A stretch of DNA of 64,000 nucleotides, from IMG/VR virus record IMGVR_UViG_3300046542_000291, positions 62,001 through 126,000 of that record, one strand, 5' to 3'. Positions 1 to 64,000 of the stretch are shown one piece after another. How positions within the stretch are numbered: the stretch's first letter is position 1; every line of letters begins with the position of its first letter. The notes beneath the pieces are model-generated. The model worked only from the letters and a program-made list of their open reading frames with translations, was not told the DNA's origin and made no database searches. Made by a program: the position numbers and the translations under genes.

Positions 1-107
1 GTTGGTGTAGAAAAGGTACTTACGTGTTTGGCTATCCGATGAACCGTTGATCAGGTGGAACACGGTCAACAATCCAATGAACCCCCAAACCGAAAACAGT
101 TGATCAA

Positions 108-416
108 TCACTGCGGGCATTGAGCCTCCCAGACATCTTTCGGAAACCACAGAGTTGCGTAGTTCAGACCGATGGTCATGTGATGCCATCCCGCTTTCTG
201 GAAGCGATCACACACGAGTTCACGCAAGCCTTCATCAGGTACCATGCCTTCGGTCAGCGGGATGTGGATGGAACGCCACTCCCCTTCACGCATGATTCCA
301 GGATAGGCTTCGAGGTGGGTGTTAATGTAAGCAACCACTGCATCGAGGTTGTCGAGCTTGTTGCGTTTCAAGAAGTCCAGAGTGGACATCGGTTGGGTAT
401 GTGAATGATCAGCCAC
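108..416 (-). CDS. hypothetical protein, 'xGW' paralog family
   Basis: ORF in minus-strand gene train; LVCDRFQKAGWHHMTI resembles 409..681, 23650..23973 and the N-terminus of 16804..17343. Confidence 0.75.
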   Translation of the reverse strand: MADHSHTQPMSTLDFLKRNKLDNLDAVVAYINTHLEAYPGIMREGEWRSIHIPLTEGMVPDEGLRELVCDRFQKAGWHHMTIGLNYATLWFPKDVWEAQCPQ

Positions 417-681
417 GGAGCCTCGTTGGAATCATGAACATGATTCGGTCAAAGAATTTGAAGGAGATGTTCTTCCAACCGCGAGGCTCGTAGAGCTCGT
501 CGATCAGAGGTTGCATCCAGTCTTCCGTGCTAACATCAACACGGATGTGTTTGCCATAGCCGTTGCATGGATCGTCAACTATACGACCTCTCTTTAAAGC
601 TTCCTCGATCTTTTCGAGTACGGCCTTAAAGTCAGGGTCATTCATCACGACCTCTTGAGCACTGGTGCGTTCTATTTGCAT
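409..681 (-). CDS. hypothetical protein, 'xGW' paralog family
   Basis: ORF overlapping neighbours; ELYEPRGWKNISF motif. Confidence 0.75.
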   Translation of the reverse strand: MQIERTSAQEVVMNDPDFKAVLEKIEEALKRGRIVDDPCNGYGKHIRVDVSTEDWMQPLIDELYEPRGWKNISFKFFDRIMFMIPTRLRG

Positions 682-917
682 ATTTGATCCTTGAAGCGGA
701 AGAGGTGTTTAGCCCCCACGCCGAAGGCAACACATAGGACCAGGCACAGCACTGCCCACCATGGGGACTGGTCATTCATGCTACTGAACATCGAGCCGAA
801 GCTTATACCCGATGCCAGCGCCAGTAGGATGAAAACCAGCCAGAAGAACACTTCGCGGAGGTACATCCAGATTACTTGTTTGACGGTAACTTCACGGGCC
901 ATATTTACGTCTGCCAT
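672..917 (-). CDS. small membrane protein (2 TM)
   Basis: two hydrophobic segments. Confidence 0.7.
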   Translation of the reverse strand: MADVNMAREVTVKQVIWMYLREVFFWLVFILLALASGISFGSMFSSMNDQSPWWAVLCLVLCVAFGVGAKHLFRFKDQICK

Positions 918-1390
918 ATTGGAGGTTGAAGATGAGTGAACAGGCTCAGCATGTTATCAAGGGTGGCATGGTCCATTTGGTACAGTAGTTTGGCGATACG
1001 AACACCAACGTCCCAGTTCTTTTCAACGATCGTGATTCGCTGATCACCGTCAGAGAGCACAAAACAAAAATTGAACTCTCCGTTCGAAGGTACCATCATG
1101 TGTTTTGCTGTGACGTAACTACCCTGACGGTAGAACTCATCCAACTGGATAAGTGCAGTCATGTCACCAAACACACGCATCAGGTCACCAATAATCGTAT
1201 TGAGTTCGATAAAACGACTGAGTTGGTGATGCCGTGGAGAATGCGTTTCGATGAACTGCTTACGGGTATCGCCATCCAGAACCATCAACTCATTCTGAAA
1301 AGCCTCCGCTTCCTGGGTAAGGTTGTAGACAACGCCATAGACTGCGTGGTACTCATTACCGTCAATACCAACATGATCATCATTCCACAT
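905..1390 (-). CDS. hypothetical protein
   Basis: ORF with AGGTG RBS downstream of terminator. Confidence 0.75.
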   Translation of the reverse strand: MWNDDHVGIDGNEYHAVYGVVYNLTQEAEAFQNELMVLDGDTRKQFIETHSPRHHQLSRFIELNTIIGDLMRVFGDMTALIQLDEFYRQGSYVTAKHMMVPSNGEFNFCFVLSDGDQRITIVEKNWDVGVRIAKLLYQMDHATLDNMLSLFTHLQPPIWQT

Positions 1391-1427
1391 AGATCACCTA
1401 TTTGCCAAAATTAAAGTGGGACATAAT

Positions 1428-1445
1428 GCCTCCCCGAAGGGAGGC
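1428..1445 (-). terminator. GC-rich cUUCGg hairpin terminator (repeat family)
   Basis: GCCTCCC-TTCG-GGGAGGC on minus strand. Confidence 0.8.
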
Positions 1446-1599
1446 AAGAAGCGGACCTAGCAACCTAGGACCAGGGGAAGGTCGATTACAATCCCCAAAG
1501 TGTACGGACTCGAACCGCACGTGTCACACGCTACATTGTTAAAGAGCATCGTAAAGGAGCAGAGGTAACCAGGAACCAATAGCTCTATATAATTACACA
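1446..1599 (-). ncRNA. putative structured non-coding RNA with boxA and T-loop hairpin
   Basis: no credible ORF; minus strand has TGCTCTTTAACA (1537-1548), GTGCGG-TTCGAGT-CCGTAC (1502-1520), further hairpins, then a terminator. Confidence 0.45.
1537..1548 (-). promoter_or_regulatory. boxA antitermination element (rrn-type)
   Basis: 12/12 match to rrn boxA consensus TGCTCTTTAACA in an intergenic region, in the transcribed orientation. Confidence 0.6.
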
Positions 1600-2022
1600 C
1601 TAAACGATTGGATCATGGCCAACGGGTTCAACCGTGGTCCATGCCAGATCAGTCGGTGTAATGAGTGCCTCACCCAAACGGATGAGAGACTCTGTTCGTA
1701 GGTATTGATGATTCACGATATTGAACCGACCACCCACCGCATGTTCATATTGCTTGAACAAACGATTGATAGCCAGATCCCGATCCGATTGGACCTCGTC
1801 GTCTTTCCGAGGAAGCGGCCGTTCATCTTCAGGCCACAGTACAATAAAGCGGTAGTTGTCTACACCGTATTCCACGTGGTATGAATATTGATGCACGTTG
1901 AAATGTTCGCACTCCAGTTCGGTGTACGATTCGATAGTTGTCGTTGACTCACCAGTTAAAGCATTAAACGAGGCAAGCCTACGTCCCTTGGTTGTATCTA
2001 CGATAACCAGGCTGGCCGACAT
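1600..2022 (-). CDS. hypothetical protein
   Basis: TAATG coupling with upstream gene. Confidence 0.75.
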   Translation of the reverse strand: MSASLVIVDTTKGRRLASFNALTGESTTTIESYTELECEHFNVHQYSYHVEYGVDNYRFIVLWPEDERPLPRKDDEVQSDRDLAINRLFKQYEHAVGGRFNIVNHQYLRTESLIRLGEALITPTDLAWTTVEPVGHDPIV

Positions 2023-2678
2023 TACGCGGCCACTGCTTGGCGGTTGTGCTTGTTGCGGGTACGGATCACTTCACGGGTCAGTTGAATCTGCACTTCTTCC
2101 GAGAAGATCTCCGGGAATGCCCGACTCAACGCCACCGCAGCCATTTCTTCAGCTTGCTGGATGTCGATGTAGTTCGTCAGGATGATCCCGCGGTGATAGA
2201 TGAAACAGTGGTGCCAGCTACCGTTCAGGTACAGGTCACCTTCGAAACCACCATAGGTGAGGGTTTCGTCGTTAGGACCGTCGCGGTACACATCCAGCTG
2301 TACGTTGCGATCCATGTGCATTTGCAGCAGGTCATTGCCCGTACCACCGAAGATGGTCGGACGCTTACGGCCGGTTACCACGTCCTGGATGGAATCCATC
2401 AGGCGAGGCAGTTCAGAAACCAGCTCCTGGAGATCACAAGCTTTGCTCATGGCATCCATGAATCGTTTGGCCAGGAAGTCGTACTCCGGGCCAGTCCACT
2501 GCCGTTGTTCGGCAGCGATGATGTGTACGCCGAACCAAGCATAGCCGTTGGCATGCTTTGCCTTCACACAGAGGTGAGGGATGTTGTCTTCACCCGACTG
2601 ATGATTCGTGGTGTAGTTTTCGATGCGTTTGATGACCAGGGTAATCAAACCCTTTTCGTCGATAATTTGAGTAGACAT
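2022..2678 (-). CDS. hypothetical protein (C-terminal -AVAA)
   Basis: 218-aa ORF, AGGA RBS; weakly similar to 33481..34194. Confidence 0.8.
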   Translation of the reverse strand: MSTQIIDEKGLITLVIKRIENYTTNHQSGEDNIPHLCVKAKHANGYAWFGVHIIAAEQRQWTGPEYDFLAKRFMDAMSKACDLQELVSELPRLMDSIQDVVTGRKRPTIFGGTGNDLLQMHMDRNVQLDVYRDGPNDETLTYGGFEGDLYLNGSWHHCFIYHRGIILTNYIDIQQAEEMAAVALSRAFPEIFSEEVQIQLTREVIRTRNKHNRQAVAA

Positions 2679-2772
2679 GGGTGGTTCCTTTTGAACTTAG
2701 AATCTCTGGGTGGAGTTGAGGCCTCTTTTATCTCAACAAATAATAATCGTACGTAGTTCTTTAAAAGGAAAC

Positions 2773-3441
2773 TCAGTCGCGATTGAGACAGTTGCCGAAC
2801 TTTTGTTCTGCTTGGTATTGAATCTTCTTGGTGATGCTGTCCAACGTACTATCGAAGTTGCACACGAAGTCAATGGTGAAGTTGATCCCTTTGAGGATGT
2901 CTTCGCTATTGTCCGTGATGAACTGCGCCAGCTTCTTGTTGGAATGACCTGTATCAGTTGCTGCGTCTTCCTGCATCCGGGTAAGTAAACGTTGGATTAC
3001 AGTTGAGTCAGCCAGATCGGCAATCCGGGTAGTGGTCAGGAAGTAATCGTTGGTGCCCTTATGACGGACAACAAACAAACGACCAGCCCCTTTACTCGAA
3101 TATTCTTTACGATCTAACAGAAGACTTTCATCGATCAGGTCCCCTTCCAGCTCTGCAGCCGAGAAACGATGTGGTTGAGTAAGCATCCACAGTTCCAGCT
3201 CAGCGCCGCGTTCAATATGTTTAGCCAGCTCCCCGCCAAACTGTTTTGGATGACGCCCCATCACCCGACGAATAACGGTGGTCCAATTGTTCGTTTCCGA
3301 CAACCACACATCGCCAGTGTCCTTGACCACGATAGCGTAGAAGCCACCGGGGATCTTGGTCTTTGGTGCGGTGGTCTGGCCGGTCCAGTTAGCCATGTAA
3401 CGCTTCAACACACCACGTGCAGTGTTATAACGGTTGAACAT
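2773..3441 (-). CDS. protein with two degenerate GIY-YIG-like repeats
   Basis: GGFYAIVVKDTGDVWLSET and GRLFVVRHKGTNDYFLTTT follow the GIY-x-YIG spacing but lack the YIG glycine; directly downstream of an early promoter. Confidence 0.55.
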   Translation of the reverse strand: MFNRYNTARGVLKRYMANWTGQTTAPKTKIPGGFYAIVVKDTGDVWLSETNNWTTVIRRVMGRHPKQFGGELAKHIERGAELELWMLTQPHRFSAAELEGDLIDESLLLDRKEYSSKGAGRLFVVRHKGTNDYFLTTTRIADLADSTVIQRLLTRMQEDAATDTGHSNKKLAQFITDNSEDILKGINFTIDFVCNFDSTLDSITKKIQYQAEQKFGNCLNRD

Positions 3442-3507
3442 GTAATACTCCTAGTTCCTATTGTTCTATTGAATGGTGTAGCTGAGTCTTTCTTTATTTA
3501 CACGATT

Positions 3508-3516
3508 GTAATATAG
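3508..3516 (-). promoter_or_regulatory. phiKZ-type early promoter (CTATATTAC)
   Basis: matches phiKZ virion-RNAP consensus TATATTAC; recurs before genes. Confidence 0.8.
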
Positions 3517-3538
3517 CTTTTAAATCACGTCCAATAAG

Positions 3539-3556
3539 GCCTCCCCGAAGGGAGGC
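3539..3556 (-). terminator. cUUCGg hairpin terminator
   Basis: GCCTCCCTTCGGGGAGGC. Confidence 0.8.
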
Positions 3557-3563
3557 GCTTATG

Positions 3564-3821
3564 TCAGTTCTCCTGGCTAGAATCGATCAGGGGTACACAG
3601 TCCAGCTTGTAGTCGTCGTTAAACCCAGGGATCTCGTCTTCTACGAGCCAGCGCTTATCACTGATCCGCTTAACCGAGGGTTCCTTCAGAGTCGAGATGA
3701 AAGCATCACGCACAGCGTAACACTTATCCATCGACGACACTACCTGTACGGTACGGGAACCGATTTCTGCATTACCCGACCCACCACTGAACACCATCAC
3801 GAACAACGCTTCAACTAACAT
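3564..3821 (-). CDS. small exported 2-Cys protein
   Basis: hydrophobic N-terminus, central Cys and C-terminal CVP; similar to 31586 and 35658. Confidence 0.7.
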   Translation of the reverse strand: MLVEALFVMVFSGGSGNAEIGSRTVQVVSSMDKCYAVRDAFISTLKEPSVKRISDKRWLVEDEIPGFNDDYKLDCVPLIDSSQEN

Positions 3822-4669
3822 GCTTTTTCCTTACGCTCATTGCGAGCAGCCAGATAGAGTTCAACCGCTTCGGCAAACTCTTTCCATTCCTGGACGTATG
3901 CTTCACCGAGGACTTGTGGCAAGACACGCCACAGTTCATCGTTAGATGGGAGACCTGCTTCGGCGCAGGAAATCTTCCAGCTGTTGCGAAGCTTACGCAG
4001 ACCGGACCCATAACGGGCTTTGTGCAAGATCACCGACCCGGACATTTCTGCCCCAGCTACCTTACCTAACTTCAAACCACCACCAGGGCCCAGCGAATGC
4101 CGAGAAGCATAGTTGATCAGATCACGGGTTAATGGACCCAGTTCATCAACGAGCTCTTCAAGGGTACGGGTACTGTCGTAGTGAATACCACCTGGGAAGT
4201 GACCCATCCAGAAAGGAAACATCTCTTTCAGATAGACCGCTTGCGCACGACGATGTTCACGGTGCTCTTCTTCACATTGTCGGGTGACGATTTCCTCGAA
4301 CTCTTTGGTCATGCCATTAAAGAATTGACCAGTGGCGTTCACGCTTTGCCACAGAATCGGCTTATACCGATCCGACAAAGCCACCCGGTCGATTACACGA
4401 CAGACTTCGATCATGTAAGCGGAATGAGGTTCTTCCCATTCTTCCAGAGTAGCCTGGTATTCTTCGAAGTTCTTTTTGATGGCCGGTTTGACGAAGTTGA
4501 TCAACGCCGGGAAGTCATGTGGATCTTGCGACCACTGTGCACCCAGCTTCATCATCTCCATGGGAATCAGATTCCCTTCGTTGGTGATGGTGTACGTCTT
4601 ATGGTCATCCGCTCGGCGAACACACCAAATGTAACCGAGCATCACACCGCGTTCTTTTTCAACTGCCAT
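3815..4669 (-). CDS. hypothetical protein, FPxW..PGG family
   Basis: EMFPFWMGHFPGG motif. Confidence 0.8.
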   Translation of the reverse strand: MAVEKERGVMLGYIWCVRRADDHKTYTITNEGNLIPMEMMKLGAQWSQDPHDFPALINFVKPAIKKNFEEYQATLEEWEEPHSAYMIEVCRVIDRVALSDRYKPILWQSVNATGQFFNGMTKEFEEIVTRQCEEEHREHRRAQAVYLKEMFPFWMGHFPGGIHYDSTRTLEELVDELGPLTRDLINYASRHSLGPGGGLKLGKVAGAEMSGSVILHKARYGSGLRKLRNSWKISCAEAGLPSNDELWRVLPQVLGEAYVQEWKEFAEAVELYLAARNERKEKAC

Positions 4670-4678
4670 GAGTCATCC

Positions 4679-5197
4679 TTACTTGAAAGAGTGACGAACC
4701 GTTTTATCCCCATGCTCACGCACCAGCTTAACTGGATCAATGTGAATAGGTGCCCGGGTGAAGGTGAGGTTCTTACCGACGAGGAACTTCTTGAGGTCAA
4801 TGCGTTCAACGGTAATGTTGCGCACGGTCTCCTGAGTCTTCCATTCGGTTTCGATGTTGTTGTGAGGGTTCATGACCTTAACCCAGCCATCATCCCCACG
4901 GAATGGGAAGGTGTACAGGTAGATGGTCATGTCGAAGAACGCCGACAAGTCGATAGGCTTCCGGCAGTAGATGTAGATGTCGTCGCCAATGGTCGCGTAA
5001 CGCTCACTGTCGAATGCTTTCTCCGTACCGCTACCGATGCCGAGACGAATGGCTTCTTCACGCTCAGAAGTCGCATAGAGCCACTGATTGGATTCGGTAA
5101 CGTCCCACTGAACCAACTTCTTGGTGTGATTGAACCCAGGTTGGATCTCGTTTTGCTTAAACAGAGATCCGTGATACAGCGTTGTTGGTTGTTCCAT
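4679..5197 (-). CDS. putative ADP-ribosyltransferase-fold protein (Arr-like)
   Basis: TLYHGS...LYAT...YLY...EWKT arrangement resembles the H-Y-E/D ART core. Confidence 0.5.
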   Translation of the reverse strand: MEQPTTLYHGSLFKQNEIQPGFNHTKKLVQWDVTESNQWLYATSEREEAIRLGIGSGTEKAFDSERYATIGDDIYIYCRKPIDLSAFFDMTIYLYTFPFRGDDGWVKVMNPHNNIETEWKTQETVRNITVERIDLKKFLVGKNLTFTRAPIHIDPVKLVREHGDKTVRHSFK

Positions 5198-5447
5198 GTT
5201 GGTTTTCCACGAAGAAGAAGTCAGGGTGTTCGACCGAAGCAGCCCACCGGCGAATGGTTTTGGTGCTGATGTTTACAGCTGCCGCTGCCCGAGTGAGGTT
5301 CGGATAAACCACACCACGGATAGAAACGTGTTTCCGGATGGTTGCTTCACGAAGCAGAGAGGCAGCACGAATGTTCGCGATCTGTTCTTTGGTACGGACC
5401 TGACCTTCGTTCGGGTGTTCTTTCGGAAAGCTGTAGTGCGTGTTCAA
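5157..5447 (-). CDS. NUMOD-type DNA-binding protein (homing endonuclease C-terminal module only)
   Basis: RTKEQIANIRAA (NUMOD3-like) plus VSIRGVVYPNLTRAAAAVNISTKTIRRW (NUMOD1-like HTH). Confidence 0.6.
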   Translation of the reverse strand: MNTHYSFPKEHPNEGQVRTKEQIANIRAASLLREATIRKHVSIRGVVYPNLTRAAAAVNISTKTIRRWAASVEHPDFFFVENQHGTTNNAVSRISV

Positions 5448-5890
5448 ATCCCTGTTTCCTTGTCACGGTGTGCTTTAATCAATGGCAAAACTTGCTCATT
5501 GAGTGAAGGGTTGTAACTCCAGTCCTTTCCTGTCAAAGGCTGCTTGTCAAACAGTACCCGCTCTAAGCGGTTGAACTGATCGCAATAAGCTTCCAGGTTA
5601 TGGACCATGTGGGTTTCATTCATGAAGTATTCGATCACTTGATAAGCAGTCCAATACTCCATCGAAGGGACCTGGTTGTCGTGGTCAAAGTTCAACCCCG
5701 CTTCCTCAGCCGCCCGCATCATTGTTTGCGTACGCCGAACCAGCAGATCGATTTGCATCGGTTCCACTGGATAGGCCAAGAACCGACCACCTGGCATCCA
5801 ATGGAGCCAATTCAGGAAGGTGCTATAGAAGTACGTGTGTTGATTGCGCTTCTGTGCTTCCGCCTTCTTCTGTTCCTTAGACTTTGCCAC
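5444..5890 (-). CDS. hypothetical protein, FPxW..PGG family
   Basis: TFLNWLHWMPGG...AAEEAGL. Confidence 0.8.
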   Translation of the reverse strand: MAKSKEQKKAEAQKRNQHTYFYSTFLNWLHWMPGGRFLAYPVEPMQIDLLVRRTQTMMRAAEEAGLNFDHDNQVPSMEYWTAYQVIEYFMNETHMVHNLEAYCDQFNRLERVLFDKQPLTGKDWSYNPSLNEQVLPLIKAHRDKETGI

Positions 5891-6530
5891 CGCGATTCTC
5901 CTTGGCGTCTGCGTAGTACTTGGCTTTGGACCCGGTACCTACCACGCGATAATGATCGCGGATAGGCTCGATCCCTTCCGACACACCAGACATGGGGCGT
6001 GGGATGTGTTCAGATGGATGGGGCATACGGGCGGTGATCTGAGAGAACTTCATCTCACCCATTTCCGCCCGAAGTTTATCCCAGTCGTAGATGACCGAAG
6101 CGTTCGCCAAAGCTGGGCTGTCACTGTAGACATCAACCAACTCCTGAGTGTAAGAACTCAGAAGAACGGTTGGACGTTTATCAATGATACCCTGACGGTA
6201 ACACTCGTTCTCGAAATGGTTGATCAACACCATCCGACGGATAGGGCTGGTGATCTTCGATGGAAACGTACCCACCCCGCGAGAACGCAGCCGATCGAGA
6301 TCGTCTTCAGGCCAAGGTTGACCAGTGATACTCACCTGGGCTTCAATGGCGGCTTGAGCCAACTGTGCGGACAACTCAATGAAAGCTTCACTGAGAATAT
6401 CCCCTTGCTCATACGACAGCAGTGCCCACTGCGGGAACAGGTCAGTCATATAAGCTTTGCGCTTCGCGTTAATATCCCCATCGCGTTTGCGCACTGCTAC
6501 TGTAATGGTCGGCTTCAACTTCTTTTTCAT
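5877..6530 (-). CDS. hypothetical protein, FPxW family
   Basis: TDLFPQWALL...AAIEAQV. Confidence 0.8.
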   Translation of the reverse strand: MKKKLKPTITVAVRKRDGDINAKRKAYMTDLFPQWALLSYEQGDILSEAFIELSAQLAQAAIEAQVSITGQPWPEDDLDRLRSRGVGTFPSKITSPIRRMVLINHFENECYRQGIIDKRPTVLLSSYTQELVDVYSDSPALANASVIYDWDKLRAEMGEMKFSQITARMPHPSEHIPRPMSGVSEGIEPIRDHYRVVGTGSKAKYYADAKENRGGKV

Positions 6531-6556
6531 GATTGCATCCAGCTTGTTATTAGTGG

Positions 6557-7000
6557 TTATTCTACAGCGGCATCCAGTTCTTCCAGATAAGGAAGCATAT
6601 CGGTCAGAACAGCACGGAACTCAATCCACTTTTTCTTACCGAACTGATCCGGTACTTCAGGTTGCCATGGAAAGAAGGCATGGAACATCTTGTTATTCGC
6701 CATGACCTCTTTCCAGTGCTTCCGGTCGTTCCGCATCTTGCCTGAGTTCAGGTAACGCGCCATCACCTTGGTAGGGGTGGTCAGTCGACGCCCACGCAGG
6801 CGATCGAGCAACAAGCTGTTACCGGCAACACGGCAGTTGAGCAGCATCATCGCCGCTACCAGTTCCTTGGTCTTGGTGTGTACCACCAGAACACGCTCAC
6901 GCATTGGAATGGTTTCGTCGTAATCGTTACCACCTGGAAACAAAGCCATCCAGTCCGGGAACAACTTAGTGATGTACTCGTGATGGGTTACTTCAGACAT
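6557..7000 (-). CDS. hypothetical protein, FPxW..PGG family
   Basis: TKLFPDWMALFPGG. Confidence 0.8.
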   Translation of the reverse strand: MSEVTHHEYITKLFPDWMALFPGGNDYDETIPMRERVLVVHTKTKELVAAMMLLNCRVAGNSLLLDRLRGRRLTTPTKVMARYLNSGKMRNDRKHWKEVMANNKMFHAFFPWQPEVPDQFGKKKWIEFRAVLTDMLPYLEELDAAVE

Positions 7001-7250
7001 CCGTTGCTTCCTTTTGCGAATTTTGGTATTTACTGCGGCCCATCATGGCGTCCACGAATTCCCGAGGACAGATAGGTACAATGGCGTTGTGCTCGACTCG
7101 AATGATATCGTCATGACGATTACCTTTCTTATCGAAGTAAGCGTAGATGGTCAGCAGGTATTGATTGCCTAACCGATCAACATCGAAAGCTTTGTAAGTC
7201 TCGATGTGTTTGTTAGTGGGAGCCTTGAACCAAGGCGCGTACTTAGCCAT
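6993..7250 (-). CDS. hypothetical protein
   Basis: ORF in gene train. Confidence 0.7.
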   Translation of the reverse strand: MAKYAPWFKAPTNKHIETYKAFDVDRLGNQYLLTIYAYFDKKGNRHDDIIRVEHNAIVPICPREFVDAMMGRSKYQNSQKEATDV

Positions 7251-7590
7251 TGGCTTGATCCGGCGTGTAACATGGAGGGCAATGCTTTACCCATTCCTGT
7301 TTTTCCCACGTGTCGATCGCCATCTGCCGCATACCCGGTAGACTGAGAAGGGCCACAGCCTCGTTTACACTAAGCGCGCGCTCACCCCGGATCATGGTGC
7401 CACTGATATTCAAGCCAAGTCGGCTTGCCTCAGTTGCCAACTCAAGGGTGTACTGCATGTAATCCGGGTGGTCCATACCGACATGGGACCACTCCACGAA
7501 CAACCCACACCGGTATTTCCAGAAATATTCGTAATCCATGGAGCACCTATTTAAAAATGTAAAGGGTGGTTGCCAGTAGGGCACAGCCAA
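7243..7590 (-). CDS. hypothetical protein, divergent FPxW family member
   Basis: GLFVEWSH...EASRLGL; true start may be the downstream MDYEY. Confidence 0.7.
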   Translation of the reverse strand: MAVPYWQPPFTFLNRCSMDYEYFWKYRCGLFVEWSHVGMDHPDYMQYTLELATEASRLGLNISGTMIRGERALSVNEAVALLSLPGMRQMAIDTWEKQEWVKHCPPCYTPDQANG

Positions 7591-7966
7591 TTACTGTGCC
7601 AAGCATTTTATTCATCTGCCGGATAGAGGCTCGACCATGGTCGATAAAGATGCAGAAGAGCAGATACCCCAGCGTCAAAGTGCCAAAGGTGGCTGACCCA
7701 ACAAAGCTAAGTGCCGCAATAGCTTCGAGGTTATCGCGACCAAAGGTGGCGAGGTAGGTGATGATTACACCGATGCAGCAAACGATAGCTGCCCACCACC
7801 AACGATAGCCGTTCTTCACGGCTTTCTTGTTCTCGGGGTCCCAGAGCAAATAAGCCCCGATGACCAAGAAGAAGATGCCGAATAGGGAGAAGCTGGTGAT
7901 CAGTGCTTCCGGTATGGTGATCGGGTCGTATGCTGGGCGGTCACGCATGAGGATCATTACGCTCAT
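7547..7966 (-). CDS. membrane protein (about 4 TM)
   Basis: four hydrophobic segments; ATGA coupling. Confidence 0.75.
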   Translation of the reverse strand: MSVMILMRDRPAYDPITIPEALITSFSLFGIFFLVIGAYLLWDPENKKAVKNGYRWWWAAIVCCIGVIITYLATFGRDNLEAIAALSFVGSATFGTLTLGYLLFCIFIDHGRASIRQMNKMLGTVIGCALLATTLYIFK

Positions 7967-8292
7967 GATTCCACCACAACCAGTGGGTGATAGTCAGGTG
8001 AAGTTTCCCACAGGCGAACAACCCCAGTGAGTTTCTCCGCGATAACATCGGCCACGAAGCCATCACGGTTTTCGTACTTTACGAATTCCGCCAGTTTCTC
8101 TTTCGGAATTTCTTTGGCTTTATCCAACTGAAAGCCATCGGCGTTGTAGTCTTCTACAATCACCAAGTTACCCGATGCCAGAACACTCAGTACAACGAGG
8201 TATGGAACCGAAAAGAGTTCGTGCCAATAGTCACCTGGTTTTGGATCTTCCAGGTGGAGGCGATTTAATGCTTCCTGGTCGGCGTAGTTCAT
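7963..8292 (-). CDS. hypothetical protein
   Basis: GAGGA RBS after terminator. Confidence 0.8.
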   Translation of the reverse strand: MNYADQEALNRLHLEDPKPGDYWHELFSVPYLVVLSVLASGNLVIVEDYNADGFQLDKAKEIPKEKLAEFVKYENRDGFVADVIAEKLTGVVRLWETSPDYHPLVVVES

Positions 8293-8316
8293 AGATTCCT
8301 CTTTGCGTTATAAGGA

Positions 8317-8332
8317 CCGCCCCGAAGGGCGG
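8317..8332 (-). terminator. cUUCGg hairpin terminator
   Basis: CCGCCCTTCGGGGCGG. Confidence 0.7.
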
Positions 8333-8340
8333 CCAGGTTG

Positions 8341-8628
8341 TTAACCTTCGAAGTCAAATGACATTCGAAGTTCTTCGGCCCCACGGGGCATGTTCCACAG
8401 AACGAGAGCGTACTGACCTGCAGGCTTTTCCAGCTTGCGGAGCAGTTTGTACATCCACTCGGGTTCGTTCATGTAGGCATGTGCCGTGTACATGCAGAGA
8501 TCCCAGTCAGCACTGTGCCAGTGGTCGTTGGTTGGTTTCGGAGCCTTCCAGAGAAGGATCTTCGACGCCGTACCCTGACACAGTTGACCGATGACCTCGG
8601 TACCGTCATACAACCGGATGGAGTGCAC
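8341..8628 (-). CDS. hypothetical protein
   Basis: ORF in gene train (GTG start). Confidence 0.7.
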   Translation of the reverse strand: MHSIRLYDGTEVIGQLCQGTASKILLWKAPKPTNDHWHSADWDLCMYTAHAYMNEPEWMYKLLRKLEKPAGQYALVLWNMPRGAEELRMSFDFEG

Positions 8629-8630
8629 GT

Positions 8631-9107
8631 TTATGCGTCCTTCAGGAACTGAGACGAGAACGAACGGTCGGTTTCGTTGACCCAGTGTGGGTCCATCGTT
8701 GCCGACAGCACCGGATCAACACGCAGGTTGAACAACAGTTGATCGATGACATTGCCTTTACGGTTGTGCACGTTCAGGTCACCATTGACGAACATGTACA
8801 CCATGGTCGGGGTGATCAGGAAGAAGTCACCGATGGTCATCATCGAGAAGTCTTTCAGATCGTCAACGCGCTGCAGCTCACGTTTGACCAGATCACGGTA
8901 GACCGCTTCTGCGTGGTGGTTACCCAGGACAGCCAGGCCAGTCAGCTTTTCACCGTTGAACTCGTAGTCAACCGGACGGTTCAGGTAGTTGTGCTCGGAA
9001 CACACGCTTTCTTGGAACAGATTCACACCAGTCGGACGAACCGACAGGATGTAGTTGTGGGCCGATGGGTTGAACACGTACAGTGCTTGGGTTTTCTCTT
9101 GAGGCAT
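8631..9107 (-). CDS. hypothetical protein
   Basis: GGAGAG RBS. Confidence 0.8.
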   Translation of the reverse strand: MPQEKTQALYVFNPSAHNYILSVRPTGVNLFQESVCSEHNYLNRPVDYEFNGEKLTGLAVLGNHHAEAVYRDLVKRELQRVDDLKDFSMMTIGDFFLITPTMVYMFVNGDLNVHNRKGNVIDQLLFNLRVDPVLSATMDPHWVNETDRSFSSQFLKDA

Positions 9108-9119
9108 TGAAGATCTCTC

Positions 9120-9443
9120 CTAGTTTGTGAATGGTACCGTAACCATAAGCTCCTGTTGCCATACGGCGTGGAGCCCGTATAGATAGTTGCCGGCCGGTAG
9201 ATTTTTAACACAGCCAGATGGTGCACTGGCCAGTTGGATGAGCGCTTGTCTTGCAACAAAGAAGTTGTTGAAGATTACACGCTCGTGTTGGTCTTCTGGC
9301 TTGACCCAGTCAGCCTTGTTGGACCCCTTCAGCCTCGAGTACTCGCAGACAAGTCGGCGATCGGGTGAAAGGATAGTAAGGTAGTACTGGGGTTCCGGCT
9401 GGTGGATATGCCACGTTTGCCGTGATTCGTCGAACCCCTCCAT
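9120..9443 (-). CDS. hypothetical protein (module shared with 13732, 15052, 16007)
   Basis: YYLTI...RVIFNNFFVARQAL. Confidence 0.7.
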   Translation of the reverse strand: MEGFDESRQTWHIHQPEPQYYLTILSPDRRLVCEYSRLKGSNKADWVKPEDQHERVIFNNFFVARQALIQLASAPSGCVKNLPAGNYLYGLHAVWQQELMVTVPFTN

Positions 9444-9445
9444 GA

Positions 9446-9688
9446 TTACAGCCCCTGCGGTGTTTCCGGGAATGGAATCGTACCGTGTTCAACAAGGTCG
9501 CCTTCGGCCACCCAGTTCTTTGCAAAGTTTTCGTTGTCTTTGCGAACCAGATACGGACTGGATTTCTCGGGGTAGAACGCCATTACCATGACGCTTTCCC
9601 CTTTGGCCAACGTTCCGGACGGATTAGCGACCTGAACTTGTTGCTTGGTGCGCCATGTACGAATTGGATTAACTGCATCAGGGTGCAT
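9446..9688 (-). CDS. small SH3-like beta-barrel protein
   Basis: TLAKGESVMVM...NWVAEGDL pattern. Confidence 0.6.
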   Translation of the reverse strand: MHPDAVNPIRTWRTKQQVQVANPSGTLAKGESVMVMAFYPEKSSPYLVRKDNENFAKNWVAEGDLVEHGTIPFPETPQGL

Positions 9689-9695
9689 AGGGTCC

Positions 9696-10301
9696 TCAGT
9701 GGTATTTTGGATTGATGAGGTTACTTGCTTTAATACCTACCCCGAAAGGTTCAGTGTCGAACAAGTGTTGCGTGACGCCACATTGGGGATCGTCAGGGAA
9801 GCGACCTTGATAGTCGGACAGGATGATCTGGTAGATCTCTGCCTTCGCCATCGTGTCACGGGTCAGCAACTTACTGGCCATCTTGCCGTAGCCTTCGTAA
9901 TGACGCTGGGTATCCAGCTTTCGCAAACGCACATACGGATGATTGTAAGCGCGTTCTGGGTCATCCTTGCCGTAGTGCAAATGGAGGAAAGTCGCAAAGC
10001 GCTCTTTCCCTTCGTCGTCGTCCAGATTAGTGAAGCCATGGTTGTGCTCGTAAAACTCCAGTACCAACTCAAACAAATCGTTGACACCGCCATTCAGGAT
10101 GTTCCCACCGAACAGCAAATCCGGAAGACCACGTGTCGCAAGGCCAGCGGTGAATTGGAATGGTGGGACGGCTGGATCATGACTGTACGTCACCAGGCTG
10201 AAGCGATGGTGCGACAACACGCTGTGGAACGAATGGACCATTGATTCCAAGTAGTCTTCGACATCGGAACCAGTTGTTGGCCACTGTAGTACGTTGAGCA
10301 T
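9696..10301 (-). CDS. DUF4262-like protein
   Basis: PFQFTAGLATRGLPDLL ... QIILSDYQGRFPDDP recalled as DUF4262-type motifs. Confidence 0.6.
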   Translation of the reverse strand: MLNVLQWPTTGSDVEDYLESMVHSFHSVLSHHRFSLVTYSHDPAVPPFQFTAGLATRGLPDLLFGGNILNGGVNDLFELVLEFYEHNHGFTNLDDDEGKERFATFLHLHYGKDDPERAYNHPYVRLRKLDTQRHYEGYGKMASKLLTRDTMAKAEIYQIILSDYQGRFPDDPQCGVTQHLFDTEPFGVGIKASNLINPKYH

Positions 10302-10315
10302 GGCTTCCTCTTTTT

Positions 10316-10663
10316 CTAGTTAAGCAAACAATAAGGCGTATCGTTTGTCTTGCGGATTTCTTTTTCCAACGCTTTGCTTTCTTTGTCAGAGCTGGTTGGG
10401 AACTCCAACATCCGAAGCTCAGGTTCCCAGTCCCACTGAGCCTGCAGCTTCTTGTTTGGGTGCTTGCCATTAGCGAGCATTGCCAAATGTCGATCTACGT
10501 CATTACTGACGACGCGAGAAGTCCCAACAATAAACTTCCCCGTTGAAATTGTTTCGATCAGGTACACTCCACGCGTCACTGGCGTGGATCGCCCAGACTT
10601 CCCACGCTCACGTCCCCAAATGGTCGTGGTCCACGTGTGGGCCTTTGCTTCTGTTTTAAACAT
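10316..10663 (-). CDS. stand-alone GIY-YIG nuclease domain protein
   Basis: GVYLIETISTGKFIVGTS...HLAMLANGKHPNKKLQAQW...E...N. Confidence 0.75.
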   Translation of the reverse strand: MFKTEAKAHTWTTTIWGRERGKSGRSTPVTRGVYLIETISTGKFIVGTSRVVSNDVDRHLAMLANGKHPNKKLQAQWDWEPELRMLEFPTSSDKESKALEKEIRKTNDTPYCLLN

Positions 10664-10708
10664 GACAATCTCCTAAACCTATAGATTTAGGTCCATAGTA
10701 CTACTTCC

Positions 10709-10912
10709 CTAGCCAGGACTGACCTGACTAGAGGAGCAGTAGAAGTCACACGCTGGATAAGCTTCCGGGTGCACCTTCAGGGATTCAGAACCCCCTTCAA
10801 CGACCGTCAGACGCTCACCAGCAGACGCCATCAACAAAGGAGCCTCGTTATCAGGCCCATTGTTGTAGATGGCTTTCTTGGCGATCACAGTGTCCCCTGA
10901 GGAATAACTCAT
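10709..10912 (-). CDS. small SH3/NifZ-like protein
   Basis: GDTVIAKKAIY...ASAGERLTVV. Confidence 0.65.
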   Translation of the reverse strand: MSYSSGDTVIAKKAIYNNGPDNEAPLLMASAGERLTVVEGGSESLKVHPEAYPACDFYCSSSQVSPG

Positions 10913-11106
10913 TTCTTCACCTCGAACAACGACAGGTCAGACCAGTATTGCTTTTTATCGCGATGGGGTTGGAGCAGAACAAGTTGTTTACCCATCCACA
11001 CATTAAAGCCAACTGCAACCGCCTTAGCATCTTTCTTCAGAACAGTCTTCTCATTCAGATCGACGTCCTGTTTCGCAACAATTACCATACCTGCATGACA
11101 GTACAT
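10909..11106 (-). CDS. small SH3/NifZ-like protein
   Basis: GMVIVAKQDV...LKKDAKAVAV. Confidence 0.65.
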   Translation of the reverse strand: MYCHAGMVIVAKQDVDLNEKTVLKKDAKAVAVGFNVWMGKQLVLLQPHRDKKQYWSDLSLFEVKK

Positions 11107-11118
11107 ACGTTCCCTTAC

Positions 11119-11631
11119 TTAGGCTGTGGCCTCCGTTACCTTCTTGGCATAGGTGGCTAGGTAGAATTCGAAACAATCCAGATCCCTGGAGTAGTTCATC
11201 CAATTGGACCGGATATTGATTTCTTTGGCATAACCATTGATACCATCCTCCACAACGGTCGTGTGAATTGGCTGCAGGGCTTGTTGGAAAGCTTCAGCAG
11301 CCGAGATAGGAGCATCGCCAAACATCTCGATCCACGTAGTTAAACGATCACCCAACCCAGGGGTAGCGTAACGAGAGAACCACAACGCGGAGATCTCATG
11401 ACCGTATTCCCGAGCCATTGCTTCCAGATGAAAGTAGGATGGGTTTAAAGACAATAGATCTTCATGATTGTCGATCAAGCACGGTTGGATGGACATGGTG
11501 AAAGCGTCACGCACTTCAACCTTGACCAGACCTTTATCCCAGCAGATGAATCGAACACGGTCACCGGCTTTTGCAACGCGGATATCGTTGAGGCGTATCT
11601 CACTTCCCAACCGCAACATAATCTTTTTCAA
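11119..11631 (-). CDS. hypothetical protein with N-terminal SH3-like module
   Basis: EIRLNDIRVAKAGDRVRFI. Confidence 0.7.
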   Translation of the reverse strand: MKKIMLRLGSEIRLNDIRVAKAGDRVRFICWDKGLVKVEVRDAFTMSIQPCLIDNHEDLLSLNPSYFHLEAMAREYGHEISALWFSRYATPGLGDRLTTWIEMFGDAPISAAEAFQQALQPIHTTVVEDGINGYAKEINIRSNWMNYSRDLDCFEFYLATYAKKVTEATA

Positions 11632-11927
11632 TTGGTGTAGTCCTTGAATGGGTCTTCCAGGTCACCGGCACGTACCGCACCGATCTCACCATGGTTTTCG
11701 TTGTTCTTGACTGTGAAGAAATCTTCGCCACGGTGAATGTCTTCACCCAGCACTTCGATCTGATCACCTTCGTTCGCGTACTTAACTTCCGTGTAACCGT
11801 TCTCACGGTCGAACAACAGGATGTAGATGTCGCGCGCAGCGGTCAGGATCATCCCCTGACCTACTTCGGATCGAGCGAGTTGACCGAGAAGACTCAGACC
11901 CCCACTCAGGTTTTGCATCATGTTCAT
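11628..11927 (-). CDS. SH3/NifZ-like protein
   Basis: start moved to ATG 11927 (GAGGT RBS, promoter upstream); GQGMILTAARDIY...ANEGDQIEVL. Confidence 0.7.
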   Translation of the reverse strand: MNMMQNLSGGLSLLGQLARSEVGQGMILTAARDIYILLFDRENGYTEVKYANEGDQIEVLGEDIHRGEDFFTVKNNENHGEIGAVRAGDLEDPFKDYTN

Positions 11928-11958
11928 ACGGTGTACCTCTATGTGGTTTGACAGATCT

Positions 11959-11967
11959 GTAATGTAG
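11959..11967 (-). promoter_or_regulatory. early promoter variant (CTACATTAC)
   Basis: one mismatch to CTATATTAC; flank AGATCT as at 24532. Confidence 0.55.
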
Positions 11968-12023
11968 ATCTGAGATCGGTTGAGATGAAGCGACATAAGC
12001 GGACCCAAATGGGCCCACTCAGT

Positions 12024-12479
12024 TTATGCAAAGTGCAGCTTAAGACCGACCACCGGAGACTCTTTGTCCGAGGTGATCTTGCAAAGGCCGGTGTTGATGT
12101 TGAACTCCAGATTGAAGCCCCAACGCAAACCGTTCAGCTTGGTAACGAAACCAGTCTTCACGATGCGTTCATTGCCTACGTTGTAGGCTTTGTCACTCAG
12201 TTCGATGACAGCCATCTTGTTGAGGGGGTGAATCTTGAGGTTGTCGCCGTCATCAACGTAGGCGAGTTCCTTCAAGTACAGCTTGCTCGGGATCTTGCCG
12301 AGTTGGCAGATATCGTAGAGCTTTACACCGGCTTCGGACAGTTTGAGATAACCGGTAAGGGCAATCTCCCCGTTCGATTCCACGCGCTGTGGCATGGACT
12401 GGCTATGCTGAACGAACAGCTCGCCATTGGTGTCCCGGTTAAACACAGGAAACATCCCTGGCATGTGTTTTTCGATCAT
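12024..12479 (-). CDS. hypothetical protein
   Basis: start moved to MIEKH (AGGA RBS). Confidence 0.7.
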   Translation of the reverse strand: MIEKHMPGMFPVFNRDTNGELFVQHSQSMPQRVESNGEIALTGYLKLSEAGVKLYDICQLGKIPSKLYLKELAYVDDGDNLKIHPLNKMAVIELSDKAYNVGNERIVKTGFVTKLNGLRWGFNLEFNINTGLCKITSDKESPVVGLKLHFA

Positions 12480-12575
12480 CAGGATTTTCCTGTAAGGGTT
12501 GATAAAGTAGCCGCACCTAATATCAGCATGAGGCCAAGCAGTAACTGAACTTCGGACCAAGACTGAAACATAGTG

Positions 12576-12992
12576 TCACTCCTTGATGGCCCGTCTCCAA
12601 GTTAACTGGGCATTCAGTCCAGACAGGTTAGTAACGTTCACCCGCGTTATCCGCTCGTGCTGTACCCTAACACTGACCTTCAGTAGCACCACGTCTTCAG
12701 AACCACGTAATATTGGTTTCAGAAGATACGGATCAGACGTGTGGTGCCAACTAGCCTTCTGCTTATCGATGATCAAGTAAAACTGGCTGAGACCATTCAT
12801 CAGTGGAATCAAACCGCTTTCCATTGAAATGGGCCATTTTGAGGTCAGCCTTTGGTTGGCGTATTCCGTATGAACTGTCAGGTGAATTGGTTGGAACCAG
12901 CAAACCGGTTTAGCCAATATCCTGAAAACGACCCAGCCGGCGAGGCAGAGCAGTACTGCCAGCAGCGAACTGTTTATCGGGTTCATGTACAC
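12576..12992 (-). CDS. membrane-anchored hypothetical protein
   Basis: N-terminal TM; AAGGAG RBS. Confidence 0.75.
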   Translation of the reverse strand: MYMNPINSSLLAVLLCLAGWVVFRILAKPVCWFQPIHLTVHTEYANQRLTSKWPISMESGLIPLMNGLSQFYLIIDKQKASWHHTSDPYLLKPILRGSEDVVLLKVSVRVQHERITRVNVTNLSGLNAQLTWRRAIKE

Positions 12993-12999
12993 TCCTTAT

Positions 13000-13269
13000 T
13001 TACGCAGCCGCTTGTCCCACGGCCATCAGCATTGCGAGCTGGCTGTTTTTGGGTATTTCCAGCTCAGTCAGTTCTTCACCGGTTTTGCACAGTGTAAGTG
13101 TTTCCAGGTTTCCCCGGAGATCACAGGTGAACTCCACTGCGCCCTCCGGGTGTAACCCGAACGAGCGCCAGTTGCTATTATCGGAGATGTCAAAGGTAAA
13201 GAGTCGCTCCTTACCGAGAAATTCCGTTACCCAAGCTTCTCCGCGTTTAATCAATCTGACGCTTGCCAT
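13000..13269 (-). CDS. hypothetical protein (C-terminal -QAAA)
   Basis: start moved to MASVR. Confidence 0.75.
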   Translation of the reverse strand: MASVRLIKRGEAWVTEFLGKERLFTFDISDNSNWRSFGLHPEGAVEFTCDLRGNLETLTLCKTGEELTELEIPKNSQLAMLMAVGQAAA

Positions 13270-13273
13270 ATTG

Positions 13274-13735
13274 TTACCCTTCGGCTTTGGTGAGATCCTC
13301 CTTTGTAAGAGAGATCCCAATGGTAGTTGAGGTTTCTTTCTTACCGCCGACGTAATGATCGTGTTCGATCACTTCTTCAGCATTGTTTGCTTCAAACCAT
13401 TGGTGTGCCCGCTCGATAACTTCGGCGTGAGTACGACCGTAAACAGCTACAGTCAGCTTACTCTTCACCTTAGTGGTAGCGCCCCAACGTTTGCCATGTT
13501 CTGGATTAGGTACCATCTGGAACGTATCGAAATATCCGACACAGATGACGCCGTTAGCGAGGATCTCTTTCCAAAGCTCAGGATCTTCAGAGGCGTTATG
13601 AATCGCCCCGAAGGCCATCTTCTGGATACTGGTGATGCGGTCAAAGGACGAATCGGAATCGCAGTCCTTCACCCACATGTGCATGGTTACCCGAGTAACC
13701 CACTTGGTGAGTTGTTTCTCGAGACTGCTCATCAC
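13274..13735 (-). CDS. hypothetical protein
   Basis: GTGA coupling. Confidence 0.75.
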   Translation of the reverse strand: MMSSLEKQLTKWVTRVTMHMWVKDCDSDSSFDRITSIQKMAFGAIHNASEDPELWKEILANGVICVGYFDTFQMVPNPEHGKRWGATTKVKSKLTVAVYGRTHAEVIERAHQWFEANNAEEVIEHDHYVGGKKETSTTIGISLTKEDLTKAEG

Positions 13736-14472
13736 ACGGCTTCCATCTCGCCATGCAGACTGCGCGATTCCAACTGGATGTCGCGCAGGATATCTGCTGG
13801 CATCAGGTTGAAGGCAACGATCAGGATGGAACGGTTCTCACCATTCACCGGGTTGTATTGATGCAGGCAGATGGAGTGCTCATCTTTGTCGATGGCGGTG
13901 ATCCGAGTGCCTTTGTTCTGCATGGAGTGCGCAATCGTCATCATGGTGCTATTGACTTGGATCGCGTCGTCTTCAGGCATGTTGGTAATGTAGTGCCCGA
14001 CTTCTTTCAGCACTTCACCAATCGAGTAATCCCCAGTGCGCCCGACACTTACCGGGGCAAAGGAAACCACCGAAGGCATGCCGATAGCTTGATATGCCTT
14101 TTCCAATTTGATAGCCTTTTCGAGATCTTTGAGGATCTCTGTTTCAGTGGGCCATTGGTGCATGACCCAATCCACAGAACCGATTTGTTCACGACTGTCC
14201 GGATTGACCGGAATCAAGCTAACCAGGAACCGACGACATTGATTGAAGTCGGTATCGCAAATAGCCAGAATGGTCAACTCCATGCTGTCGGCAAGTTGAT
14301 CGAATGCAGCCTTCGCTTTCTCGTACGAGAAAAGCTCACAGTTGTAACGGTCTGCAAAGTACCACTGACTGAAGTTAGTCATGTTGACTTCGGTTTCCCC
14401 ATTGCGTGGAGTAACGAAGCCAACTTCCTGACCGTCGGCCATAATTTGCAGAACGTAATTTTCGTGAGGCAT
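13732..14472 (-). CDS. hypothetical protein
   Basis: start moved to MPHEN; N-terminal module shared with 9120, 15052, 16007. Confidence 0.8.
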   Translation of the reverse strand: MPHENYVLQIMADGQEVGFVTPRNGETEVNMTNFSQWYFADRYNCELFSYEKAKAAFDQLADSMELTILAICDTDFNQCRRFLVSLIPVNPDSREQIGSVDWVMHQWPTETEILKDLEKAIKLEKAYQAIGMPSVVSFAPVSVGRTGDYSIGEVLKEVGHYITNMPEDDAIQVNSTMMTIAHSMQNKGTRITAIDKDEHSICLHQYNPVNGENRSILIVAFNLMPADILRDIQLESRSLHGEMEAV

Positions 14473-14485
14473 GGGTAAATCCCTT

Positions 14486-15067
14486 TTAGATTGTTTTTGG
14501 TGGTGCTGGAGCGATCTTGTAGATATGCTCAAACATCAGTGAGTCAAGGTGAACATCGCTACGCCGAGTGACGTGGTGGATGCAGTTGGTTTGTTCGGTG
14601 AACAGTTGATGAAGGCGATCCCAATGGACCTCCAAGTTATTTGCCCAGGCTGGACCCATCTTGCGACGAGCGTCAGTAAGCCAAGCTTCTTTGAAACCCT
14701 TGCGGGGGTAAACGACCGTGTAGGCGAGATTCATTTCTCGAAGACGGTCAAAGCTTTGTTTACCCCATGCTTCAATGGTAACCAGCCGGTCCATGTTGAC
14801 CCCGCGCCAGATACGCATTTCTTCCGGTGGATGAAAAGCCCAACGCCCGGTGATCGGCACTTGCCCATATTGTGCAGATCCCAAATCCAACCCAGGCATC
14901 ATCACTAAGATTCGATCACACTTAGGTCGAACCTCACCGTCAAAGCTTTCCTTGATGTAACACGCTTTCGAACGGTCTGTACGTTTCAGGATCAAGTCCA
15001 GGTACAGATCGTGGTTTCGGCGATCAGGAAACTCTACTTGTGGAAATGTACTCACAAGATCCCCCAA
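14486..15067 (-). CDS. degenerate P-loop kinase-like protein
   Basis: ILVMMPGL...YTVVYP...W...HWDRL; paralog of the 15052 C-terminus. Confidence 0.55.
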   Translation of the reverse strand: MGDLVSTFPQVEFPDRRNHDLYLDLILKRTDRSKACYIKESFDGEVRPKCDRILVMMPGLDLGSAQYGQVPITGRWAFHPPEEMRIWRGVNMDRLVTIEAWGKQSFDRLREMNLAYTVVYPRKGFKEAWLTDARRKMGPAWANNLEVHWDRLHQLFTEQTNCIHHVTRRSDVHLDSLMFEHIYKIAPAPPKTI

Positions 15068-15993
15068 GACTTCAGATCATCCAACGTGATGGAGGCGTCG
15101 TGAAGTTCAATGTGTTTGCAGTTGTTGGACCGACGGAAGAACTGCTGAAGCTTCTCCCAGTTAACAGCCAGCATACCTTCGTCTACCAGTGAATTGTTTG
15201 CCTTGTAGCGTTGCAGCCATTCAATGAAGAGTTCACGGGTTGGGTAGATAACCGTAAACGGCATCCCCTTTTCGTGAAGGATCGTGGAGACATCGCCAAA
15301 GGTTGTATAAACAACCGTTAACTTGTCTCGTTGAACCAATTGCATTTTGACAATGAACTCGTCTGTGATGGTGCCGTAGCGCGTCGAGAACTCAGGACTG
15401 GTAAGCGCAGTAAAGGTACCCGGGAAACATACGAGAAACTTTGTCTGCTCCCGTTGGGTATCGAGCATCTTGGCCTTATCCAAGGCGTAGTCAACCCACG
15501 AAGTTGGCGTCTTGAGTGCCGGGTCATTCCGCACGTAGGTACGCTTGTCCACTACAGTGAATAGTGGTGGCAAGTTATTCAAATCCACCGGTTCATTACG
15601 GTCAACTTCGTTCAGGTCTTCCGTAAGGATAGCCCGGTGGGGTGTTGGTAGACGACCCTTCGTACCGAGCTCCCAAACATTACCGAATTCCTTGTACTCG
15701 GTGCATGCTGGATTTACCCCAGTGATACGCCCTGACAGCTTTTCAGGAACTTTTTCAACGCCGAGGTAGGCGGCCAGTTTGTCCAATGGCAGACCCTTCA
15801 ACCAGGCCAAGACGCCACACGCTTTCGGCCAGGAAGTGAAGACGTAAGCCTCACTGATACCTTGGACACAGGCCGCATCCACAAGAGCCTTCAGTCCACG
15901 TGAACTGTGGTAGCGATCAGGTTGACCGTACTGTGTGATAACTACAACGAAGCCGCCTGCATTACCTGGGTTTGTTTCAGTTGTCATGTGCAT
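15052..15993 (-). CDS. two-domain protein with degenerate P-loop kinase-like C-terminal domain
   Basis: FLVCFPGT...FTVIYPTRELFIEWLQRY...NWEKL. Confidence 0.6.
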   Translation of the reverse strand: MHMTTETNPGNAGGFVVVITQYGQPDRYHSSRGLKALVDAACVQGISEAYVFTSWPKACGVLAWLKGLPLDKLAAYLGVEKVPEKLSGRITGVNPACTEYKEFGNVWELGTKGRLPTPHRAILTEDLNEVDRNEPVDLNNLPPLFTVVDKRTYVRNDPALKTPTSWVDYALDKAKMLDTQREQTKFLVCFPGTFTALTSPEFSTRYGTITDEFIVKMQLVQRDKLTVVYTTFGDVSTILHEKGMPFTVIYPTRELFIEWLQRYKANNSLVDEGMLAVNWEKLQQFFRRSNNCKHIELHDASITLDDLKSWGIL

Positions 15994-16006
15994 TTTATTT
16001 TCCTGT

Positions 16007-16309
16007 TTACTTAAAGTAGTAGGTGCGGGAAACCATCTTACTGCTGCGGGGGTCATCCCGGTGGAGCGAGTAGCTGAGGAACGCGGGTTTCTTGTCCAAC
16101 TTCAGAAGCGCCAGCTTAACCAGATCTGGATAGTCAAACACGGACGCAAACAATTCACGGGCGCGACTGTAGTCCCGCATACGAAACGCTTTCGCATGAT
16201 CGGGCGTGGTGGTCAGGATCAGTGAATCCACATCAGGGCGAGCAACCGCGATGTAGTGGGCACCTTCCTCTCCAGGAACTTTGATAGTGATGAAGAATGG
16301 GTAGTTCAT
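16007..16309 (-). CDS. hypothetical protein
   Basis: AAGGA RBS; FFITI...HAKAF...ARELF module. Confidence 0.75.
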   Translation of the reverse strand: MNYPFFITIKVPGEEGAHYIAVARPDVDSLILTTTPDHAKAFRMRDYSRARELFASVFDYPDLVKLALLKLDKKPAFLSYSLHRDDPRSSKMVSRTYYFK

Positions 16310-16336
16310 GATAATCCTTATTTACACAAAAAGAAA

Positions 16337-16356
16337 AGGGTCCTTGGTGGGACCCT
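16337..16356 (-). terminator. intrinsic terminator
   Basis: AGGGTCC-CACCAA-GGACCCT followed by TTTTCTTTTTG on minus strand. Confidence 0.7.
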
Positions 16357-16368
16357 ACTCAACACGAC

Positions 16369-16692
16369 TTAATCAACTTCCACGCCAACTTCCGAGATGG
16401 AAGCGGTGGAGATGATTTCGGTCGTACCGAATATGGCTTGGTTAAAACGGTTGAACATGTACTCGTGCATTTCCTCAGAGCGGTCATAAACAATTCCATC
16501 CGCTTTGCCATCAATGTGGACAAACCGGTAGGTGACCAACTCCGGTAGAAGATGATCAATGGTCAGGACGATCTTTTGAAAGCCGCGCATGTCCACCCCA
16601 TAAAGAGGAGAACCTTGCCCGAGAATGGTAGTGACATTCACAACCTTAGCCGTGAGGTCTTTGTTGAACTTACCGGTAGACTGAGATTGCAT
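16369..16692 (-). CDS. hypothetical early protein
   Basis: single gene between early promoter and terminator; AGGAG RBS. Confidence 0.8.
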   Translation of the reverse strand: MQSQSTGKFNKDLTAKVVNVTTILGQGSPLYGVDMRGFQKIVLTIDHLLPELVTYRFVHIDGKADGIVYDRSEEMHEYMFNRFNQAIFGTTEIISTASISEVGVEVD

Positions 16693-16727
16693 ATGTAACT
16701 CCTGTTTTCTGGTTTAGATTCACAAAA

Positions 16728-16736
16728 GTAATATAG
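16728..16736 (-). promoter_or_regulatory. phiKZ-type early promoter
   Basis: CTATATTAC with upstream AT-rich element. Confidence 0.85.
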
Positions 16737-16778
16737 GCTTTTAAATGCTTTGAATGTACAAAAAGAAAATGGCATAAG

Positions 16779-16796
16779 GCCTCCCCGAAGGGAGGC
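16779..16796 (-). terminator. cUUCGg hairpin terminator
   Basis: GCCTCCCTTCGGGGAGGC, CATAA/TTATG flanks, U-tract. Confidence 0.85.
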
Positions 16797-16803
16797 TTTA
16801 TGT

Positions 16804-17343
16804 TTAAGCGGTAACGGTAACAGTCTTGTCGACGCTGTACTTGCCAGCTTCTGCAACAGTGATAACCGAAGTACCAGCAGCAACACCGGTAACCAGACCG
16901 CTCGAAGAGACGGTGGCTTTGGCCGGGGTAGCCGAGGTGTAGGTTGGAGCAGGGGTGTACGCTTCGCCGTTCTTGGTAACGGTCAGGACGAGTTGTACAG
17001 TACCAGCAACAGCAACCGACGGAGTAGCCGGAGCCAGAGTGGCGACGTATACATCAACCTTTGGCTTCACCGAGAAGGCAACGACAACGCGTTTGGCTTC
17101 CTGGATGACTTCCACGTCTTTCCAGCCGGCTGCTTCGATGGCTTCTTTGAGGGAAGCCTGAGCAGCGGTGGTCAGCTGAACGCCATCGGCGATGACGCGC
17201 AGGTTCGGGTTGTCGATTTCGGCGTTGGTGACGTAGTCGACGGTAGTTTGTTTGGTCAGGTGAGCATTGATTGCCGCTTCGATAGGACCAACGTCCAGGG
17301 CGACGCGGGCAGCAATGGCATCAGCTTTGTTCAGTACAGCCAT
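16804..17343 (-). CDS. Ig-like (Big_2) domain protein, probable virion accessory protein
   Basis: TYTSATPAKATVSSSGLVTGVAAGTSVITV is a Big_2 signature; GAGGAG RBS; start moved to MAVLN. Confidence 0.85.
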   Translation of the reverse strand: MAVLNKADAIAARVALDVGPIEAAINAHLTKQTTVDYVTNAEIDNPNLRVIADGVQLTTAAQASLKEAIEAAGWKDVEVIQEAKRVVVAFSVKPKVDVYVATLAPATPSVAVAGTVQLVLTVTKNGEAYTPAPTYTSATPAKATVSSSGLVTGVAAGTSVITVAEAGKYSVDKTVTVTA

Positions 17344-17379
17344 GTTGAAACTCCTCAAATGATGCATTCACAACGAATA

Positions 17380-17383
17380 CATA
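17380..17383 (-). promoter_or_regulatory. possible late promoter (TATG)
   Basis: TCTTATGTA about 37 nt upstream of the Ig gene; phiKZ late consensus is TATG; motif too short for certainty. Confidence 0.35.
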
Positions 17384-17446
17384 AGATCAGGTAAAAGCCG
17401 CTTCAACGTGGTTAACTGACACCGCTAAGACGGGTCACACCCATAT

Positions 17447-17473
17447 AAAAAGTCCCGATGGCTAGCATCGAGA
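17447..17473 (-). terminator. intrinsic terminator ending the IN[ST] cluster
   Basis: TCTCGATG-CTAGC-CATCGGGA then CTTTTT. Confidence 0.65.
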
Positions 17474-17534
17474 GTGGTCCACGGTATTCAAACGCGAGGA
17501 CCGCTATCTTGTAAAACATGTTTCGTTCGATCAC

Positions 17535-17882
17535 CTACGTGTTAATGGATTCAGCGAATGCTTTACCCAGACTACATAAGGTGATATCGGTATCGCTGAA
17601 GTCAGCGTTGATCATGACTTCACCACGGAGCATTACAATCTCGCGTGCGTCTATGACATCGAATACCGTTTGAGCACCTTCCTTCAATCCATCTGCATAA
17701 GCGGCTTTGGCCTCGTCACTTCCACGATCGGTGGATTCTACGGCCGCTTTATCAGTAAGGGAATCGACGACAGCCCCGAGCAACCGGGTTTGCTGTTCAA
17801 GGGACTCTTTCTTCTGTTCTTCTTCCAAGTCATTCAAGATCTTGATAGCCTCTTGAAGACCGTCTGACATCATGAGTGACAT
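17535..17882 (-). CDS. 'IN[ST]-tail' family protein
   Basis: ends SLGKAFAESINT. Confidence 0.85.
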   Translation of the reverse strand: MSLMMSDGLQEAIKILNDLEEEQKKESLEQQTRLLGAVVDSLTDKAAVESTDRGSDEAKAAYADGLKEGAQTVFDVIDAREIVMLRGEVMINADFSDTDITLCSLGKAFAESINT

Positions 17883-17899
17883 GATAATACCGTCCTTCT

Positions 17900-18253
17900 T
17901 TACGTGTTGATTGATTCAGCGAAAGCCTTCGCCAGGCTAATGCGGTGATGATCGTCAGTCGTGTAATCGATGTTGATCAGAGCCTCGCCCTTACCCAGAA
18001 TGATGTCCTGCTCGTCAATGACTTCCAGAGTTTTGATAACCCCTGCACGCAGACCCTCATTATAAGCTATCGCTTCGTATTGGTTAATGAAACCGCCGTT
18101 GTCGTGTTTCCCATCGACGAGTACATTTGACAGTGAACCCAGGAACGTTGTTTTCGCTGCTCCTGCTACAACCATCTGCTCACGCTCTACCCGTTCGAGG
18201 ATGTCCACGGCACGTTGAAGGTCAGCTTTGTTGATTGGGCGCATTAGGCTCAT
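17900..18253 (-). CDS. 'IN[ST]-tail' family protein
   Basis: ends SLAKAFAESINT; start moved to MSLMR (GGAG RBS). Confidence 0.85.
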   Translation of the reverse strand: MSLMRPINKADLQRAVDILERVEREQMVVAGAAKTTFLGSLSNVLVDGKHDNGGFINQYEAIAYNEGLRAGVIKTLEVIDEQDIILGKGEALINIDYTTDDHHRISLAKAFAESINT

Positions 18254-18382
18254 GGTGTTCGTCTCCATAGACAGGTAGGCAATACCTACACTTCTTTTTG
18301 TCGGAGCACACCCCAATGATTTCCATCAAGGGTGCACTTCTATTGAGACGGCTGTCGAGTTTATTCGGCAACCACGCCAGAC

Positions 18383-18643
18383 TCAGCTATTGATTGCGTC
18401 AGCGAACGCTTTGCTGAGTTTGACGCTCTCGTTGATTACACCAGCCGGGGAGACCAGTTGCAGGCCGACGGTGTCGATGACTTCCAGTACATGGTTGACA
18501 CCGAACAGGCTACCAGCAACAAAAGCCGCTTTGTCGTGGTCGCCGTTGTTGTCTGCAGCCGATTCAGTTACAACGCCAACAGCGGCGATGAAAGCAGCTT
18601 GATCGACAGCCTGGTCTTCGGTAGTGGTGATTACGTCGTTCAT
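18383..18643 (-). CDS. 'IN[ST]-tail' family protein
   Basis: ends KLSKAFADAINS; AGGAG RBS. Confidence 0.85.
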   Translation of the reverse strand: MNDVITTTEDQAVDQAAFIAAVGVVTESAADNNGDHDKAAFVAGSLFGVNHVLEVIDTVGLQLVSPAGVINESVKLSKAFADAINS

Positions 18644-18708
18644 GCGGTAAAACTCCTGGGTACTACTGCTAATGGCCTCTCTCGGTAAAATCCGGAGAGT
18701 GATTTGTT

Positions 18709-19194
18709 TTACGTATTGATTGCGTCAGCCCAGCATTGGCCGAGACTGATGAGCGTTTCGTCGTCGTTGTAATCCACGTTGATTGGGGTTTCCCCATCCA
18801 TCGTAGTTACAATGAGTTTTCGTTTGTCGAGTGCGTTGAACACTACACCCGCGCCTTCTTTCAGACCGGCTTTGAAGGCGACGTACGCTTCCGGGTTGCC
18901 TTGAAAGAACGTCCCGGTATTGCCTTTTTCTTGAAGATCTTCGATGACCTGCGTCATCAACCGCGTTCGTTCAACACCTGTGGTTTCGTTGTAAGCTGTT
19001 TCAAGATCACGGAGCTTCTGCTCTATGCGCTTATGCTCATCCGATTTTTCAACAACAACCGTCATCGTTACCTCCGGCTCTGGTTGTATCACGCCTTGCA
19101 TGAGTTGAATGTTAGCCCAGGTTGCCCCGAGCAGTTCTGCGATTGGAAAAGGGGCCGGGGTAGCCGGAACCAAATCCGAACAACTGTAGTTCAT
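18709..19194 (-). CDS. 'IN[ST]-tail' family protein
   Basis: ends SLGQCWADAINT; ATGA-coupled start at 19194. Confidence 0.85.
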   Translation of the reverse strand: MNYSCSDLVPATPAPFPIAELLGATWANIQLMQGVIQPEPEVTMTVVVEKSDEHKRIEQKLRDLETAYNETTGVERTRLMTQVIEDLQEKGNTGTFFQGNPEAYVAFKAGLKEGAGVVFNALDKRKLIVTTMDGETPINVDYNDDETLISLGQCWADAINT

Positions 19195-19682
19195 GTATTG
19201 ATGTCCTCCCACAGATTACTAATTATCCCCCAAACCGGATTATGGTAATCATCGACCAAGTCAAGGTGACCCTGTAGGATTGTTACTGTGTCCGAGATAG
19301 ATGTCTGAATACTTTCCTCGACCAGTGGCATAACCATGGCGTGGAGTTCTTTAGGCAACTGATCCTGGACAAATGTCGCTTGTGACTTGAAGAGGTCTTG
19401 TAACTCATCCCGTATAGGTCCTAAGACCGGTGACACACTTTCGTATGCATACCACGGGGCACTGCCGTCGGACGGGGGAGGTTCTACGCCTAGTTTTTCA
19501 TAGGCCACCCGAATTGCCGGGTCAAGCCACTCATCTGGTTCGAGGTCCTCATCGGGCTCTACCATTACGTGCTCATCCCACGGCAAATCTTCATCACCAA
19601 CGTCGTCTTCAAAGTCCCGACGAAAGTCCTCCTCGTCATCCATGGCATTGCCAAGCATGATCCCATCCAACGACATGTTCAT
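19191..19682 (-). CDS. 'IN[ST]-tail' family protein with acidic N-terminus
   Basis: ends IISNLWEDINT; D/E-rich N-terminus. Confidence 0.85.
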   Translation of the reverse strand: MNMSLDGIMLGNAMDDEEDFRRDFEDDVGDEDLPWDEHVMVEPDEDLEPDEWLDPAIRVAYEKLGVEPPPSDGSAPWYAYESVSPVLGPIRDELQDLFKSQATFVQDQLPKELHAMVMPLVEESIQTSISDTVTILQGHLDLVDDYHNPVWGIISNLWEDINT

Positions 19683-19984
19683 GAATTAATCGCCTCTACA
19701 AACGCGTCTGCGATGTCTTCGAGGAATGGGAAGCAACCCATATCCCCAGGCGATATAAACGCCAGCTGACAGCTGGCCTCTATCGTACTGCAGGTTCCGA
19801 TTACAGCAGAGTGGATGGCGTCTTGTGCACACTCCTTCACCCATTTGGTAGCATCATCGTTGATGTCCCAAAGAGCGCAGATGCGGTCATTGTTGATGAA
19901 CTGTTCCACCGCAGCAGATGCTACGCCTTGCAGTTCACTAACCAAGTCTTTCTTGCCTTGGGCGAGAATTTCATTTTCCATCAT
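19679..19984 (-). CDS. 'IN[ST]-tail' family protein
   Basis: ends DIADAFVEAINS. Confidence 0.85.
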   Translation of the reverse strand: MMENEILAQGKKDLVSELQGVASAAVEQFINNDRICALWDINDDATKWVKECAQDAIHSAVIGTCSTIEASCQLAFISPGDMGCFPFLEDIADAFVEAINS

Positions 19985-19993
19985 TCACCTCTA

Positions 19994-20017
19994 GAGTATC
20001 ACTCTGATAGGTATTTG
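19994..20017 (-). promoter_or_regulatory. possible middle promoter (AAAnTAC-N11-ATACT)
   Basis: same two-box spacing at 22449-22473 and 28162-28187. Confidence 0.35.
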
Positions 20018-20018
20018 T

Positions 20019-20291
20019 TTACAGGGTCAATAGTGGCCCCTTACCGTTGTGGATAGTAATCCCACCTTCACTGAGTTCTACCCGGTTACGTTCCAACCAA
20101 TCCAGGGCATGTTGCACGCCCTGCTTGATCCCTTCGGCAACATCACCATTGGGATCGGGTACTTTGGGCTGTGGTAAAGCCCGCAGTTCGTTTAGCAACG
20201 CTGAACGGCGATTAGATGTTGGTGTCTTTACAGTCACCAATCCATGCGCTTCCAGCGTTGCCAGAAATGGATCATCTTCAACATCCTTCAC
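20019..20291 (-). CDS. tail-less relative of the IN[ST] family
   Basis: core AEGIKQGVQHALDWLE matches family core ADGLKEGAQTVFDVID; no IN[ST] tail. Confidence 0.7.
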   Translation of the reverse strand: MKDVEDDPFLATLEAHGLVTVKTPTSNRRSALLNELRALPQPKVPDPNGDVAEGIKQGVQHALDWLERNRVELSEGGITIHNGKGPLLTL

Positions 20292-20625
20292 GGAGCGCTA
20301 CTCCCGTCACGACTTGAATGAACATCTCCTTGCGTTCCCGTTCGTCCGTTAAAGGACCAACGTAAAACACCAAGTGAGGTTGTCCGGTAAAGTCAGGCTG
20401 CATGTATTCAGTGTACGCAATCCCTGCAGCCACTAAGTGATGCCGACGACGATTGGCTGTGCGGTTAGGGCACATGTCTTCATCGGCCAGCATATAGAAG
20501 CTGTGCTCTCCATAAGAGAACTTCCCTTCCCCCTCACAGGGTTCGGTTGGAGGCAATCGCCACCAATCCTGTTTAACAGAGCCGTCGTTAACGACCCCCA
20601 TGTATCCGACTGAGTTCAATGGCAT
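20278..20625 (-). CDS. hypothetical protein
   Basis: ORF in gene train. Confidence 0.7.
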   Translation of the reverse strand: MPLNSVGYMGVVNDGSVKQDWWRLPPTEPCEGEGKFSYGEHSFYMLADEDMCPNRTANRRRHHLVAAGIAYTEYMQPDFTGQPHLVFYVGPLTDERERKEMFIQVVTGVALREGC

Positions 20626-21145
20626 TGGCCCGTGTTTCCTTTTTCAGCATGTGGTTACTTGAAACCCGCAGATGGTAATGCAACCCACCGTTAACCCAGG
20701 AAGAGATCTTGTCGTCAAACCCAAACGAGTTCAGGACTTGCTCCGCCAATTCGGCATCCACGTAGAACCACACCTGGGCTATCCCTTGTGGAGTCGACCA
20801 GATAATCGAGTTCTCACCGTCGATGACTGTATAACCCGCCACGTGATTACCAGCTACGTAATCTTGACACCACTGGGCAATCAACATTGGTAACTTCGAT
20901 GGTGGGTGGTTTGGATGACGGGGAATGTCACAGGCAGGACCCATGTACGTGTAGTACGTACCATCCGTCAATTGACCATTGGCTTGGTCAAAAATACCAC
21001 GACCTTTCAGTTCACGGATCTTACGGAGACCATCCTCTTTAGTTCGGTAGAGGTATACCGTTCCAGTCATCGGTGACGAGTCGGTAACAGTGACTTGGGT
21101 CAACTGCTCTACTTCGTTCCGAATAGCGATCGCCTGTAGGATCAC
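20588..21145 (-). CDS. hypothetical protein
   Basis: AAGGA RBS, GTG start. Confidence 0.75.
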   Translation of the reverse strand: MILQAIAIRNEVEQLTQVTVTDSSPMTGTVYLYRTKEDGLRKIRELKGRGIFDQANGQLTDGTYYTYMGPACDIPRHPNHPPSKLPMLIAQWCQDYVAGNHVAGYTVIDGENSIIWSTPQGIAQVWFYVDAELAEQVLNSFGFDDKISSWVNGGLHYHLRVSSNHMLKKETRANAIELSRIHGGR

Positions 21146-21176
21146 AGTAGCTTCCTTTTATAGTAGACGGCATAGA

Positions 21177-21196
21177 GCTACTCCCGAAGGAGCAGC
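21177..21196 (-). terminator. cUUCGg hairpin terminator
   Basis: GCTGCTCCTTCGGGAGTAGC. Confidence 0.75.
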
Positions 21197-21208
21197 ACTA
21201 CACGTGGA

Positions 21209-22069
21209 TCAGTTGCCGCCGTTGAAGACTTTGTTGCTCATGCCGGGGGTACCGAACGCTTGGTACGGTGCGAACACCACGTTCTTGTTCTCCGCCATCA
21301 GAGCTTGAACTTTCAGCGCTTCGTACGCCAGCAGATTCGGGCTGATACCCGCCGCCGTGATTTCGTTTTGATCGCGCAGAGTGCGAGCAACAGTCAGATC
21401 GATTTCACGTTGTGCTTGAGCCAGCTTCAGCGAGTTTTCACGCTTGACCATTTCAATGGCCTGCTGGTTTTCTTCGGTCTTGATCGCCAGTTCACGTTCG
21501 GACTGTTTCTCGATCGCCTGCGTGATCACGTCCGGATACTTCAGATTGGCCAGGGTAACGTTGGAGACTTCCAGAGGAGAGTTCGCCATCGCTTCTTTCA
21601 GCTTGATCTGAAGATCTTTGTTGATCTGATCGAAGTTGGTACCGACGTCTTCGGTGCGATATTTTCCAACGACAGAGCGAGCCACGGTTTGAACCATGTC
21701 ACGGCCGTAGACACCGTACACCTGTTGCAGCGATACCAGGTTGTCTTGCACCTTGATGTCGTTGAACATGGAGTTGATGGTCTTGTCACCACCGCCGATA
21801 CGAGTACGGAAACGGATCTCGAACTGGAGATCCATCCGATCGAGCATCTTCACCCGCATCGTTTCCGAAACGGTTTGCGTCGACGTATCGAGCAGAACCA
21901 GTTCTTCACGCATGCCGATGGTGTACTTGCCGGTTTGCTTCACTTCGGTCGAGTAGCCATCAGGCGACAGGATTTTGCCGAGGTGTGCAGGGGGAACGGT
22001 CACGCGGTTGCAACCAGCGACTGCCAGCAGGCACAGCGAAACGATCAGCGCTTTGATTCCGTACTTCAT
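21209..22069 (-). CDS. SPFH/band-7 (prohibitin-like) lipoprotein
   Basis: lipobox LAVAGC; VTVPPAHLG...VARSVVGKY...LEVSNVTLANLKYP...AIE plus coiled coil. Confidence 0.85.
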   Translation of the reverse strand: MKYGIKALIVSLCLLAVAGCNRVTVPPAHLGKILSPDGYSTEVKQTGKYTIGMREELVLLDTSTQTVSETMRVKMLDRMDLQFEIRFRTRIGGGDKTINSMFNDIKVQDNLVSLQQVYGVYGRDMVQTVARSVVGKYRTEDVGTNFDQINKDLQIKLKEAMANSPLEVSNVTLANLKYPDVITQAIEKQSERELAIKTEENQQAIEMVKRENSLKLAQAQREIDLTVARTLRDQNEITAAGISPNLLAYEALKVQALMAENKNVVFAPYQAFGTPGMSNKVFNGGN

Positions 22070-22410
22070 TTAGCATTTTCCTTAACAGCGTTTTCGAGGG
22101 TTTTCTTGAAGCTTTCTTCCGCAGAAGCTTTGTTGGTACCGGTGGTAGCAGACGCCTTTGGTTCAGGCACTGTGTAATCCGGAGCATCAAAGCTTGCCCG
22201 AGGCAGAGAACTTTGCTTGTGACCGATGTTGACGTTCCAGGCAACCAGTACGGCCAGCGCAATCACCGAAATCCATACCCGCTGAGGCTTACCCAGCTGG
22301 ACGATTTTGTTCTTGGTGAAGATGAGCCAACCACTGACCGCCAGGGTAAGTACCAGGTCAATAACGAACTTAACCGGGCTACCGGAGAAGTACATTGCGA
22401 AGAGATCCAT
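22066..22410 (-). CDS. 2-TM membrane protein coupled to the SPFH gene
   Basis: two hydrophobic segments; 4-nt overlap. Confidence 0.75.
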   Translation of the reverse strand: MDLFAMYFSGSPVKFVIDLVLTLAVSGWLIFTKNKIVQLGKPQRVWISVIALAVLVAWNVNIGHKQSSLPRASFDAPDYTVPEPKASATTGTNKASAEESFKKTLENAVKENAK

Positions 22411-22473
22411 GGGATTCCTTAGAGTGTGATGTCAGAGGGCTAGTAACACAGTATGACTAAGCCCAGTATTTTG

Positions 22474-22695
22474 TTACCGTAAAGCTTTTGCCGTAATGAA
22501 CCTTACATTTTTGGTCCTGGCCATGAAACCTTTTACCCGGTCAGCCATAGCCCGTATTTCTTCCTTGGAGGGCTCACATGCTCTCTTTGGCAGAAAGGCG
22601 CTGTCAGGGTAGTCCACAATCACAAAACCGTTCACAATGCTTACAGGGCAGTTACCGAGCAACATAGGCCACCTATGAGTTAATGGAAGCAGCAA
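22474..22695 (-). CDS. hypothetical protein
   Basis: fills gap in gene train; start uncertain. Confidence 0.5.
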   Translation of the reverse strand: MLLPLTHRWPMLLGNCPVSIVNGFVIVDYPDSAFLPKRACEPSKEEIRAMADRVKGFMARTKNVRFITAKALR

Positions 22696-22942
22696 ACGCT
22701 TCCGAGATCAGGCCGCCATCACGAATGATGCCTTCGTTAGCCAGGGTATCCACGGCAGTCCACATGGCCAGACCGATGACGTTGGTCACGATGTTCTCCA
22801 CCCGCTTTTGTACTTCTGGATCATCGAAGCGGAAATGGCACCGGCTGTCTGTGGCGTAGTTCTTAACCAGGTGATCTTTTGCCTTGGTCAATTGCTCAAC
22901 CATTTTAGCACTGTCGTCAACTGGTTCATCGTTGTCGTGCAT
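22673..22942 (-). CDS. 'IN[ST]-tail' family protein
   Basis: ends LISEAFAASINS; start moved to MHDND. Confidence 0.8.
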   Translation of the reverse strand: MHDNDEPVDDSAKMVEQLTKAKDHLVKNYATDSRCHFRFDDPEVQKRVENIVTNVIGLAMWTAVDTLANEGIIRDGGLISEAFAASINS

Positions 22943-22952
22943 GTCGTTCCCC

Positions 22953-23312
22953 TTAGGAATTAACCATTCGGAAGTGTTCGCACAGATTGCCCGCGATACT
23001 GGCGTTCTCTTCAACGAACGGGAGCCAGTTACCACCAGCTTCGATCGCTTCCTGTTTTTCAGTTTCGCCCACATCGGGCATCATGTTGAAGCCTGGGCAA
23101 TTGGGATGATCGCCATCCAGGATCATGAAGATCCGGTCGCACATGCCCGTAGCTACCGCCAGTGCCAGCTCCGCCGAATCATCGATGGCCTGAATGGCCG
23201 GAGAAGCCAACAGGTCGTCGCGTTCTGCTTTCACCGTATCAATGAACAGTTCGGTGACTTCACTGAAAGCAGCTTCACGGGATTGACCATTACCTTCGAA
23301 GTACACAGTCAT
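22953..23312 (-). CDS. 'IN[ST]-tail' family protein (VNS)
   Basis: ends NLCEHFRMVNS; ATGA-coupled start. Confidence 0.8.
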   Translation of the reverse strand: MTVYFEGNGQSREAAFSEVTELFIDTVKAERDDLLASPAIQAIDDSAELALAVATGMCDRIFMILDGDHPNCPGFNMMPDVGETEKQEAIEAGGNWLPFVEENASIAGNLCEHFRMVNS

Positions 23313-23647
23313 GGTTTTGCTCCTTCGGTCCACTGTTTGAAGTAGTCCGAGTTATTGCCTTGGACATCCCGGAGTTTACCGAGAAGGCGTAAATCGCTAA
23401 TGCCACCCAGCGAGTTACGGCAGGAAGCATGGTGCTGTTCTTGTAACACCGCTTTCCGCTCCAAGGTAACGTAGGTAATGGTTACCTTACCGTTGGTGCC
23501 AGTGCGGTTAAGCCCATAAGCCACGTAACCTTCTGCTTCAAGCGCTTTGTTAATAAGTGCATTGAACTCGGTGGTTGCATCGGACATGGTTACATGGTAG
23601 TAACCATCCTCCACCGGGAATTCTTTGTACGAGTCGATGTTAAGCAT
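23309..23647 (-). CDS. hypothetical protein, 'xGW/Y' family
   Basis: INKALEAEGYV motif. Confidence 0.75.
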   Translation of the reverse strand: MLNIDSYKEFPVEDGYYHVTMSDATTEFNALINKALEAEGYVAYGLNRTGTNGKVTITYVTLERKAVLQEQHHASCRNSLGGISDLRLLGKLRDVQGNNSDYFKQWTEGAKP

Positions 23648-23649
23648 CG

Positions 23650-23973
23650 TTATTGCCCCTGTTCTTCTTGCTCTTCCACAAAGCGCTGGTCATCCAGAGC
23701 AATAGTCAACGTGTGGCGGCCACTGTCTTCATCACGCGTCCAGACGTAGTTCCAACCGGCACTCTCCAACAGCAGATTAACCCGATCACGCAGTTTCTGA
23801 CGCATTGGAAAGGTCAGATCGAAACGCCAGGTGGGTTCAACGCGGGCATCGACCCTGTCGTCAGCTACCGTCTCTTTGCAGATACGTGCGATTAACGCTT
23901 GATACTTCAGTTCATCCACGTGTTTTTGGATGTACTCTTTGGTGGGAATCGGGAATGCTACAGCATCGGACAT
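23650..23973 (-). CDS. hypothetical protein, 'xGW' family
   Basis: VNLLLESAGWNY motif; AGGAG RBS. Confidence 0.8.
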   Translation of the reverse strand: MSDAVAFPIPTKEYIQKHVDELKYQALIARICKETVADDRVDARVEPTWRFDLTFPMRQKLRDRVNLLLESAGWNYVWTRDEDSGRHTLTIALDDQRFVEEQEEQGQ

Positions 23974-23985
23974 TACATACTCCTG

Positions 23986-24504
23986 TTATGACTGTTGAGG
24001 GCCAGGTTTAATAGTTTTGAGTTTCTTGATGAGGTCCTGTTCAATGCCTTCTTCGGCATCGTCCATTAACTCGTCAAGCGTATAAGCGAACATTGACTTG
24101 TCGTAGGTGCCTTCCGGCACACGGACGGTATTGGGTACGAACAACATCACATCAAACAAATCGTGCTCATCTCGGAACTCGCCTAGATTATGAGCGGTCA
24201 GAGTAGAAGAGTGCATCTCACCGTATTTCAGTTCAAAGGTCGGGCCATCCTTATTGAAGTCTAAGCTCCAATCCTGAAAGGCGAAACCGTAACGATCTGG
24301 ATCAGCGCGTGCTGTCGTAACGTCAGCATCAGATACGTTCTTGTAGCTGGCGTATCGATCGAAGAATTCTTTACTGAATGCTGAGACGTAGGCTAATTTT
24401 CCATCACCTCCGAAAACATACATCTCTGGGTACACACGTAACTCAAGCGGACCGTCGTTGGTTGCCCATACTCCTTTTATGACGACAAGCTTTTGGTAGC
24501 TCAT
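23986..24504 (-). CDS. hypothetical early protein
   Basis: first gene after early promoter. Confidence 0.8.
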   Translation of the reverse strand: MSYQKLVVIKGVWATNDGPLELRVYPEMYVFGGDGKLAYVSAFSKEFFDRYASYKNVSDADVTTARADPDRYGFAFQDWSLDFNKDGPTFELKYGEMHSSTLTAHNLGEFRDEHDLFDVMLFVPNTVRVPEGTYDKSMFAYTLDELMDDAEEGIEQDLIKKLKTIKPGPQQS

Positions 24505-24531
24505 AGGAAGTTCCTTTTTGGTTGCCTGGTA

Positions 24532-24540
24532 GTAATATAG
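24532..24540 (-). promoter_or_regulatory. phiKZ-type early promoter
   Basis: CTATATTAC. Confidence 0.85.
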
Positions 24541-24578
24541 ATCTGAAATAAAATGGAGTAAAAAAGAAAAAAGTAAAG

Positions 24579-24596
24579 GCCTCCCCGAAGGGAGGC
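24579..24596 (-). terminator. cUUCGg hairpin terminator
   Basis: GCCTCCCTTCGGGGAGGC plus U-tract. Confidence 0.85.
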
Positions 24597-24605
24597 TTTA
24601 TGTGG

Positions 24606-25058
24606 TTATGGGGCTTTAGCAAAGTTACGTTTCATTGCCTTAGCGGGTTTACCCACCATACCGGCACAGCCAATCTTAGTTGCCCTGTTAACAGCATCGG
24701 GGTAAGACACGCCAGCCTGAACTTGTTTAGCGATGACTGGGTTACCGAGCATGGAAACAATGTTGGCATCAAAACGCATTGCCATGTTAGTAGCTGCCCA
24801 TCGGTCATCGTTGGCCGCTTCCGCCGCGGTGAGGTCAACCAACGCGGTAGTTCTTTCGTCAGCGTTTTTACCGTCCATGTACCATCGAGTGATTAATGTA
24901 GTCAACTCGGTGTAACGCTTGCAGGTTAGTGGGGTGATAGTGAGGTCGACGTCAACTTCAGTATCGAGACTTTGTACGACCCGTGGAGTGTCGTTAGCCG
25001 AAGCCAGACCCGTGAGGAACAACAGTCCTACGATCATGAGTGTAATTACGTTTTTCAT
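24606..25058 (-). CDS. secreted/periplasmic protein (signal peptide, Cys pair)
   Basis: MKNVITLMIVGLLFLTGLASA signal; paralog of 25096. Confidence 0.8.
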   Translation of the reverse strand: MKNVITLMIVGLLFLTGLASANDTPRVVQSLDTEVDVDLTITPLTCKRYTELTTLITRWYMDGKNADERTTALVDLTAAEAANDDRWAATNMAMRFDANIVSMLGNPVIAKQVQAGVSYPDAVNRATKIGCAGMVGKPAKAMKRNFAKAP

Positions 25059-25095
25059 GTCTTGCCTTTTGGTTTGTATTGAAAGGGGCGTAGTT

Positions 25096-25530
25096 TTATT
25101 CGCTAACGCGTAAAGGTACAGCGTACTTCGAGTTTTCGTTGAGAGCGCAGCGATTCTGCATTTCCAGGCCGAAAGCTTCTGGGGTTTTGTAACCAGCCTT
25201 CACCCGTTCCTTGACATTCTTATCAGTCAGAATCGTGTAGAAGTTATCGACCGCTGCAACCAACATGGCGTGTGCCAGGTATTGTGGATCGTCGTTCAGT
25301 ACTTCGACCGAGTTGGTGGCTGTTTGCAGTTGCTCACTGATTGACTCCAGTGGAACTTCTTCCACCAGTTGCCCACCGATAGTAACCGCCATGTCACGTA
25401 CGACCGCACAGACTGGAGCCGTTACCAGCATCTCCGTTCTTTCGGTCGGTGAGATACCCGTGTAGATCTTTACTTCAGCGTGCGCAGGTTGCATGGTAAG
25501 TGCAGCTGCCATTACGAGACTAAGCATCAT
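25096..25530 (-). CDS. secreted/periplasmic protein (signal peptide, Cys pair)
   Basis: MMLSLVMAAALTMQPAHA signal. Confidence 0.8.
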   Translation of the reverse strand: MMLSLVMAAALTMQPAHAEVKIYTGISPTERTEMLVTAPVCAVVRDMAVTIGGQLVEEVPLESISEQLQTATNSVEVLNDDPQYLAHAMLVAAVDNFYTILTDKNVKERVKAGYKTPEAFGLEMQNRCALNENSKYAVPLRVSE

Positions 25531-25978
25531 GTTCAGTACTCTCTTCTTTGGGGACGTACACGAAGGCATCCAGGTTAAAGCAGATAGCTTGGATGTCCAT
25601 TCTTTTGGCCTCAATCTGGCGAGCTTCATGCTCAATCTGAGACCGGTTGGGGTTTCCCTTGAACAGGGTCATTTCAATGTGCCACCCCATTTGTTTCAGG
25701 CGGAACACCAGATGACGTGGCCCGTTGTACGGATCGATCTTTTGTGGCTGACCTGTTTCCAGTTCAATCACCTTCAGGTAGTGCTCGTAATGGGCACGAA
25801 CCAGATCCTGACCACCAACTTCGTGACCATTGATGATTACCCACAGGCAAGGCTTGCAGTTGTTGAACGGTGTTTCTGCTTTCACACACAGCGAACGTGT
25901 AAACAGATCCGTTGAACTGAGGAACTTGTCGCCGTACAGCTCGCCCAAGATCTTTGGGGTATTGATGAAGTTCTTCAT
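25520..25978 (-). CDS. hypothetical protein
   Basis: coupled ORF. Confidence 0.75.
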   Translation of the reverse strand: MKNFINTPKILGELYGDKFLSSTDLFTRSLCVKAETPFNNCKPCLWVIINGHEVGGQDLVRAHYEHYLKVIELETGQPQKIDPYNGPRHLVFRLKQMGWHIEMTLFKGNPNRSQIEHEARQIEAKRMDIQAICFNLDAFVYVPKEESTEHDA

Positions 25979-26283
25979 TGTACTTCCTTCTTTGCGGATA
26001 TCAATACTTCGTTTTTCACTTGAAGCTCTTTGTTCTCGGTGACCAGCATCGCCACAAAGAAAAGAACCGTGAGTGCTGCAACAGGCTTAAGTACGGTCAT
26101 CCCCACCCGGACGAATGACATTGACTTCTTAATGGGACGTTCAGCCTCCAGCCCATCGAAGTTGTACTTGAAAAGCTTATGTCGTAAAATCACAGCGTCA
26201 ATGAGCAAGCCCGCCACAAAGATCAGGGTGATCAAACCGAAGCTGATAAAGAACACTTGTGCATACGGGATTTGGTCACTCAT
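25975..26283 (-). CDS. 2-TM membrane protein with C-terminal coiled coil
   Basis: tandem paralog of 26280..26639. Confidence 0.75.
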   Translation of the reverse strand: MSDQIPYAQVFFISFGLITLIFVAGLLIDAVILRHKLFKYNFDGLEAERPIKKSMSFVRVGMTVLKPVAALTVLFFVAMLVTENKELQVKNEVLISAKKEVQ

Positions 26284-26639
26284 TTTGGGCAGATATCCTT
26301 GAGGTTAATAGCAGCTGGCTTTTCCACACCCACCAGTTGGGAGGTCAGGAGCTGGTTACTTTCGAGCAGACGTTCGTTTTTCTCGATAAGCCCCCGAACA
26401 TACAGCATGTTGAAAGTCACCAATCCGAAGAACAACATGAACGAGGCGGCAATCGTACAAGTGCGGCCCAAGTCAATCATGGACTGCCAACGTTCTTCAA
26501 GAAGGTTGAATGTGTAATTAACCTTCTTACCCTGCGATCTGGTGTGGGATAGCTGGAGCTTAGCGTAGAACCACATCACCCCACCGAAGAAAAAGATAAG
26601 GCATGCAACGGTAAAAGCAATTGCAAACAAAAGAGGCAT
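26280..26639 (-). CDS. 2-TM membrane protein with C-terminal coiled coil
   Basis: tandem paralog of 25975..26283. Confidence 0.75.
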   Translation of the reverse strand: MPLLFAIAFTVACLIFFFGGVMWFYAKLQLSHTRSQGKKVNYTFNLLEERWQSMIDLGRTCTIAASFMLFFGLVTFNMLYVRGLIEKNERLLESNQLLTSQLVGVEKPAAINLKDICPK

Positions 26640-26666
26640 AACGCATTCCTATTAGACGGTTAGAAA

Positions 26667-26686
26667 GGGTTCCCCGAAGGGAACCC
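26667..26686 (-). terminator. cUUCGg hairpin terminator
   Basis: GGGTTCCCTTCGGGGAACCC-TTTC. Confidence 0.8.
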
Positions 26687-26694
26687 AGTATAGA

Positions 26695-28071
26695 TCAATC
26701 GATTGGGGTACCTTCGTCATCGTTGTCAGGTTCACCAGCAACGACGTAGTCCAGATGGATGGCCACCTTAGACCCGTACGGTGATTGACGGCACAGTTCC
26801 CAAGCCCCATTACAGGTGGGTTTGTCACTGACAAACTTGAAACCCAGATCGTAGAGGTACTTCACAACCGGATCTTCCAGTTGCTTCTCGTGGATAGGTT
26901 TCAGGTTAATCCACCACGTGCGGTTGTTACGCCCTTCCGGCAAACGGAACTCCAAAAGAGTGTGGGCCAATGGAGCAGTGATCTCAATCACTTCGCCATT
27001 CCGCAGGGTAGTGCCTTGACGCTTCACGTGATCAGCCAGCCCGGTAGGAACAACGTTGCGGGTCATCAGGTAACCCTGAGTGATCGATGCAATGTCATTG
27101 GCTACGTAGCTGTGGAACTCCTCCGATTGGAACATGTCGCAGATACTGAGACGAACCATATCGGTGGACAGACGTTCGAAGTCAGAGTCGTAGTTCATGC
27201 GAATCTCATTAAGACGATTCTCCATGTACTCGATTTCGACGTCGGTTTGACTTTCTTCGTGAAGCTTCCGCAACCAGTTAGGCATTTCACCGTAGCGGCG
27301 AGAGATGAGGTGTGTCAACAAACGTAACGGACCGATATGAGAGACGCCGCCGGTCGACTTGTGGATCACGCGCAACATGCTCAGCAACTTGTCTTCAGTG
27401 ATACCGAGATGATCGGCTACGCAGTTGAAACGCACCGAGACACTGAACGCAGCGCGCTCAACCAGGTAGTTGTGCAGTTGCATGAACAAGTTCTGGTTCC
27501 GTGACATGGCTTCAGCATGAGCCATGGTGTCGACTTCGATGATCGGATCTTCAACACGATCCCAGCCATCACCAGGAATGTCATCAAGCGAAGTACCAAA
27601 ACTGTCATCCTCTGGAGGAGCGTCAGTCAGTTGTGGCGTACCGCCACTGGCGAGTACGTGACGAACATCCCAGAGAGGCTGGTGAAGCATGTCGTGGAGA
27701 TCCTTTGGGTCAGGAATAGCCATTGCCTGAACTTGAAGGATCTTTAGCGAGTTGATGAGTTGGGTGTAGAAGCCCCCGTCAGTCAAGCTTTCTGGCAAGA
27801 GACGGGCTACCCAACCAGGGCGCTGGTCAGTACCGGTACGGTAACCGATGAGCGCCAAAGCGGCGCATGTACTGGTGAAACGACTTGCACTGAAGTATTG
27901 GAACATTTCCTGCACTGTCGTTTCGACTGTGAGGATAGACAAATCAACCTGGTTGGCAAGCTCATCCATGGTGATTGGTGACAATGTCTTGACCCGGGGT
28001 GCCAGGATGGTGATAATGGCGATAGCGGTTTGTGTAAGCTTGCCAAGGTGTTCATTAGACAGCATGTGCAT
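26695..28071 (-). CDS. hypothetical protein with duplicated HTH-like domain
   Basis: AGGAG RBS at MHMLS; two related helical repeats. Confidence 0.8.
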   Translation of the reverse strand: MHMLSNEHLGKLTQTAIAIITILAPRVKTLSPITMDELANQVDLSILTVETTVQEMFQYFSASRFTSTCAALALIGYRTGTDQRPGWVARLLPESLTDGGFYTQLINSLKILQVQAMAIPDPKDLHDMLHQPLWDVRHVLASGGTPQLTDAPPEDDSFGTSLDDIPGDGWDRVEDPIIEVDTMAHAEAMSRNQNLFMQLHNYLVERAAFSVSVRFNCVADHLGITEDKLLSMLRVIHKSTGGVSHIGPLRLLTHLISRRYGEMPNWLRKLHEESQTDVEIEYMENRLNEIRMNYDSDFERLSTDMVRLSICDMFQSEEFHSYVANDIASITQGYLMTRNVVPTGLADHVKRQGTTLRNGEVIEITAPLAHTLLEFRLPEGRNNRTWWINLKPIHEKQLEDPVVKYLYDLGFKFVSDKPTCNGAWELCRQSPYGSKVAIHLDYVVAGEPDNDDEGTPID

Positions 28072-28175
28072 TTGAAACTCCTGCCCGTTGGGGCTCAGGG
28101 TATAAAAGAAAAGCAGTTGTGCCTTTCTTTGAAATGTAGCCAAGCTGTTGAGCTATGGCTACAGTATTACGGATC

Positions 28176-28619
28176 TCAGTAGAATTTACCTATGGTAATG
28201 CGATTGAGGATGTTTTCAAATAACTCCTCTTTGATGTCCAGTAACCAGACAGCCCGGTATCGGAAACCTGGGCGAGGTTCCAACTCGATCTTGATGAAAT
28301 CAATATCAAGCACTTCAGGTGGAACACGGCAATGATGCCGGACAACCGAGAGAGGTGGCAAGTCTTCGTTGGTGTAGAAGAGACGCCACGTTCCATCCGT
28401 TGCCATGGTTTGCGACAGCGTTGTAGATAACTGCCCTTTCTTCCAACCTGGAATCTGACAGTTCATTGTTTTGTAACCATCCCCTGTTGAAAGAGGATGT
28501 ATCCGACGAATGGTAGCGATTGCAGCTATCGCTTCGTTCTGGAAGTGGTACTCTACAGCCTTAGCCCCGAGTAGCATCTTCTTCAACCAATCCTCGGTTC
28601 GCTTATCGAGATGGTCCAT
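28176..28619 (-). CDS. hypothetical protein
   Basis: start moved to MDHLD. Confidence 0.7.
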   Translation of the reverse strand: MDHLDKRTEDWLKKMLLGAKAVEYHFQNEAIAAIATIRRIHPLSTGDGYKTMNCQIPGWKKGQLSTTLSQTMATDGTWRLFYTNEDLPPLSVVRHHCRVPPEVLDIDFIKIELEPRPGFRYRAVWLLDIKEELFENILNRITIGKFY

Positions 28620-28635
28620 GTGTGTAGCCCTAGTT

Positions 28636-28839
28636 TCAAGAAAAGAAAGAACACGGTACAGTACCCAGCCGGTATGAAACGATTTGTGTAACAACCCACG
28701 AACCCAAGATTGCCCAGCTTGCATTCTTGTAGTTTTCTTTCGATGGGTTTTTGCTGAACAGGTAGCAAACAAAGAACAGCACGAGCATCGACCACACCCA
28801 AAGGATGAGACCGATATCAGACAACAGTGTAGGGTTCAA
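28636..28839 (-). CDS. small membrane protein
   Basis: two hydrophobic segments. Confidence 0.6.
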   Translation of the reverse strand: MNPTLLSDIGLILWVWSMLVLFFVCYLFSKNPSKENYKNASWAILGSWVVTQIVSYRLGTVPCSFFS

Positions 28840-28868
28840 TTTAGATTGGACCTATAAAGGGTGAGGGT

Positions 28869-29291
28869 TTATGCAGCGGTCCAGCGTTTATACGTGCTGA
28901 CTGGGTAAGCATCGCCAGCCCAGGTCATGTCGCTTTGCATCTTTTCAACCAGCGCACAGATACGCGTGGCCACCATACGCTTGCTGATTGGACGGATACG
29001 ATCTGGATTGTCCAGAACTTCCATCCCAGTAACAGTAGTGCGGGCCATTACGTGGAAACGGAAAGTCTCCAGCTCAGCACTTGCCGTGCTTTTAATGGTG
29101 ATGTCGACGTGCTTCAAGTTATCGGTGTCTTTGAACACCGACTGAACCACAAACGTCAATACCGTTTTGTTGATGGTGAAGGTTGTGTTGAACAGCTGAT
29201 GTTTCTCCAACGCTGCGGAATAGCCTTCACGCAGCAGCGCCTCTAAAGCAGTCATTGCAATGGAGGTGAACATCTTGTTAGTAAACGACAT
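28869..29291 (-). CDS. hypothetical protein, 'L..GY' family (C-terminal -TAA)
   Basis: ALEALLREGYSAALEKHQLFNT similar to 31822 and 29322. Confidence 0.8.
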   Translation of the reverse strand: MSFTNKMFTSIAMTALEALLREGYSAALEKHQLFNTTFTINKTVLTFVVQSVFKDTDNLKHVDITIKSTASAELETFRFHVMARTTVTGMEVLDNPDRIRPISKRMVATRICALVEKMQSDMTWAGDAYPVSTYKRWTAA

Positions 29292-29321
29292 AACTCTTTT
29301 CCTTGGATTGTGGGTAGTGCT

Positions 29322-29822
29322 TTACAGCGGTAGGTTTCGTACAACAAGTTCAGTTGGAACCGTCTTGCCGGGTTTGAGTGAACCGTCAGTTTCATAACGG
29401 TCCATGATTTCCATCATGTAGTACTGGAACGCCAGTTGGGTAGACATCATCCAACCTGCACCTTTGTCGCCAAACCAGGCCGATTCGGCATGCTGGACAA
29501 TGAAGTTAGCATCGACTTGAAAGCGAACAGTGTGACTGAGCTTGCTACCTCGACGACCGGTACGGGTGAAGTCAAAGAAGTGTCCGTGCTCATTACTGAA
29601 CGCCACGCTGAAACGGAACGACTCAGCTGACTCCGAGGTTTCACGATCCAACACAGGCATCAACCCACCCAGCATGACCAGGTAACCATGCTGGAGAACA
29701 ATGTCCAACGTAGCCCTCATGTTTGCCAGGACCATGTTTTGTACCGGGTTGGAAGCGAGCATTTCTTTGTACTCGAGTTCCGTTCCTTTGAAGCCACAGG
29801 CTACCGCTTTTACATAGTCCAT
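29322..29822 (-). CDS. hypothetical protein, 'L..GY' family
   Basis: TLDIVLQHGYLVML. Confidence 0.8.
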   Translation of the reverse strand: MDYVKAVACGFKGTELEYKEMLASNPVQNMVLANMRATLDIVLQHGYLVMLGGLMPVLDRETSESAESFRFSVAFSNEHGHFFDFTRTGRRGSKLSHTVRFQVDANFIVQHAESAWFGDKGAGWMMSTQLAFQYYMMEIMDRYETDGSLKPGKTVPTELVVRNLPL

Positions 29823-30034
29823 GTCAACCCCTTTTCTGCAATGATTTCTTTGAAGTACGACATCATTTTTTCGTCGTACACGTCGAATCGGTCGGCGATG
29901 TGCAGTGCAGCCATCGTAACGCTCATGCCGTCATTCTTGACGTACTTGCGGATGAGGTCGTATTTGAAGATTTGGCACGCGGCATTCCATGGTATCTCGA
30001 TACCTTTCTCGGGAACAACTTTGTTATTGCTCAT
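29810..30034 (-). CDS. hypothetical protein
   Basis: ORF in gene train. Confidence 0.7.
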   Translation of the reverse strand: MSNNKVVPEKGIEIPWNAACQIFKYDLIRKYVKNDGMSVTMAALHIADRFDVYDEKMMSYFKEIIAEKGLTWTM

Positions 30035-30035
30035 A

Positions 30036-30428
30036 TCAACCTTCTGCTGGGTAGATTATTTCAGTAACGTAGTCGGCGAAGAGTTCAGGGATAAACTTCA
30101 GGAAGTCCCAGTCTTCATCAGCCACTTCGTCAACTTCTTTGAAATCATGGAACTTGACGTTACGGCATTGGTTGTTACCCACCACGTCGAAGTCAAACGA
30201 GAAGCCGTGACCGGTTTCATCATCCAGTACAATTACCTTGATGATGCGGCGAATCAAACGACCCACGCCATTGATGGCGCTGATCGAGATGTGGTAACCG
30301 TCGGTGTGTTCGAAGATTGGGGTATCGTTGATTGCGTCGGTGTTCTTGTCACCCAGACGAGCACCGATTGCAGCAATGGAATCTTTGATCAGCATGAAGC
30401 GAGTACGGCGATGAGAATTCAGGTCCAT
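30036..30428 (-). CDS. hypothetical protein
   Basis: AAGGAG RBS. Confidence 0.8.
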   Translation of the reverse strand: MDLNSHRRTRFMLIKDSIAAIGARLGDKNTDAINDTPIFEHTDGYHISISAINGVGRLIRRIIKVIVLDDETGHGFSFDFDVVGNNQCRNVKFHDFKEVDEVADEDWDFLKFIPELFADYVTEIIYPAEG

Positions 30429-30471
30429 GGTGTTGCTCCTTGTTTATGAATTAAGTATAACAGCTTTTCAG

Positions 30472-30789
30472 TTAGATAGCACTATCTACTGCGCCGTTTG
30501 TGTTGAAGTCCAGAATGAACTGCATGTCAGGCATTACGTGGGTGAAAGCCCAATCGGGTTCGGTGCCTTCTGGGAAGCGGCTGAAGGTAAACGTCCCAGC
30601 CTCTTTATTCGGCTCGACCAGTTCGCCGGTAACCAACCAGAGGCGATCTTTCTTGTCGTCACCCTGAACAGTGTACGCGTGTGCGAAGATAGGTTCAAGC
30701 CAGTTCACAGCAATTTCAGTGATGTTGTTACCCAACACCAAGGATACGAATTTGAGATGCTCAGCAAGGATTTCGGGATCTTTGTTCAT
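30472..30789 (-). CDS. hypothetical protein
   Basis: start moved to MNKDP, after terminator. Confidence 0.7.
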   Translation of the reverse strand: MNKDPEILAEHLKFVSLVLGNNITEIAVNWLEPIFAHAYTVQGDDKKDRLWLVTGELVEPNKEAGTFTFSRFPEGTEPDWAFTHVMPDMQFILDFNTNGAVDSAI

Positions 30790-30806
30790 GTTGTTCTCAA
30801 AGAAAA

Positions 30807-30822
30807 GGGCCCCGAAGGGCCC
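30807..30822 (-). terminator. cUUCGg hairpin terminator
   Basis: GGGCCCTTCGGGGCCC-TTTTC. Confidence 0.8.
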
Positions 30823-30827
30823 GTAGA

Positions 30828-31196
30828 TTAATCGTCGCAGAGAATGCCGATGGAATCGTAGAAGCAAGCGGATGCAGAGCTCCACGATGTACCGTAGAAG
30901 CTCTCCAGATCCTCTTCAGAGGCGTTCTTTGTCAGCTCGGCATACATTGCCTTACCCAGACCAGTACGGCGCGCCTCTGGGCTTACGTAAGACATTACCC
31001 AGTAACGGCAGTGAAGCATTACAGCTACCGGTTTGCCATCCTTCATGGCCAACACGCTGTCTGTCGAAGGGATGTGAAAGTCGTCAGCTAATACCCGGCG
31101 AAGAATGAAGCTACGACCCGGGGTGTCTTTGCAGTGCAAGCCAGCTTCCAGTGCCAGCTGAAGTTTCTCTTCATGAGAGCCTTGATGAAATTCCAT
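30828..31196 (-). CDS. GNAT-family acetyltransferase
   Basis: motif A YVSPEARRTGLGKAMY and C-terminal ACFYDSIG. Confidence 0.8.
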   Translation of the reverse strand: MEFHQGSHEEKLQLALEAGLHCKDTPGRSFILRRVLADDFHIPSTDSVLAMKDGKPVAVMLHCRYWVMSYVSPEARRTGLGKAMYAELTKNASEEDLESFYGTSWSSASACFYDSIGILCDD

Positions 31197-31227
31197 GTTG
31201 ATTTCCTAGTTGCGTTTTGATGTGGTG

Positions 31228-31256
31228 ATTATACGGGTGTAACAAACAGTCGTCAA
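31228..31256 (-). promoter_or_regulatory. host sigma70-type promoter
   Basis: TTGACG-N17-TATAAT upstream of GNAT gene. Confidence 0.75.
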
Positions 31257-31278
31257 GCTTTTTATTGCTCCAAGAAAA

Positions 31279-31294
31279 GCCCCCTTTCGGAGGC
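31279..31294 (-). terminator. intrinsic terminator
   Basis: GCCTCC-GAAA-GGGGGC-TTTTC. Confidence 0.7.
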
Positions 31295-31303
31295 CTTCCT
31301 TAG

Positions 31304-31504
31304 TTACGCACTACGAAGAAGAGCTTCTTCCCGGAGAGCGTCCCGTTCCTTATCGGAGAGGCTAAATGCAGCCAGTACACGATCAACGGTTTCTTCGGCG
31401 GTGTCCTCGGATTCCCCGACTTCACCAACAGCCGCGCTGACGATGGAGACCAGATACGAAACACGTACCTGAGTGGACTTGAACAGCAGCTCTTCGTATT
31501 TCAT
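31304..31504 (-). CDS. small acidic hypothetical protein
   Basis: 66 aa, AGGA RBS, own promoter and terminator. Confidence 0.75.
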   Translation of the reverse strand: MKYEELLFKSTQVRVSYLVSIVSAAVGEVGESEDTAEETVDRVLAAFSLSDKERDALREEALLRSA

Positions 31505-31537
31505 TTACTTCTTCCTGTTTGCTTGTTTGGAGATTAG

Positions 31538-31566
31538 ATTTTAAGGCATAGCTCAAGGGGAGTCAA
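31538..31566 (-). promoter_or_regulatory. host sigma70-type promoter
   Basis: TTGACT-N17-TAAAAT upstream of 31304..31504. Confidence 0.7.
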
Positions 31567-31585
31567 CCCTTTTCTTCAACTATTT

Positions 31586-31825
31586 TTATTCCTTACTGAT
31601 AATGACGCATGAAGTTTCACGGCGGAGACGACCGTCTTCAGATACGCTCCGATTGCCAATGAGCTTCGTAGGCAAGCCTGCGTGTTGACCACGAGCGTAG
31701 TCTTGACACATAGGCAAGGCATCAGGTCCTTCGAACTGCAAGGTACCTGTCGCTACCATTCCCGGCGGGGGACTGGCCATGTTTCCGATTGTGGTGAGAA
31801 CGGTGAAGAATGCAACCTTGATCAT
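31586..31825 (-). CDS. small exported 2-Cys protein
   Basis: similar to 3564 and 35658. Confidence 0.7.
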   Translation of the reverse strand: MIKVAFFTVLTTIGNMASPPPGMVATGTLQFEGPDALPMCQDYARGQHAGLPTKLIGNRSVSEDGRLRRETSCVIISKE

Positions 31826-32307
31826 CGTCTGGTTCCTTTACGGCTGACATTCCCACGGTCAGTGAGAATCTGGGTTAGAATGGATGAGGAGTAATACTGT
31901 ATCTCTGTGTTGCGTGGTTCACCGTCGACGGTAAAGTCCTCGTAGATTTTGATGACCAGGTGAGTGAGTACCCGACTGATACGGGCGTAGTTGACCGGGT
32001 ATGGCTTGAAGGAATCCTGTTGGATCGACAAGACAAACACGTTATTGCTTTCTTGTGGGAAGTCCAGCTTTACAATTTCACTCCAACCACTGGTGTGTGC
32101 CAGTTGAATGGTAAGGAAGCGAAGGTTGTCTGTGTCATCGGCCTTTGCATCAGCCAGGATGGTGATCGAATAGTTAGCCTTGCCATCAGGCACGATAGTG
32201 TTGAACTTACCATGACGCAGGAACATATCTGCGTAGCCAGCCAACAGGATCTTTTGCAGAGCAAATTGTAGTTGCCCTAAGTGAATTTCTTTGCTAAACT
32301 CTTTCAT
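31822..32307 (-). CDS. hypothetical early protein, 'L..GY' family
   Basis: ALQKILLAGYADMFLRHGKFNT. Confidence 0.8.
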   Translation of the reverse strand: MKEFSKEIHLGQLQFALQKILLAGYADMFLRHGKFNTIVPDGKANYSITILADAKADDTDNLRFLTIQLAHTSGWSEIVKLDFPQESNNVFVLSIQQDSFKPYPVNYARISRVLTHLVIKIYEDFTVDGEPRNTEIQYYSSSILTQILTDRGNVSRKGTRR

Positions 32308-32339
32308 ACTGCTTTATTTCCTGGGTTAGATTCACGAAA

Positions 32340-32348
32340 GTAATATAG
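32340..32348 (-). promoter_or_regulatory. phiKZ-type early promoter
   Basis: CTATATTAC. Confidence 0.85.
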
Positions 32349-32390
32349 GCTTTTAAAACGTTTGAATAGACAAAAAGAAAACGGCATACA

Positions 32391-32408
32391 CCAGCCCCGA
32401 AGGGCTGG
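32391..32408 (-). terminator. cUUCGg hairpin terminator
   Basis: CCAGCCCTTCGGGGCTGG. Confidence 0.8.
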
Positions 32409-32419
32409 CTTATGTGAGC

Positions 32420-32764
32420 TTAACCTTCGACTGTTTCAACATCCAGGAAAAGCTTGACAGCATCACCGACTACGGGTAACATCTTGTCACTCACCAGAAT
32501 GATGACATCGCCCGGGTAGAGCAAAGTGGTGTACTGGTGGTTGTCGCCATGGGTCAACTGCCAGACGACGTAGTCAACAGCGGCATCAGCCCGGAAGAAG
32601 ACTTTATCCCGCGTCAGGACACGTTGAAAGTTTTCGAGATCCAGACCAACTGTTGGGTAGAACTGTTGCCCGTCGGTCTCCCCATCCCCGCACACTTCGG
32701 CATGGCCGACTTGAAGACCAGAGTGGGTAGTACCGAATTTGTCTTTGATGATTACTTTAGTCAC
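32420..32764 (-). CDS. hypothetical protein (domain shared with 44001..45344)
   Basis: IIKDKFGTTHSG...LYPGDVIILVS vs KITDALEHSYEG...MEAGDLILLYS. Confidence 0.7.
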   Translation of the reverse strand: MTKVIIKDKFGTTHSGLQVGHAEVCGDGETDGQQFYPTVGLDLENFQRVLTRDKVFFRADAAVDYVVWQLTHGDNHQYTTLLYPGDVIILVSDKMLPVVGDAVKLFLDVETVEG

Positions 32765-32776
32765 GACAACACTTCC

Positions 32777-33202
32777 TTACATTACGCGGAATTCACCGCT
32801 AGCCAGTTCAACGATCTTGATTTGCTCACCGCCACGGATCTGATGGTCCGCTGAAGCCGTTAGCATTTGGGTACTGCCATTGAAGCTGACCAGCAGGTTA
32901 CACCCCCAGGTTTCTTTGCCCATGGAGTTACCAACCGCACCGCCAGCCAAACCACCTGCGATACCACCCAGCAGGCCACCAGCACCTTTGCCGAATAACA
33001 TCTTGCCAACGATAGCGCCACCCACAGCACCAACACCACCACCCACTACCGTTTTGCCAGTAGTGTCTTCTTTGTTTACCAGTTGACACGATGCCGTATC
33101 AACGGTAGCATGAGTTACCGATTTGACGCCTTCTGCTTTGGCGCAGGCAGACAGCAACATTGCAGCAGTGGCTACCGCAACCAGCAGTACACGATTTTTC
33201 AT
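32777..33202 (-). CDS. glycine-zipper 2TM lipoprotein (SlyB-like)
   Basis: lipobox LLSAC; GGGVGAVGGAIVG...GGIAGGLAGGAVG. Confidence 0.85.
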   Translation of the reverse strand: MKNRVLLVAVATAAMLLSACAKAEGVKSVTHATVDTASCQLVNKEDTTGKTVVGGGVGAVGGAIVGKMLFGKGAGGLLGGIAGGLAGGAVGNSMGKETWGCNLLVSFNGSTQMLTASADHQIRGGEQIKIVELASGEFRVM

Positions 33203-33211
33203 TTCAGTTCC

Positions 33212-33481
33212 TTAGTAGAGGATGAGTTTGACTTTTACAGCGTTGTAGGTGAACGTCCAGACTTCCCCTTCCGTTGTCCAGTGAGGACGCATGGTGATAT
33301 CGACAGGTTGGTTAGGACGGGTAACGTTTCGGATATGCCGAAGCATTTCCTTCACGGAGGAATCGAAGAACAGATTCTCGTTTTCCACCGTACACTTCCA
33401 GTGCTTGGTACGGGTGAACGGAATTTTGATTGCATGACACAACCAGATCCAGAAGATGTAAGGAATCGCCCAGAGACTCAT
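33212..33481 (-). CDS. hypothetical protein
   Basis: TAATG-coupled; resembles 43677..43997. Confidence 0.7.
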   Translation of the reverse strand: MSLWAIPYIFWIWLCHAIKIPFTRTKHWKCTVENENLFFDSSVKEMLRHIRNVTRPNQPVDITMRPHWTTEGEVWTFTYNAVKVKLILY

Positions 33482-34194
33482 TAGCGTTCCCCGGCAGCGT
33501 CACACACATCGAAACGTTCAACACCCGTTTCATCGGGTAGTTCTTCACGCACAACCACCGGTTTTAGTGGTGGTAGTTCGGGAGCTTTACCGAAACCTTC
33601 GATGGCAGCTGCTTTGAGCGCAGCGCTCTCCATCTCCGATTCACCCTGGAAGTTGCTGAAGGTGATGGTCTTCGTTACTTCATTGTTACGGAAGACGAAA
33701 TCTTTCATGCCCAGACCTGGATGCCCACCAGTGGCATGAGCCAACAAGCAATGCATAGCCTGGACGCGGGACAACTTGTCAGGGGTGGCCTCGAACTTAT
33801 AGATGAGGGGTTCCCCGTAGAATTCTCCACGGTCATTCTGGGAGTGTAGATGAACCACACCAGTAGCGACGCCATTGATCATCAAGATCTCAGCGAAGGT
33901 GTGGCGCCAGAAGTCACCACCTGGCCAGTGGTAGTGGGGCCAGCTGTTATCACCGAACAGCGAGTTGAACGCACCCGTCAAAGTGTCACGGGTTCCGTAA
34001 TGACCACTGCCACGACCGAAGACGGTTTCACGAGCATGGGCCAGAATGCCGATGTTGATCCCGTGAACATCACCTGTAGGGCCGACGATGTGAATATCAG
34101 GTTGAAGGTGCCCGGCATCATTGACCAACTGATCAATTACGAGGGCAAGTTTCTCACGCGATTCACCTTTAATATCCGCTGTGTTGCGTTGCAT
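33481..34194 (-). CDS. hypothetical protein
   Basis: 237-aa ORF after terminator. Confidence 0.8.
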   Translation of the reverse strand: MQRNTADIKGESREKLALVIDQLVNDAGHLQPDIHIVGPTGDVHGINIGILAHARETVFGRGSGHYGTRDTLTGAFNSLFGDNSWPHYHWPGGDFWRHTFAEILMINGVATGVVHLHSQNDRGEFYGEPLIYKFEATPDKLSRVQAMHCLLAHATGGHPGLGMKDFVFRNNEVTKTITFSNFQGESEMESAALKAAAIEGFGKAPELPPLKPVVVREELPDETGVERFDVCDAAGER

Positions 34195-34219
34195 GTTATT
34201 CTACCTGTTGTCAAAAGCA

Positions 34220-34233
34220 GGCCCCGAAGGGCC
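34220..34233 (-). terminator. cUUCGg hairpin terminator
   Basis: GGCCCTTCGGGGCC. Confidence 0.7.
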
Positions 34234-34240
34234 CACTTGA

Positions 34241-35641
34241 TTATTCTTCGTCGTCTTTCTTCTTTTCCAAATACTGAGTACTTACAGCTTTAAAGCTGAA
34301 CACTCGGTCGGTGCACTTGAACACCAGTCCTTCGCGGTAAGTTTTCTTCGGTTGTTTCGGATCGACATTGAACGCACGCGGACCTTCAGCCATCAGGAGA
34401 ATATCCTGAATAGTAGTGCCCACCGGAATAACAAACTTCTCATGCATGACCGGGACGTAAGGAAGGCCGATGGCAGCACATACACCACGAGCTTCTTCCG
34501 GCAACAACTCCTGGCTACCATTGCGGTATACGCTGTAGACATGGTATTCAACATCTTCCACGCCTTCGAAGCCAGACTGGATATCTGGACCGATCAGCTC
34601 GCCTTGAACAGTGATGTATTCACCTGTCTCTTCCTGGTACGCCTTCAGCTTCTCAACCACCTTGTTCTTGGTGACGTAGCGGGTGAAGTTCCGGGAGGTG
34701 CTGTCGCCAATACCGGTGTTGGCTTTCCATTCAGGGACGTGAAGGTTGTTCATACGGAACGCCCATTTGCCATCTTCGTCCTTGAAGAACCACGACTTCG
34801 GTTTTAGGAAGTTGCGGTTGCGCGCCAGGAGGGTACCGATCCAGTAACGGATCTGATCTGGTTTGGACCATTCCTCGTCACCGATAACCAACTCGTAGTT
34901 ACGCGAGCAAACGCCAGTACGAACACCACCATCATCCAGGCAGAATACCGTCATGGAGCTACCGTCGAGTTTCCAGGTAACTTCGAATTCAGTGCCTTCC
35001 GCCTTTGCCGCTTCGAACGCGACTGTCTTGTTCTGGATACGATCCTGATCAGACTTGAGCAGTTGCTTCGGCCATGGCAGGAGAGCATTACCCACGTTAC
35101 CGAGGATCTTACGTACCAGACGCATGTACCAGCCAGAACCAGCTGCAGCCTGTTGCGCCGGCGACATGAGTGGCTTGGCTGCAAACTTCAGGATGCCCAG
35201 CTCCAACGTCATGTTGGTTTCAGCTGGAAGGTCTTTGTATTTCTCTGGGAGTGGTACAACCAACCCCTGGGCCAGCTCCTTACGAAGACGGAGCGTGCGC
35301 AAACGGTGATAAGCCTTACCGTTGATCAGGCGGTTATCGGAACGGCGTGCCTCGAGGAACCCGAACAGTGGGTTATCGATTGGCAACAGCGAGTCGATCT
35401 CGCAGTACACCACACGGTCACCCTTCTTGTATTCGTCCAGCTTGACCACGCACTGCCAGCCGCCGATGATTGCCAGAGACAAGGCATCAGCATTTGGATG
35501 TTTGATCACGTCGTCAAGTACGACGATACGCGCCAGTTTGCGGTCGGTTTCAACCACCCCGTTCCCCTCACGGATTGGTTTGAGTTCAGCAGCTACATCG
35601 GGGGTAGCGGTTGCGACTTCGATCTTTTCTACGACAGACAT
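34241..35641 (-). CDS. ATP-dependent RNA ligase, DRB0094/Rnl5-like
   Basis: N-terminal OB-type HPNADAL...GW...YCEIDS; motif I TWKLDGSS; CSRN; VQGELIGP; EGLVFK; SFKAVS. Confidence 0.9.
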   Translation of the reverse strand: MSVVEKIEVATATPDVAAELKPIREGNGVVETDRKLARIVVLDDVIKHPNADALSLAIIGGWQCVVKLDEYKKGDRVVYCEIDSLLPIDNPLFGFLEARRSDNRLINGKAYHRLRTLRLRKELAQGLVVPLPEKYKDLPAETNMTLELGILKFAAKPLMSPAQQAAAGSGWYMRLVRKILGNVGNALLPWPKQLLKSDQDRIQNKTVAFEAAKAEGTEFEVTWKLDGSSMTVFCLDDGGVRTGVCSRNYELVIGDEEWSKPDQIRYWIGTLLARNRNFLKPKSWFFKDEDGKWAFRMNNLHVPEWKANTGIGDSTSRNFTRYVTKNKVVEKLKAYQEETGEYITVQGELIGPDIQSGFEGVEDVEYHVYSVYRNGSQELLPEEARGVCAAIGLPYVPVMHEKFVIPVGTTIQDILLMAEGPRAFNVDPKQPKKTYREGLVFKCTDRVFSFKAVSTQYLEKKKDDEE

Positions 35642-35657
35642 GTTTCTTCCTTAGGTC

Positions 35658-35906
35658 TTATTGCAAAGGTTTGCAGGTTACAGTGATTTTTGCCATACGG
35701 CTCGACAGTGCGCCACCATCGACTCTCGATTCAACGTAGTCTTTGGTTTCTTTGACGAGGTAAGGCTTCATGCCGTATGTCTCTACGACTTGTTCAATTG
35801 CGGCTGGACACGTGTTGGCATCTGACAGTTCTGTGACTGTTGGTGCACCACCAGGTCCTGCGCCTGTATTGAACGCAAATGCGATAACAAGTAACGCTTT
35901 CATCAT
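35658..35906 (-). CDS. small exported 2-Cys protein
   Basis: hydrophobic N-terminus, TCPAA...TCKP. Confidence 0.7.
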   Translation of the reverse strand: MMKALLVIAFAFNTGAGPGGAPTVTELSDANTCPAAIEQVVETYGMKPYLVKETKDYVESRVDGGALSSRMAKITVTCKPLQ

Positions 35907-37186
35907 TACCCCTTAACGCAGAGAACCTGCTTCAGCGTGTGGACGATCTCGACGAGTTCAGCCTGAGCTGCCATCACGTCTTCGATGTTCTTGTACGCCT
36001 TCGGGGTCTCATCGAGCACACCTTCATCTTTACGGCATTCAACACCAGCCGTATCGCGGATGTGATCTTCGATGGTGAAGTTACGGTTAGCCGCTTTACG
36101 CGACATCACACGACCAGCACCATGCGAACAGGAGCAGAACGACTCACGGTTGCCCTTACCACGAACGATGAACGACTTCGCACCCATCGACCCTGGGATA
36201 ATACCCAGAGTACCTTCCTCGGCGTTTACGGCACCTTTACGGGTAACCAGAACGTTCTCACCGAAGTGACGTTCCTGGGACACGTAGTTGTGGTGGCAAT
36301 TGATTGCCGCCATGTCGGTGTCGATTGGCAGGTTCAGGGTTTTGTGGATCGCCCCCAGAACAGCCTTCATCATGAGCGTACGATTCAGTGCTGCGAAACG
36401 CTGTGCCCACGATACCGCCTGCAGGTAGTCGTCGTAGTACTTGGTACCGTGTGGCAGGTAAGCCAGATCTTGGTCTGGTAGATGGATAAAGAAACGACCC
36501 ATCTCTTCCTTTGCCTTGTTGATGAAGTACTGACCGATCGCATTCCCGATACCACGGGAACCAGAGTGCAGCATTACCCACACACGCTGTTCCTCGTCCA
36601 AGCACAGCTCAACGAAGTGGTTACCGGTACCGAGAGTACCCACATGGTTCCACGCCCGTTGTGCAGCCTTGGTGAGCTTCGGGTGTTTCTCAACGATTTG
36701 GTTCAGTTGCGTTCGCAACTTCTCCGCTTCAGCAGCGATCATGATGTCCTTGTTATCGAACACAGTCACCTTACCGAAAGCACCACGGTCGTTTGGACCA
36801 CCGTTGTCAGTACGGCCATGTGGTACTACCGCTTCGATAGCTGCCCGCAGATGGCCGAGGCTATCTGGCAGTTGGTCTGCACCGAACGTCAAGCGACGAG
36901 CGGCCATTCCGCACCCGATATCGACCCCCACCGCAGCGGGAATGATTGCACCTTTAGTAGCAATGACGCTACCGACAGTGGCACCCAACCCGAAGTGTAC
37001 GTCCGGCATTACTGCAACGTGCGAATGGATGAACGGCAACGACGCCAGGTTCTTCAACTGCTTGACTGCGGTCTCTTCGACTGGAACCCCCACGGTCCAG
37101 CCTTTAATCGGCTTCGAACCCGGTTCAGGTTCGCCACCAATGATTTCGAAAGACTTATCTTGCTGCTGGGATTTCTTTTGTTTCAT
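35906..37186 (-). CDS. rtcB: RtcB RNA ligase (3'-phosphate/5'-OH)
   Basis: MPDVH, GVDIGCG, GTLGTGNHF, HSGSRG, HHNY, SHGAGR, DETPKAYK. Confidence 0.97.
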   Translation of the reverse strand: MKQKKSQQQDKSFEIIGGEPEPGSKPIKGWTVGVPVEETAVKQLKNLASLPFIHSHVAVMPDVHFGLGATVGSVIATKGAIIPAAVGVDIGCGMAARRLTFGADQLPDSLGHLRAAIEAVVPHGRTDNGGPNDRGAFGKVTVFDNKDIMIAAEAEKLRTQLNQIVEKHPKLTKAAQRAWNHVGTLGTGNHFVELCLDEEQRVWVMLHSGSRGIGNAIGQYFINKAKEEMGRFFIHLPDQDLAYLPHGTKYYDDYLQAVSWAQRFAALNRTLMMKAVLGAIHKTLNLPIDTDMAAINCHHNYVSQERHFGENVLVTRKGAVNAEEGTLGIIPGSMGAKSFIVRGKGNRESFCSCSHGAGRVMSRKAANRNFTIEDHIRDTAGVECRKDEGVLDETPKAYKNIEDVMAAQAELVEIVHTLKQVLCVKG

Positions 37187-37218
37187 AACTACCTCACGCG
37201 GATGGAAAGAGGGTGTAG

Positions 37219-37470
37219 CTAAACGTTGTTTATTTCTTTGATGTAAGCAAAGGCCTCATCACGGTAGAAGACATGACCATTATGGTTACCCATGTCCGCT
37301 ACCGCTTCATTGAGTTCCCTTTCGAACCACCAGTACCACTCCGGCCCCTTTGGTTGATAACGGGCACACCACTTAGCGTATTCCAGCAAGTTGCATGCAC
37401 AGTTACCACGAGGGACCTGGGGCTCTTTAGGTGGAGTCTTACCAAAGACTCGGCGTAACCATTCGACCAT
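37219..37470 (-). CDS. hypothetical protein
   Basis: TAATG-coupled. Confidence 0.7.
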   Translation of the reverse strand: MVEWLRRVFGKTPPKEPQVPRGNCACNLLEYAKWCARYQPKGPEWYWWFERELNEAVADMGNHNGHVFYRDEAFAYIKEINNV

Positions 37471-37850
37471 TACGCCACTGCCGCCTCACCAAACGTCAGC
37501 TCTTTGTAAAGCTGCGGTTTCGGAGGCATCAGGGTGATACCACTGCAAGCACTGAAATGGGCCTGAATGGTTTCGTTGCGTTCCTGGCGGATGTAATCGT
37601 AGTTGAACAGGAACCCGTCCAACTCAACTTGATTAATCGCCTTGGTCGGATCGATGTAACTGGTTTCCCACGGACCAACCTCATGGTTAACCGAATGGAA
37701 CAGCACACCGGCTGTTTTCTCAGCCAGGGATTGCATCCCGGTCATGACCTTGGAATAGAAGCGTTCGATCAACAAGCGTTGCTGCTTAGGAGAACTGGCA
37801 CTCCAGATAGCCGAGCCATAATGTTCTACAACCTGTTCTGTACGTTCCAT
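37470..37850 (-). CDS. hypothetical protein
   Basis: GAGGT RBS. Confidence 0.75.
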   Translation of the reverse strand: MERTEQVVEHYGSAIWSASSPKQQRLLIERFYSKVMTGMQSLAEKTAGVLFHSVNHEVGPWETSYIDPTKAINQVELDGFLFNYDYIRQERNETIQAHFSACSGITLMPPKPQLYKELTFGEAAVA

Positions 37851-37865
37851 CGGATACCTCTTGAG

Positions 37866-39182
37866 TTATGCCGCTTTGAGAAGGGGCAATGTGGGGATGG
37901 ATGCAATAAAGGCATCCGGGTCACGGCGATGTTCAAGGAACAACGCTTGCAGGTCACAGCCCGCTATGTCCTCGAAACACCCACTGAATTCGTAGGTATG
38001 CTCCGGGAACACAACATGGATGTACTCGCGTACTTCTACATCGGTCAAGTAACCGATTTCCATCAGGTGGTCCACTCGACCTTTACGAACTACCGCATCA
38101 TCGATCTTGTCGATGTGGTTGGTAGTCATGAAGATCACCGTGCCGTTCAGCGAAACCACCCCGTCCAACACGTTGAGCACTTTGCTCAGGGTCAACCGGG
38201 AGAACTCTTCGTTCAGGGCTTCGAAGATGTTTGCTTCCGCAACTTTCTTCTTGGCTGGCGCCGCCGGTAAAGCACCGAGTGTTTCCACCGGTTCAACCTT
38301 TGGCTTCTTCGGTGTACGCGCCTTGAAGGCAGCCGAACTGTCGAAGTCTTCGATCAACACCACCGAGTTCGGGGGCAGGTGACTGAGGGCTTTCTCGAAT
38401 GACGTATCGTCCATCGAGTTGATGTTGATGGTGCAGATGTTCTTGCCGAAGTGGGCAGCCAGTGCCTTGATGATACTGGTCTTGCCTGTACCTGGCTTAC
38501 CGTGGATAACAAACGTCGACTTGTAAGCCATGCCACGTTCGTTGTACCACTCTTCACTTTCGTAGAACTGTTCCAGCTCGAAGATCAACTTATCCTTCGT
38601 AGCTTTGTTCATCGCTACCGTCTTGAGAGGACGCTTCTTGATCTCACACAGGTACTGCCAGCCTTGATCACCGGTGTACGTATAGATGCGGGACTTCAGT
38701 GAGTTCTCTTTCGGCATGAACGAACTGACCAGGTCCTTCAACACTTGTTGATTACGACCCCAGGTGAAAATCGTGACGCGTTCTTTCTCGTTGGTTGACC
38801 CTTGACTGTTCAATGCTTCTTTCTTGAACCAGTACAGGCGTCTCTTATAAACGAAGAAGTGTGTGCCGAAACCAGGGCCTATAATTGTCCGGCTGTTGGG
38901 TGACTCCAAGCTGATGTTCCGCGAGTAGCGTGACCAGGGTTGTTCACAGAACCACTGCATGAAGGACGTGAAGTGAACACGGTCTTCTGACCAAGCGGTG
39001 GCGTTGTTGAACGTCAGGCTGGTCATGCATTGTTTCAGTGTGGCCGAGTACACCGTTTTGGGCACCTGCCGCAGTATCGCGTACAGGAACCCCATTAGGC
39101 CAGCAAGGACGATGCCTGCTGCCCAGGGGGAAACCTTGTTGAATGTCAGGTATTGCTGCTGAAGCCAATCAATAAATTCCAT
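37866..39182 (-). CDS. BCS1-like membrane-anchored AAA+ ATPase
   Basis: N-terminal TM, PGFGTHFFVY (BCS1_N-like), WYNERG, Walker A GKPGTGKT, Walker B VLIEDFD, LNVLDG, MTTNH, RKGRVD. Confidence 0.9.
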   Translation of the reverse strand: MEFIDWLQQQYLTFNKVSPWAAGIVLAGLMGFLYAILRQVPKTVYSATLKQCMTSLTFNNATAWSEDRVHFTSFMQWFCEQPWSRYSRNISLESPNSRTIIGPGFGTHFFVYKRRLYWFKKEALNSQGSTNEKERVTIFTWGRNQQVLKDLVSSFMPKENSLKSRIYTYTGDQGWQYLCEIKKRPLKTVAMNKATKDKLIFELEQFYESEEWYNERGMAYKSTFVIHGKPGTGKTSIIKALAAHFGKNICTININSMDDTSFEKALSHLPPNSVVLIEDFDSSAAFKARTPKKPKVEPVETLGALPAAPAKKKVAEANIFEALNEEFSRLTLSKVLNVLDGVVSLNGTVIFMTTNHIDKIDDAVVRKGRVDHLMEIGYLTDVEVREYIHVVFPEHTYEFSGCFEDIAGCDLQALFLEHRRDPDAFIASIPTLPLLKAA

Positions 39183-39250
39183 GTCACATAGCTCTCTGTG
39201 TTAAACCGGCATAGATCGCCCCTTCCCTGGAGCGGTTCTATGTTGGGGTG

Positions 39251-41032
39251 TTATGCAGCTTCGCGCAGGGTTGCACGAACTTCTTCGAAGGTCACTTCGT
39301 TCGGGAACGTGCCGTCTTTGTAGATCGGACGCAGTTCACCCGAGTGAGTGTCGAGGTCAGCGATTTCGAACTTCTGCTCTTGGAGCAGCTCAAAGTCACC
39401 GGCTTCGTTCTTCACAACCTTCAGGAAGCCCTTGGCCGACTTCTTGTTGGTTTCGCCTTCGGTCTTCGGCGCCTTGAACAGCTCAACGAACACGTCGTCC
39501 ACTTGAACGGCGGTAGCCTTGATGGCGTAGCCGAAGGTGTCACGAGTGTTGTGCTGATAGGTGTACGAACCGATACCCAGAACCCAGTTGCACGAAGCGA
39601 AGCCTTTCTTCATCAGGCGACGCATGATTTCCTGGGTACGTTCCACAGTGATCGAATCACCGTAGATCAGGCCAACACGTTCGTGCAGCACTTTGAAGCC
39701 CTTGTCGGTCATGGTGCCACCGAAAGTGTTCCACAGGCATTCCACCGCACCGATCTGTTCGGCGTTCAGTTCTACCGGAGCCCACAGGTAGCCCAGAGCC
39801 GTGTAGTACTTCTCGGCGTCTTCAGCACTGATCGGATTTTCGTAGCGGGTTGCTTTGTACGTCATGCCGTTCAACAGAACGTACTCGACGTCTTTCGCTT
39901 TGCCGTTGTTGACCAGTTCGCTGAATTCCAGCGAGTTGTGAACTTCCACACCGCAGATGACTTCAACAGGATCACCGGAATCCGGACGGAACACCACTTT
40001 GGCCAGGCCGTTGGCGTCTGGTTGACGAGCCAGGATTTCTTCCTTCAGGGAAGGGGCAACAATGGTCAGGACACCCCAGAAGTCGAAGCTGTCGCAGACC
40101 AGGCTGATGATGCCAGTAGGACACTTGACGGTAATGGCATCCAGGATGAACTGACGCTCGGCCAGCAGTTGCGCTTTGCCGTATGCATCGGGATCGAGGT
40201 CACCACCAGTCAGGCCTTTTTCCAGCAGCCACTTGGTCATGTTGTACAGGATGTTCGAAGTAGCAACGGCGTGTTCGGTAGCACGCACCGATACAGCCAG
40301 GAACTCGACGTCGCTGTTGGCGAAGTACATGTCTTCGGCGTAGTCGATGGCCGGCAGGGTATCGGTACCCACGAAGCTGGTCAGGTGACCGGCGCCAGTA
40401 CGAGCAGCATCTTCAGGACCGGACAGGCCACGGAAGGCGAAGTCATGCCCTTGCAACGCAACGAAGTCACGAGGCGAACCAGTCAGGTCAGCGAAGTGTT
40501 CCAGGATGCGACGGTATTCGTAAGCGATGGTGGCGTTGCAGACCATTTTCCAGATCAGCGACGACATCAGGGTTTCCAGGTAGTTCACTACCCAGAAGAA
40601 TTCCGGTACGGTGTTGTAGATCACGTAGCCCGGAACGTTCATGTTCAGGCGAGAGCCTTCCGGTACCGACAGGATGGTAACCGGTAAGTAACCCAGGTCA
40701 TGCAGTGCTGCCATGGCTTCGATGTCAACCATACCTTCACCGAGGTAGTTCTTCATGCGGCGAGCGTAGCGACGGATCACTTGCTCTTTCGGCTTGCTGA
40801 AGAACGAATCGTGCCACAGGCCGTGAACTTCACGCATCACGCCTTGGATACCGAACCAGACGACTTTGCTATCCCAGAGGTAGGACTGGGACTTGCTGCC
40901 CTTGAACAGACGGTCTGCACGTGGAGTGCCGTTACCGTAGGCGAAGTTGGTGCCGTTCGGGTACAGAGGGCCGTGACCCATTTTGTAACCGTCTGCTGCA
41001 GTCGGGCCAAACAGTTTGAAAGAAGTGCTCAT
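39251..41032 (-). CDS. NAMPT-family phosphoribosyltransferase (probable NARP1 Namat)
   Basis: ADGYKMGH, HDFAFRG, GTDT, ATEH, RPDSGDP, IYGDSIT, GIGSYTYQ, TRDT, KKSAKG; start moved to MSTSF. Confidence 0.9.
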   Translation of the reverse strand: MSTSFKLFGPTAADGYKMGHGPLYPNGTNFAYGNGTPRADRLFKGSKSQSYLWDSKVVWFGIQGVMREVHGLWHDSFFSKPKEQVIRRYARRMKNYLGEGMVDIEAMAALHDLGYLPVTILSVPEGSRLNMNVPGYVIYNTVPEFFWVVNYLETLMSSLIWKMVCNATIAYEYRRILEHFADLTGSPRDFVALQGHDFAFRGLSGPEDAARTGAGHLTSFVGTDTLPAIDYAEDMYFANSDVEFLAVSVRATEHAVATSNILYNMTKWLLEKGLTGGDLDPDAYGKAQLLAERQFILDAITVKCPTGIISLVCDSFDFWGVLTIVAPSLKEEILARQPDANGLAKVVFRPDSGDPVEVICGVEVHNSLEFSELVNNGKAKDVEYVLLNGMTYKATRYENPISAEDAEKYYTALGYLWAPVELNAEQIGAVECLWNTFGGTMTDKGFKVLHERVGLIYGDSITVERTQEIMRRLMKKGFASCNWVLGIGSYTYQHNTRDTFGYAIKATAVQVDDVFVELFKAPKTEGETNKKSAKGFLKVVKNEAGDFELLQEQKFEIADLDTHSGELRPIYKDGTFPNEVTFEEVRATLREAA

Positions 41033-41045
41033 TACTTTGTTTTCC

Positions 41046-41921
41046 TTACGCATTGATCCAGGTGAGTTTGTTATCGACAACACCGTCTGGGCGAGTACTG
41101 CCCTGTGCTGTCGGATGGAACGAGTTGGTGGTGTAGACGTGGTCGTACTTTTCAGTAACCAGGTCGAAACCGTACGAGAAGATCCCGTGCGTTACCAACA
41201 GTTCCAATCGTGCTGGATTATGCTTGCGGATTTCTTCAGCCAGTTGGATGAAGGTCCGTCCACCATCACAGATGTCGTCACAGACCAGCAGTCGTTTGCC
41301 AGTTACATCGGCATCGAACTTGGTCTTGGTGATTTCCATCGTTTCCAGGTCACGCTCTTTAGTAGCCGTGATGTAACCAGCGCAGCCCAGGTGAGCAGCC
41401 AACGCTTTCACTTTCTTGACAGCCCCTGCATCAGGAGCCACCAGCCAGGTATCGTGCAGTTCGTTTGCCGTAGCATCCAACATGTGCACGATGTCAGCCT
41501 GGGTCTTGACGATCACGCGGTTGATCAACGCCGGCGTAGTGTCGCTGTGCGGGTCCAAAATGGTCACACTGACGAACTCACAGAGGTTGATCAACTTCGC
41601 TGCTACCGCAATACCCAACGACTCCCCGGGGTTACACACGCGGTCCTGCCGGGCGTAAGGGACATAAGGGATATATGCGCTTACCGGTACGTCGGGACGA
41701 ATGCGACGGATCGCATCGGTAACGTGCAGTAAAGCGAGGAAGTCAGTTGGGGTACGGAGGTTGGCCATGACTTGAATGTCCATGCAACCGCGGATTTTGT
41801 TGTGGAACTCTTTCGGAATAAGTGGGTTAACTTCCCCACCTTTGAACGTGCTCACGTCAACGATAGTCTGCGCCACTCCCCAGTGGTCGCCATTGCCGCG
41901 TCGGATACTTAAACGAATCAT
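41046..41921 (-). CDS. ribose-phosphate pyrophosphokinase family (probable NARP1 Adps)
   Basis: FKGGE, PYVPYARQDR, DPHS, APDAGA, DDICDGGRTF, VTHGIFS. Confidence 0.9.
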   Translation of the reverse strand: MIRLSIRRGNGDHWGVAQTIVDVSTFKGGEVNPLIPKEFHNKIRGCMDIQVMANLRTPTDFLALLHVTDAIRRIRPDVPVSAYIPYVPYARQDRVCNPGESLGIAVAAKLINLCEFVSVTILDPHSDTTPALINRVIVKTQADIVHMLDATANELHDTWLVAPDAGAVKKVKALAAHLGCAGYITATKERDLETMEITKTKFDADVTGKRLLVCDDICDGGRTFIQLAEEIRKHNPARLELLVTHGIFSYGFDLVTEKYDHVYTTNSFHPTAQGSTRPDGVVDNKLTWINA

Positions 41922-41972
41922 TACGGTAGCCTTTTGCTATGGTCTTGTATTATTCGGGACGCAGGTATTCCT

Positions 41973-42203
41973 TTACGCTGCGACCTGTAACAATGCTGGG
42001 TTCCATGGAATACGGCCTTCGAACATCTGTTCACGTTCAGAGAGTTCGGCCACAGGTTTACGGCCTTCCAGCTTACGCCAGGCCTTATCAAGGTCAGCCA
42101 TGTGCTTGTCCAGTTCTTTGGTTTTCTTGAGTGTTGCCAACTCATAACCACCCGAACCAGGCATCATCATGGTGCCGTCTTTATAGCGGATTGGCTTAGC
42201 CAT
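41973..42203 (-). CDS. small hypothetical protein (C-terminal -QVAA)
   Basis: TGATG-coupled ORF. Confidence 0.7.
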   Translation of the reverse strand: MAKPIRYKDGTMMMPGSGGYELATLKKTKELDKHMADLDKAWRKLEGRKPVAELSEREQMFEGRIPWNPALLQVAA

Positions 42204-42556
42204 CAGTAACCCACCGAGCGTTGGATGAAGGCGATGAATGCCGGGAAGTTCTCTTCCATTACTTTAACGATAGTATCGGGATCAGTTTCAATCCCCATGT
42301 CGTTATCGTAAAGGGAAGGATCTTTGTAGGTGAAGTGACTACCGGAATTGTCAATCCGGAACTCCAGGGTAAGCTTACCCTTCTTCAATGTGTAGGCGGC
42401 ATAAGCGGTAGATTGACTACCATAATCCAAACGACGGCATTGGATGGTTACACCCGAATGCATTTGTGGTTCGGATTGGATCTTGTCCGCTTCTTCCCGG
42501 TGGTGAATGATAGCCGCTTTGTAGAGAGCAGCCCACAATCTGAGTTTATAGTGCAT
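42203..42556 (-). CDS. hypothetical early protein
   Basis: first gene after early promoter; GAGGA RBS. Confidence 0.75.
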   Translation of the reverse strand: MHYKLRLWAALYKAAIIHHREEADKIQSEPQMHSGVTIQCRRLDYGSQSTAYAAYTLKKGKLTLEFRIDNSGSHFTYKDPSLYDNDMGIETDPDTIVKVMEENFPAFIAFIQRSVGY

Positions 42557-42588
42557 TACATTTTCCTCTTGGTTTTAGACACAAAGTA

Positions 42589-42597
42589 GTAATATAG
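42589..42597 (-). promoter_or_regulatory. phiKZ-type early promoter (drives Prs/NAMPT operon)
   Basis: CTATATTAC. Confidence 0.85.
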
Positions 42598-42635
42598 ATT
42601 TCAAATAAAATGGAGTAAAAAAGAAACGGAATAAA

Positions 42636-42655
42636 GCCTCTCCCGAAGGAGAGGC
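42636..42655 (-). terminator. cUUCGg hairpin terminator
   Basis: GCCTCTCCTTCGGGAGAGGC. Confidence 0.8.
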
Positions 42656-42685
42656 AATATCTTTAGATGTCAGGACGAACGTCCA

Positions 42686-43027
42686 TCACACCCAATCTTC
42701 TTCGCGACCAGCACCGGTGCCAATATCTTGACTACCGATCTCTTCGCAGCCGATACCTTCACCGACTCCATGATCCATCTCTTTCATGTTACACTCCCAT
42801 GCCTCATCGGCTTTTAATTCAGCAACAGTAATCAAACCCCATTGCCGTCGTGGATTCCCCCACAACCGACACCGAAAGCAACTGCAGTTAAAGGCATTAC
42901 GTTTCCGTAAGCGCCCAGGCACTGCAACGACCTCCCCAACACGGGCTTTGTAAATCTGCATGTGTTTATGCACAACCCGATCATTGTGGTGTTGGCGCAG
43001 TTGTGCGAGAGATTTGTTACTTGACAT
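42686..43027 (-). CDS. basic protein with CxCxxC-GNPRR motif
   Basis: NCSCFRCRLWGNPRR; GAGGA RBS. Confidence 0.75.
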   Translation of the reverse strand: MSSNKSLAQLRQHHNDRVVHKHMQIYKARVGEVVAVPGRLRKRNAFNCSCFRCRLWGNPRRQWGLITVAELKADEAWECNMKEMDHGVGEGIGCEEIGSQDIGTGAGREEDWV

Positions 43028-43075
43028 GCTTGTTCCTCAACACGAGCCTACAGCACAACGCTGTAGGCTATCGTA

Positions 43076-43543
43076 TCAAGAAGCTTTGCCCCATTGCGAG
43101 ATGTTCCATACTGCGAGCTCCTCGGCGGTCATGTCGATGGTTTCATAAGGTTTGTCAACCATCTCCGTCCAAAGGGTTGGGTTCAGCCAAATCCCCCGGT
43201 CTTCGAAGACGTTGTTCCCTTTATCGGCCCAGTTCTGAAGAAGCCGTTTGCGGTATTGCCACGGCATCAACTTGTACCAGACCTTGTTGAACCATTCCAC
43301 AGTAATAGGCCATTCATCAAGGCGATCCCGTGGAATAGCTAACATCACCTGGGTGTGCCAACTCAAGTTGATACTCGCGCGAACTGGCCCGGGTTGTGCC
43401 CCAATCAACTTACGGCACATTCTCTGGACAACGTACATGAACTTGTTCAACCGCACTTCATCGAGGAAGATGAAATTGGAGAGATCCCCGACACCACGTT
43501 CCCGTACGATTGCTGTCAACCTTTCCCGTTCGGTCAGTTGCAT
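43076..43543 (-). CDS. hypothetical protein
   Basis: ORF with RBS. Confidence 0.75.
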   Translation of the reverse strand: MQLTERERLTAIVRERGVGDLSNFIFLDEVRLNKFMYVVQRMCRKLIGAQPGPVRASINLSWHTQVMLAIPRDRLDEWPITVEWFNKVWYKLMPWQYRKRLLQNWADKGNNVFEDRGIWLNPTLWTEMVDKPYETIDMTAEELAVWNISQWGKAS

Positions 43544-43557
43544 CTTAGACCTTTCCT

Positions 43558-43680
43558 TTATTCAGCTTTGTGGTTTTGAACAACCACGTTATTGAGGGTG
43601 ACCCCAATACCCGCTGTGACGAACGTACCTACCACCAGAGCGACGGTAAAGAATGCAGCGCGAACTACTTTCCGGTTCAT
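43558..43680 (-). CDS. 40-aa single-TM peptide (below ORF-track cutoff)
   Basis: MNRKVVRAAFFTVALVVGTFVTAGIGV...; ATGA-coupled, GAGGT RBS. Confidence 0.6.
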   Translation of the reverse strand: MNRKVVRAAFFTVALVVGTFVTAGIGVTLNNVVVQNHKAE

Positions 43681-43997
43681 ACGTAAATCACCTCGAGCTT
43701 GTTGCCACCCCATTTAGCACGAAAGACATGCCGTCCGTACTTCCACGGGTGTGGGTAGTTCTCGATCGTGATGGAGATAGTTGGTTCATCTTCCACCAGT
43801 TCTTGAACTTTCTGCAACACCTCACCGATTGCTCGGTGAGGATACACAGGTACGTAATTGCTCAGGTCTTCCTTGTGACGAATCACGACGGTGTTTTTGC
43901 CCAGGTAAAGGTGGTACGGAAACATCAGTCCCCATACCAAACTACCCAAGGTCATTGCCGCCACTTCTTCCCACAGTGGTCTTTTAGGGCGATGCAT
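43677..43997 (-). CDS. hypothetical protein
   Basis: ORF in gene train. Confidence 0.7.
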   Translation of the reverse strand: MHRPKRPLWEEVAAMTLGSLVWGLMFPYHLYLGKNTVVIRHKEDLSNYVPVYPHRAIGEVLQKVQELVEDEPTISITIENYPHPWKYGRHVFRAKWGGNKLEVIYV

Positions 43998-44000
43998 GGT

Positions 44001-45344
44001 TTAGATCCCGTTGGCACCACACGACTTCAGTACGGACTGAAGGGTGGCATTGGTGGTTGACCCGCGTTCAAAGATTGCAATGCGGAAGTGTTTGCTCAGC
44101 TCGGTGAGTACATCATCCAGCTTGGTAGCCGGATAGAGATTGTTGCCACCGTCTGGGAGTTGCTGCATGAACACGGCGTCCTCTTTGATCCCCACGCCGC
44201 CGACCAGATAATTACAGATCTGTTGCACGAGGGCCGTTTTACCGGAGTGAGGAGCCGCGACGATTGCGATGTTGGTGACGCCATGTGCGAGGTCGCGGAC
44301 GGGGGCTGGATAGACGCGCATGGCTTCGTCCAAAGGGAGTGGGCGTGCCGGATCTACCGAGAATCGCTGAACGATACGGTGCTCACTCACAATGTACTCT
44401 TTGGTGGGAACATAGTTCTTCACCGATTCCATCAGAGCATCACGACCCATCAAGCCAATGTCAGCTTGCAGATCCTGGGCCACTACTTCAAAACCAGCGT
44501 CGCTCAGCATGTGTGCCAGCTTCGCCGACAAAGCCGTTTTACCCGAACCCGTTTCACCGGTGATGATGATAGCCACTTGTTGCTTTTCTTTTGGCTTCTC
44601 TTCAACCACACGTCGCGCCACTGGAGCAGCCAACGCACGGATTTGCATCCGACTGACCTGAACAAGGCCAGCCGACATGACGAACGGATCGCTACCACTG
44701 TAGAGCAGGATCAAATCACCCGCTTCCATCTTGCGCCCACGGGGCTCACCACCTGGATGACTCGCCGGTGGATGCCCACCATTGAAGTACCACACACCTT
44801 CCCATTGTGTCAACGTTTTCGAATCGACCCAGTTGGTAAATGTAGCCACAGCGTTGGTAGTAACACCAATACCCACATGGCCTTCTTCGTCGTTGAAGTA
44901 GACACCTTCATAGGAATGCTCCAGTGCGTCAGTGATTTTGATAGCCGTGTGATTAGCACGCTTGTCTTCTGGCGAAGTGATCGAGAACTTGGCGTTAGCC
45001 CTTGAACGACTGTAGTGTTCTGGATCACCGTCGGGCTCACTGAGGATCAACACATCCCCAACATAAACCTGGATGTTTCGGGTGGACCCCTGACTGTTGA
45101 TGAGGCGGGCGTATACGCTGAACTCACGCCCGCCATGGAGGGCAAAGAACTCCAGACGATAGACTTTCTGCAACACAGCAAACAGCGCTTCAGCCGCAGC
45201 GCTGGTGTATGCCAGTTCCACCACCGCTTTACCCTCAAACACCGAGACGGCTTTGATGAGTGCCCCTTCCATCGTTACAGCTTTGGCGTCAGATGGACGA
45301 TGCTGTTCGATGCGGATACACGGAAACTTAATTGGGTTTTGCAT
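44001..45344 (-). CDS. multidomain protein with two short P-loop domains
   Basis: GETGSGKT and AAPHSGKT. Confidence 0.8.
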   Translation of the reverse strand: MQNPIKFPCIRIEQHRPSDAKAVTMEGALIKAVSVFEGKAVVELAYTSAAAEALFAVLQKVYRLEFFALHGGREFSVYARLINSQGSTRNIQVYVGDVLILSEPDGDPEHYSRSRANAKFSITSPEDKRANHTAIKITDALEHSYEGVYFNDEEGHVGIGVTTNAVATFTNWVDSKTLTQWEGVWYFNGGHPPASHPGGEPRGRKMEAGDLILLYSGSDPFVMSAGLVQVSRMQIRALAAPVARRVVEEKPKEKQQVAIIITGETGSGKTALSAKLAHMLSDAGFEVVAQDLQADIGLMGRDALMESVKNYVPTKEYIVSEHRIVQRFSVDPARPLPLDEAMRVYPAPVRDLAHGVTNIAIVAAPHSGKTALVQQICNYLVGGVGIKEDAVFMQQLPDGGNNLYPATKLDDVLTELSKHFRIAIFERGSTTNATLQSVLKSCGANGI

Positions 45345-45370
45345 GGATCACCTTGTTAAGGAATGAATGG

Positions 45371-46174
45371 TTACTCGGCAGCTTTCAATTCACTACCAGG
45401 TTCGATTATGAGCCATCCGAACGTGTCCGTGCGGAGATCTTCTGTGTCGCGTCTTGCGCCATTGAATGGATTGTAGAACCAGGCAACCGTAGGGAATGTG
45501 CACCGGAAGATATCTACGGTCCAGCCACTGTCCATCTTCGATCCAGTGTGTGGATGAAAGGCAAGCTTAGCCCCATGGATATCGCGCTTCTCCGGATAGA
45601 TCTTACCGCCGTTGGCAACGATTTCCTCACGCTTGCATTTCTTCATGAGGTCGTTGAAAGGCATGCCCGAGTCGGCGGCGCAGATACGTACGTCGACAAC
45701 AATACCGCGTTCCACCAGGCGTTGAATTTGATCAACCACACGCACTTCGGTGTAGTCGATATTCAAATCATCGTCAAGTGAAGTAATGATGATGCGTGCT
45801 GGATCAACGTCGAGTTTCATCAACTCCAGCTTAACGTACTCCATAAGAGTACTCTTGCCAGTATTTGGTAATCCGATCGAGAAGAGACTCATCTGACTGC
45901 GAACTGACGGCTGCAACACCACCGATGGACGGATACGGTGATCCGGTTTGTCAACGTCAGCCTGGAACAGCCCCATCGACAAACCATGTTCGCTGAACCG
46001 GAAGTTCATCCCGCGCAAACGACCCATGTCAGCGATGTTCTCATCCCCGATCGCAGTTACGCCGAAATTGACGGTCAAACCTGCTTCACGCAGCTTCTTG
46101 GTGATCCAGGCAGCGAAGTGACCTTTACCATGGCCAACATGTGCGCTAATGATCAACGTTACTTTATTTTCCAT
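45371..46174 (-). CDS. protein with two short P-loop domains
   Basis: AHVGHGKG and GLPNTGKS. Confidence 0.8.
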   Translation of the reverse strand: MENKVTLIISAHVGHGKGHFAAWITKKLREAGLTVNFGVTAIGDENIADMGRLRGMNFRFSEHGLSMGLFQADVDKPDHRIRPSVVLQPSVRSQMSLFSIGLPNTGKSTLMEYVKLELMKLDVDPARIIITSLDDDLNIDYTEVRVVDQIQRLVERGIVVDVRICAADSGMPFNDLMKKCKREEIVANGGKIYPEKRDIHGAKLAFHPHTGSKMDSGWTVDIFRCTFPTVAWFYNPFNGARRDTEDLRTDTFGWLIIEPGSELKAAE

Positions 46175-46193
46175 TTTGTATCTCCGACATAAG

Positions 46194-46211
46194 GCCTCCC
46201 CGAAGGGAGGC
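46194..46211 (-). terminator. cUUCGg hairpin terminator
   Basis: GCCTCCCTTCGGGGAGGC. Confidence 0.8.
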
Positions 46212-46218
46212 GGTACGT

Positions 46219-47592
46219 TTAAACTGCCACTGGAGCAGGGATATGGGGATGGCTATCGTAACCGACCAATTTAAAGTCGTTGATATCCATGTCCAGAACA
46301 TCACGCTTATTCGGATTTATCCAAATAGTGCACGGCTGTTTTGGTGTACGGGTTTGTTGCAGAGCCACCTGGTCCATGTGGTCCAGATAGATGTGGGCAT
46401 CACCAACTTGATGAATCAGTTCTTCAGCCCAGTAGTTGCACTCATGAGCCAACAGGTGAGTGAGAATCGAGTACTGGGTGAGATTGAAGGGCGCGCCCAA
46501 AAAGATGTCATTGGAACGCATCCAGAACAAACACTTCAATGCACGACGTGGAACCTTCATGCTGTCGAGGTCGAGGTGTTGTTCCTCTTCGGTGCGGTCA
46601 GGAAAGCGGAGCATCTTGCTGAGGTTCATGTACATACCGTACAGAGGCTCCTCAGGATGGTCTGCTGCCTGTTTGTAGATCTCGGCCTGGTGACGATCAT
46701 GGATCTTGTCGTAGATCGCCCAGCGCTCTTCCAGGGACAGCACACGGGTCCAGAACTGAACCATGGCATGGCATGGCGGCAGGGCTTGTTGATCCACGTA
46801 AGCCGGATTCCAGAAACACAGAATGTGACGTCGGGAGTCAGGGCTGTTCTTCAGCGAGTGCTGCAGATCTTTAAACTGGTCGATGGTTCGGGTAATGATG
46901 AACTTACCCTTGTTCCGGCAAAGCTTCTTGTAACCCAGCTTCTGCATCTCCGGCCATTCTTTTGGCGAGATAACGCGGGTGTCTTCCAGGTTACGGATCA
47001 TCTTGCCGTAAACGTGACCCAGAGGACCTTCAGTCACTTCCTGGTCGGAAATACCAATGTGGCGGAAGAAGTCCTTCCACAACGGATGTTCCTTGTCATC
47101 GTGCATTGCCTGGGCATTGTCCGTCGACGTCTCGATCAAATAGTTCGGGATCATCTTGTCGCTACCAGGCACTTCAGTGTAGTTGACGTAAGAATGAAAC
47201 TTCTCGCCAACATTACCAAAGTGAATACCCGCAGGATAACCCTTCAGTTCGATCTCACCCCAACCGAAGTGCTTGCGCTTGTATTGCTTGCGCATTTCAG
47301 CCGCAGTACGAGGACGGTACTTGGCCCCTTCTGGCTTGACCCAGTCATCCCAGATGCCACAGTTGTTGTCTTTCAGGTACTTGACGTTGGTGTCGCCGGA
47401 GAGCACCCACTTGAGTTCGACCTTGTTGTCGTTCTCAGGTACGAACTTTGTCGTTGGTCTGGCTACGGTCCAGTCGGAGATGTCGTAGCGATGCATGGCG
47501 CCGAAGCTGGAGATCGTTCCTGTATTGGTCCGGTCCCCCTTGGCCACGCCGTGCTTCAAAGTGTTTTCCTGGTACTGAAGGTATTGATGCAT
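46219..47592 (-). CDS. thyA: thymidylate synthase (ThyA) with large insertions
   Basis: DRTNTGT, IWDDW, LGHVYG, PDSRR, ALPPCH, RSNDIFLGAPFN, GDAHIYLDH, C-terminal PVAV. Confidence 0.95.
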   Translation of the reverse strand: MHQYLQYQENTLKHGVAKGDRTNTGTISSFGAMHRYDISDWTVARPTTKFVPENDNKVELKWVLSGDTNVKYLKDNNCGIWDDWVKPEGAKYRPRTAAEMRKQYKRKHFGWGEIELKGYPAGIHFGNVGEKFHSYVNYTEVPGSDKMIPNYLIETSTDNAQAMHDDKEHPLWKDFFRHIGISDQEVTEGPLGHVYGKMIRNLEDTRVISPKEWPEMQKLGYKKLCRNKGKFIITRTIDQFKDLQHSLKNSPDSRRHILCFWNPAYVDQQALPPCHAMVQFWTRVLSLEERWAIYDKIHDRHQAEIYKQAADHPEEPLYGMYMNLSKMLRFPDRTEEEQHLDLDSMKVPRRALKCLFWMRSNDIFLGAPFNLTQYSILTHLLAHECNYWAEELIHQVGDAHIYLDHMDQVALQQTRTPKQPCTIWINPNKRDVLDMDINDFKLVGYDSHPHIPAPVAV

Positions 47593-47899
47593 CGTATTTC
47601 CCTAGTAGTTCTGTAACAGCAAAATTGGAATTGCGGAGGCTATACGAATTGATGAGTGCACCCAAGGCAGCAGCCATCGACACTTGATCCGGTAGCCCAA
47701 TGAAACCTTTTGGTGCCTCCATCAACCAAGGCCTGACGCGCCTGAAAGGAGGCATGCAATAAAAGCCATCGATGTCTGTGTAAGGCTTAGGGGCCTCAAG
47801 GCAACGATAACTGATAAGGTACTTCTTTACAGGACCAGGTAAGGCCCACGGGGTTTGTCGCCGTTCATAGCACATCGCGGCACCTTTAAACGAAGCCAC
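47435..47899 (-). CDS. hypothetical protein (overlaps thyA 5' end)
   Basis: only ORF covering 47593-47885; 158-nt overlap makes its 3' part doubtful. Confidence 0.45.
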   Translation of the reverse strand: MASFKGAAMCYERRQTPWALPGPVKKYLISYRCLEAPKPYTDIDGFYCMPPFRRVRPWLMEAPKGFIGLPDQVSMAAALGALINSYSLRNSNFAVTELLGKYDASIPSVPGKHFEARRGQGGPDQYRNDLQLRRHASLRHLRLDRSQTNDKVRT

Positions 47900-48458
47900 C
47901 TACCTGCAGGACGGCGTAGGGGATGATGATTGCTTCTGGGTCCATACCCGAACGCTCGAAGTACAACAGCGCTGGGAAGTCATGGTCCTTCGGAATCGTA
48001 GCCAAACTACCCGGCAGATTAGCGTCGTCAAACGCTTGGTCCAGACCAATACGGTCATTGACCCGATAAGTCCATGGAGCCATCTTGATGAAGTGGACTT
48101 TCTTTGGAGTTTCCACTTCCAGGTCCATCGCCAGGGTTGCCCCTTTTGGCAGTGGCCGAAGCTTGGTCAGCAACCAGGTACCCAGATGAAGATCCAGGGT
48201 CAGGTAAGCTGCCATCTGATCACCGTCAGCGAAACGCTGGAAGATGGTCACAGTAAAGCGTCCGTCGGCGCTTGTAGTGCCACCACGGACGTAATAGTCA
48301 TTGGAGGCCAGTGGCATGCCACGAAGATAAACGCCAGCCTCTGAGAGCTTCACAGACTTGTCACGGATACCATCAACACCAGCGGACGCATCCAGTGGCA
48401 TAGAAACTTGTAAAGTGCGCGCTTTGGTAGTGGCGTCGCATTCAGTGCAGCAAGCCAT
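47886..48458 (-). CDS. hypothetical protein, beta-rich paralog family
   Basis: start moved to MACCT (AGGAGG RBS); MAAYLTLDLHLGTW. Confidence 0.75.
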   Translation of the reverse strand: MACCTECDATTKARTLQVSMPLDASAGVDGIRDKSVKLSEAGVYLRGMPLASNDYYVRGGTTSADGRFTVTIFQRFADGDQMAAYLTLDLHLGTWLLTKLRPLPKGATLAMDLEVETPKKVHFIKMAPWTYRVNDRIGLDQAFDDANLPGSLATIPKDHDFPALLYFERSGMDPEAIIIPYAVLQVGGFV

Positions 48459-48512
48459 TGGGGCCTCCTTGCTAAAAGAAAAGGATGAAAGGGGGAGCCA
48501 GGCTCCCCGCAT

Positions 48513-49253
48513 TCAATATTTGCCGTGGATGTGGAAGATCAAGCTGATGTTCTCATCGTGACGCAGAGCGATCAGGCCGTGTTCCAGTTCGTAGGTTTGC
48601 TTGTCCATGTCGAATGTGATGAACGTGTGGTCCATCGCAGCGTCGATACGGAAGCGCGCTTTACGTGCATCATCGCTGGCAACCGGAACAACCTGGATGT
48701 CATTGATCAGCGTGGTGCCTTCAAAGACACCTGTCGCCGTAACACGTTCGATAGTAGCTTGCTCATGGGGCTCGATGAAACGAGTTTCCCCCACCAGCAC
48801 ACTGCCGTCGATGGTGAGCTGCCGACGCAGTTCGTCATTGCCGCGATTCTCTGGCAACCGCATGGGTTCCAGGATGAGGTTGACCTGTGCGGTCTTTGGT
48901 CCGTTGTGCATTTGGTTGATGTTCTCGCTTGGTTCCACTTCTACCAACTTTTCCGGGAAGCATGCGCTAACACTAATGCACATCTCGACACCATGTATAT
49001 TGAATACATAGTTGTCTTTTGCAAACCAGGCACTCTCCGACTTATGAATCACATCGGGGTAAATTGGATCGTCGAACATGTTCAGGAAGGTGACTCCCGA
49101 AAGGCCGGTAATGATCCAGCCCTCGGGAATGTTACTGGTGTTGACAACGGCACCGTCACGGGTAATGTCTACCGGGTAGGTGACCAACTGAGCCAGCAGG
49201 TTGGTGTGTGGGTGATACACAACATCAAGACGGTGGTTCTCGGGCTCTTGCAT
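48513..49253 (-). CDS. hypothetical protein, beta-rich paralog family
   Basis: TFITFDMDKQTYEL. Confidence 0.8.
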   Translation of the reverse strand: MQEPENHRLDVVYHPHTNLLAQLVTYPVDITRDGAVVNTSNIPEGWIITGLSGVTFLNMFDDPIYPDVIHKSESAWFAKDNYVFNIHGVEMCISVSACFPEKLVEVEPSENINQMHNGPKTAQVNLILEPMRLPENRGNDELRRQLTIDGSVLVGETRFIEPHEQATIERVTATGVFEGTTLINDIQVVPVASDDARKARFRIDAAMDHTFITFDMDKQTYELEHGLIALRHDENISLIFHIHGKY

Positions 49254-49963
49254 CAGTCGAGTCTCGGTTTGAGGAAGATGGCTTTCGCCGCCCCCACGGC
49301 TTGAATGTGATCGAACAGAGCGCTGTTGCCAACGTTCTGCAAGACCTGCAGTTGTTCTTCGTTGATGGGTGAACCATTCCAGTTGAACCCAGCACGATCC
49401 TTGATGTCCCAGAAGGTTTCCAGGAGACGGTTAGGGATCAAATGCACACAGTGAATAGTAAGCACTTTCTCCGTGGTCGGAAAACGACGAAGGTAGTTGG
49501 TATCCTGCGCATGGAGCGTAGTCCCCACAACAATGGTTTCTACGTTCTCTTCCAACACATTAAGAGGAGTCTCGTAAAACTCCCCACCGCGTGTTTCGTA
49601 CCGACAGCGATAACTGGCCAAAACGTCTTTGTTAACGTAACGGATGTAGTCCTGGATCGGGGTTCCCGTTCCGTCATCCATGGTGCTCTTGGCCTGGATT
49701 TCTTCGGTCGTGTTCAGCGCCATGCGCAGCACGTCGAATGTGTCTTGGCCGGTCATGGTGATAGCCGTGAAGGCGAACTGAATTTTGACGAGTTCCTTGG
49801 AATCTTTGAACGCATCTTCCGGCGCATACAGAATGTGCTGGGCGAAGGTGTCTTGGATTTCGTAGATTTCGCTATCGTTCATCGACACCTCCTTCGTCAG
49901 GCGTGCCAAGTTCAGGAATTCACCAACAGGATTATTGCGAATCCCAGCGAAGAGTTCAATCAT
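49253..49963 (-). CDS. hypothetical protein
   Basis: coupled ORF. Confidence 0.8.
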   Translation of the reverse strand: MIELFAGIRNNPVGEFLNLARLTKEVSMNDSEIYEIQDTFAQHILYAPEDAFKDSKELVKIQFAFTAITMTGQDTFDVLRMALNTTEEIQAKSTMDDGTGTPIQDYIRYVNKDVLASYRCRYETRGGEFYETPLNVLEENVETIVVGTTLHAQDTNYLRRFPTTEKVLTIHCVHLIPNRLLETFWDIKDRAGFNWNGSPINEEQLQVLQNVGNSALFDHIQAVGAAKAIFLKPRLD

Positions 49964-50727
49964 TGTTTACCGCCTTGAAGGAGGGTGAGTTTAGGGGGAC
50001 CCTTATAACGCGAAGGGCCTTTGAATACAGGGGTGGTTGGAAGATCACCGAAGTCCAGCAATGGGCTTGGCATTTCCAGAGCCGCGGAGAGGAAGTCTTC
50101 TTCCGTCCCAGTGAAGCCTTTTGCACGGGCCAGGTCGTAAGCCGACATGTGGTCACCCTTCGAGGCAACCTGCGTAGTGCGTTCTTCGAGCGATGGACGC
50201 TTCATCAACGCATCCCGCACCTGACCAGCCTTTTCACGGAAAGTCGCAGTGAACTTTTTCGGATAAACGTCGTTCGCTGCACCCGGTCCCATGAACGGTG
50301 GGTTACCAATGTCGTCTTTCTGCTCCGGGGTGAATACCGGAAACAGGTCCAGCGGAATACCACCGTTGTTAGCCATCATCTCCAGTTCCGCTTCCACCCC
50401 AGGGAACGGCGCCAGAGTTGTGTGCATTTCGTCCAGTGGAACTTGAACGGCCAGCAGAGAATGCCAAGGGGCTTCCACCTGTTGTACGACACCACCAGAT
50501 TTGCAGCTGAAACTGAAACCTTCGTCGGTGTACTTCAGGTCACGAATGGCCTGCATCGACATGTTGATTACAGAAACCCCGGTGTCATCACAGACGGAGT
50601 TCAGGTATGCGTTGTCGGAATCCCAGGCACGAATCACTACGTTCATGCGCCCGAAACCGTTCTCACCAAACCACTCGTAAAAAGCGTTCAGGATGACGTG
50701 GTTCAGCGAGGTCAAAGGCTTGCTCAT
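49960..50727 (-). CDS. sspB: SspB-like ClpXP adaptor
   Basis: ILNAFYEWFGEN...VINMSMQAIRDL...FSFSCKSGGV...PWHSLLAV parallels SspB LRAFYEWLLDN...VLNIAPRAVGNL...FNARFGG...PLAAVLAI; low-complexity linker; C-terminal PKLTLLQGGK. Confidence 0.75.
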   Translation of the reverse strand: MSKPLTSLNHVILNAFYEWFGENGFGRMNVVIRAWDSDNAYLNSVCDDTGVSVINMSMQAIRDLKYTDEGFSFSCKSGGVVQQVEAPWHSLLAVQVPLDEMHTTLAPFPGVEAELEMMANNGGIPLDLFPVFTPEQKDDIGNPPFMGPGAANDVYPKKFTATFREKAGQVRDALMKRPSLEERTTQVASKGDHMSAYDLARAKGFTGTEEDFLSAALEMPSPLLDFGDLPTTPVFKGPSRYKGPPKLTLLQGGKQ

Positions 50728-50739
50728 GTTTACTCCTAG

Positions 50740-50988
50740 TTAGTTATGTTCTTCAACTGTAGGCTCAAGAATCCACTTGAAGGGAATACCGAGTCTATCG
50801 ACGTACCCCAAAAGGGTTTCCAAACGTACAGCCCCGTCTTCGCGGTTTACTTTGAGGCGGCTATAAGTCTCCCTGCTAATGCAGAGAAGACTGGCCATTT
50901 GCTTGCCGTACAGGCGGTGCTTCTTTTGGTAACTAAACACGGCATCGATCAGCATCTGCTTCACTGCCGGGATTTGGTCACTCAACAT
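50740..50988 (-). CDS. XRE-type helix-turn-helix protein
   Basis: GKQMASLLCISRETYSRL...LETLLGYVDRLG. Confidence 0.7.
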   Translation of the reverse strand: MLSDQIPAVKQMLIDAVFSYQKKHRLYGKQMASLLCISRETYSRLKVNREDGAVRLETLLGYVDRLGIPFKWILEPTVEEHN

Positions 50989-51029
50989 ATTTGGAACCCC
51001 AGTATATTTACGAGATTGTATTCAACGTT

Positions 51030-51038
51030 GTAATGTAG
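51030..51038 (-). promoter_or_regulatory. early promoter variant (CTACATTAC)
   Basis: one mismatch; upstream TTCAAG context; precedes HTH-sspB operon. Confidence 0.6.
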
Positions 51039-51055
51039 ACTTGAAACTTTTTGCG

Positions 51056-51151
51056 TTAATTCTTGCGGAACAGGCCCAACATACCGGCGACAGCGCCGAG
51101 CATAATGAGGCTACCGATAGCCATCAGACCGTATTGAAAGAAGTCGTGCAT
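51056..51151 (-). CDS. 31-aa single-TM peptide
   Basis: MHDFFQYGLMAIGSLIMLGAVAGMLGLFRKN. Confidence 0.5.
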   Translation of the reverse strand: MHDFFQYGLMAIGSLIMLGAVAGMLGLFRKN

Positions 51152-51154
51152 TGT

Positions 51155-51316
51155 TCACCCGATTGGATAATGGAAGAGGCCGAAGATACCGGCCAAGGTT
51201 AGGACAACCCCGAGAACGTAAACGTCACCGCCGGGGTATTTGTATGGGTTAAAGCAGCCATTCAGGACGACACACAGTACACCCGCAAAGAAGCAGACCA
51301 ATGAAAGCTGGAACAT
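51155..51316 (-). CDS. 53-aa 2-TM peptide
   Basis: MFQLSLVCFFAGVLCVVL...VLGVVLTLAGIFGLF. Confidence 0.5.
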   Translation of the reverse strand: MFQLSLVCFFAGVLCVVLNGCFNPYKYPGGDVYVLGVVLTLAGIFGLFHYPIG

Positions 51317-51510
51317 TCGATATTCACCAAGTAGCCCGAGATAGCGAAGAGGGCAACAGCCGCCCCCATCAAGTAATAAGAGAACGTTCGTAATTCTTTT
51401 AGTTCGTTACGCCCATCATCTCCGTGAGAAGTTACTACCCAGAAGACCATCCCGAAACACAGGCAGATTACCCCGGTGGAAAACATTAGAGCTGTCCAGT
51501 TAATATCCAT
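51262..51510 (-). CDS. small 2-TM membrane protein
   Basis: AGGAG RBS; two hydrophobic segments. Confidence 0.7.
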   Translation of the reverse strand: MDINWTALMFSTGVICLCFGMVFWVVTSHGDDGRNELKELRTFSYYLMGAAVALFAISGYLVNIECSSFHWSASLRVYCVSS

Positions 51511-51536
51511 GTTTAGTCTCTAATAAGCGACATAAC

Positions 51537-51554
51537 GCCTCCCCGGAGGGAGGC
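51537..51554 (-). terminator. hairpin terminator (UCCG loop variant)
   Basis: GCCTCCCTCCGGGGAGGC. Confidence 0.8.
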
Positions 51555-51561
51555 TTATGTT

Positions 51562-51909
51562 TCAGTATGTCAAAACCACAGCCTTGCCGTAGTCGTTCAT
51601 CATGCAGGAATTGTACGACGCCATGTAGGTGTCCATTGGGGAAAGTTTGTTATTCCACACTGGATCGACGTCTTGGATTACTTTAGGAAGAACACTGTAA
51701 AGAACGTTATCTTTATTCTTCACAACGTAGCCCTTGAGAGCCTGGAGATTTTTACGCCAAGACTCTTCAGTCTCGCCGCGCTGCTTTGCTTCCGTGGTAG
51801 CCTTGGTCATTAGCGCCAAGCCTTCACAGTAGTTCAGATCAGCCATCACCGCTGTAGCCATTGCTTGCATTGGAACTGAGAACAGAACCAGTACAACCAA
51901 AAGCCGCAT
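51562..51909 (-). CDS. secreted protein (signal peptide, Cys pair)
   Basis: MRLLVVLVLFSVPMQAMA; similar layout to 24606 and 25096; start uncertain. Confidence 0.7.
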   Translation of the reverse strand: MRLLVVLVLFSVPMQAMATAVMADLNYCEGLALMTKATTEAKQRGETEESWRKNLQALKGYVVKNKDNVLYSVLPKVIQDVDPVWNNKLSPMDTYMASYNSCMMNDYGKAVVLTY

Positions 51910-51968
51910 TACGTGTGTTAAACATTGCATCACGTTGTACCTTGGTTGAGGGATCAGAATATAGGACA

Positions 51969-52469
51969 CTACTCGGAGTCTTCACCGGACATATAGAAGA
52001 GAGCATTGTTGTGATTAAACCCATCGGTAGCGACACGGAAGATGTAACTCAACCGACTTATTCCGTCACCAATGTAGTCGTATGCGCTGATGCCACAATA
52101 GAGCCGGTTAGGGTTCTTGGCATCCAATGTACTCACCAACGAGTCGATGTACTCCATGGCGGGCACAAAGCCAAACGTTTTCTCGTCCTGTCTCCAAGAG
52201 TCATTCGTTAGGCTGGTAATGTACCGTTCCGTGACGTCATCGCTTTGATCTTGACAGAAGCCTGCAACCGCAGACAAGATGTATAGATCGGGATCGAGGT
52301 CCATGTGTGCATACGTTTCATTAAACGCGTACAACCACTCACCTTTCTCAGCAATGATCTTTTCTAACCACCCGTGTTCAGCCGTACCATTAACGACAAC
52401 GTCTGTAAAGAGCTCAGGGCAAGCTGCCGCAAGATACTCTTTACGAATAATGCGAAACCGTTGAGCCAT
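51969..52469 (-). CDS. hypothetical protein
   Basis: ORF in gene train. Confidence 0.75.
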   Translation of the reverse strand: MAQRFRIIRKEYLAAACPELFTDVVVNGTAEHGWLEKIIAEKGEWLYAFNETYAHMDLDPDLYILSAVAGFCQDQSDDVTERYITSLTNDSWRQDEKTFGFVPAMEYIDSLVSTLDAKNPNRLYCGISAYDYIGDGISRLSYIFRVATDGFNHNNALFYMSGEDSE

Positions 52470-52471
52470 TA

Positions 52472-52630
52472 TTATTGTCCCAGTGAACAGAGTTGTTTAC
52501 ACTCCGACACTTGTTTAGCCAGCTTCTGCAAAAGATCAGCCTGGTTGTTCGTGAGTTCCTTAAGTTCAAGGACCTCTTCTTCCAACTTGGCAATACGCTC
52601 TTCTTTCTTTGCTTTCTCTGGACAGCCCAT
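52472..52630 (-). CDS. 52-aa coiled-coil protein
   Basis: MGCPEKAKKEERIAKLEEEVLELKEL...; GGAG RBS. Confidence 0.6.
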   Translation of the reverse strand: MGCPEKAKKEERIAKLEEEVLELKELTNNQADLLQKLAKQVSECKQLCSLGQ

Positions 52631-52643
52631 AGGGATTCTCCGA

Positions 52644-53060
52644 CTAGATATTTAACCGATAATTCCAGTCCCCGTGATGGGTACCGTTATTAAAGGCTTC
52701 GATCTGATGCGGCTCCATACCTGTCGCGTGCAGGTGGAACGTCATGTTCAAGCGACGGGTCATGTACCGCTCCGACAACTCTACCGCATAAGTGTCGTCA
52801 TTGCAGTTAATGGTTACCTTCGCCACGTGGATGGGTTTCATCTTGCACGACTTATCCCAGATGTCAAAAACCTTAATGTCCTCGTACCGATCCAACTTGG
52901 GAACAATACGAAAAGCAAAAATGGGAACTTCGTTCACACCACTCACTCGGTCTGGTGTAATCCAAACCGGATGGCCAATGTGCTTCTGACAGAATCCACG
53001 GATACTGTCATTGAGGTCTCCCTTCACCCCACTGTACAAGGGAAGATGAACGACGATCAT
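52644..53060 (-). CDS. hypothetical protein, beta-rich paralog family
   Basis: VFDIWD...HVAKVTINCNDDTYAV. Confidence 0.75.
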   Translation of the reverse strand: MIVVHLPLYSGVKGDLNDSIRGFCQKHIGHPVWITPDRVSGVNEVPIFAFRIVPKLDRYEDIKVFDIWDKSCKMKPIHVAKVTINCNDDTYAVELSERYMTRRLNMTFHLHATGMEPHQIEAFNNGTHHGDWNYRLNI

Positions 53061-53452
53061 ACAGCGATACTCCCTTGATACTGTTGCTTACCGAGTTCTT
53101 GAGTAATCTCCAAGACAGCGGTAAATGGGCGGGTCTTCTGGTTAGCCTTGGGTTTAACCCACCAATACTTTTTCTTCTGCATGTCGAACTCGAGTTCAAC
53201 CACAGGGGCATTGTCTTCCTCGTCGAAGAAGGTGAACACTGTACGGGCGGGTCGTTCAATAGGGACTTCCCGGTACCACTGAACCTTACTGACTTGTTGC
53301 ATGTCAGGTGGGTAAGCGGTAGCCAGGATGTCTACGGATTCAAAACTGGATAGCTTGTCCCCGTAATGGGCGAGGCTGATCGGGTACCCGGACTTGGAGA
53401 AGTCCAAGAGGTAGTTCAACGTCACCAGCGTTTTGAGAATCTTCGGTTCCAT
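53057..53452 (-). CDS. hypothetical protein, beta-rich paralog family
   Basis: VFTFFD...VVELEFDMQKKKYW. Confidence 0.75.
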   Translation of the reverse strand: MEPKILKTLVTLNYLLDFSKSGYPISLAHYGDKLSSFESVDILATAYPPDMQQVSKVQWYREVPIERPARTVFTFFDEEDNAPVVELEFDMQKKKYWWVKPKANQKTRPFTAVLEITQELGKQQYQGSIAV

Positions 53453-53876
53453 CTGGCAGTTTCTCTCGAATGAAGAACATCATATCGATAGGCCAGGTTT
53501 CACTTGGATCAGTCCAGGTCAGGACAATACGCTTGTTGATACGGCTGGTACGAACAAACGCCACTTCCCGTCCTTCACGAACAACGGAGATGAGTTCAGA
53601 CTTCTCACCTTCACCACGTGTAATGGTGAATGTAAAGCCCTCAGCTGGCCCCAGAGAGTGGCGATGGTTCAATCCACCCAGATCTTCCGGTGTCCAGTAG
53701 ATCGCGGTAGGAGTCAACGCCAGGATCTCTCCAAGGATCTTCTCCCCTAGCTCCTCAATCCGAGTATCCCCGATTTGGGTAGCAAAGGCGTACTCCTTGA
53801 TATTGGCAGGTTGCCCCTTTAACGGAGGCATGGCTGCCAATGAGGCTGGGAGCTCGGTGATGATCATATCGGTCAT
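53340..53876 (-). CDS. hypothetical protein
   Basis: ATGA-coupled; EVAFVRT. Confidence 0.7.
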   Translation of the reverse strand: MTDMIITELPASLAAMPPLKGQPANIKEYAFATQIGDTRIEELGEKILGEILALTPTAIYWTPEDLGGLNHRHSLGPAEGFTFTITRGEGEKSELISVVREGREVAFVRTSRINKRIVLTWTDPSETWPIDMMFFIREKLPDGTEDSQNAGDVELPLGLLQVRVPDQPRPLRGQAIQF

Positions 53877-54511
53877 TTGTAAATTACCAAGTATCGGATT
53901 GAAGTGTTGGGTGCTTCGTTCAGCGCTTGGGTGATGATAACCTCACCCGTCTTGGCTGAATAAGCATGGGACCACGGACTCATTCCATCGATCATGAGGT
54001 TGACAATGTTGTAAGTCTCGTTCAGTGGGATACTGCCATGTGGATTGAACTTGTGAGTCAGTTGATGACGCACATCTTTGAACAGGGGGAACACTACCAG
54101 GATTGGGATGATCCGTTCGATCTCACGGTTCTGGAAAGGCGTGAACGTTCCGGCCACGTTTGCTACATCAACGTACTCATGATTCATCTTCTCGCCATCA
54201 GCCCCGAACTGTAAGGTGAGGGTGACATCGGGAATACCGAGTACTGTGTTGTTACACACTTCGTATTTCCCGGTATGCGGGTTGATCCGCACGTAGGCCA
54301 CACAGGTATCATCATGATCCCCGTAAGCCCACAGTTCAATGACTTGCCAGCCTTCACGGAACTTGTATGGCTTGACGACAGCATGGTAGGTGTTAACGAC
54401 ACCAGCTACGTTGGAATCTACGCGGGTAACCTTCAAGTTGATAAGCCCCAGATCACACGTTTGGATCTGACCGTCTTTAGTACGACGCAGGTTGATAGTT
54501 GCGATACGCAT
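53873..54511 (-). CDS. hypothetical protein, beta-rich paralog family
   Basis: VIELWAY...CVAYVRINPHTGKYEV; GAGGAG RBS. Confidence 0.8.
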   Translation of the reverse strand: MRIATINLRRTKDGQIQTCDLGLINLKVTRVDSNVAGVVNTYHAVVKPYKFREGWQVIELWAYGDHDDTCVAYVRINPHTGKYEVCNNTVLGIPDVTLTLQFGADGEKMNHEYVDVANVAGTFTPFQNREIERIIPILVVFPLFKDVRHQLTHKFNPHGSIPLNETYNIVNLMIDGMSPWSHAYSAKTGEVIITQALNEAPNTSIRYLVIYK

Positions 54512-54570
54512 AATAAAACTCCTCTTCTATTTAATAGGGTACGTCAGTACAAAAAAGAAATTGAACAGCT

Positions 54571-54592
54571 GCCCCTCTCCGAAGAAAGGGGC
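54571..54592 (-). terminator. cUUCGg hairpin terminator
   Basis: GCCCCTTTCTTCGGAGAGGGGC. Confidence 0.7.
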
Positions 54593-54599
54593 TCGCGTT

Positions 54600-54965
54600 C
54601 TAGGCAAGTGTGATACGAAGTTTGTAGTTGCCAGCCTTCGTACGGTCACCTCCCACTTTGATCAAGCATTTGCCACCCTGGTTTTGGTAATACTTCAGTT
54701 CCAGTTCATCGAACGGGAACTTTTCAAGCACCCAGCCCCAGAAGCGCTTCCACGCGCTGCCCTCTCTGACAAAGCGAATCGTATTGATGGGGGATTTCCC
54801 ATTATGCGATTCTTCCAAGGTAGAACGCACCAACGAGTGCGCTACAATTTGGCCTGCCTTATCCAGTACCTCCACTTTTAAGTGTTGGGGTTTGGTGTTC
54901 AAAAACATCGAGCTAAATACACGATCTTCATTTAGCCCAATGATCAGGGTGTGTTCAAAACTCAT
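54600..54965 (-). CDS. hypothetical protein
   Basis: ORF adjacent to upstream stop. Confidence 0.7.
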   Translation of the reverse strand: MSFEHTLIIGLNEDRVFSSMFLNTKPQHLKVEVLDKAGQIVAHSLVRSTLEESHNGKSPINTIRFVREGSAWKRFWGWVLEKFPFDELELKYYQNQGGKCLIKVGGDRTKAGNYKLRITLA

Positions 54966-55349
54966 TTACTTGAACTCCACTTCGAAGACAACCGCAGGAA
55001 TCACATCACGGTAGGACGGCATAACAAACGTTTCGTAACGGCCTTCGTCGATCGACATCTCCAAGTAGGCGATGGTGTTCAACTCCGGGTGGTTACGGTC
55101 ATGCAGGTACATGGTGAGGACTTCGCCACGACGCAGCTTGCTTTTGGTCATGGTAACACGGTAGTTCTCGTCCGGAGTACCATGGACGGTGTTTACGGAT
55201 TTCGCAGTCACTGTCATCACTTCGCCGAGAGTGTTTGGCTTGTGAGTAGGGATTGCGAACAACGTGTCGATGTAACCACGTTTGGCAGGCAGCAGGTTTA
55301 CAATAACTTCCATTTGAGTCACCTCGAGATGATAAGATAGAGGAGGCAA
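54966..55349 (-). CDS. hypothetical protein, beta-rich paralog family
   Basis: LTMYLHD...TIAYLEMSIDEGRYE; likely start at MEVIV. Confidence 0.75.
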   Translation of the reverse strand: MPPLSYHLEVTQMEVIVNLLPAKRGYIDTLFAIPTHKPNTLGEVMTVTAKSVNTVHGTPDENYRVTMTKSKLRRGEVLTMYLHDRNHPELNTIAYLEMSIDEGRYETFVMPSYRDVIPAVVFEVEFK

Positions 55350-55369
55350 CTGGTTAACTAACTATTGAG

Positions 55370-55702
55370 TTAGGCCAGCCCTCCAATTTCCACACGGCGT
55401 AAGCCATGCAGCACAACTGTTAAGCGGGCATCGCTGCCCATTTGTGGATCGTTTTTGTGATGGTCGAATTGAGCCCCTAGTTGCCAGGTGATCGATTCGA
55501 GTACATGCAGTGCGGATTCCCTTACGTTGGGGTCCATTACCAGTTCCACGTTGTAGACATGGTTCAGGTGTTGGACACATTGGCGGAGGACAGGTTTGTA
55601 ATGGGAGGTGTCGGCCCCCAAGTACAGGCGGGCTAACAACTTCACGGCTTCGGTCCAACAATGCAATGTTGACACGATAGCTACCTCTACAGTAGACGGC
55701 AT
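55370..55702 (-). CDS. hypothetical protein
   Basis: ORF after terminator; start uncertain. Confidence 0.6.
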   Translation of the reverse strand: MPSTVEVAIVSTLHCWTEAVKLLARLYLGADTSHYKPVLRQCVQHLNHVYNVELVMDPNVRESALHVLESITWQLGAQFDHHKNDPQMGSDARLTVVLHGLRRVEIGGLA

Positions 55703-55705
55703 AAA

Positions 55706-55725
55706 GCCCCTCCCGAAGGAGAGGC
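55706..55725 (-). terminator. cUUCGg hairpin terminator
   Basis: GCCTCTCCTTCGGGAGGGGC. Confidence 0.8.
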
Positions 55726-55743
55726 CTTATGCCGGTTAGGCGC

Positions 55744-56199
55744 TTAGAGCGCAACAGCCAGACGGAGCTGACCAGAGTTTTGTACGAATACCAGTTCGTT
55801 GTGTTCAACGATGGCATCGAACGCGAAGATACGTCGGAACGTATCGATGAAACGTGCCATGGTAGTAGCACCTGGCACGAGGTTTTCTTTACGAGTCAAA
55901 GCACACTCGTCTTCTGCAGTTTTCCACTGGTGCAACCAGAGTGCTTTGTCACCCTTGAAGCCAGCTTCTTGTGCAACTGCCAACGAGGTGTCGACAGCCA
56001 GATCGCGGAGGCGTTGAACGTCCAGTTTGAACAGTTCCATCTCAGCGATGTTTTCTGCGGTCATGCCCATGCTACCGGACATAACGGCGGTAATGCCTTC
56101 GTTACGGCGCCAGTTGCAGATGCGATCAGCCATTGCATCATCACAGTTGAGCATGATCTGCTTCAATGCGTTAACCGGGGTGGTCTTTTTTGCTTGCAT
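55744..56199 (-). CDS. hypothetical early protein
   Basis: single gene between early promoter and terminator. Confidence 0.8.
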   Translation of the reverse strand: MQAKKTTPVNALKQIMLNCDDAMADRICNWRRNEGITAVMSGSMGMTAENIAEMELFKLDVQRLRDLAVDTSLAVAQEAGFKGDKALWLHQWKTAEDECALTRKENLVPGATTMARFIDTFRRIFAFDAIVEHNELVFVQNSGQLRLAVAL

Positions 56200-56233
56200 A
56201 ATTGCCTCTTGGGTTTAGGGTAGATTCACAGAA

Positions 56234-56242
56234 GTAATATAG
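56234..56242 (-). promoter_or_regulatory. phiKZ-type early promoter
   Basis: CTATATTAC. Confidence 0.85.
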
Positions 56243-56256
56243 CGTTTAAAACGCTT

Positions 56257-57504
56257 TCAATACTTCGGTTCGGTGTTCCAGGATTTGAACTCAGCGTCCA
56301 TCTCCGACAACACATTGGTGTAGTACATGTAATCGTACTGCCGGTGCTCTCCATGGGATTTATTGGCAGTAGAATGCAGCAAGGTTTCCTTCTTGATTGC
56401 ATCCGACATCCAGTGAAGGTCTACTCCTTCAACCGCCATTTTCACATCGAACGGTTCATCGGTAGTATGGGGCTTCCAGTCAACATCACACACTTCAATC
56501 TTGTCGACATGGAAGTTCACCTTTACCTTGTCTGCCACCTCACCATAGCGGATAAGTTCGTCACGGAAGCGATCCAGGAAACGGGACACTTCAATGACAG
56601 AACCCGCTTCGAAGTAACGAGCTGGCGAAAGCACCAGACGGTAAGAGCGACGCAGATACGTTTTCGGATCGGTTGGGTTTGGACGCAGGAAAACGATGGC
56701 TCCATTCTCAACCGGTTTTTCGTCACGGATCAATGAGAACCAGGTACGGTCAAGTGCAGGCTCCCCGGTTTCCATGTTGACGATCACTGGCGCAATCGTG
56801 TTGTCCAGTACCCATGGCTCGACTCGCACTTCGGCCCAGAGGAAATCACACCAGCGGTAGCAGTGAGCGGTAGTCCCGTCTGCCGACACTAGCGCCATGT
56901 TTTCCATCCGATCAACATGCATCTTTTTGTTGATCTGTTTAACGTACAGCTTAACGTCAACTTCGTTGATAGTCACGGTAACTGCGTGAATACCTTCATC
57001 TGGACGTTTGAACTGGAAATGACGCGGCAGTTGATAAGCCATTTTCGTCGCCACGTCTTGGTCGAACCGTTCTACCGGTACGTCGAAGATGGTGGTTGAT
57101 TGACCTTCACGAACTTCCGTGGTACGCCAGTGTTTAACCAGCGTAATATTTTCCAACATTGCTACATTAAGCTCTGTTGGTTTGGCTGGATTGTCTTTCT
57201 CATGGATCAAACCAGCGAAGACTTTATCCTTCCCCTCGTGCCGATGAGGGTAGCTGCTCGACACGCGGTCCTTCACCCAACGGACCAGAACAGTACGCCC
57301 ATGGAATATCGCTTCAGTCTGGACAACATCCATGTTGACGATGTTGTCCATGATCAGCTCCCAGTTATACTTCAGGCTCGCTAACTTATCCGCTTTCTCC
57401 TTGGCCAATCGGCGATCGGACAGTTCCTTACGAGCAACCTTGTCCTGCTCGACAGCTAGCTCTTCGTTTTCTTTCCAGTTGCGAATCCAGTTAAACGGCC
57501 ACAT
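56257..57504 (-). CDS. hypothetical protein, tandem paralog of 57518
   Basis: RYFEAGSVIEVSRFLDRFRDELIRYG. Confidence 0.85.
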   Translation of the reverse strand: MWPFNWIRNWKENEELAVEQDKVARKELSDRRLAKEKADKLASLKYNWELIMDNIVNMDVVQTEAIFHGRTVLVRWVKDRVSSSYPHRHEGKDKVFAGLIHEKDNPAKPTELNVAMLENITLVKHWRTTEVREGQSTTIFDVPVERFDQDVATKMAYQLPRHFQFKRPDEGIHAVTVTINEVDVKLYVKQINKKMHVDRMENMALVSADGTTAHCYRWCDFLWAEVRVEPWVLDNTIAPVIVNMETGEPALDRTWFSLIRDEKPVENGAIVFLRPNPTDPKTYLRRSYRLVLSPARYFEAGSVIEVSRFLDRFRDELIRYGEVADKVKVNFHVDKIEVCDVDWKPHTTDEPFDVKMAVEGVDLHWMSDAIKKETLLHSTANKSHGEHRQYDYMYYTNVLSEMDAEFKSWNTEPKY

Positions 57505-57517
57505 GCAGCTTTTCCTT

Positions 57518-58618
57518 TTAGTAAGCGGTGGAGGTAAAGTTAATACCGGTTGTGTCGAAGGCTACAACAAAGTCATTGTAGGTGTGTTGGGATTGGTCGG
57601 TACCAGAGAAGTAGATCTTCTTGTCCTGACTGAGCTTGGACCATTGTTCCATGTTGTAGATAATGACTTTCACTTCACGCCCAGTCATGATGGCGATGTT
57701 GCGAAGGTACAGTGTTCCACGGACGCTATGGCCATCCTCTTTAAGACTCTCAGTTAGCTTCTTCGCGAAACCCGCGAGTTCCAAGTGACTGCCATCCCGC
57801 ATGTACTCATCCATGTTTATCCGGATGCGTAACTGCGAAAGGGATTTTACCCCCTCTGGACTTTCATCATTGACAACTACGTAGGCAGCTGTTTCTGGGC
57901 GACCCACATGCGTATCAATGATCACATAGCGGTCATCGTCAATATTGCACGGCGTGGCAGCTAAGTAGTCCACAGGAACGAACTGGGAAAACCGACTACA
58001 TTTCGGTACCGAAGCCACGTTCCACAAGTAGACCAGGTCTTTTACTTTCACTTCGAGTAAGTTAGCCTTTGACATCAGGCACAACTCACCATCCAGCTCT
58101 GGCTTCACACCCCGGAAAGAGCCCAAGGTCAGATAGAACTCTTCACCCAGTACATTCTTCCAGATTGGAACACCTGAACGAACATTCCACTTCTGCATGC
58201 GGTTGTACCAGTCTTGCAGTACTTTCACTTGCGTTTCAGCACGATCCCGATACGTTTGGCTTTGTTTATGCCACTTGTAAATCGTACCATCAATCTTTGG
58301 GTACTGGTGATCGTAAAGATCTTTATCGAGTCCGACGTAGTTGAAAGAGATCTCACCCTCGATAACCAGCGACGCCAGTGGAACAGTGTGCCAGTTACCA
58401 CGAGCCGTGGCCTGGAATTCACCCATGCCCCCCATGTAGACATCGTCGTACTGTGGGGTCTTGTCAATGATGTAGTTTTCGCCGCCGGCGGTGACGAGGG
58501 CGTAGGTGTAACCGCGATCAAACAGTTTATTGAGGTCTTCCAGGAGACGTTCCCGGACAGACATTTTTGCAACTCGACGTTTTTCGAACCACGCCAGAAT
58601 GTAGTGAAAGAAATACAT
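57518..58618 (-). CDS. hypothetical early protein, tandem paralog of 56257
   Basis: EYMRDGSHLELAGFAKKLTESLKEDG; start moved to MYFFH (GGAG RBS). Confidence 0.85.
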   Translation of the reverse strand: MYFFHYILAWFEKRRVAKMSVRERLLEDLNKLFDRGYTYALVTAGGENYIIDKTPQYDDVYMGGMGEFQATARGNWHTVPLASLVIEGEISFNYVGLDKDLYDHQYPKIDGTIYKWHKQSQTYRDRAETQVKVLQDWYNRMQKWNVRSGVPIWKNVLGEEFYLTLGSFRGVKPELDGELCLMSKANLLEVKVKDLVYLWNVASVPKCSRFSQFVPVDYLAATPCNIDDDRYVIIDTHVGRPETAAYVVVNDESPEGVKSLSQLRIRINMDEYMRDGSHLELAGFAKKLTESLKEDGHSVRGTLYLRNIAIMTGREVKVIIYNMEQWSKLSQDKKIYFSGTDQSQHTYNDFVVAFDTTGINFTSTAY

Positions 58619-58653
58619 ATTTACTCCGAATTGTAGGGATGAATTACACTGTT

Positions 58654-58662
58654 GTAATATAG
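58654..58662 (-). promoter_or_regulatory. phiKZ-type early promoter
   Basis: CTATATTAC. Confidence 0.85.
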
Positions 58663-58705
58663 GCTTTAAAAAGCTTTGAAATGACAAAAAGAAAAACAAC
58701 ATAGT

Positions 58706-58723
58706 GCCTCCCCGAAGGGAGGC
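58706..58723 (-). terminator. cUUCGg hairpin terminator
   Basis: GCCTCCCTTCGGGGAGGC plus U-tract. Confidence 0.85.
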
Positions 58724-58732
58724 CTTATGTCG

Positions 58733-58885
58733 TCAACAAACCAAGCGAATCCCTTTCTCTTCGAGTTCCTTCAGACCCACCAGAGCTTCCTCCAGTTGTT
58801 TCTTCCGGACAGCGATTTCTTCAGGAGTTGCTTTCTTTCCGCTACGGAGCTTTTGCAGTTCCGTAGTCGACCATTGCTTGATCAT
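58733..58885 (-). CDS. 50-aa basic protein
   Basis: MIKQWSTTELQKLRSGKK...; ATGA-coupled, AGGAG RBS. Confidence 0.6.
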   Translation of the reverse strand: MIKQWSTTELQKLRSGKKATPEEIAVRKKQLEEALVGLKELEEKGIRLVC

Positions 58886-59310
58886 CGGAAGTACTCCTTT
58901 CTCGACAACGAATACAACGAAGCATCCAGTTTAGTGAATGCCGCTGTGGTCCGTTCTTCATAGGTATCGATGCGTCGAGCGATCAGGGGATCGGTACAAC
59001 ACACCATACACGTGTTACACAGGACCGTGACCTTGTCAGCATGGAACGAGAGTTTGTGTTCCTCGCATTCCATATCAAAGACAATGTTGGCCATGGTCTT
59101 GCGATGAGCATCGTAGATAGCCGCACGGTCTCGCCGACGTTGCCACCGGACTAGCCAACCATCAAGCCACCCAAGAGGCAGCATGACGTTAAAGGCTGCC
59201 CGTACGTACTCGTAGCACCCCCCAGCGCTATGCTTACGTCTCCACGACTGATACATCTGTTCCCGCTGATACACCCTGCGGGCTATGAAGTTGTTCAGGA
59301 CTTGCGACAT
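58882..59310 (-). CDS. hypothetical protein with Cys/His cluster
   Basis: CEEH...CNTCMVCC; AGGAG RBS. Confidence 0.7.
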   Translation of the reverse strand: MSQVLNNFIARRVYQREQMYQSWRRKHSAGGCYEYVRAAFNVMLPLGWLDGWLVRWQRRRDRAAIYDAHRKTMANIVFDMECEEHKLSFHADKVTVLCNTCMVCCTDPLIARRIDTYEERTTAAFTKLDASLYSLSRKEYFR

Positions 59311-61354
59311 TCACAATCTCCTTCAGGCCGTTTGCATCAAACAGCAAGATGCCCAGGTTAAGTTCCTGAGCTGTTTCTAGTTTGTGTGCAGCGTATTTCG
59401 TACCGAGGACAACCAGGTGCGTTCCTTTCGTAGGCAGACTGGTAATCTTAGCCCCTAAGCTCTTGTAGCCCGCTTCAACCTGCTTGCGAGTAAGCTCCCC
59501 GAACTTACTACCACTTACAACTACCGTCTTACCCTCGAGCTCTGCGGAGACTCGAGGGGGCGGAGCGATCATGGTCTTGATGCAGGTCTTCACGGTTTCG
59601 CACAACAACCGATTACGTGATTCATTGAACCAGGTAATAATAGCTGCTGCTTTTACCTTGCCGATATCCTTAATGGCTTCCAGTTCCTCGAACGATGACT
59701 TTGTGAACGCATCGAAGTTCTGGAAGTACACCGCTAACCGTTCAGCTGTGCCTTCCCCTACCTCGGGAATACACAGCGCTGCGATCACGCGTTCCAATGG
59801 CTGGGTTTCTGCTTTGCGTAGCTCTTTATAAAGCTTATGCCCCATACGCTCGGAATCTAGGAACTGAGCACATTGTCCTTCAGTCCAACCGAACATATCC
59901 CAGAACGGGGTGGAAGAGATACTGGATTGATAGCCCACCAGGCTCTTCGCATTCTCCACGCCGAAGTCACGGATATCCAGAACGTTACGACCCCCTTGGT
60001 AATAGAAGGTCATTGCCAACCGACCAGGACACTGTTCGTTAACGCACGTCAACGTAGTGGCCTTCTTCGGTTGCTTGTCCCGAACGAGTTCCTTCTTACA
60101 GCATGGGCAGTGGGTTGGGATCTCGATGGGCTTAGCCGTCGATGGACGTAATGCCACCAAAGCCTTGATCACCTTCGGAATCACATCCCCCGCACGTTTG
60201 ATGACTATCGTGTCACCGTAGTGCAGATCCAAACGCAACACTTCATCCACCCCATGCAACGTCGGGGAGGAAATGGTAGTGCCGTGAATGAATACCGGGT
60301 CAGTTGCACCCACCGGCGTGATTTGCCCCGTCCGCCCTACCTGCCATTCAACATCATGGAGGATAGTCGGACCTTCCGAGGCTGGGAACTTATAAGCCGT
60401 TGCCCATCGTGGACTACGGTTACGCGAACCCAATTCATCACGGTGCCGTTGGAGGTCAACCTTGAACACAATACCGTCGATCTCGTATTCATCGAAAGAC
60501 GCACGTAGCGCCTTGAAATGATCAAGCATCGTCTGTACTGATTTCTCATCGTGTGACTCAAAGGAATGCAGTCCACACAACTCAGCTACTTCAAAACCGA
60601 AGTCCTGAAGTCTGTTCATCGCGGCACCCCAACCAAAGGGGTCGTCCGCATTGTTGTAGTCGGTGTCGTAAGCCACGAAGGACAACTCACGCGTGCCGGT
60701 TACGGCTGCGTCTTTCTGACGCAAAGAACCAGCTGCGTAATTACGGCAGTTGACAAACGTCTTCTCGCCATCTTTTGCCAACTTGGCATTGATTGCATCG
60801 AAGACATCTTTCTTGACTACTACTTCCCCGCGAACGGAGATTTCTTCTGGGTCACCTTTCTTCCAAGGAATAACCCGAGGAACGAAAGCCACGTGATAGA
60901 TGTTCATTGTAACGTCTTCACCGACGCTACCATCACCACGCGTAGCAGCACGCTTCAGTCGACCATGGTCATATAACAGTTCAACCGCCAGACCGTCAAC
61001 CTTCACTTGCCCCCAGATATTGACCCAACCAACAACATCCGCTACCGACATTGCCCATGCCAATACTTCAGCCGCGTTGAAGGTGTTACCCAACGACAAC
61101 ATTGGAGCTGTGTGCTTTACACGACGGAAGTGGTTTGCTGGAGCATGACCCACCAGGTCGGTAGGTGATTTGTTGTCCCCGTAGAGTTCTTTCAACTCAG
61201 GGTGAGCTGCTTCAATCTCTATCAGCCGACGACGCATTTGATCGTAGACTGGATCTTCCACATCACTCTGGTCGAGGATATAGTAGCTGTAGTCCAGCTT
61301 ACCGATAAAGAGCCGCAGTTTGGCGTACTCTTCTTCGATCTCTTTGGTAGCCAT
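59234..61354 (-). CDS. ligA: NAD-dependent DNA ligase
   Basis: YY..D...DPVYD, PMLSLGN, KVDGLA, TRGDG, RGE, DGIVFK, GRTG, RAGDVIP, Zn finger, HhH, BRCT. Confidence 0.97.
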   Translation of the reverse strand: MATKEIEEEYAKLRLFIGKLDYSYYILDQSDVEDPVYDQMRRRLIEIEAAHPELKELYGDNKSPTDLVGHAPANHFRRVKHTAPMLSLGNTFNAAEVLAWAMSVADVVGWVNIWGQVKVDGLAVELLYDHGRLKRAATRGDGSVGEDVTMNIYHVAFVPRVIPWKKGDPEEISVRGEVVVKKDVFDAINAKLAKDGEKTFVNCRNYAAGSLRQKDAAVTGTRELSFVAYDTDYNNADDPFGWGAAMNRLQDFGFEVAELCGLHSFESHDEKSVQTMLDHFKALRASFDEYEIDGIVFKVDLQRHRDELGSRNRSPRWATAYKFPASEGPTILHDVEWQVGRTGQITPVGATDPVFIHGTTISSPTLHGVDEVLRLDLHYGDTIVIKRAGDVIPKVIKALVALRPSTAKPIEIPTHCPCCKKELVRDKQPKKATTLTCVNEQCPGRLAMTFYYQGGRNVLDIRDFGVENAKSLVGYQSSISSTPFWDMFGWTEGQCAQFLDSERMGHKLYKELRKAETQPLERVIAALCIPEVGEGTAERLAVYFQNFDAFTKSSFEELEAIKDIGKVKAAAIITWFNESRNRLLCETVKTCIKTMIAPPPRVSAELEGKTVVVSGSKFGELTRKQVEAGYKSLGAKITSLPTKGTHLVVLGTKYAAHKLETAQELNLGILLFDANGLKEIVNVASPEQLHSPQGVSAGTDVSVVET

Positions 61355-61385
61355 GAGGACTCCTTACCGAAACAAAAAATAAGCA

Positions 61386-61401
61386 TGGCCCCGAAGGGCC
61401 A
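61386..61401 (-). terminator. cUUCGg hairpin terminator
   Basis: TGGCCCTTCGGGGCCA plus U-tract. Confidence 0.75.
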
Positions 61402-61404
61402 GAC

Positions 61405-61623
61405 TCACAGCACCGATTCCGCAACCCTTTTCAGGTTCACGTACAGTGCTTCGACGCCGTTGCCCCGAGAATTCGCTTTGAAAGGAATCCCCACCATTTC
61501 GTAACCCGCTGAATCCCAGTCTGCCAAATCACCGGCATGAACATGGGAAGCATGTGGGTGCATCACCGTAACGAACTGATTGGCTACGGACTGAATAGTC
61601 CAGTTGCCGATTTTGTCTGCCAT
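61405..61623 (-). CDS. hypothetical protein
   Basis: ORF directly after dcd. Confidence 0.65.
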   Translation of the reverse strand: MADKIGNWTIQSVANQFVTVMHPHASHVHAGDLADWDSAGYEMVGIPFKANSRGNGVEALYVNLKRVAESVL

Positions 61624-61625
61624 GT

Positions 61626-62249
61626 TTACACCATTGGAAGAACGATCTGTTTGGCCTGGTTCTGATACTTACCACCACGGTCAGCATAGGACACAGCGCA
61701 GGCTTGGTCGAGTTCCAGGAAGACCAGTTGCAGCACACCTTCATTTGCGTAGAAGGTGTTAGGCTGGTTCGTGGTGTTGTGGAACTCGAATGTGATGTAG
61801 CCTTCCCAACCTGGTTCGATCGGTGTACATAGGCAGTTCCAACCAACGCGTGCGATGGTGGACTTACCGATGCAGAGCGCGATCAGGTCGCGTGGCATCT
61901 TCACGTATTCCTTACTCCGGGTCAGCAAGAAGCCGCCTGGTGGAACAACGATCTTACTGCCGGTTACCGAATGGAACTGATCTTCACGGATGTTCTTGTA
62001 GTCCAAAGCTTCGTGCTCTGGAATAGCTCCCGTGATGAGGTACTTCAGGCGTTGCCAGAATGTAGTCTTCGGTGGAATGAAGAGCTTGAACTCTGGGGCC
62101 GCCCGAAGGTCGTAACCGCCCGACGAAACGCCATACGAAGCAATGCGCTCATCGTCGTCGCCTGTCTTGACAGACGTAGGTGAGAACGGTTGGATCATCT
62201 TTTCGTTTTCGCAACGGTCGAGGATCGACTTGTCAGAAAGAAGGGACAT
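61626..62249 (-). CDS. dcd: dCTP deaminase
   Basis: SYGVSSGGYDLR, GKSTIARVG, TPIEPGWEG, YANEG, SYADRGGKYQNQ. Confidence 0.95.
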   Translation of the reverse strand: MSLLSDKSILDRCENEKMIQPFSPTSVKTGDDDERIASYGVSSGGYDLRAAPEFKLFIPPKTTFWQRLKYLITGAIPEHEALDYKNIREDQFHSVTGSKIVVPPGGFLLTRSKEYVKMPRDLIALCIGKSTIARVGWNCLCTPIEPGWEGYITFEFHNTTNQPNTFYANEGVLQLVFLELDQACAVSYADRGGKYQNQAKQIVLPMV

Positions 62250-62316
62250 TGAAAGAGCCTATTCGAATTGTCAGTATTACATTGGGGGAGTGAGTGATTT
62301 TTCCCCCAACAGTAGG

Positions 62317-63168
62317 CTACAGCTTAAGGATATCCTTGCTCACGACTCGTTGCCCATCGAACATAGCCGCTGTGACTGGTTCTGCACCTTCGTACATAAC
62401 GTCGGAGCGGTTTACCACGGTGGTGATCGGCGGCATGGCCAGGATCTTAACAATCGAACGCCGTACAACCAGATCAGGATTACTGAAGTAGTTGTGCTTT
62501 GGTGGCAGCTCGCTGATCTCTTCTGGAGTGAACGGCCGAGTAACCGTAGACCGCTGGATGTACGTGCCCCGTTTAAATGCTACGGGGAAACGATTCCAGT
62601 TGATACCCTTGTCCATGAGCATGTCTTTGATCTGTTTGCCGTTCTTCCGGTAGATACCACTGTGTCCGAACTCAGCGTGGCCGACCATCTGAAGAGAGTT
62701 CTTGGTAGCATCCCATTCACGCCAAACAAACGTGTTGGTCCCTTCTGCCCGATTGGGTACATTGTAAACCCGGGCATCGAACTCAGGATCACGGTCTGCG
62801 TATTCCGGCATGAACTTGAGCACTTCTTGATAGAAGATACGGGTAGCCTTAGCCGCCAACCGAGAGATCATCTTCGACACACGGCCATCGAACCACACTT
62901 GATACTTCAGTGAGGTGGAGTGCCAGGTGAGAGTGATCTCATCAGACTGGGTAAAGCCCATTGAAGCCCCAGTCTCCTCTACCAACTTACGGCAAGTCTC
63001 AATCATGCATTGCTGCATCATCAAGTCGTAAGGTCGGTCCATACCACGGGTGAACTTACTGAAGCCCGCGCCGTCAATACGGGCCACGATTGGTAATAAC
63101 GGCATGAAGCGCTGTTGCAGGAAGTCCTGCTCATACATCTTCATCCGATCGCCGAGTTTGTCAGTCAT
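62317..63168 (-). CDS. tRNA(His) guanylyltransferase / Thg1-like 3'-5' polymerase
   Basis: RMKMYE, ARIDGAGFSKFT, QSDEI, FDGRVSK, FDAR, WREWDATKNS, KRGT. Confidence 0.93.
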   Translation of the reverse strand: MTDKLGDRMKMYEQDFLQQRFMPLLPIVARIDGAGFSKFTRGMDRPYDLMMQQCMIETCRKLVEETGASMGFTQSDEITLTWHSTSLKYQVWFDGRVSKMISRLAAKATRIFYQEVLKFMPEYADRDPEFDARVYNVPNRAEGTNTFVWREWDATKNSLQMVGHAEFGHSGIYRKNGKQIKDMLMDKGINWNRFPVAFKRGTYIQRSTVTRPFTPEEISELPPKHNYFSNPDLVVRRSIVKILAMPPITTVVNRSDVMYEGAEPVTAAMFDGQRVVSKDILKL

Positions 63169-63860
63169 TTAGATTCCCCAAGATGCTTTGTCAAAGCGAT
63201 CCATGCGTCGCTTCCGTACCCGCCGATCGAGGATAACCAATCGGGAAGCCTCACGTCGCTCTCGTTTACAACTCTTCGGAGGTTCTCGGCGAACCCATAT
63301 TTCCGGTACGCTGACCACCTTACCCCGCCGAATGCGTTCCACTGTGTCCATTGTAGTTCTCCACGAATTGCCAGCAACAGCAGCGGCTCGTTTTTATCCA
63401 GGGGTTGGGTATGGTCAGCTTCTGGAATGTACCATACCAAGTCAGCACGGCGATGCCATCGCTGATGGCGCTCGACCTTCTCCGCGATATCTTTGAGCAC
63501 ACGTGCCATTACGTCGGCAAAGGTGTTCTTCTTGTTTTGTTGGATTGGCTTTTTGGTATAGGGGTTGACTTCATCCTTACCGCCGTAACAGGTAGCGCTG
63601 GCGAACAACTCAAAAGGCCGATGGTAAAGATCGAACCTATCGTATCTGTCACTGGACAGGTCAGCTTCAAAATCAAAGAACGTTCTCTGACTCAACATAA
63701 GGTCAGCGATATGGCGCTCACCCCGCATCCAGTACGGTTGTAGTTTGTGACGGGTATCAGATGGAAAAACGGGAAGTACCCCTGAATCAAACCAATTCAG
63801 TTGAGGCTCAGTGATTTGTAGAAACGCATCACCTGGCAGAAAAACGATTTTCGGTTCCAT
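63165..63860 (-). CDS. hypothetical protein
   Basis: start moved to MEPKI (GGAG RBS). Confidence 0.8.
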   Translation of the reverse strand: MEPKIVFLPGDAFLQITEPQLNWFDSGVLPVFPSDTRHKLQPYWMRGERHIADLMLSQRTFFDFEADLSSDRYDRFDLYHRPFELFASATCYGGKDEVNPYTKKPIQQNKKNTFADVMARVLKDIAEKVERHQRWHRRADLVWYIPEADHTQPLDKNEPLLLLAIRGELQWTQWNAFGGVRWSAYRKYGFAENLRRVVNESDVRLPDWLSSIGGYGSDAWIALTKHLGESK

Positions 63861-64000
63861 GTTTACTCCAAAGGTTGGATTGTAGTGCAACGTCTCCAGT
63901 TCGGAATCTCTACCGATAACGGGCAGTGATTCGTGGTGTGTTGCTGGCGGCTTCTTTTGAGGGCCGTCTTATGGATCTGTCTGTAGAGACGTTTATAACC

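What the first reader, a model, noticed from the sequence alone, without database searches (positions are those of the whole stretch)
39251..41921. Prs-like + NAMPT-like pair: NARP1-type NAD+ reconstitution under an early promoter
Adjacent, co-oriented genes with no NMN adenylyltransferase in the window match NARP1 (Adps makes ADPR-PP from ADP-ribose; Namat adds nicotinamide), which counters NAD-depleting defences such as Thoeris, DSR and SIR2-HerA. The system is known, but here it heads an ~8-kb block with BCS1, RtcB and Rnl, forming a metabolite-and-RNA repair island.
Basis: established knowledge. Interest (0 to 1): 0.6.

Follow-up and report, generated by a model that had tools for sequence, protein, structure and literature searches.

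The report
Jumbo-phage NARP1 NAD+ rebuilding gene pair
Two neighbouring genes of a 310-kb soil jumbo phage are a new copy of the known NARP1 pathway, by which phages rebuild NAD+ from the fragments left by bacterial NAD+-destroying defences; the find is sound but ordinary.

Summary
On the minus strand, 41046-41921 encodes a 291-aa Prs-like protein and 39251-41032 a 593-aa NAMPT-like protein, 13 nt apart.

Every computational criterion that separates NARP1 (Adps + Namat) from Prs/Nampt salvage is met:
- Both proteins fall in the Adps-linked clades (SH-aLRT 99 and 100).
- The Namat clamp motif is present (GSYTYQHNTRD, with Arg41 in the loop).
- The ICP1 Adps catalytic and PP-loop residues are conserved (K188, DDICDG, F224).
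- The best solved structure, by sequence and by fold, is SpbetaL1 Namat.
- The complete 310,396-bp genome has no NMNAT, Nudix or RyR gene.

The closest named relative is Pseudomonas phage Phabio, whose pair is already listed as NARP1 in the founding paper.

The "early promoter" also holds. A phiKZ-type TATATTAC motif (18 in the genome, all on one strand) lies at 42589-42596. However, the pair are genes 3-4 of a roughly 10.2-kb, 13-ORF unit bounded by terminators.

The link to RNA repair (RtcB, Rnl) is conserved among relatives but only weakly enriched across phages (P 0.006; 0.06 after collapsing kin).

Verdict: a new member of a known kind, with low novelty. Enzyme activity was not tested.

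The parts
42636..42655 (-). Intrinsic-terminator hairpin (GCCUCUCC-UUCG-GGAGAGGC followed by UUUAUU) that closes the preceding transcription unit.
   Evidence: Found by the terminator scan. It folds at -19.1 kcal/mol, z = -4.4 against shuffles.
42589..42619 (-). Promoter. The TATATTAC motif lies at 42589-42596 (phiKZ-type early consensus) inside an AT-rich stretch. The same stretch also reads as a sigma-70-like TTTACT-17-TATATT.
   Evidence: TATATTAC occurs 7 times in the window against 0.47 expected, and 18 times in the genome, always on the minus strand. Each site is intergenic, 4-66 nt before the first start codon that opens an ORF of 40 aa or more. The consensus for phiKZ and 201phi2-1 is quoted in PMC7058600. 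Motifs of this kind are early virion-RNAP promoters according to PMC7598289. The sigma-70-like match is not above chance.
42203..42556 (-). First ORF of the unit (117 aa), function unknown.
   Evidence: Begins 32 nt after the promoter motif, behind an aagagg ribosome-binding site. No Pfam match; only a weak match to PHROG 29424.
41973..42203 (-). Second ORF (76 aa), function unknown. Its start overlaps the previous stop (TGATG).
   Evidence: PHROG 6391 at 2.3e-15. Homologues lie within about 9 kb of the pair in five related jumbo-phage lineages, seen in loci L005-L011, three of which are near-identical.
41046..41921 (-). Adps (ADP-ribose pyrophosphokinase, Prs-like), 291 aa.
   Evidence: Family matches. 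It falls in the clade of Namat-linked Prs-like proteins that includes the validated ICP1 Adps, separated from canonical Prs by a branch with SH-aLRT 99. The ICP1 residues F18, R87, H121, D161, K185, D212-D216 and F221 are conserved here as F26, R91, H125, D164, K188, D215-D219 and F224. The PP loop reads DDICDGGRTF against DDMIDTGGTL in E. coli Prs.
39251..41032 (-). Namat (nicotinamide ADP-ribose transferase, NAMPT-like), 593 aa. It carries two insertions relative to SpbetaL1 Namat, at about residues 261-298 and 362-427.
   Evidence: The best solved-structure sequence match is SpbetaL1 Namat (9w5w/9w5x, 372 bits) against about 135 bits for mammalian or Xanthomonas NAMPT. The SCH motif is G488-S-Y490-T-Y-Q-H494-N-T-R-D498, and the SCL Arg41 aligns with R40. 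The Namat clade is separated from NARP2 Nampt with SH-aLRT 100. The AlphaFold2 model has pLDDT 90.9, and its best fold match is 9w5x with TM 0.94 on the target.
37866..39182 (-). BCS1-like AAA+ ATPase (438 aa) with a hydrophobic N-terminal segment; role unknown.
   Evidence: Pfam BCS1_N 7.6e-16 and AAA 4.4e-16; PHROG 7485 at 4e-133. A homologue sits directly upstream of Adps in loci L005-L011.
37219..37850 (-). Two small ORFs of unknown function (126 aa at 37470-37850; 83 aa at 37219-37470).
   Evidence: No significant Pfam or PHROG matches.
35906..37186 (-). RtcB RNA ligase (joins 3'-phosphate or 2',3'-cyclic phosphate ends to 5'-OH ends), 426 aa.
   Evidence: Pfam RtcB 2.1e-128; PHROG 1075 at 5.9e-150. 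In L003 an RtcB gene lies directly upstream of Adps.
34241..35641 (-). ATP-dependent RNA ligase (PHA02142 OB fold plus RNA_ligase domain), 466 aa.
   Evidence: Pfam PF21189 5.5e-24 and PF09414 2.5e-19; PHROG 968 at 4.5e-101. Homologues at 59-65% identity lie 4-6 kb from Namat in L005-L012.
32420..34194 (-). The last four ORFs of the unit (237, 89, 141 and 114 aa). The 141-aa product has a glycine-zipper membrane motif; the others are unknown.
   Evidence: ORF list; family scans.
32372..32409 (-). Terminator-like hairpin (GCCAGCCC-UUCG-GGGCUGGU) followed by a U-rich run. It ends the unit, and the next TATATTAC promoter lies at 32340-32347.
   Evidence: Fold of 32370-32440 on the minus strand gives -23.5 kcal/mol, z = -2.6. 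Promoter list.
59234..61354 (-). Context: the phage's own NAD+-dependent (LigA-type) DNA ligase, 706 aa. It is a direct consumer of NAD+.
   Evidence: PF01653 DNA_ligase_aden 2.7e-71 at G000:C1:122380-123135, which is window 60380-61135. ORF coordinates.

Best explanation
The two genes are a NARP1 module of a phiKZ-like, Phabio-related jumbo phage from a rhizosphere metagenome.

Inferred mechanism, by homology with the characterised SpbetaL1, Bas63 and ICP1 enzymes:
1. A host NADase defence (Thoeris, DSR1/2, SIR2-HerA and similar) cleaves NAD+ into ADP-ribose and nicotinamide.
2. Adps (41046-41921) transfers the beta,gamma-pyrophosphate of ATP to the 1'' hydroxyl of ADP-ribose, giving ADPR-PP.
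3. Namat (39251-41032) couples ADPR-PP to nicotinamide and regenerates NAD+ in one step, so no NMN adenylyltransferase is needed.

What is shown here:
- Gene structure and adjacency.
- Family and clade membership.
- Conservation of the residues that were mutated or seen contacting ligands in the solved structures.
- Absence of an NMNAT in the complete genome.
- The promoter and terminator architecture.

What is inferred:
- The substrates.
- The anti-defence role.
- Early timing. The pair lies in a roughly 10.2-kb unit that starts at a phiKZ-type TATATTAC motif, the kind read by the virion RNA polymerase straight after injection. The enzymes would therefore be made before or while defences fire.

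The phage also carries its own NAD+-dependent DNA ligase, which gives it a direct stake in the NAD+ pool.
For: - Pfam and PHROG assignments.
- The best solved relative of the second protein is SpbetaL1 Namat, by sequence (372 bits against about 135 for NAMPT) and by fold (TM 0.94).
- The Namat signature GSX-phi-X-phi-X-phi-TRD defined in PMC12774641 is present as GSYTYQHNTRD. NARP2 Nampts have GGGLLQ..(T/D/N)RD at that place. All 70 or so Adps-linked homologues surveyed carry the GS[YF] form.
- The SCL arginine (R41) aligns with R40.
- Adps residues essential in ICP1 Adps (PMC13586617) are conserved, including K188 (=K185), D215/D216, H125, D164 and the DDICDG PP loop.
- Trees: Adps-like versus canonical Prs SH-aLRT 99; Namat versus NARP2 Nampt SH-aLRT 100.
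- There is no PF01467, NUDIX or RyR gene in the complete genome.
- The Phabio homologues (55% and 70% identical) are listed as Adps and 'Adps-associated' in the founding paper's tables.
- Promoter evidence. An RNAP beta-like gene is present.
- The phage's own LigA.
Against: - Nothing biochemical was tested, and no RNA data exist for this phage.
- Position 7 of the clamp motif is His494, not the Tyr/Phe that stacks on adenine in SpbetaL1. It does recur in other Adps-linked homologues, but I found no assayed enzyme with His there.
- Two Adps ligand contacts differ: ICP1 F92 is C96 here, and F223 is Q226.
- Namat enzymes keep PRPP-dependent NMN synthesis in vitro.
- The next-closest solved protein is a genuine NadV from Haemophilus ducreyi (9ke8), so similarity alone does not fix the substrate.
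- Of the experimentally validated proteins, only ICP1 Adps was in my Adps tree. SpbetaL1 Namat was compared only through the PDB searches. Bas63 was represented by an Ounavirinae phage, Sf18, which I assume to be related.
- Early timing rests on analogy with the phiKZ and 201phi2-1 promoter consensus.
Confidence: 0.85

Rival explanations
1. This is a conventional salvage pair. The first enzyme is a true PRPP synthetase and the second a true Nampt/NadV that makes NMN. The host's NadR or NadD then finishes NAD+ synthesis, making this a NARP2-like route that borrows the host adenylyltransferase.
For: The fold and most catalytic residues are shared with Prs and Nampt. Namat retains PRPP-to-NMN activity in vitro (PMC12774641). 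The second-best solved relative is Haemophilus ducreyi NadV. Clamp position 7 is His rather than Tyr/Phe.
Against: Both proteins sit inside the Adps-linked clades, separated from canonical Prs and from NARP2 Nampt by branches with support 99 and 100. The PP loop is the Adps type DDICDG, not the Prs type DDMIDTGGT. H. ducreyi NadV lacks the aromatic residue at clamp position 3 (GAQTYQRNTRD), whereas this protein has Tyr490. In the founding study 94% of phages with a KVP40-type Nampt also encode an Nmnat; this complete genome has none.
Confidence: 0.08
2. The pair is mainly a housekeeping metabolic module. It keeps NAD+ high for the phage's own NAD+-dependent DNA ligase and for other needs of a large genome, whether or not any host defence is present.
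For: The phage encodes a LigA-type ligase at 59234-61354. Homologous Adps-Namat pairs are common in bacterial chromosomes, usually next to the ADPR-sensing regulator NrtR, which implies a housekeeping role for ADPR recycling there.
Against: LigA turns NAD+ into NMN and AMP, not ADP-ribose, so NARP1 chemistry does not recycle the ligase's by-product. ADP-ribose becomes abundant mainly when NADases act. Deleting NARP1 in Bas63 and Fado gave a phenotype on defence-carrying hosts. This reading is not exclusive of the main one.
Confidence: 0.05

Closest known systems
NARP1 of Pseudomonas phage Phabio (MF042360; PHABIO_343 and PHABIO_347)
   Same: Same phage lineage: a jumbo genome of about 309 kb. 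Adps is 55% and Namat 70% identical. The clamp motif is the same (GIGSYTYQHNTRD) and so is the PP loop (DDICDGGRTF). A thymidylate synthase lies nearby. The Phabio pair is already listed as Adps and 'Adps-associated' Namat in Osterman et al..
   Different: In Phabio three small ORFs separate the two genes, and no BCS1-like, RtcB or RNA-ligase gene is annotated or detected within the 12 kb I fetched on either side. Here the genes abut and share a unit with RtcB, Rnl and the AAA ATPase. Phabio's second Namat insertion is shorter.
Validated NARP1 enzymes: SpbetaL1 Namat (PDB 9w5w/9w5x), Bas63 and Fado operons, ICP1 Adps
   Same: Two-gene Adps-then-Namat order. The Nampt-like catalytic core is conserved, including the His, Asp and Arg residues invariant in my alignment. 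The SCH motif and SCL arginine are present, as are the Adps Lys185, Asp212/213 and PP-loop equivalents. Fold TM is 0.94.
   Different: Identity is only about 36% (Namat) and 32-38% (Adps). Namat is about 100 residues longer: a helical hairpin at about 254-303, and a small beta-rich insert at about 362-427 modelled with lower confidence (pLDDT 60-83). Clamp position 7 is His rather than Tyr. Adps has Cys96 and Gln226 where ICP1 has Phe92 and Phe223.
NARP2 (KVP40-type Nampt + Nmnat) and NARP3 (PnuC-like + NadR-like)
   Same: The same goal of restoring NAD+. NARP2's first enzyme belongs to the same NAMPT superfamily (26-28% identical to this protein).
   Different: NARP2 Nampts have GGGLLQ in place of the aromatic clamp, a short SCL, no Prs-like partner and an Nmnat in the genome. 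None of these applies here. NARP3 needs a NadR-like enzyme, whose adenylyltransferase domain I take to belong to PF01467 (not checked here); that family has no match in this genome.
Bacterial NrtR-linked 'prs-nadV' operons
   Same: They belong to the same Adps-like and Namat-like clades, with the same DDICDG and GS[YF][TS]Y motifs and the same gene order.
   Different: They are chromosomal and sit next to a NUDIX/NrtR_WHD regulator in 7 of 8 loci sampled. The phage has no such regulator and uses a phage promoter instead.

Membership tests
NARP1 (Adps + Namat) | The Prs-like protein falls in the Adps clade, separate from canonical Prs (Osterman et al. criterion). | tested here: met
   Tree of 47 proteins. 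All Namat-linked Prs-like proteins, including the validated ICP1 Adps, are split from six canonical Prs and one divergent paralogue by a branch with SH-aLRT 99. The window protein groups with Phabio and L003 at support 100. SpbetaL1 and Bas63 Adps themselves were not in the tree.
NARP1 (Adps + Namat) | A Namat homologue lies in the immediate vicinity of adps (true of 97% of the Adps clade). | tested here: met
   The genes are 13 nt apart on the same strand.
NARP1 (Adps + Namat) | Namat falls in the Adps-associated clade, distinct from the KVP40-type Nampt clade. | tested here: met
   SH-aLRT 100 on the branch separating KP15, D525, IME13 and CcrRogue Nampts from the Adps-linked clade.
NARP1 (Adps + Namat) | [quoted passage not shown] | tested here: inconclusive
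   The motif, its spacing and position 3 (Tyr490) are met. Position 7 is His494, not Tyr/Phe. His also occurs at this position in other Adps-linked homologues: Phabio, L003, Snenia and four bacterial ones. I found no assayed enzyme with His there.
NARP1 (Adps + Namat) | The selectivity-clamp loop supplies a stacking Arg, Lys or Tyr (R40 in SpbetaL1). | tested here: met
   In TPRADR, Arg41 aligns with R40 of 9w5x. The loop is 9 residues longer.
NARP1 (Adps + Namat) | Adps catalytic lysine and remodelled PP loop (ICP1 K185; C215-S220). | tested here: met
   K188 is present. The PP loop reads D215-D-I-C-D-G-G-R-T-F224, against ICP1 DDICDGAASF and E. coli Prs DDMIDTGGTL.
NARP1 (Adps + Namat) | No Nmnat in the same genome. 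| tested here: met
   PF01467 gives no match at E<=1 in the complete 310-kb genome, while the controls ring in 14 of 14.
NARP1 (Adps + Namat) | ADPR + ATP gives ADPR-PP, ADPR-PP + nicotinamide gives NAD+, and the pair rescues phage from NAD+-depleting defences. | not testable with these tools
   This needs purified proteins with LC-MS, and infection assays.
NARP1-AP (NARP1 with associated Macro-domain phosphatase Adpp) | A Macro-domain gene within two genes of the NARP1 pair. | tested here: not met
   None of the flanking ORFs has a Macro match. The only Macro gene lies about 145 kb away (G000:C1:248304-248633). It belongs to PHROG 335, as do the NARP1-adjacent Macro proteins of K5 and phiAbaA1. 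Its best solved relatives are DarG macrodomains.
NARP2 (Nampt + Nmnat) | A KVP40-type Nampt, an Nmnat in the genome and no Adps. | tested here: not met
   Wrong clade, no Nmnat, and Adps is present.
NARP3 (PnuC-like + NadR-like) | A NadR-like bifunctional enzyme (NMN adenylyltransferase plus ribosylnicotinamide kinase). | tested here: not met
   No PF01467 domain anywhere in the genome. A PnuC-like transporter was not searched for separately.

The most novel reading that the evidence does not exclude
NARP1 here is not a free-standing pair. It is part of a virion-RNA-polymerase-driven immediate-early counter-defence operon whose other members work with it. In this reading the BCS1-like membrane AAA+ ATPase, conserved next to Adps in several jumbo-phage lineages, would be a new NARP1 accessory. 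The RtcB and Rnl ligases would form a co-selected partner module against RNA-cleaving abortive-infection effectors.
Probability: 0.12. Interest if true: 0.55.

Novelty: new member of a known kind. Interest (0 to 1): 0.25.

Why it matters
It adds one more uncultured, rhizosphere, phiKZ-like jumbo phage to the list of NARP1 carriers.

It also shows three things for this lineage:
- The pathway lies behind a promoter of the type used by the injected virion RNA polymerase.
- The phage has its own NAD+-dependent ligase to protect.
- The clamp position that stacks on adenine can be histidine.

None of this changes the picture of NARP1. It is useful for annotation, and it suggests Phabio on Pseudomonas fluorescens SBW25 as a tractable system for testing NARP1 timing in a phiKZ-like phage.

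The side observation may interest people who work on bacterial NAD metabolism more than the phage pair itself. Classical bacterial NrtR 'prs-nadV' operons carry the Adps and Namat signatures.

Tried and rejected
- Megablast of the pair against 50,697 phage records found nothing. Relatives are visible only at the protein level.
- An Adps/Prs alignment that included E. coli Prs and Gram-positive phage proteins was too diverse to seed a genome scan. A narrower alignment worked.
I took canonical Prs sequences from five bacterial genomes that also carry the Adps-like paralogue.
- I looked for mycobacteriophage DyoEdafos, whose NARP1 enzymes were assayed, to see whether His at clamp position 7 is validated. 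It was not among the 60 rows listed of 257 matching records, so the question stays open.
- There is no RyR-domain (RyDEP-like) or NUDIX gene in the genome.
- The RNA ligase and ATPase beside NARP1 in Pseudomonas phage K5 are not homologues of this phage's Rnl and BCS1-like ATPase. Only the P-loop matches. That resemblance is therefore analogous, not inherited.
- Test of whether RNA ligases lie closer to NARP1 than chance, on 43 large viral contigs: in 10 of 21 the ligase is within 10 kb against 4.5 expected (P 0.006). After merging obvious kin it is 7 of 18 against 3.8 (P 0.06). I do not treat the 'island' as established.
- Sigma-70-like promoter matches in the region are not more frequent than in shuffled sequence. 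Only the TATATTAC motif is significant.
- Sequencing-run search: only DNA holders, from a rhizosphere metagenome that is probably the source, and no RNA runs.
No alternative genetic code was needed, and no toxin gene was involved.
Full report
**What is there**

The window is bases 62001-126000 of a single 310,396-bp virus record. The record has direct terminal repeats and is rated 100% complete. It comes from a rhizosphere metagenome.

All genes around the finding run on the minus strand. The finding's coordinates match two ORFs exactly:
- 41046-41921, 291 aa.
- 39251-41083, whose functional start is the ATG at 41032 (593 aa). This start lies 13 nt after the upstream stop and behind an aaggaaaa ribosome-binding site. 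It agrees with the N-terminus of the closest homologue.

The first protein matches Pribosyltran and Pribosyltran_N, and PHROG 619 at 1.3e-81. The second matches NAPRTase at 1.2e-26 and PHROG 448 at 1.3e-176.

**Whose genome it is**

No phage record matches at the DNA level. At the protein level the best hit for both genes is Pseudomonas phage Phabio, a 309-kb jumbo phage of P. fluorescens SBW25 (55% and 70% identity).

The genome encodes a multisubunit-RNAP beta-like protein and a weak, below-cut-off tubulin-like ORF. Phabio is cited in reviews of jumbo-phage RNA polymerases and the phage nucleus. I treat the phage as phiKZ-like. I did not test whether it forms a nucleus.

**Is it NARP1 or Prs + NadV?**

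The literature now gives explicit criteria. Osterman et al. define NARP1 by four features: an Adps clade distinct from Prs, an adjacent Namat, a Namat clade distinct from the KVP40-type Nampt of NARP2, and no Nmnat in the genome. Lan et al. (PMC12774641) solved SpbetaL1 Namat and defined a selectivity clamp. [quoted passage not shown] Liu et al. (PMC13586617) solved ICP1 Adps. They identified K185, D212/D213, H121, D161 and a remodelled PP loop (C215-S220) as the catalytic and donor-binding elements.

I tested each criterion.

*Namat.*
- Against all PDB sequences, the best hits are the SpbetaL1 Namat entries 9w5w and 9w5x (372 bits). Next is Haemophilus ducreyi NadV (9ke8, 315 bits). Mammalian and Xanthomonas NAMPT score only about 135 bits (entry titles).
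- An AlphaFold2 model built on 38 natural homologues has mean pLDDT 90.9. Foldseek ranks 9w5x and 9w5w first, with TM 0.94-0.95 normalised by the target.
- The clamp helix reads G488-S-Y490-T-Y-Q-H494-N-T496-R-D498. The loop reads T-P-R-A-D-R41, with R41 aligned to R40.
- In my 12-sequence alignment every Adps-linked protein has GS[YF][TS]Y at this place. The NARP2 Nampts of KP15, D525 and IME13 have GGGLLQ there, and a loop shorter by 12 or more residues.
- H. ducreyi NadV has the same spacing but Gln and Arg at positions 3 and 7. The aromatic residues, not the spacing, are therefore diagnostic.
- Position 3 is met (Tyr490). Position 7 is His494, which is not the consensus. It recurs in Phabio, L003, mycobacteriophage Snenia and four bacterial Adps-linked homologues. 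I could not find an assayed enzyme with His there.

*Adps.*
- Mapped onto ICP1 numbering, F18, R87, H121, D161, K185, I194, D212, D213, I214, C215, D216 and F221 are all conserved. Here they are F26, R91, H125, D164, K188, I197, D215-D219 and F224.
- F92 becomes C96 and F223 becomes Q226.
- The PP loop is DDICDGGRTF, like ICP1's DDICDGAASF and unlike E. coli Prs's DDMIDTGGTL.
- The C-terminal region is shorter than in Prs. The paper describes this for Adps homologues.

*Trees.*
- With six canonical Prs proteins and one divergent paralogue as outgroup, all Namat-linked Prs-like proteins form one side of a branch with SH-aLRT 99. This side includes ICP1 Adps.
- With four NARP2 or orphan Nampts as outgroup, all Adps-linked Namat-like proteins form one side of a branch with support 100.
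- In both trees the window protein groups at support 100 with Phabio and a 325-kb uncultured relative.

*Genome content.*
- PF01467, the NMNAT family (which I take, from my own knowledge and unchecked here, to cover the NadD, NadM and NadR enzymes), has no match at E<=1. The same search rings in 14 of 14 control genomes.
- There is also no NUDIX or RyR gene.

*Prior listing.* Phabio's two proteins appear in the supplementary tables of Osterman et al., the Namat as 'Adps-associated'.

All computational criteria for NARP1 are thus met, with one soft spot at His494. The rival reading is a true Prs plus a true Nampt that relies on a host adenylyltransferase. It is not excluded biochemically, because Namat keeps PRPP activity in vitro. 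It runs against clade placement, the PP loop, the clamp and the rule that NARP2-type Nampts travel with an Nmnat.

**Promoter and transcription unit**

The sigma-70 scan is uninformative: 7 matches against 10.8 expected. The octamer TATATTAC is a different matter.
- It occurs 7 times in the window against 0.47 expected; none of 100 shuffles reached 7.
- It occurs 18 times in the genome, every time on the minus strand.
- Every site is intergenic and lies 4-66 nt upstream of the first start codon that opens an ORF of 40 aa or more. Many sites come just after a GC-rich UUCG hairpin.
- TATATTAC is the published phiKZ early-promoter consensus. The extended form seen here (..TTTAAA.GC TATATTAC TTT.GTG) fits the 201phi2-1 consensus (PMC7058600).
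- Such motifs are the early promoters read by the virion RNA polymerase in every jumbo phage whose transcripts were profiled (PMC7598289).

One site lies at 42589-42596, directly after a strong terminator hairpin at 42636-42655 (-19.1 kcal/mol, z -4.4). It belongs to a sub-class of four sites with a long shared upstream stretch that also reads TTTACT-17-TATATT. Use by the host polymerase cannot be excluded.

The unit it heads contains 13 ORFs: a 117-aa ORF, a 76-aa ORF, Adps, Namat, the BCS1-like AAA ATPase, two small ORFs, RtcB, the RNA ligase and four more ORFs. It ends at a UUCG hairpin plus U-run at about 32372-32409, just before the next TATATTAC at 32340-32347. No minus-strand terminator was found inside it.

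The pair are genes 3 and 4 of a roughly 10.2-kb unit and do not head it. No RNA data exist to confirm this.

**The 'repair island'**

Within the phage clade the neighbourhood is conserved but shuffled.
- Five related 305-317-kb lineages show BCS1-like, Adps, Namat, thymidylate synthase, Rnl and the 76-aa ORF in that order.
- The 325-kb relative shows RtcB, Adps, Namat and thymidylate synthase.
- Phabio has only thymidylate synthase nearby.

Among 12 unrelated NARP1 phages whose annotation I read, five have an RNA ligase or polynucleotide kinase within 5 kb: K5, phiPsa347, Hades, phiAbaA1 and Snenia. K5's ligase and ATPase are not homologous to those here.

A formal test used 43 viral contigs of 85 kb or more that carry Adps-like genes.
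- 21 carry RtcB, PF09414 or PF09511 ligases.
- In 10 of them the nearest ligase is within 10 kb, against 4.5 expected from random placement (P 0.006).
- After merging obvious relatives it is 7 of 18 against 3.8 (P 0.06).

General clustering of early auxiliary genes could explain this. I regard the island as a conserved local neighbourhood with a weak wider tendency, not a demonstrated functional unit.

**Context that bears on function**

The phage encodes its own LigA-type, NAD+-dependent DNA ligase at 59234-61354. NAD+ loss would therefore hit replication directly. LigA's by-product is NMN, which NARP1 does not use.

There is no Macro-domain Adpp within two genes, so this is not NARP1-AP as defined. 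One Macro gene lies 145 kb away among four early promoters. It falls in PHROG 335, like the Macro 'phosphatases' next to Namat in K5 and phiAbaA1. Its closest solved relatives are DarG macrodomains. Its role is open.

**Comparison and novelty**

NARP1 was described in 2024. Structures of both enzymes followed in 2025-2026. Phabio's pair is in the founding tables, and a Pseudomonas chimallivirus, Ahti, has been reported with a predicted NARP1 (PMC13573597). This locus is a new member of a known kind.

Its particular features are modest:
- A histidine at clamp position 7.
- Two insertions in Namat. Variable insertions at the second site also occur in K5 and Sf18.
- Placement behind a phiKZ-type early promoter, together with RNA-repair genes.

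**Limits**

- No biochemistry and no expression data.
- The trees were 'quick' searches with SH-aLRT support only.
- Bacterial rows were thinned to one in three.

Noticed in passing
Loci L026-L105 (bacterial genomes); e.g. L032:2687-6044, L051:2550-6552, L067:2073-5916: Adps-then-Namat pairs carrying the phage-type signatures (DDICDG PP loop; GS[YF][TS]Y..TRD clamp) are widespread in bacterial chromosomes. At least 498 species genomes matched two peptide patterns, and most of the 80 loci kept (about nine in ten) have a Namat-like gene just downstream. In 7 of 8 loci sampled a NUDIX/NrtR_WHD regulator sits beside the pair, and in Pseudoalteromonas a NADAR gene as well. These look like the classical NrtR 'prs-nadV' operons. 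From my own knowledge, NrtR's effector is ADP-ribose, which would fit ADPR-consuming NARP1 chemistry as a housekeeping route in bacteria.
   Followed up: partly
Outside the window: G000:C1:248304-248633 (locus L117:1408-1890, minus strand): This 160-aa protein is the genome's only Macro-domain protein. It lies 145 kb from NARP1 in a cluster of four TATATTAC early promoters (genome 247002-249763). It belongs to PHROG 335 'phosphatase', as do the Macro proteins directly next to Namat in phages K5 and phiAbaA1. Its best solved relatives are DarG antitoxin macrodomains (5m3i, 5m31). It could be an unlinked Adpp (ADPR-1''-P phosphatase) or an anti-DarT DNA de-ADP-ribosylase.
   Followed up: partly
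Window 3508-3515, 16728-16735, 24532-24539, 32340-32347, 42589-42596, 56234-56241, 58654-58661 (all minus strand): These are phiKZ-type early-promoter motifs (TATATTAC). Two sub-classes are visible. One has ATTGAAAGC.TTTTAAA.GC upstream and TTT.GTGAAT downstream. The other, at 24532 and 42589 in the window, shares about 35 nt (TTTTTTACTCCATTTTATTT.A.ATC) that also reads as a sigma-70-like -35/-10 pair. Many sites follow a GC-rich UUCG-loop terminator, which gives a regular terminator-promoter punctuation of the genome.
   Followed up: partly
Window 59234-61354 (minus strand): A phage-encoded NAD+-dependent (LigA-type) DNA ligase of 706 aa (PF01653, 2.7e-71). It is a direct NAD+ consumer in the same genome as NARP1.
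   Followed up: partly
Window 37866-39182 (minus strand); L005-L011 at about 7330-8590: A BCS1-like AAA+ ATPase with BCS1_N and AAA domains and a hydrophobic N-terminal segment (PHROG 7485, function unknown). It lies directly after Namat here and directly before Adps in the related lineages of loci L005-L011 (three of these loci are near-identical). Its role in a phage is unexplained.
   Followed up: no
Window 46219-47592 (minus strand): A thymidylate-synthase-family protein of 457 aa, far longer than the 266-position Pfam profile, which matches in two stretches. Homologues stay close to the NARP1 pair in all related jumbo phages. Whether it is a plain ThyA with an insertion or a pyrimidine hydroxymethylase-type enzyme was not examined.
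   Followed up: no
Window 44001-45344 and 45371-46174 (minus strand): Two adjacent ORFs (447 and 267 aa) with P-loop NTPase motifs only: weak nSTAND3, AAA_22 or CbiA-type matches confined to the Walker A region. They have no PHROG function and lie just upstream of the NARP1 unit.
   Followed up: no
Loci L014, L018, L120, L123, L124 (phages K5, Snenia, phiPsa347, Hades, phiAbaA1): In five unrelated NARP1 phages an RNA ligase or polynucleotide kinase is annotated within 5 kb of the Adps-Namat pair. The ligases belong to different families, so the arrangement is analogous, not inherited. The statistical test was borderline after kin correction.
   Followed up: yes

What the first reader, a model, noticed from the sequence alone, without database searches (positions are those of the whole stretch)
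49960..50727. Phage-encoded SspB-like ClpXP adaptor with an altered substrate groove
SspB-like N-domain, long linker with a SAYDLARAKGFTGTEEDFL module (seen beside collagen-like repeats in phage proteins) and a C-terminal PKLTLLQGGK resembling the ClpX-binding tail (E. coli LRVVK). The core is strongly diverged, suggesting retargeting of host ClpXP to new substrates such as defence proteins or the -AA-tailed phage proteins. It follows a variant early promoter and an XRE-HTH gene.
Basis: partly seen in the sequence, partly recalled or inferred. Interest (0 to 1): 0.7.

Follow-up and report, generated by a model that had tools for sequence, protein, structure and literature searches.

The report
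Jumbo-phage SspB-like ClpXP adaptor
A giant Pseudomonas phage of the phiKZ type encodes a diverged copy of the bacterial SspB protein, which normally hands proteins to the ClpXP protease; the gene is real, but relatives in phiKZ, PhiPA3 and 201phi2-1 are already annotated this way and none has a tested function.

Summary
The ORF at 49960..50727 (minus strand, 255 aa) is real and is an SspB homologue. Residues 1-120 match solved SspB structures by sequence (E 2e-4 alone, 1.5e-14 as a family profile). They also match by predicted fold (pLDDT about 96; Foldseek E 1e-7, TM 0.77-0.83).

A linker of about 118 residues follows. It holds one copy of a phage tail-fibre repeat that occurs at least 9 times in this phage's own 1464-aa collagen-like fibre gene.

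The C-terminal PKLTLLQGGKQ aligns column for column with the cellular ClpX-binding tail (GRPSL[KRT]VVK). It is the most conserved part of the phage family. A ClpX N-domain docking prediction gave only weak support.

Only 12 of 39 positions nearly invariant in cellular SspB are kept. The R-F of the ARFGG motif and the ssrA-proximal VPxEY loop are replaced, and these sites are hypervariable among the jumbo-phage homologues. An altered cargo site is therefore plausible but untested.

The family sits at a syntenic locus in phiKZ (gp232), PhiPA3 (gp270, annotated SspB-like in the public record), 201phi2-1 (gp347) and others. [quoted passage not shown]

Verdict: a new, divergent member of a known but uncharacterised kind. 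Retargeting to defence proteins remains speculation.

The parts
49960..50727 (-). SspB-like gene, 255 aa (P0001)
   Evidence: ORF list and translation. Homology to SspB.
50368..50727 (-). Residues 1-120: SspB substrate-binding-domain fold. It comprises helix 8-23, a beta-sandwich, and a clade-specific extra helix 111-120 after the invariant P109.
   Evidence: AF2 pLDDT is 96-98 over residues 11-110. The 13 best Foldseek PDB hits are all SspB, E 1e-7, TM 0.77-0.83. P87 and P109 are invariant in the clade.
50491..50505 (-). CKSGG, in place of the canonical ARFGG motif (R to K76, F to S77)
   Evidence: R and F are 100% conserved in 120 cellular SspB and 91%/82% in the short SspB group. In the jumbo clade they are kept in only 22%/17%, with entropy 2.7-3.0 bits.
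50593..50610 (-). AYLNSV loop, in place of the canonical V-P-x-E-Y loop
   Evidence: PDB 1twb_A ('SspB disulfide crosslinked to an ssrA tag') differs from wild-type 1ou9_A by Tyr to Cys in this loop. That residue therefore lies next to bound ssrA. It aligns with S44/V45 here.
50014..50367 (-). Linker, residues 121-238, mostly predicted disordered; about 2.5 times longer than in cellular SspB
   Evidence: pLDDT is 43-57 over residues 121-190. Alignment A2.
50077..50145 (-). Tail-fibre repeat module, residues 195-217, predicted as a two-helix hairpin
   Evidence: pLDDT 83-91, helices 196-202 and 209-217. Multi-copy matches occur in collagen/tail-fibre proteins. At least 9 copies lie in this phage's own 1464-aa ORF.
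50038..50064 (-). PLLDFGDLP motif, conserved in most jumbo-clade homologues, function unknown
   Evidence: Alignments A1 and A2. The motif is absent from cellular SspB.
49963..50013 (-). C-terminal tail SRYKGPPKLTLLQGGKQ: XB-like, putative ClpX N-domain tether
   Evidence: It aligns with the cellular GRPSL[KRT][VI]VK tails. G252, G253 and I250 are the invariant or near-invariant residues of the clade. It is the only ORF in the genome with such an end. Docking to the ClpX N-domain got weak support: 0.38 against 0.01 for the best control.
50740..50988 (-). Upstream 82-aa gene, weakly XRE/HTH-like; its stop is 9 nt before the SspB-like start
   Evidence: Pfam HTH_3 E 0.0065, below the curated cut-off. 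PHROG 18318 HTH 8.9e-4. PDB CylR2/HipB E 0.4-0.7.
51030..51037 (-). TACATTAC, a candidate variant of the phage's TATATTAC promoter-like motif, 42 nt upstream of the HTH gene's ATG
   Evidence: Function as a promoter is inferred.
49253..49963 (-). Downstream 236-aa gene of unknown function; its start overlaps the SspB-like stop (ATGA)
   Evidence: The same 4-nt overlap and a weak full-length homologue occur in Psa21 (pairwise E 5e-7) and RVTF4.

Best explanation
The gene encodes a cytoplasmic, probably dimeric, SspB-family proteolytic adaptor of a phiKZ-like jumbo phage.

The N-terminal domain (residues 1-120) has the SspB peptide-binding fold. A long flexible linker follows. The extreme C-terminus (P-K-L-T-L-L, then QGGKQ) is the counterpart of the XB motif, by which cellular SspB tethers itself to the zinc-binding N-domain of ClpX.

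The phage has no ClpX or ClpP of its own, so the protein would act on host ClpXP. It is probably transcribed with the upstream HTH gene from an early-type phage promoter.

The residues that are invariant in cellular SspB are largely replaced here and vary greatly among the phage homologues. According to the literature, those residues make up the dimer interface and the ssrA groove. The cargo is therefore most likely not, or not only, the ssrA tag.

Shown: fold, homology, tail alignment, family distribution. Inferred: ClpX binding, dimerisation, delivery of cargo, early expression, changed specificity.
For: Fold and homology. In addition, 28 of 36 aligned relatives hit Pfam SspB, best 3e-36.

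Tail: the alignment puts [KR]P.LT[VL]I.GGK[KA] of the phage clade on GRPSL[KRT][VI]VK of cellular SspB. The tail is the best conserved segment of the clade. No other ORF in the genome has such an end.

Docking: residues 216-255 were docked to two copies of P. aeruginosa ClpX residues 1-62. The result was 'weak support': score 0.38, best of 3 controls 0.01. That mark was reached by 51 of 78 solved complexes and 2 of 108 mismatched pairs. At 0.60 or under it was reached by only 5 of the 78 solved complexes and by all 4 mismatches that passed (of 180). The runs agree in at least 64% of contacts, and the partner's pLDDT is at least 45.

Host precedent: the P. aeruginosa SspB tail (residues 128-135) is needed for ClpX binding by BLI (PMC13251409).

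Protease source: no ClpP or ClpX zinc-finger was found in the complete phage genome.

Localisation of relatives: RAY gp039 (SspB homologue) and phiKZ gp232 are diffuse in the cytoplasm, outside the phage nucleus. gp232 is detected in infected cells.

Groove change: 12 of 39 canonical near-invariant positions are kept. The R-F of ARFGG and the VPxEY loop are replaced and hypervariable. In cellular SspB only the dimer interface and the ssrA groove are highly conserved (PMC9963277).
Against: Family scores are far below the curated cut-offs: Pfam 15.5 against 27 bits, and NCBIfam 29.9 against 191 bits. The protein is therefore not an SspB equivalog.

The tail carries a 4-5-residue extension (QGGKQ) after the XB-like core, whereas E. 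coli SspB ends at the core.

The docking score is weak. It may also reflect the model's memory of the solved ClpX-XB complex.

No experiment on any jumbo-phage homologue shows ClpX binding or stimulated degradation. ClpX was not reported as a partner of phiKZ gp232 in the co-fractionation study.

Hypervariability of the groove could also mean relaxed selection rather than retargeting.
Confidence: 0.5

Rival explanations
1. It keeps the ancestral job. It binds the host ssrA tag and boosts ClpXP clearance of ssrA-tagged fragments, which may rise when the phage destroys host mRNA. That would recycle amino acids and free ribosomes.
For: It has the same fold and the same three-part architecture. 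N55, A60, F73, G78-G79 and P87 of the conserved core are retained.
Against: 27 of 39 canonical near-invariant positions are changed. These include the R-F of ARFGG and the ssrA-proximal Tyr loop. These positions differ even among close phage homologues, although the Pseudomonas ssrA tag they would all face is the same. The host already has SspB.
Confidence: 0.2
2. It is a decoy or blocker. The bivalent tails occupy the ClpX N-domains and shut out host SspB and other N-domain-dependent substrates. This would protect phage proteins or damp the AlgU/MucA stress response. No cargo is delivered.
For: The tail is the most conserved part, while the cargo site is hypervariable. A competitive-inhibitor idea was proposed for the SspB of phage pf16 from modelling (PMC5587285).
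Against: The whole folded domain, its N-terminal helix and a clade-specific extra helix are conserved and confidently folded. A pure tail decoy would not need them, except for dimerisation.
Confidence: 0.15
3. The SspB fold and the tail serve a partner other than ClpX. One candidate is a phage assembly or the nucleus shell, with which phiKZ gp232 co-fractionated. Another is the fibre protein, which shares the linker module.
For: phiKZ gp232 was among six proteins enriched with the shell fraction in SEC-MS (PMC10449902). The linker module is shared with the phage's own 1464-aa fibre-like ORF. The PLLDFG motif is conserved and unexplained.
Against: The tagged gp232 was diffuse, not on the shell. 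The tail aligns with bona fide ClpX-binding tails through a continuum of intermediate sequences.
Confidence: 0.1

Closest known systems
Cellular SspB (ClpXP protease specificity-enhancing factor; E. coli and H. influenzae structures 1OX9, 1OU8, 1YFN, 8ET3; P. aeruginosa PA4427)
   Same: The substrate-binding-domain fold matches. The N-terminal helix has the A-F-Y-E-W pattern. The core residues N55, A60, F73, GG and P87 are kept. A disordered linker is present. The C-terminal P-x-L-x-hydrophobic-hydrophobic motif is in the position of the XB tail.
   Different: Identity is 22-24%, and scores are below the family cut-offs. The RPY, VPxEY, ARF and IYAxENGxG signatures are lost. The linker is about 118 residues, against about 45, and holds a folded tail-fibre module and a PLLDFG motif. 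The tail is extended by QGGKQ. An extra helix lies at residues 111-120.
SspB-like proteins of phiKZ-like jumbo phages: phiKZ gp232, PhiPA3 gp270, 201phi2-1 gp347, Psa21_299, RVTF4 XDJ14923, Phabio_349, HPP-Temi CDS0151
   Same: They occupy the same locus, between the gp229 homologue and thymidylate synthase. They share the three-part architecture and the same tail, P.LT[VL]I.GGK[KA]. Most also have the PLLDFG motif.
   Different: Identity is only 23-31%. Among those aligned, the tail-fibre module is seen only here and in one metagenomic relative (P0091). The downstream partner gene is shared only with Psa21 and RVTF4; PhiPA3 and HPP-Temi have a different downstream gene, which the PhiPA3 record notes as similar to a histone macroH2A1 C-terminal (macro-type) domain.
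Erwinia phage RAY gp039 ('putative SspB-like ClpXP adaptor', Prichard et al. 2023) and P. putida phage pf16 gp18 SspB
   Same: Both are phage-encoded SspB homologues. RAY gp039 is cytoplasmic in a nucleus-forming phage.
   Different: They were not detected by direct sequence search from this protein. pf16 gp18 is described as close to the host SspB, so it looks like a recent capture, not this diverged clade. No tail comparison was made here.
Phage tail-fibre repeat G-(L/K)-S-A-Y-E-(I/V)-A-x-x-x-G-F-x-G-T-x-x-x-W-L (PHROGs 22483, 19976, 25979; weak likeness to Pfam DUF2934)
   Same: Residues 195-217 match the repeat consensus almost position for position.
   Different: Here it is a single copy inside a protease-adaptor linker. 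It has no flanking collagen triplets, and F replaces W before the final L.

Membership tests
SspB (Pfam PF04386 / NCBIfam ClpXP specificity-enhancing factor) | Sequence score above the curated family threshold | tested here: not met
   Pfam gives 15.5 bits against a cut-off of 27. The best NCBIfam equivalog gives 29.9 bits against 191. Homology is nevertheless significant: PDB phmmer E 1.9e-4, clade profile 1.5e-14.
SspB (Pfam PF04386 / NCBIfam ClpXP specificity-enhancing factor) | SspB substrate-binding-domain fold | tested here: met
   AF2 pLDDT is about 96 over residues 11-110. The 13 best Foldseek hits are all SspB, E 1e-7, TM 0.77-0.83.
SspB (Pfam PF04386 / NCBIfam ClpXP specificity-enhancing factor) | Homodimer through the N-terminal helix | not testable with these tools
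   Helix 8-23 is present and A15 and W19 are conserved. No oligomer prediction was run.
SspB (Pfam PF04386 / NCBIfam ClpXP specificity-enhancing factor) | Flexible linker between the domain and the tail | tested here: met
   pLDDT is 43-57 over residues 121-190. The linker is longer than in cellular SspB and holds one small folded module.
SspB (Pfam PF04386 / NCBIfam ClpXP specificity-enhancing factor) | C-terminal XB motif that binds the ClpX N-domain | tested here: inconclusive
   The motif aligns with cellular tails. The docking prediction gave weak support: 0.38 against 0.01 for the best control, with the caveats. No binding measurement exists.
SspB (Pfam PF04386 / NCBIfam ClpXP specificity-enhancing factor) | Conserved ssrA-binding groove | tested here: not met
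   12 of 39 canonical near-invariant positions are kept. The ARF motif becomes CKS, and the VPxEY loop (Tyr crosslinkable to ssrA in 1TWB) becomes AYLNSV. The full list of groove residues could not be obtained, so this is a proxy test.
SspB (Pfam PF04386 / NCBIfam ClpXP specificity-enhancing factor) | Stimulates ClpXP degradation of bound cargo | not testable with these tools
   This needs biochemistry.
Jumbo-phage SspB-like clade (phiKZ gp232 / PhiPA3 gp270 type) | Syntenic position, three-part architecture and a P.LT[VL]I.GGK tail | tested here: met
   The window has a gp229 homologue at 51562..51969 and thymidylate synthase at 46219..47592.
XRE-type HTH regulators (upstream gene) | HTH_3 domain above threshold | tested here: inconclusive
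   Pfam gives 16.9 bits against a cut-off of 23. PHROG HTH hits at 8.9e-4. PDB hits CylR2/HipB are at E 0.4-0.7.

The most novel reading that the evidence does not exclude
The jumbo-phage SspB-like proteins are a fast-evolving family of hijacking adaptors. A conserved tail plugs into host ClpX, while a hypervariable peptide groove is retuned, phage by phage, to send particular host proteins to ClpXP early in infection. Such targets could include immunity or stress-response factors. This would be a bacterial-virus counterpart of the viral ubiquitin-ligase adaptors of eukaryotes.
Probability: 0.22. Interest if true: 0.7.

Novelty: new member of a known kind. Interest (0 to 1): 0.35.

Why it matters
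Phage-directed proteolysis of host proteins through a hijacked host AAA+ protease is barely documented. A widespread family fits the profile of a takeover or counter-defence device: it is present in phiKZ, PhiPA3 and 201phi2-1, it has a conserved ClpX-type tail, and its cargo site is hypervariable. It can be tested directly in laboratory phages such as phiKZ.

As it stands, the window only adds a divergent member to a family that databases and one paper already call SspB-like. Three modest additions come from this work. First, the phage-type tail consensus is recognised and shown to be continuous with the cellular XB motif. Second, the canonical groove invariants are shown to be hypervariable in the clade. 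Third, a tail-fibre repeat from the phage's own fibre gene sits inside the linker.

Tried and rejected
- The word-indexed homologue search with the protein found only itself. The exhaustive representative search was needed instead.
- Near-identity DNA search in phage records matched only a 57-280-bp stretch in the gp229 homologue. No close sequenced relative exists in that collection.
- No paper giving the full list of ssrA-contacting SspB residues could be found or read. Conservation and the 1TWB cysteine position were used as proxies.
- Literature searches for functional data on phage SspB-like proteins found only RAY gp039, pf16 gp18 and the phiKZ proteomics paper. Several 'SspB' hits were the unrelated SspBCDE defence system.
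- The phiKZ co-fractionation supplements list gp232 and ClpX but give no link between them.
- No tmRNA or tRNA lies in the window, so nothing supports a phage-specific tag system.
- For the downstream 236-aa gene, Pfam, PHROGs, tblastn against phages and the Atlas search all gave nothing usable.
- The module's DNA has no similarity to the fibre gene copies. A recent intragenomic copy is therefore rejected.
- The Pfam HVO_2928_N hit (E 0.16) and the DasR PDB hits (E above 1) in the linker were dismissed as noise.

Full report
**What is there.** The window is bases 62001-126000 of a complete 310,396-bp virus record with direct terminal repeats. On the minus strand, 49960..50727 is an open frame of 255 codons.

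The frame starts 9 nt after the stop of an 82-codon gene (50740..50988). It ends in a TGA that overlaps the ATG of the next gene (49253..49963).

The genome is of the phiKZ type. A short stretch in the 135-codon gene 51562..51969 is 91% identical to phiKZ gp229 and its homologues in 49 Pseudomonas jumbo phages. Thymidylate synthase lies downstream at 46219..47592. Between these two landmarks, phiKZ, PhiPA3, 201phi2-1, Psa21, RVTF4, Phabio, HPP-Temi and BRkr all carry a homologue of the gene in question.

**The N-terminal domain is an SspB domain.**
- Pfam SspB is hit only below threshold (E 0.018, 15.5 bits against 27). PHROG 8945 'SspB-like' is hit at 3.6e-4.
- phmmer against all PDB sequences returns SspB for the ten best hits. 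The best is E 1.9e-4 over residues 5-107.
- Nine NCBIfam 'ClpXP protease specificity-enhancing factor' models hit at 4e-7 to 1e-2, all far below their equivalog cut-offs.
- An exhaustive search of 1.8 billion representatives found about 35 SspB-like proteins of 135-318 aa. Of 36 aligned members, 28 hit Pfam SspB, best 3e-36.
- A profile of the 18 jumbo-phage-type members hits the solved SspB chains at 1.5e-14.
- AlphaFold2 on that alignment gives pLDDT 96-98 for residues 11-110. Foldseek against the PDB returns SspB for the 13 best hits (E about 1e-7, TM by target 0.77-0.83), then the alpha-proteobacterial SspB orthologues.
- In the viral structure library, the best hits are PhiPA3 gp270, the phiKZ-like PA7 protein, Phabio, Noxifer 'stringent starvation protein B', Psa21, 201phi2-1 and several Erwinia, Aeromonas and Vibrio phage proteins.

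**The tail.** In the alignment of phage-type, short and canonical SspB proteins, the C-termini fall into one block. 120 cellular SspBs end in GRPSL[KRT][VI]VK. A group of about 140-aa proteins ends in P.L[STRC][VI]VK.

The jumbo-phage clade ends in [KR]P.LT[VL]I[QK]GGK[KA]. The window protein ends in PPKLTLLQGGKQ, phiKZ gp232 in PKLTVIKGGKK, and 201phi2-1 gp347 in a looser version.

Within the clade, the only invariant columns are P87, P109, G252 and G253, with A60, Y66 and I250 nearly so. The tail is therefore the best conserved segment. No other ORF of the genome ends this way.

In P. aeruginosa, replacing SspB residues 128-135 weakens ClpX binding (PMC13251409). In E. coli, the C-terminal segment binds the ClpX N-domain (PMC9963277).

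A docking prediction used residues 216-255 and two copies of P. aeruginosa ClpX 1-62. It gave 'weak support':
- Score 0.38, best of 3 controls 0.01.
- The mark was reached by 51 of 78 solved complexes and 2 of 108 mismatched pairs.
- At 0.60 or under it was reached by only 5 of those 78 solved complexes and by all 4 mismatches that passed (of 180).
- The runs agree in at least 64% of contacts, and the partner's pLDDT is at least 45.

A like complex has been solved, so the pass may reflect memory of it. I treat ClpX tethering as well motivated but unproven. The phage has no ClpP or ClpX zinc-finger of its own, so the target would be the host enzyme.

**The cargo site.** Identity to solved SspBs is 22-24%. 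Of 39 positions that are at least 95% conserved in 122 cellular SspBs, the window protein keeps 12: A15, W19, N23, G50, V53, N55, A60, L64, F73, G78, G79 and P87. The jumbo clade as a whole keeps 29%.

The R-F of the ARFGG motif is kept in 100% of cellular SspBs and in 91%/82% of the short group. In the jumbo clade it is kept in only 22%/17%, with entropy 2.7-3.0 bits. Here the motif is CKSGG.

The IYAxENGxG segment is wholly replaced.

The PDB sequence of 1TWB ('SspB disulfide crosslinked to an ssrA degradation tag') differs from wild-type H. influenzae SspB by Tyr to Cys in the VPVEY loop. That tyrosine therefore lies beside the bound tag. The loop is AYLNSV here, and its proline is leucine in 15 of 18 clade members.

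The cryo-EM paper on SspB-ClpXP states that only the dimer interface and the ssrA groove of SspB are highly conserved (PMC9963277). Loss and hypervariability of the canonical invariants therefore points to a changed, and changing, binding site. It cannot distinguish retargeting from relaxed selection. I could not obtain the full list of contact residues.

**The linker.** Residues 121-238 are mostly low-confidence, apart from a two-helix unit at 196-217 (pLDDT 83-91).

About 120 of the 157 significant representative hits are large proteins that match only this stretch, with up to 19 copies each. Those examined carry collagen triple-helix repeats and hit tail-fibre PHROGs at E down to 1e-200. 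Examples show the consensus GLSAYE[IV]A...GF.GTE.EWL between G-X-Y runs.

The same phage encodes a 1464-codon ORF (genome 199384-203775, outside the window). It has at least 9 copies of the module and 13 collagen-like runs. A neighbouring 205-codon ORF has one copy. There is no DNA similarity between these copies and the one in the linker, so the copy is not recent.

One metagenomic clade member (P0091) has a similar module at the same place. Its role in an adaptor is unknown.

A second motif, PLLDFG(D/H)xxG (residues 222-230), is conserved in most clade members and absent from cellular SspB. It is unexplained.

**Expression context.** TATATTAC occurs 7 times in the window, always on the minus strand (0.47 expected). 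It has a shared extended context: a T-rich run, then tttaaaagcc before the motif and gtgaat after it.

From my own recollection, this resembles the early-promoter element described for phiKZ; I did not verify that here.

The site before the HTH gene (51030-51037) reads TACATTAC and has partly similar flanks. One-mismatch matches as a class are at chance level, so this is a candidate only.

The upstream gene is weakly HTH-like in three libraries.

For relatives, phiKZ gp232 was detected in infected cells, was enriched in a shell fraction, and was diffuse in the cytoplasm as an mNeonGreen fusion (PMC10449902). [quoted passage not shown]

**Known or new.** The PhiPA3 record notes gp270 as similar to SspB. 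RefSeq names 201phi2-1 gp347 'SspB domain-containing protein'. RVTF4, Viktualia and Noxifer carry SspB names. PHROG 8945 is named SspB-like. Prichard et al. discuss RAY gp039, and Magill et al. discuss pf16 gp18.

No functional test of any of these was found. The window protein is thus a divergent new member of a known, uncharacterised kind.

**Mechanism and odds.**
- Most likely (about 0.5): a host-ClpXP adaptor tethered by the XB-like tail, with a cargo preference different from ssrA.
- About 0.2: it retains ssrA delivery.
- About 0.15: it is an N-domain decoy.
- About 0.1: it serves a non-ClpX partner.

No tmRNA lies in the window.

Noticed in passing
window 49253..49963 (-): The 236-aa gene of unknown function overlaps the SspB-like stop by ATGA. 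Psa21 and RVTF4 have a weak full-length homologue in the same overlapped position (pairwise E 5e-7 to Psa21_300). This may be a translationally coupled partner. Pfam, PHROG, phage tblastn and Atlas searches gave no lead.
   Followed up: partly
window 50038..50064 (-), residues 222-230: The motif PLLDFG(D/H)xxG is conserved 10-15 residues before the tail in most jumbo-phage SspB-like proteins and is absent from cellular SspB. It may be a second docking site of unknown partner.
   Followed up: no
G000:C1:199384-203775 (-) and 204436-205050 (-), outside the window: The phage's own 1464-codon collagen-like fibre ORF holds at least 9 copies of the repeat found once in the SspB-like linker. A neighbouring 205-codon ORF holds one more.
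   Followed up: partly
window 3508, 16728, 24532, 32340, 42589, 56234, 58654 (all minus strand): There are seven exact TATATTAC sites with a shared extended context, usually just after a T-rich stretch. They look like this phage's set of early-type promoters. TACATTAC variants lie at 11959 and 51030 with similar flanks.
   Followed up: partly
window 51041..51510 (-): A run of three very small hydrophobic ORFs (about 31, 53 and 82 codons; the last two overlap in different frames) lies between a terminator-like hairpin (51537-51554) and the candidate promoter. They are probably small membrane proteins.
   Followed up: no
window 46219..47592 (-): The thymidylate synthase is 457 aa, well over the length of the PHROG profile it matches end to end (335 positions), so it carries large insertions. 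Its homologues are misnamed in public records: 'cell division protein FtsH' in Psa21 and 'mitochondrial respiratory chain complex III assembly protein' in RVTF4.
   Followed up: no
L003 5096-5848 (PhiPA3 gp271); L001 5131-5880 (HPP-Temi): In PhiPA3 and the HPP-Temi group, the gene after the SspB-like gene is different. The PhiPA3 record notes it as similar to the C-terminal domain of histone macroH2A1 (a macro-type domain). It is not the 236-aa type seen here.
   Followed up: no
window 39251..41083 (-) and 59234..61354 (-): Nicotinamide phosphoribosyltransferase and NAD-dependent DNA ligase genes flank the region. This indicates a phage-encoded NAD salvage and use module.
   Followed up: no
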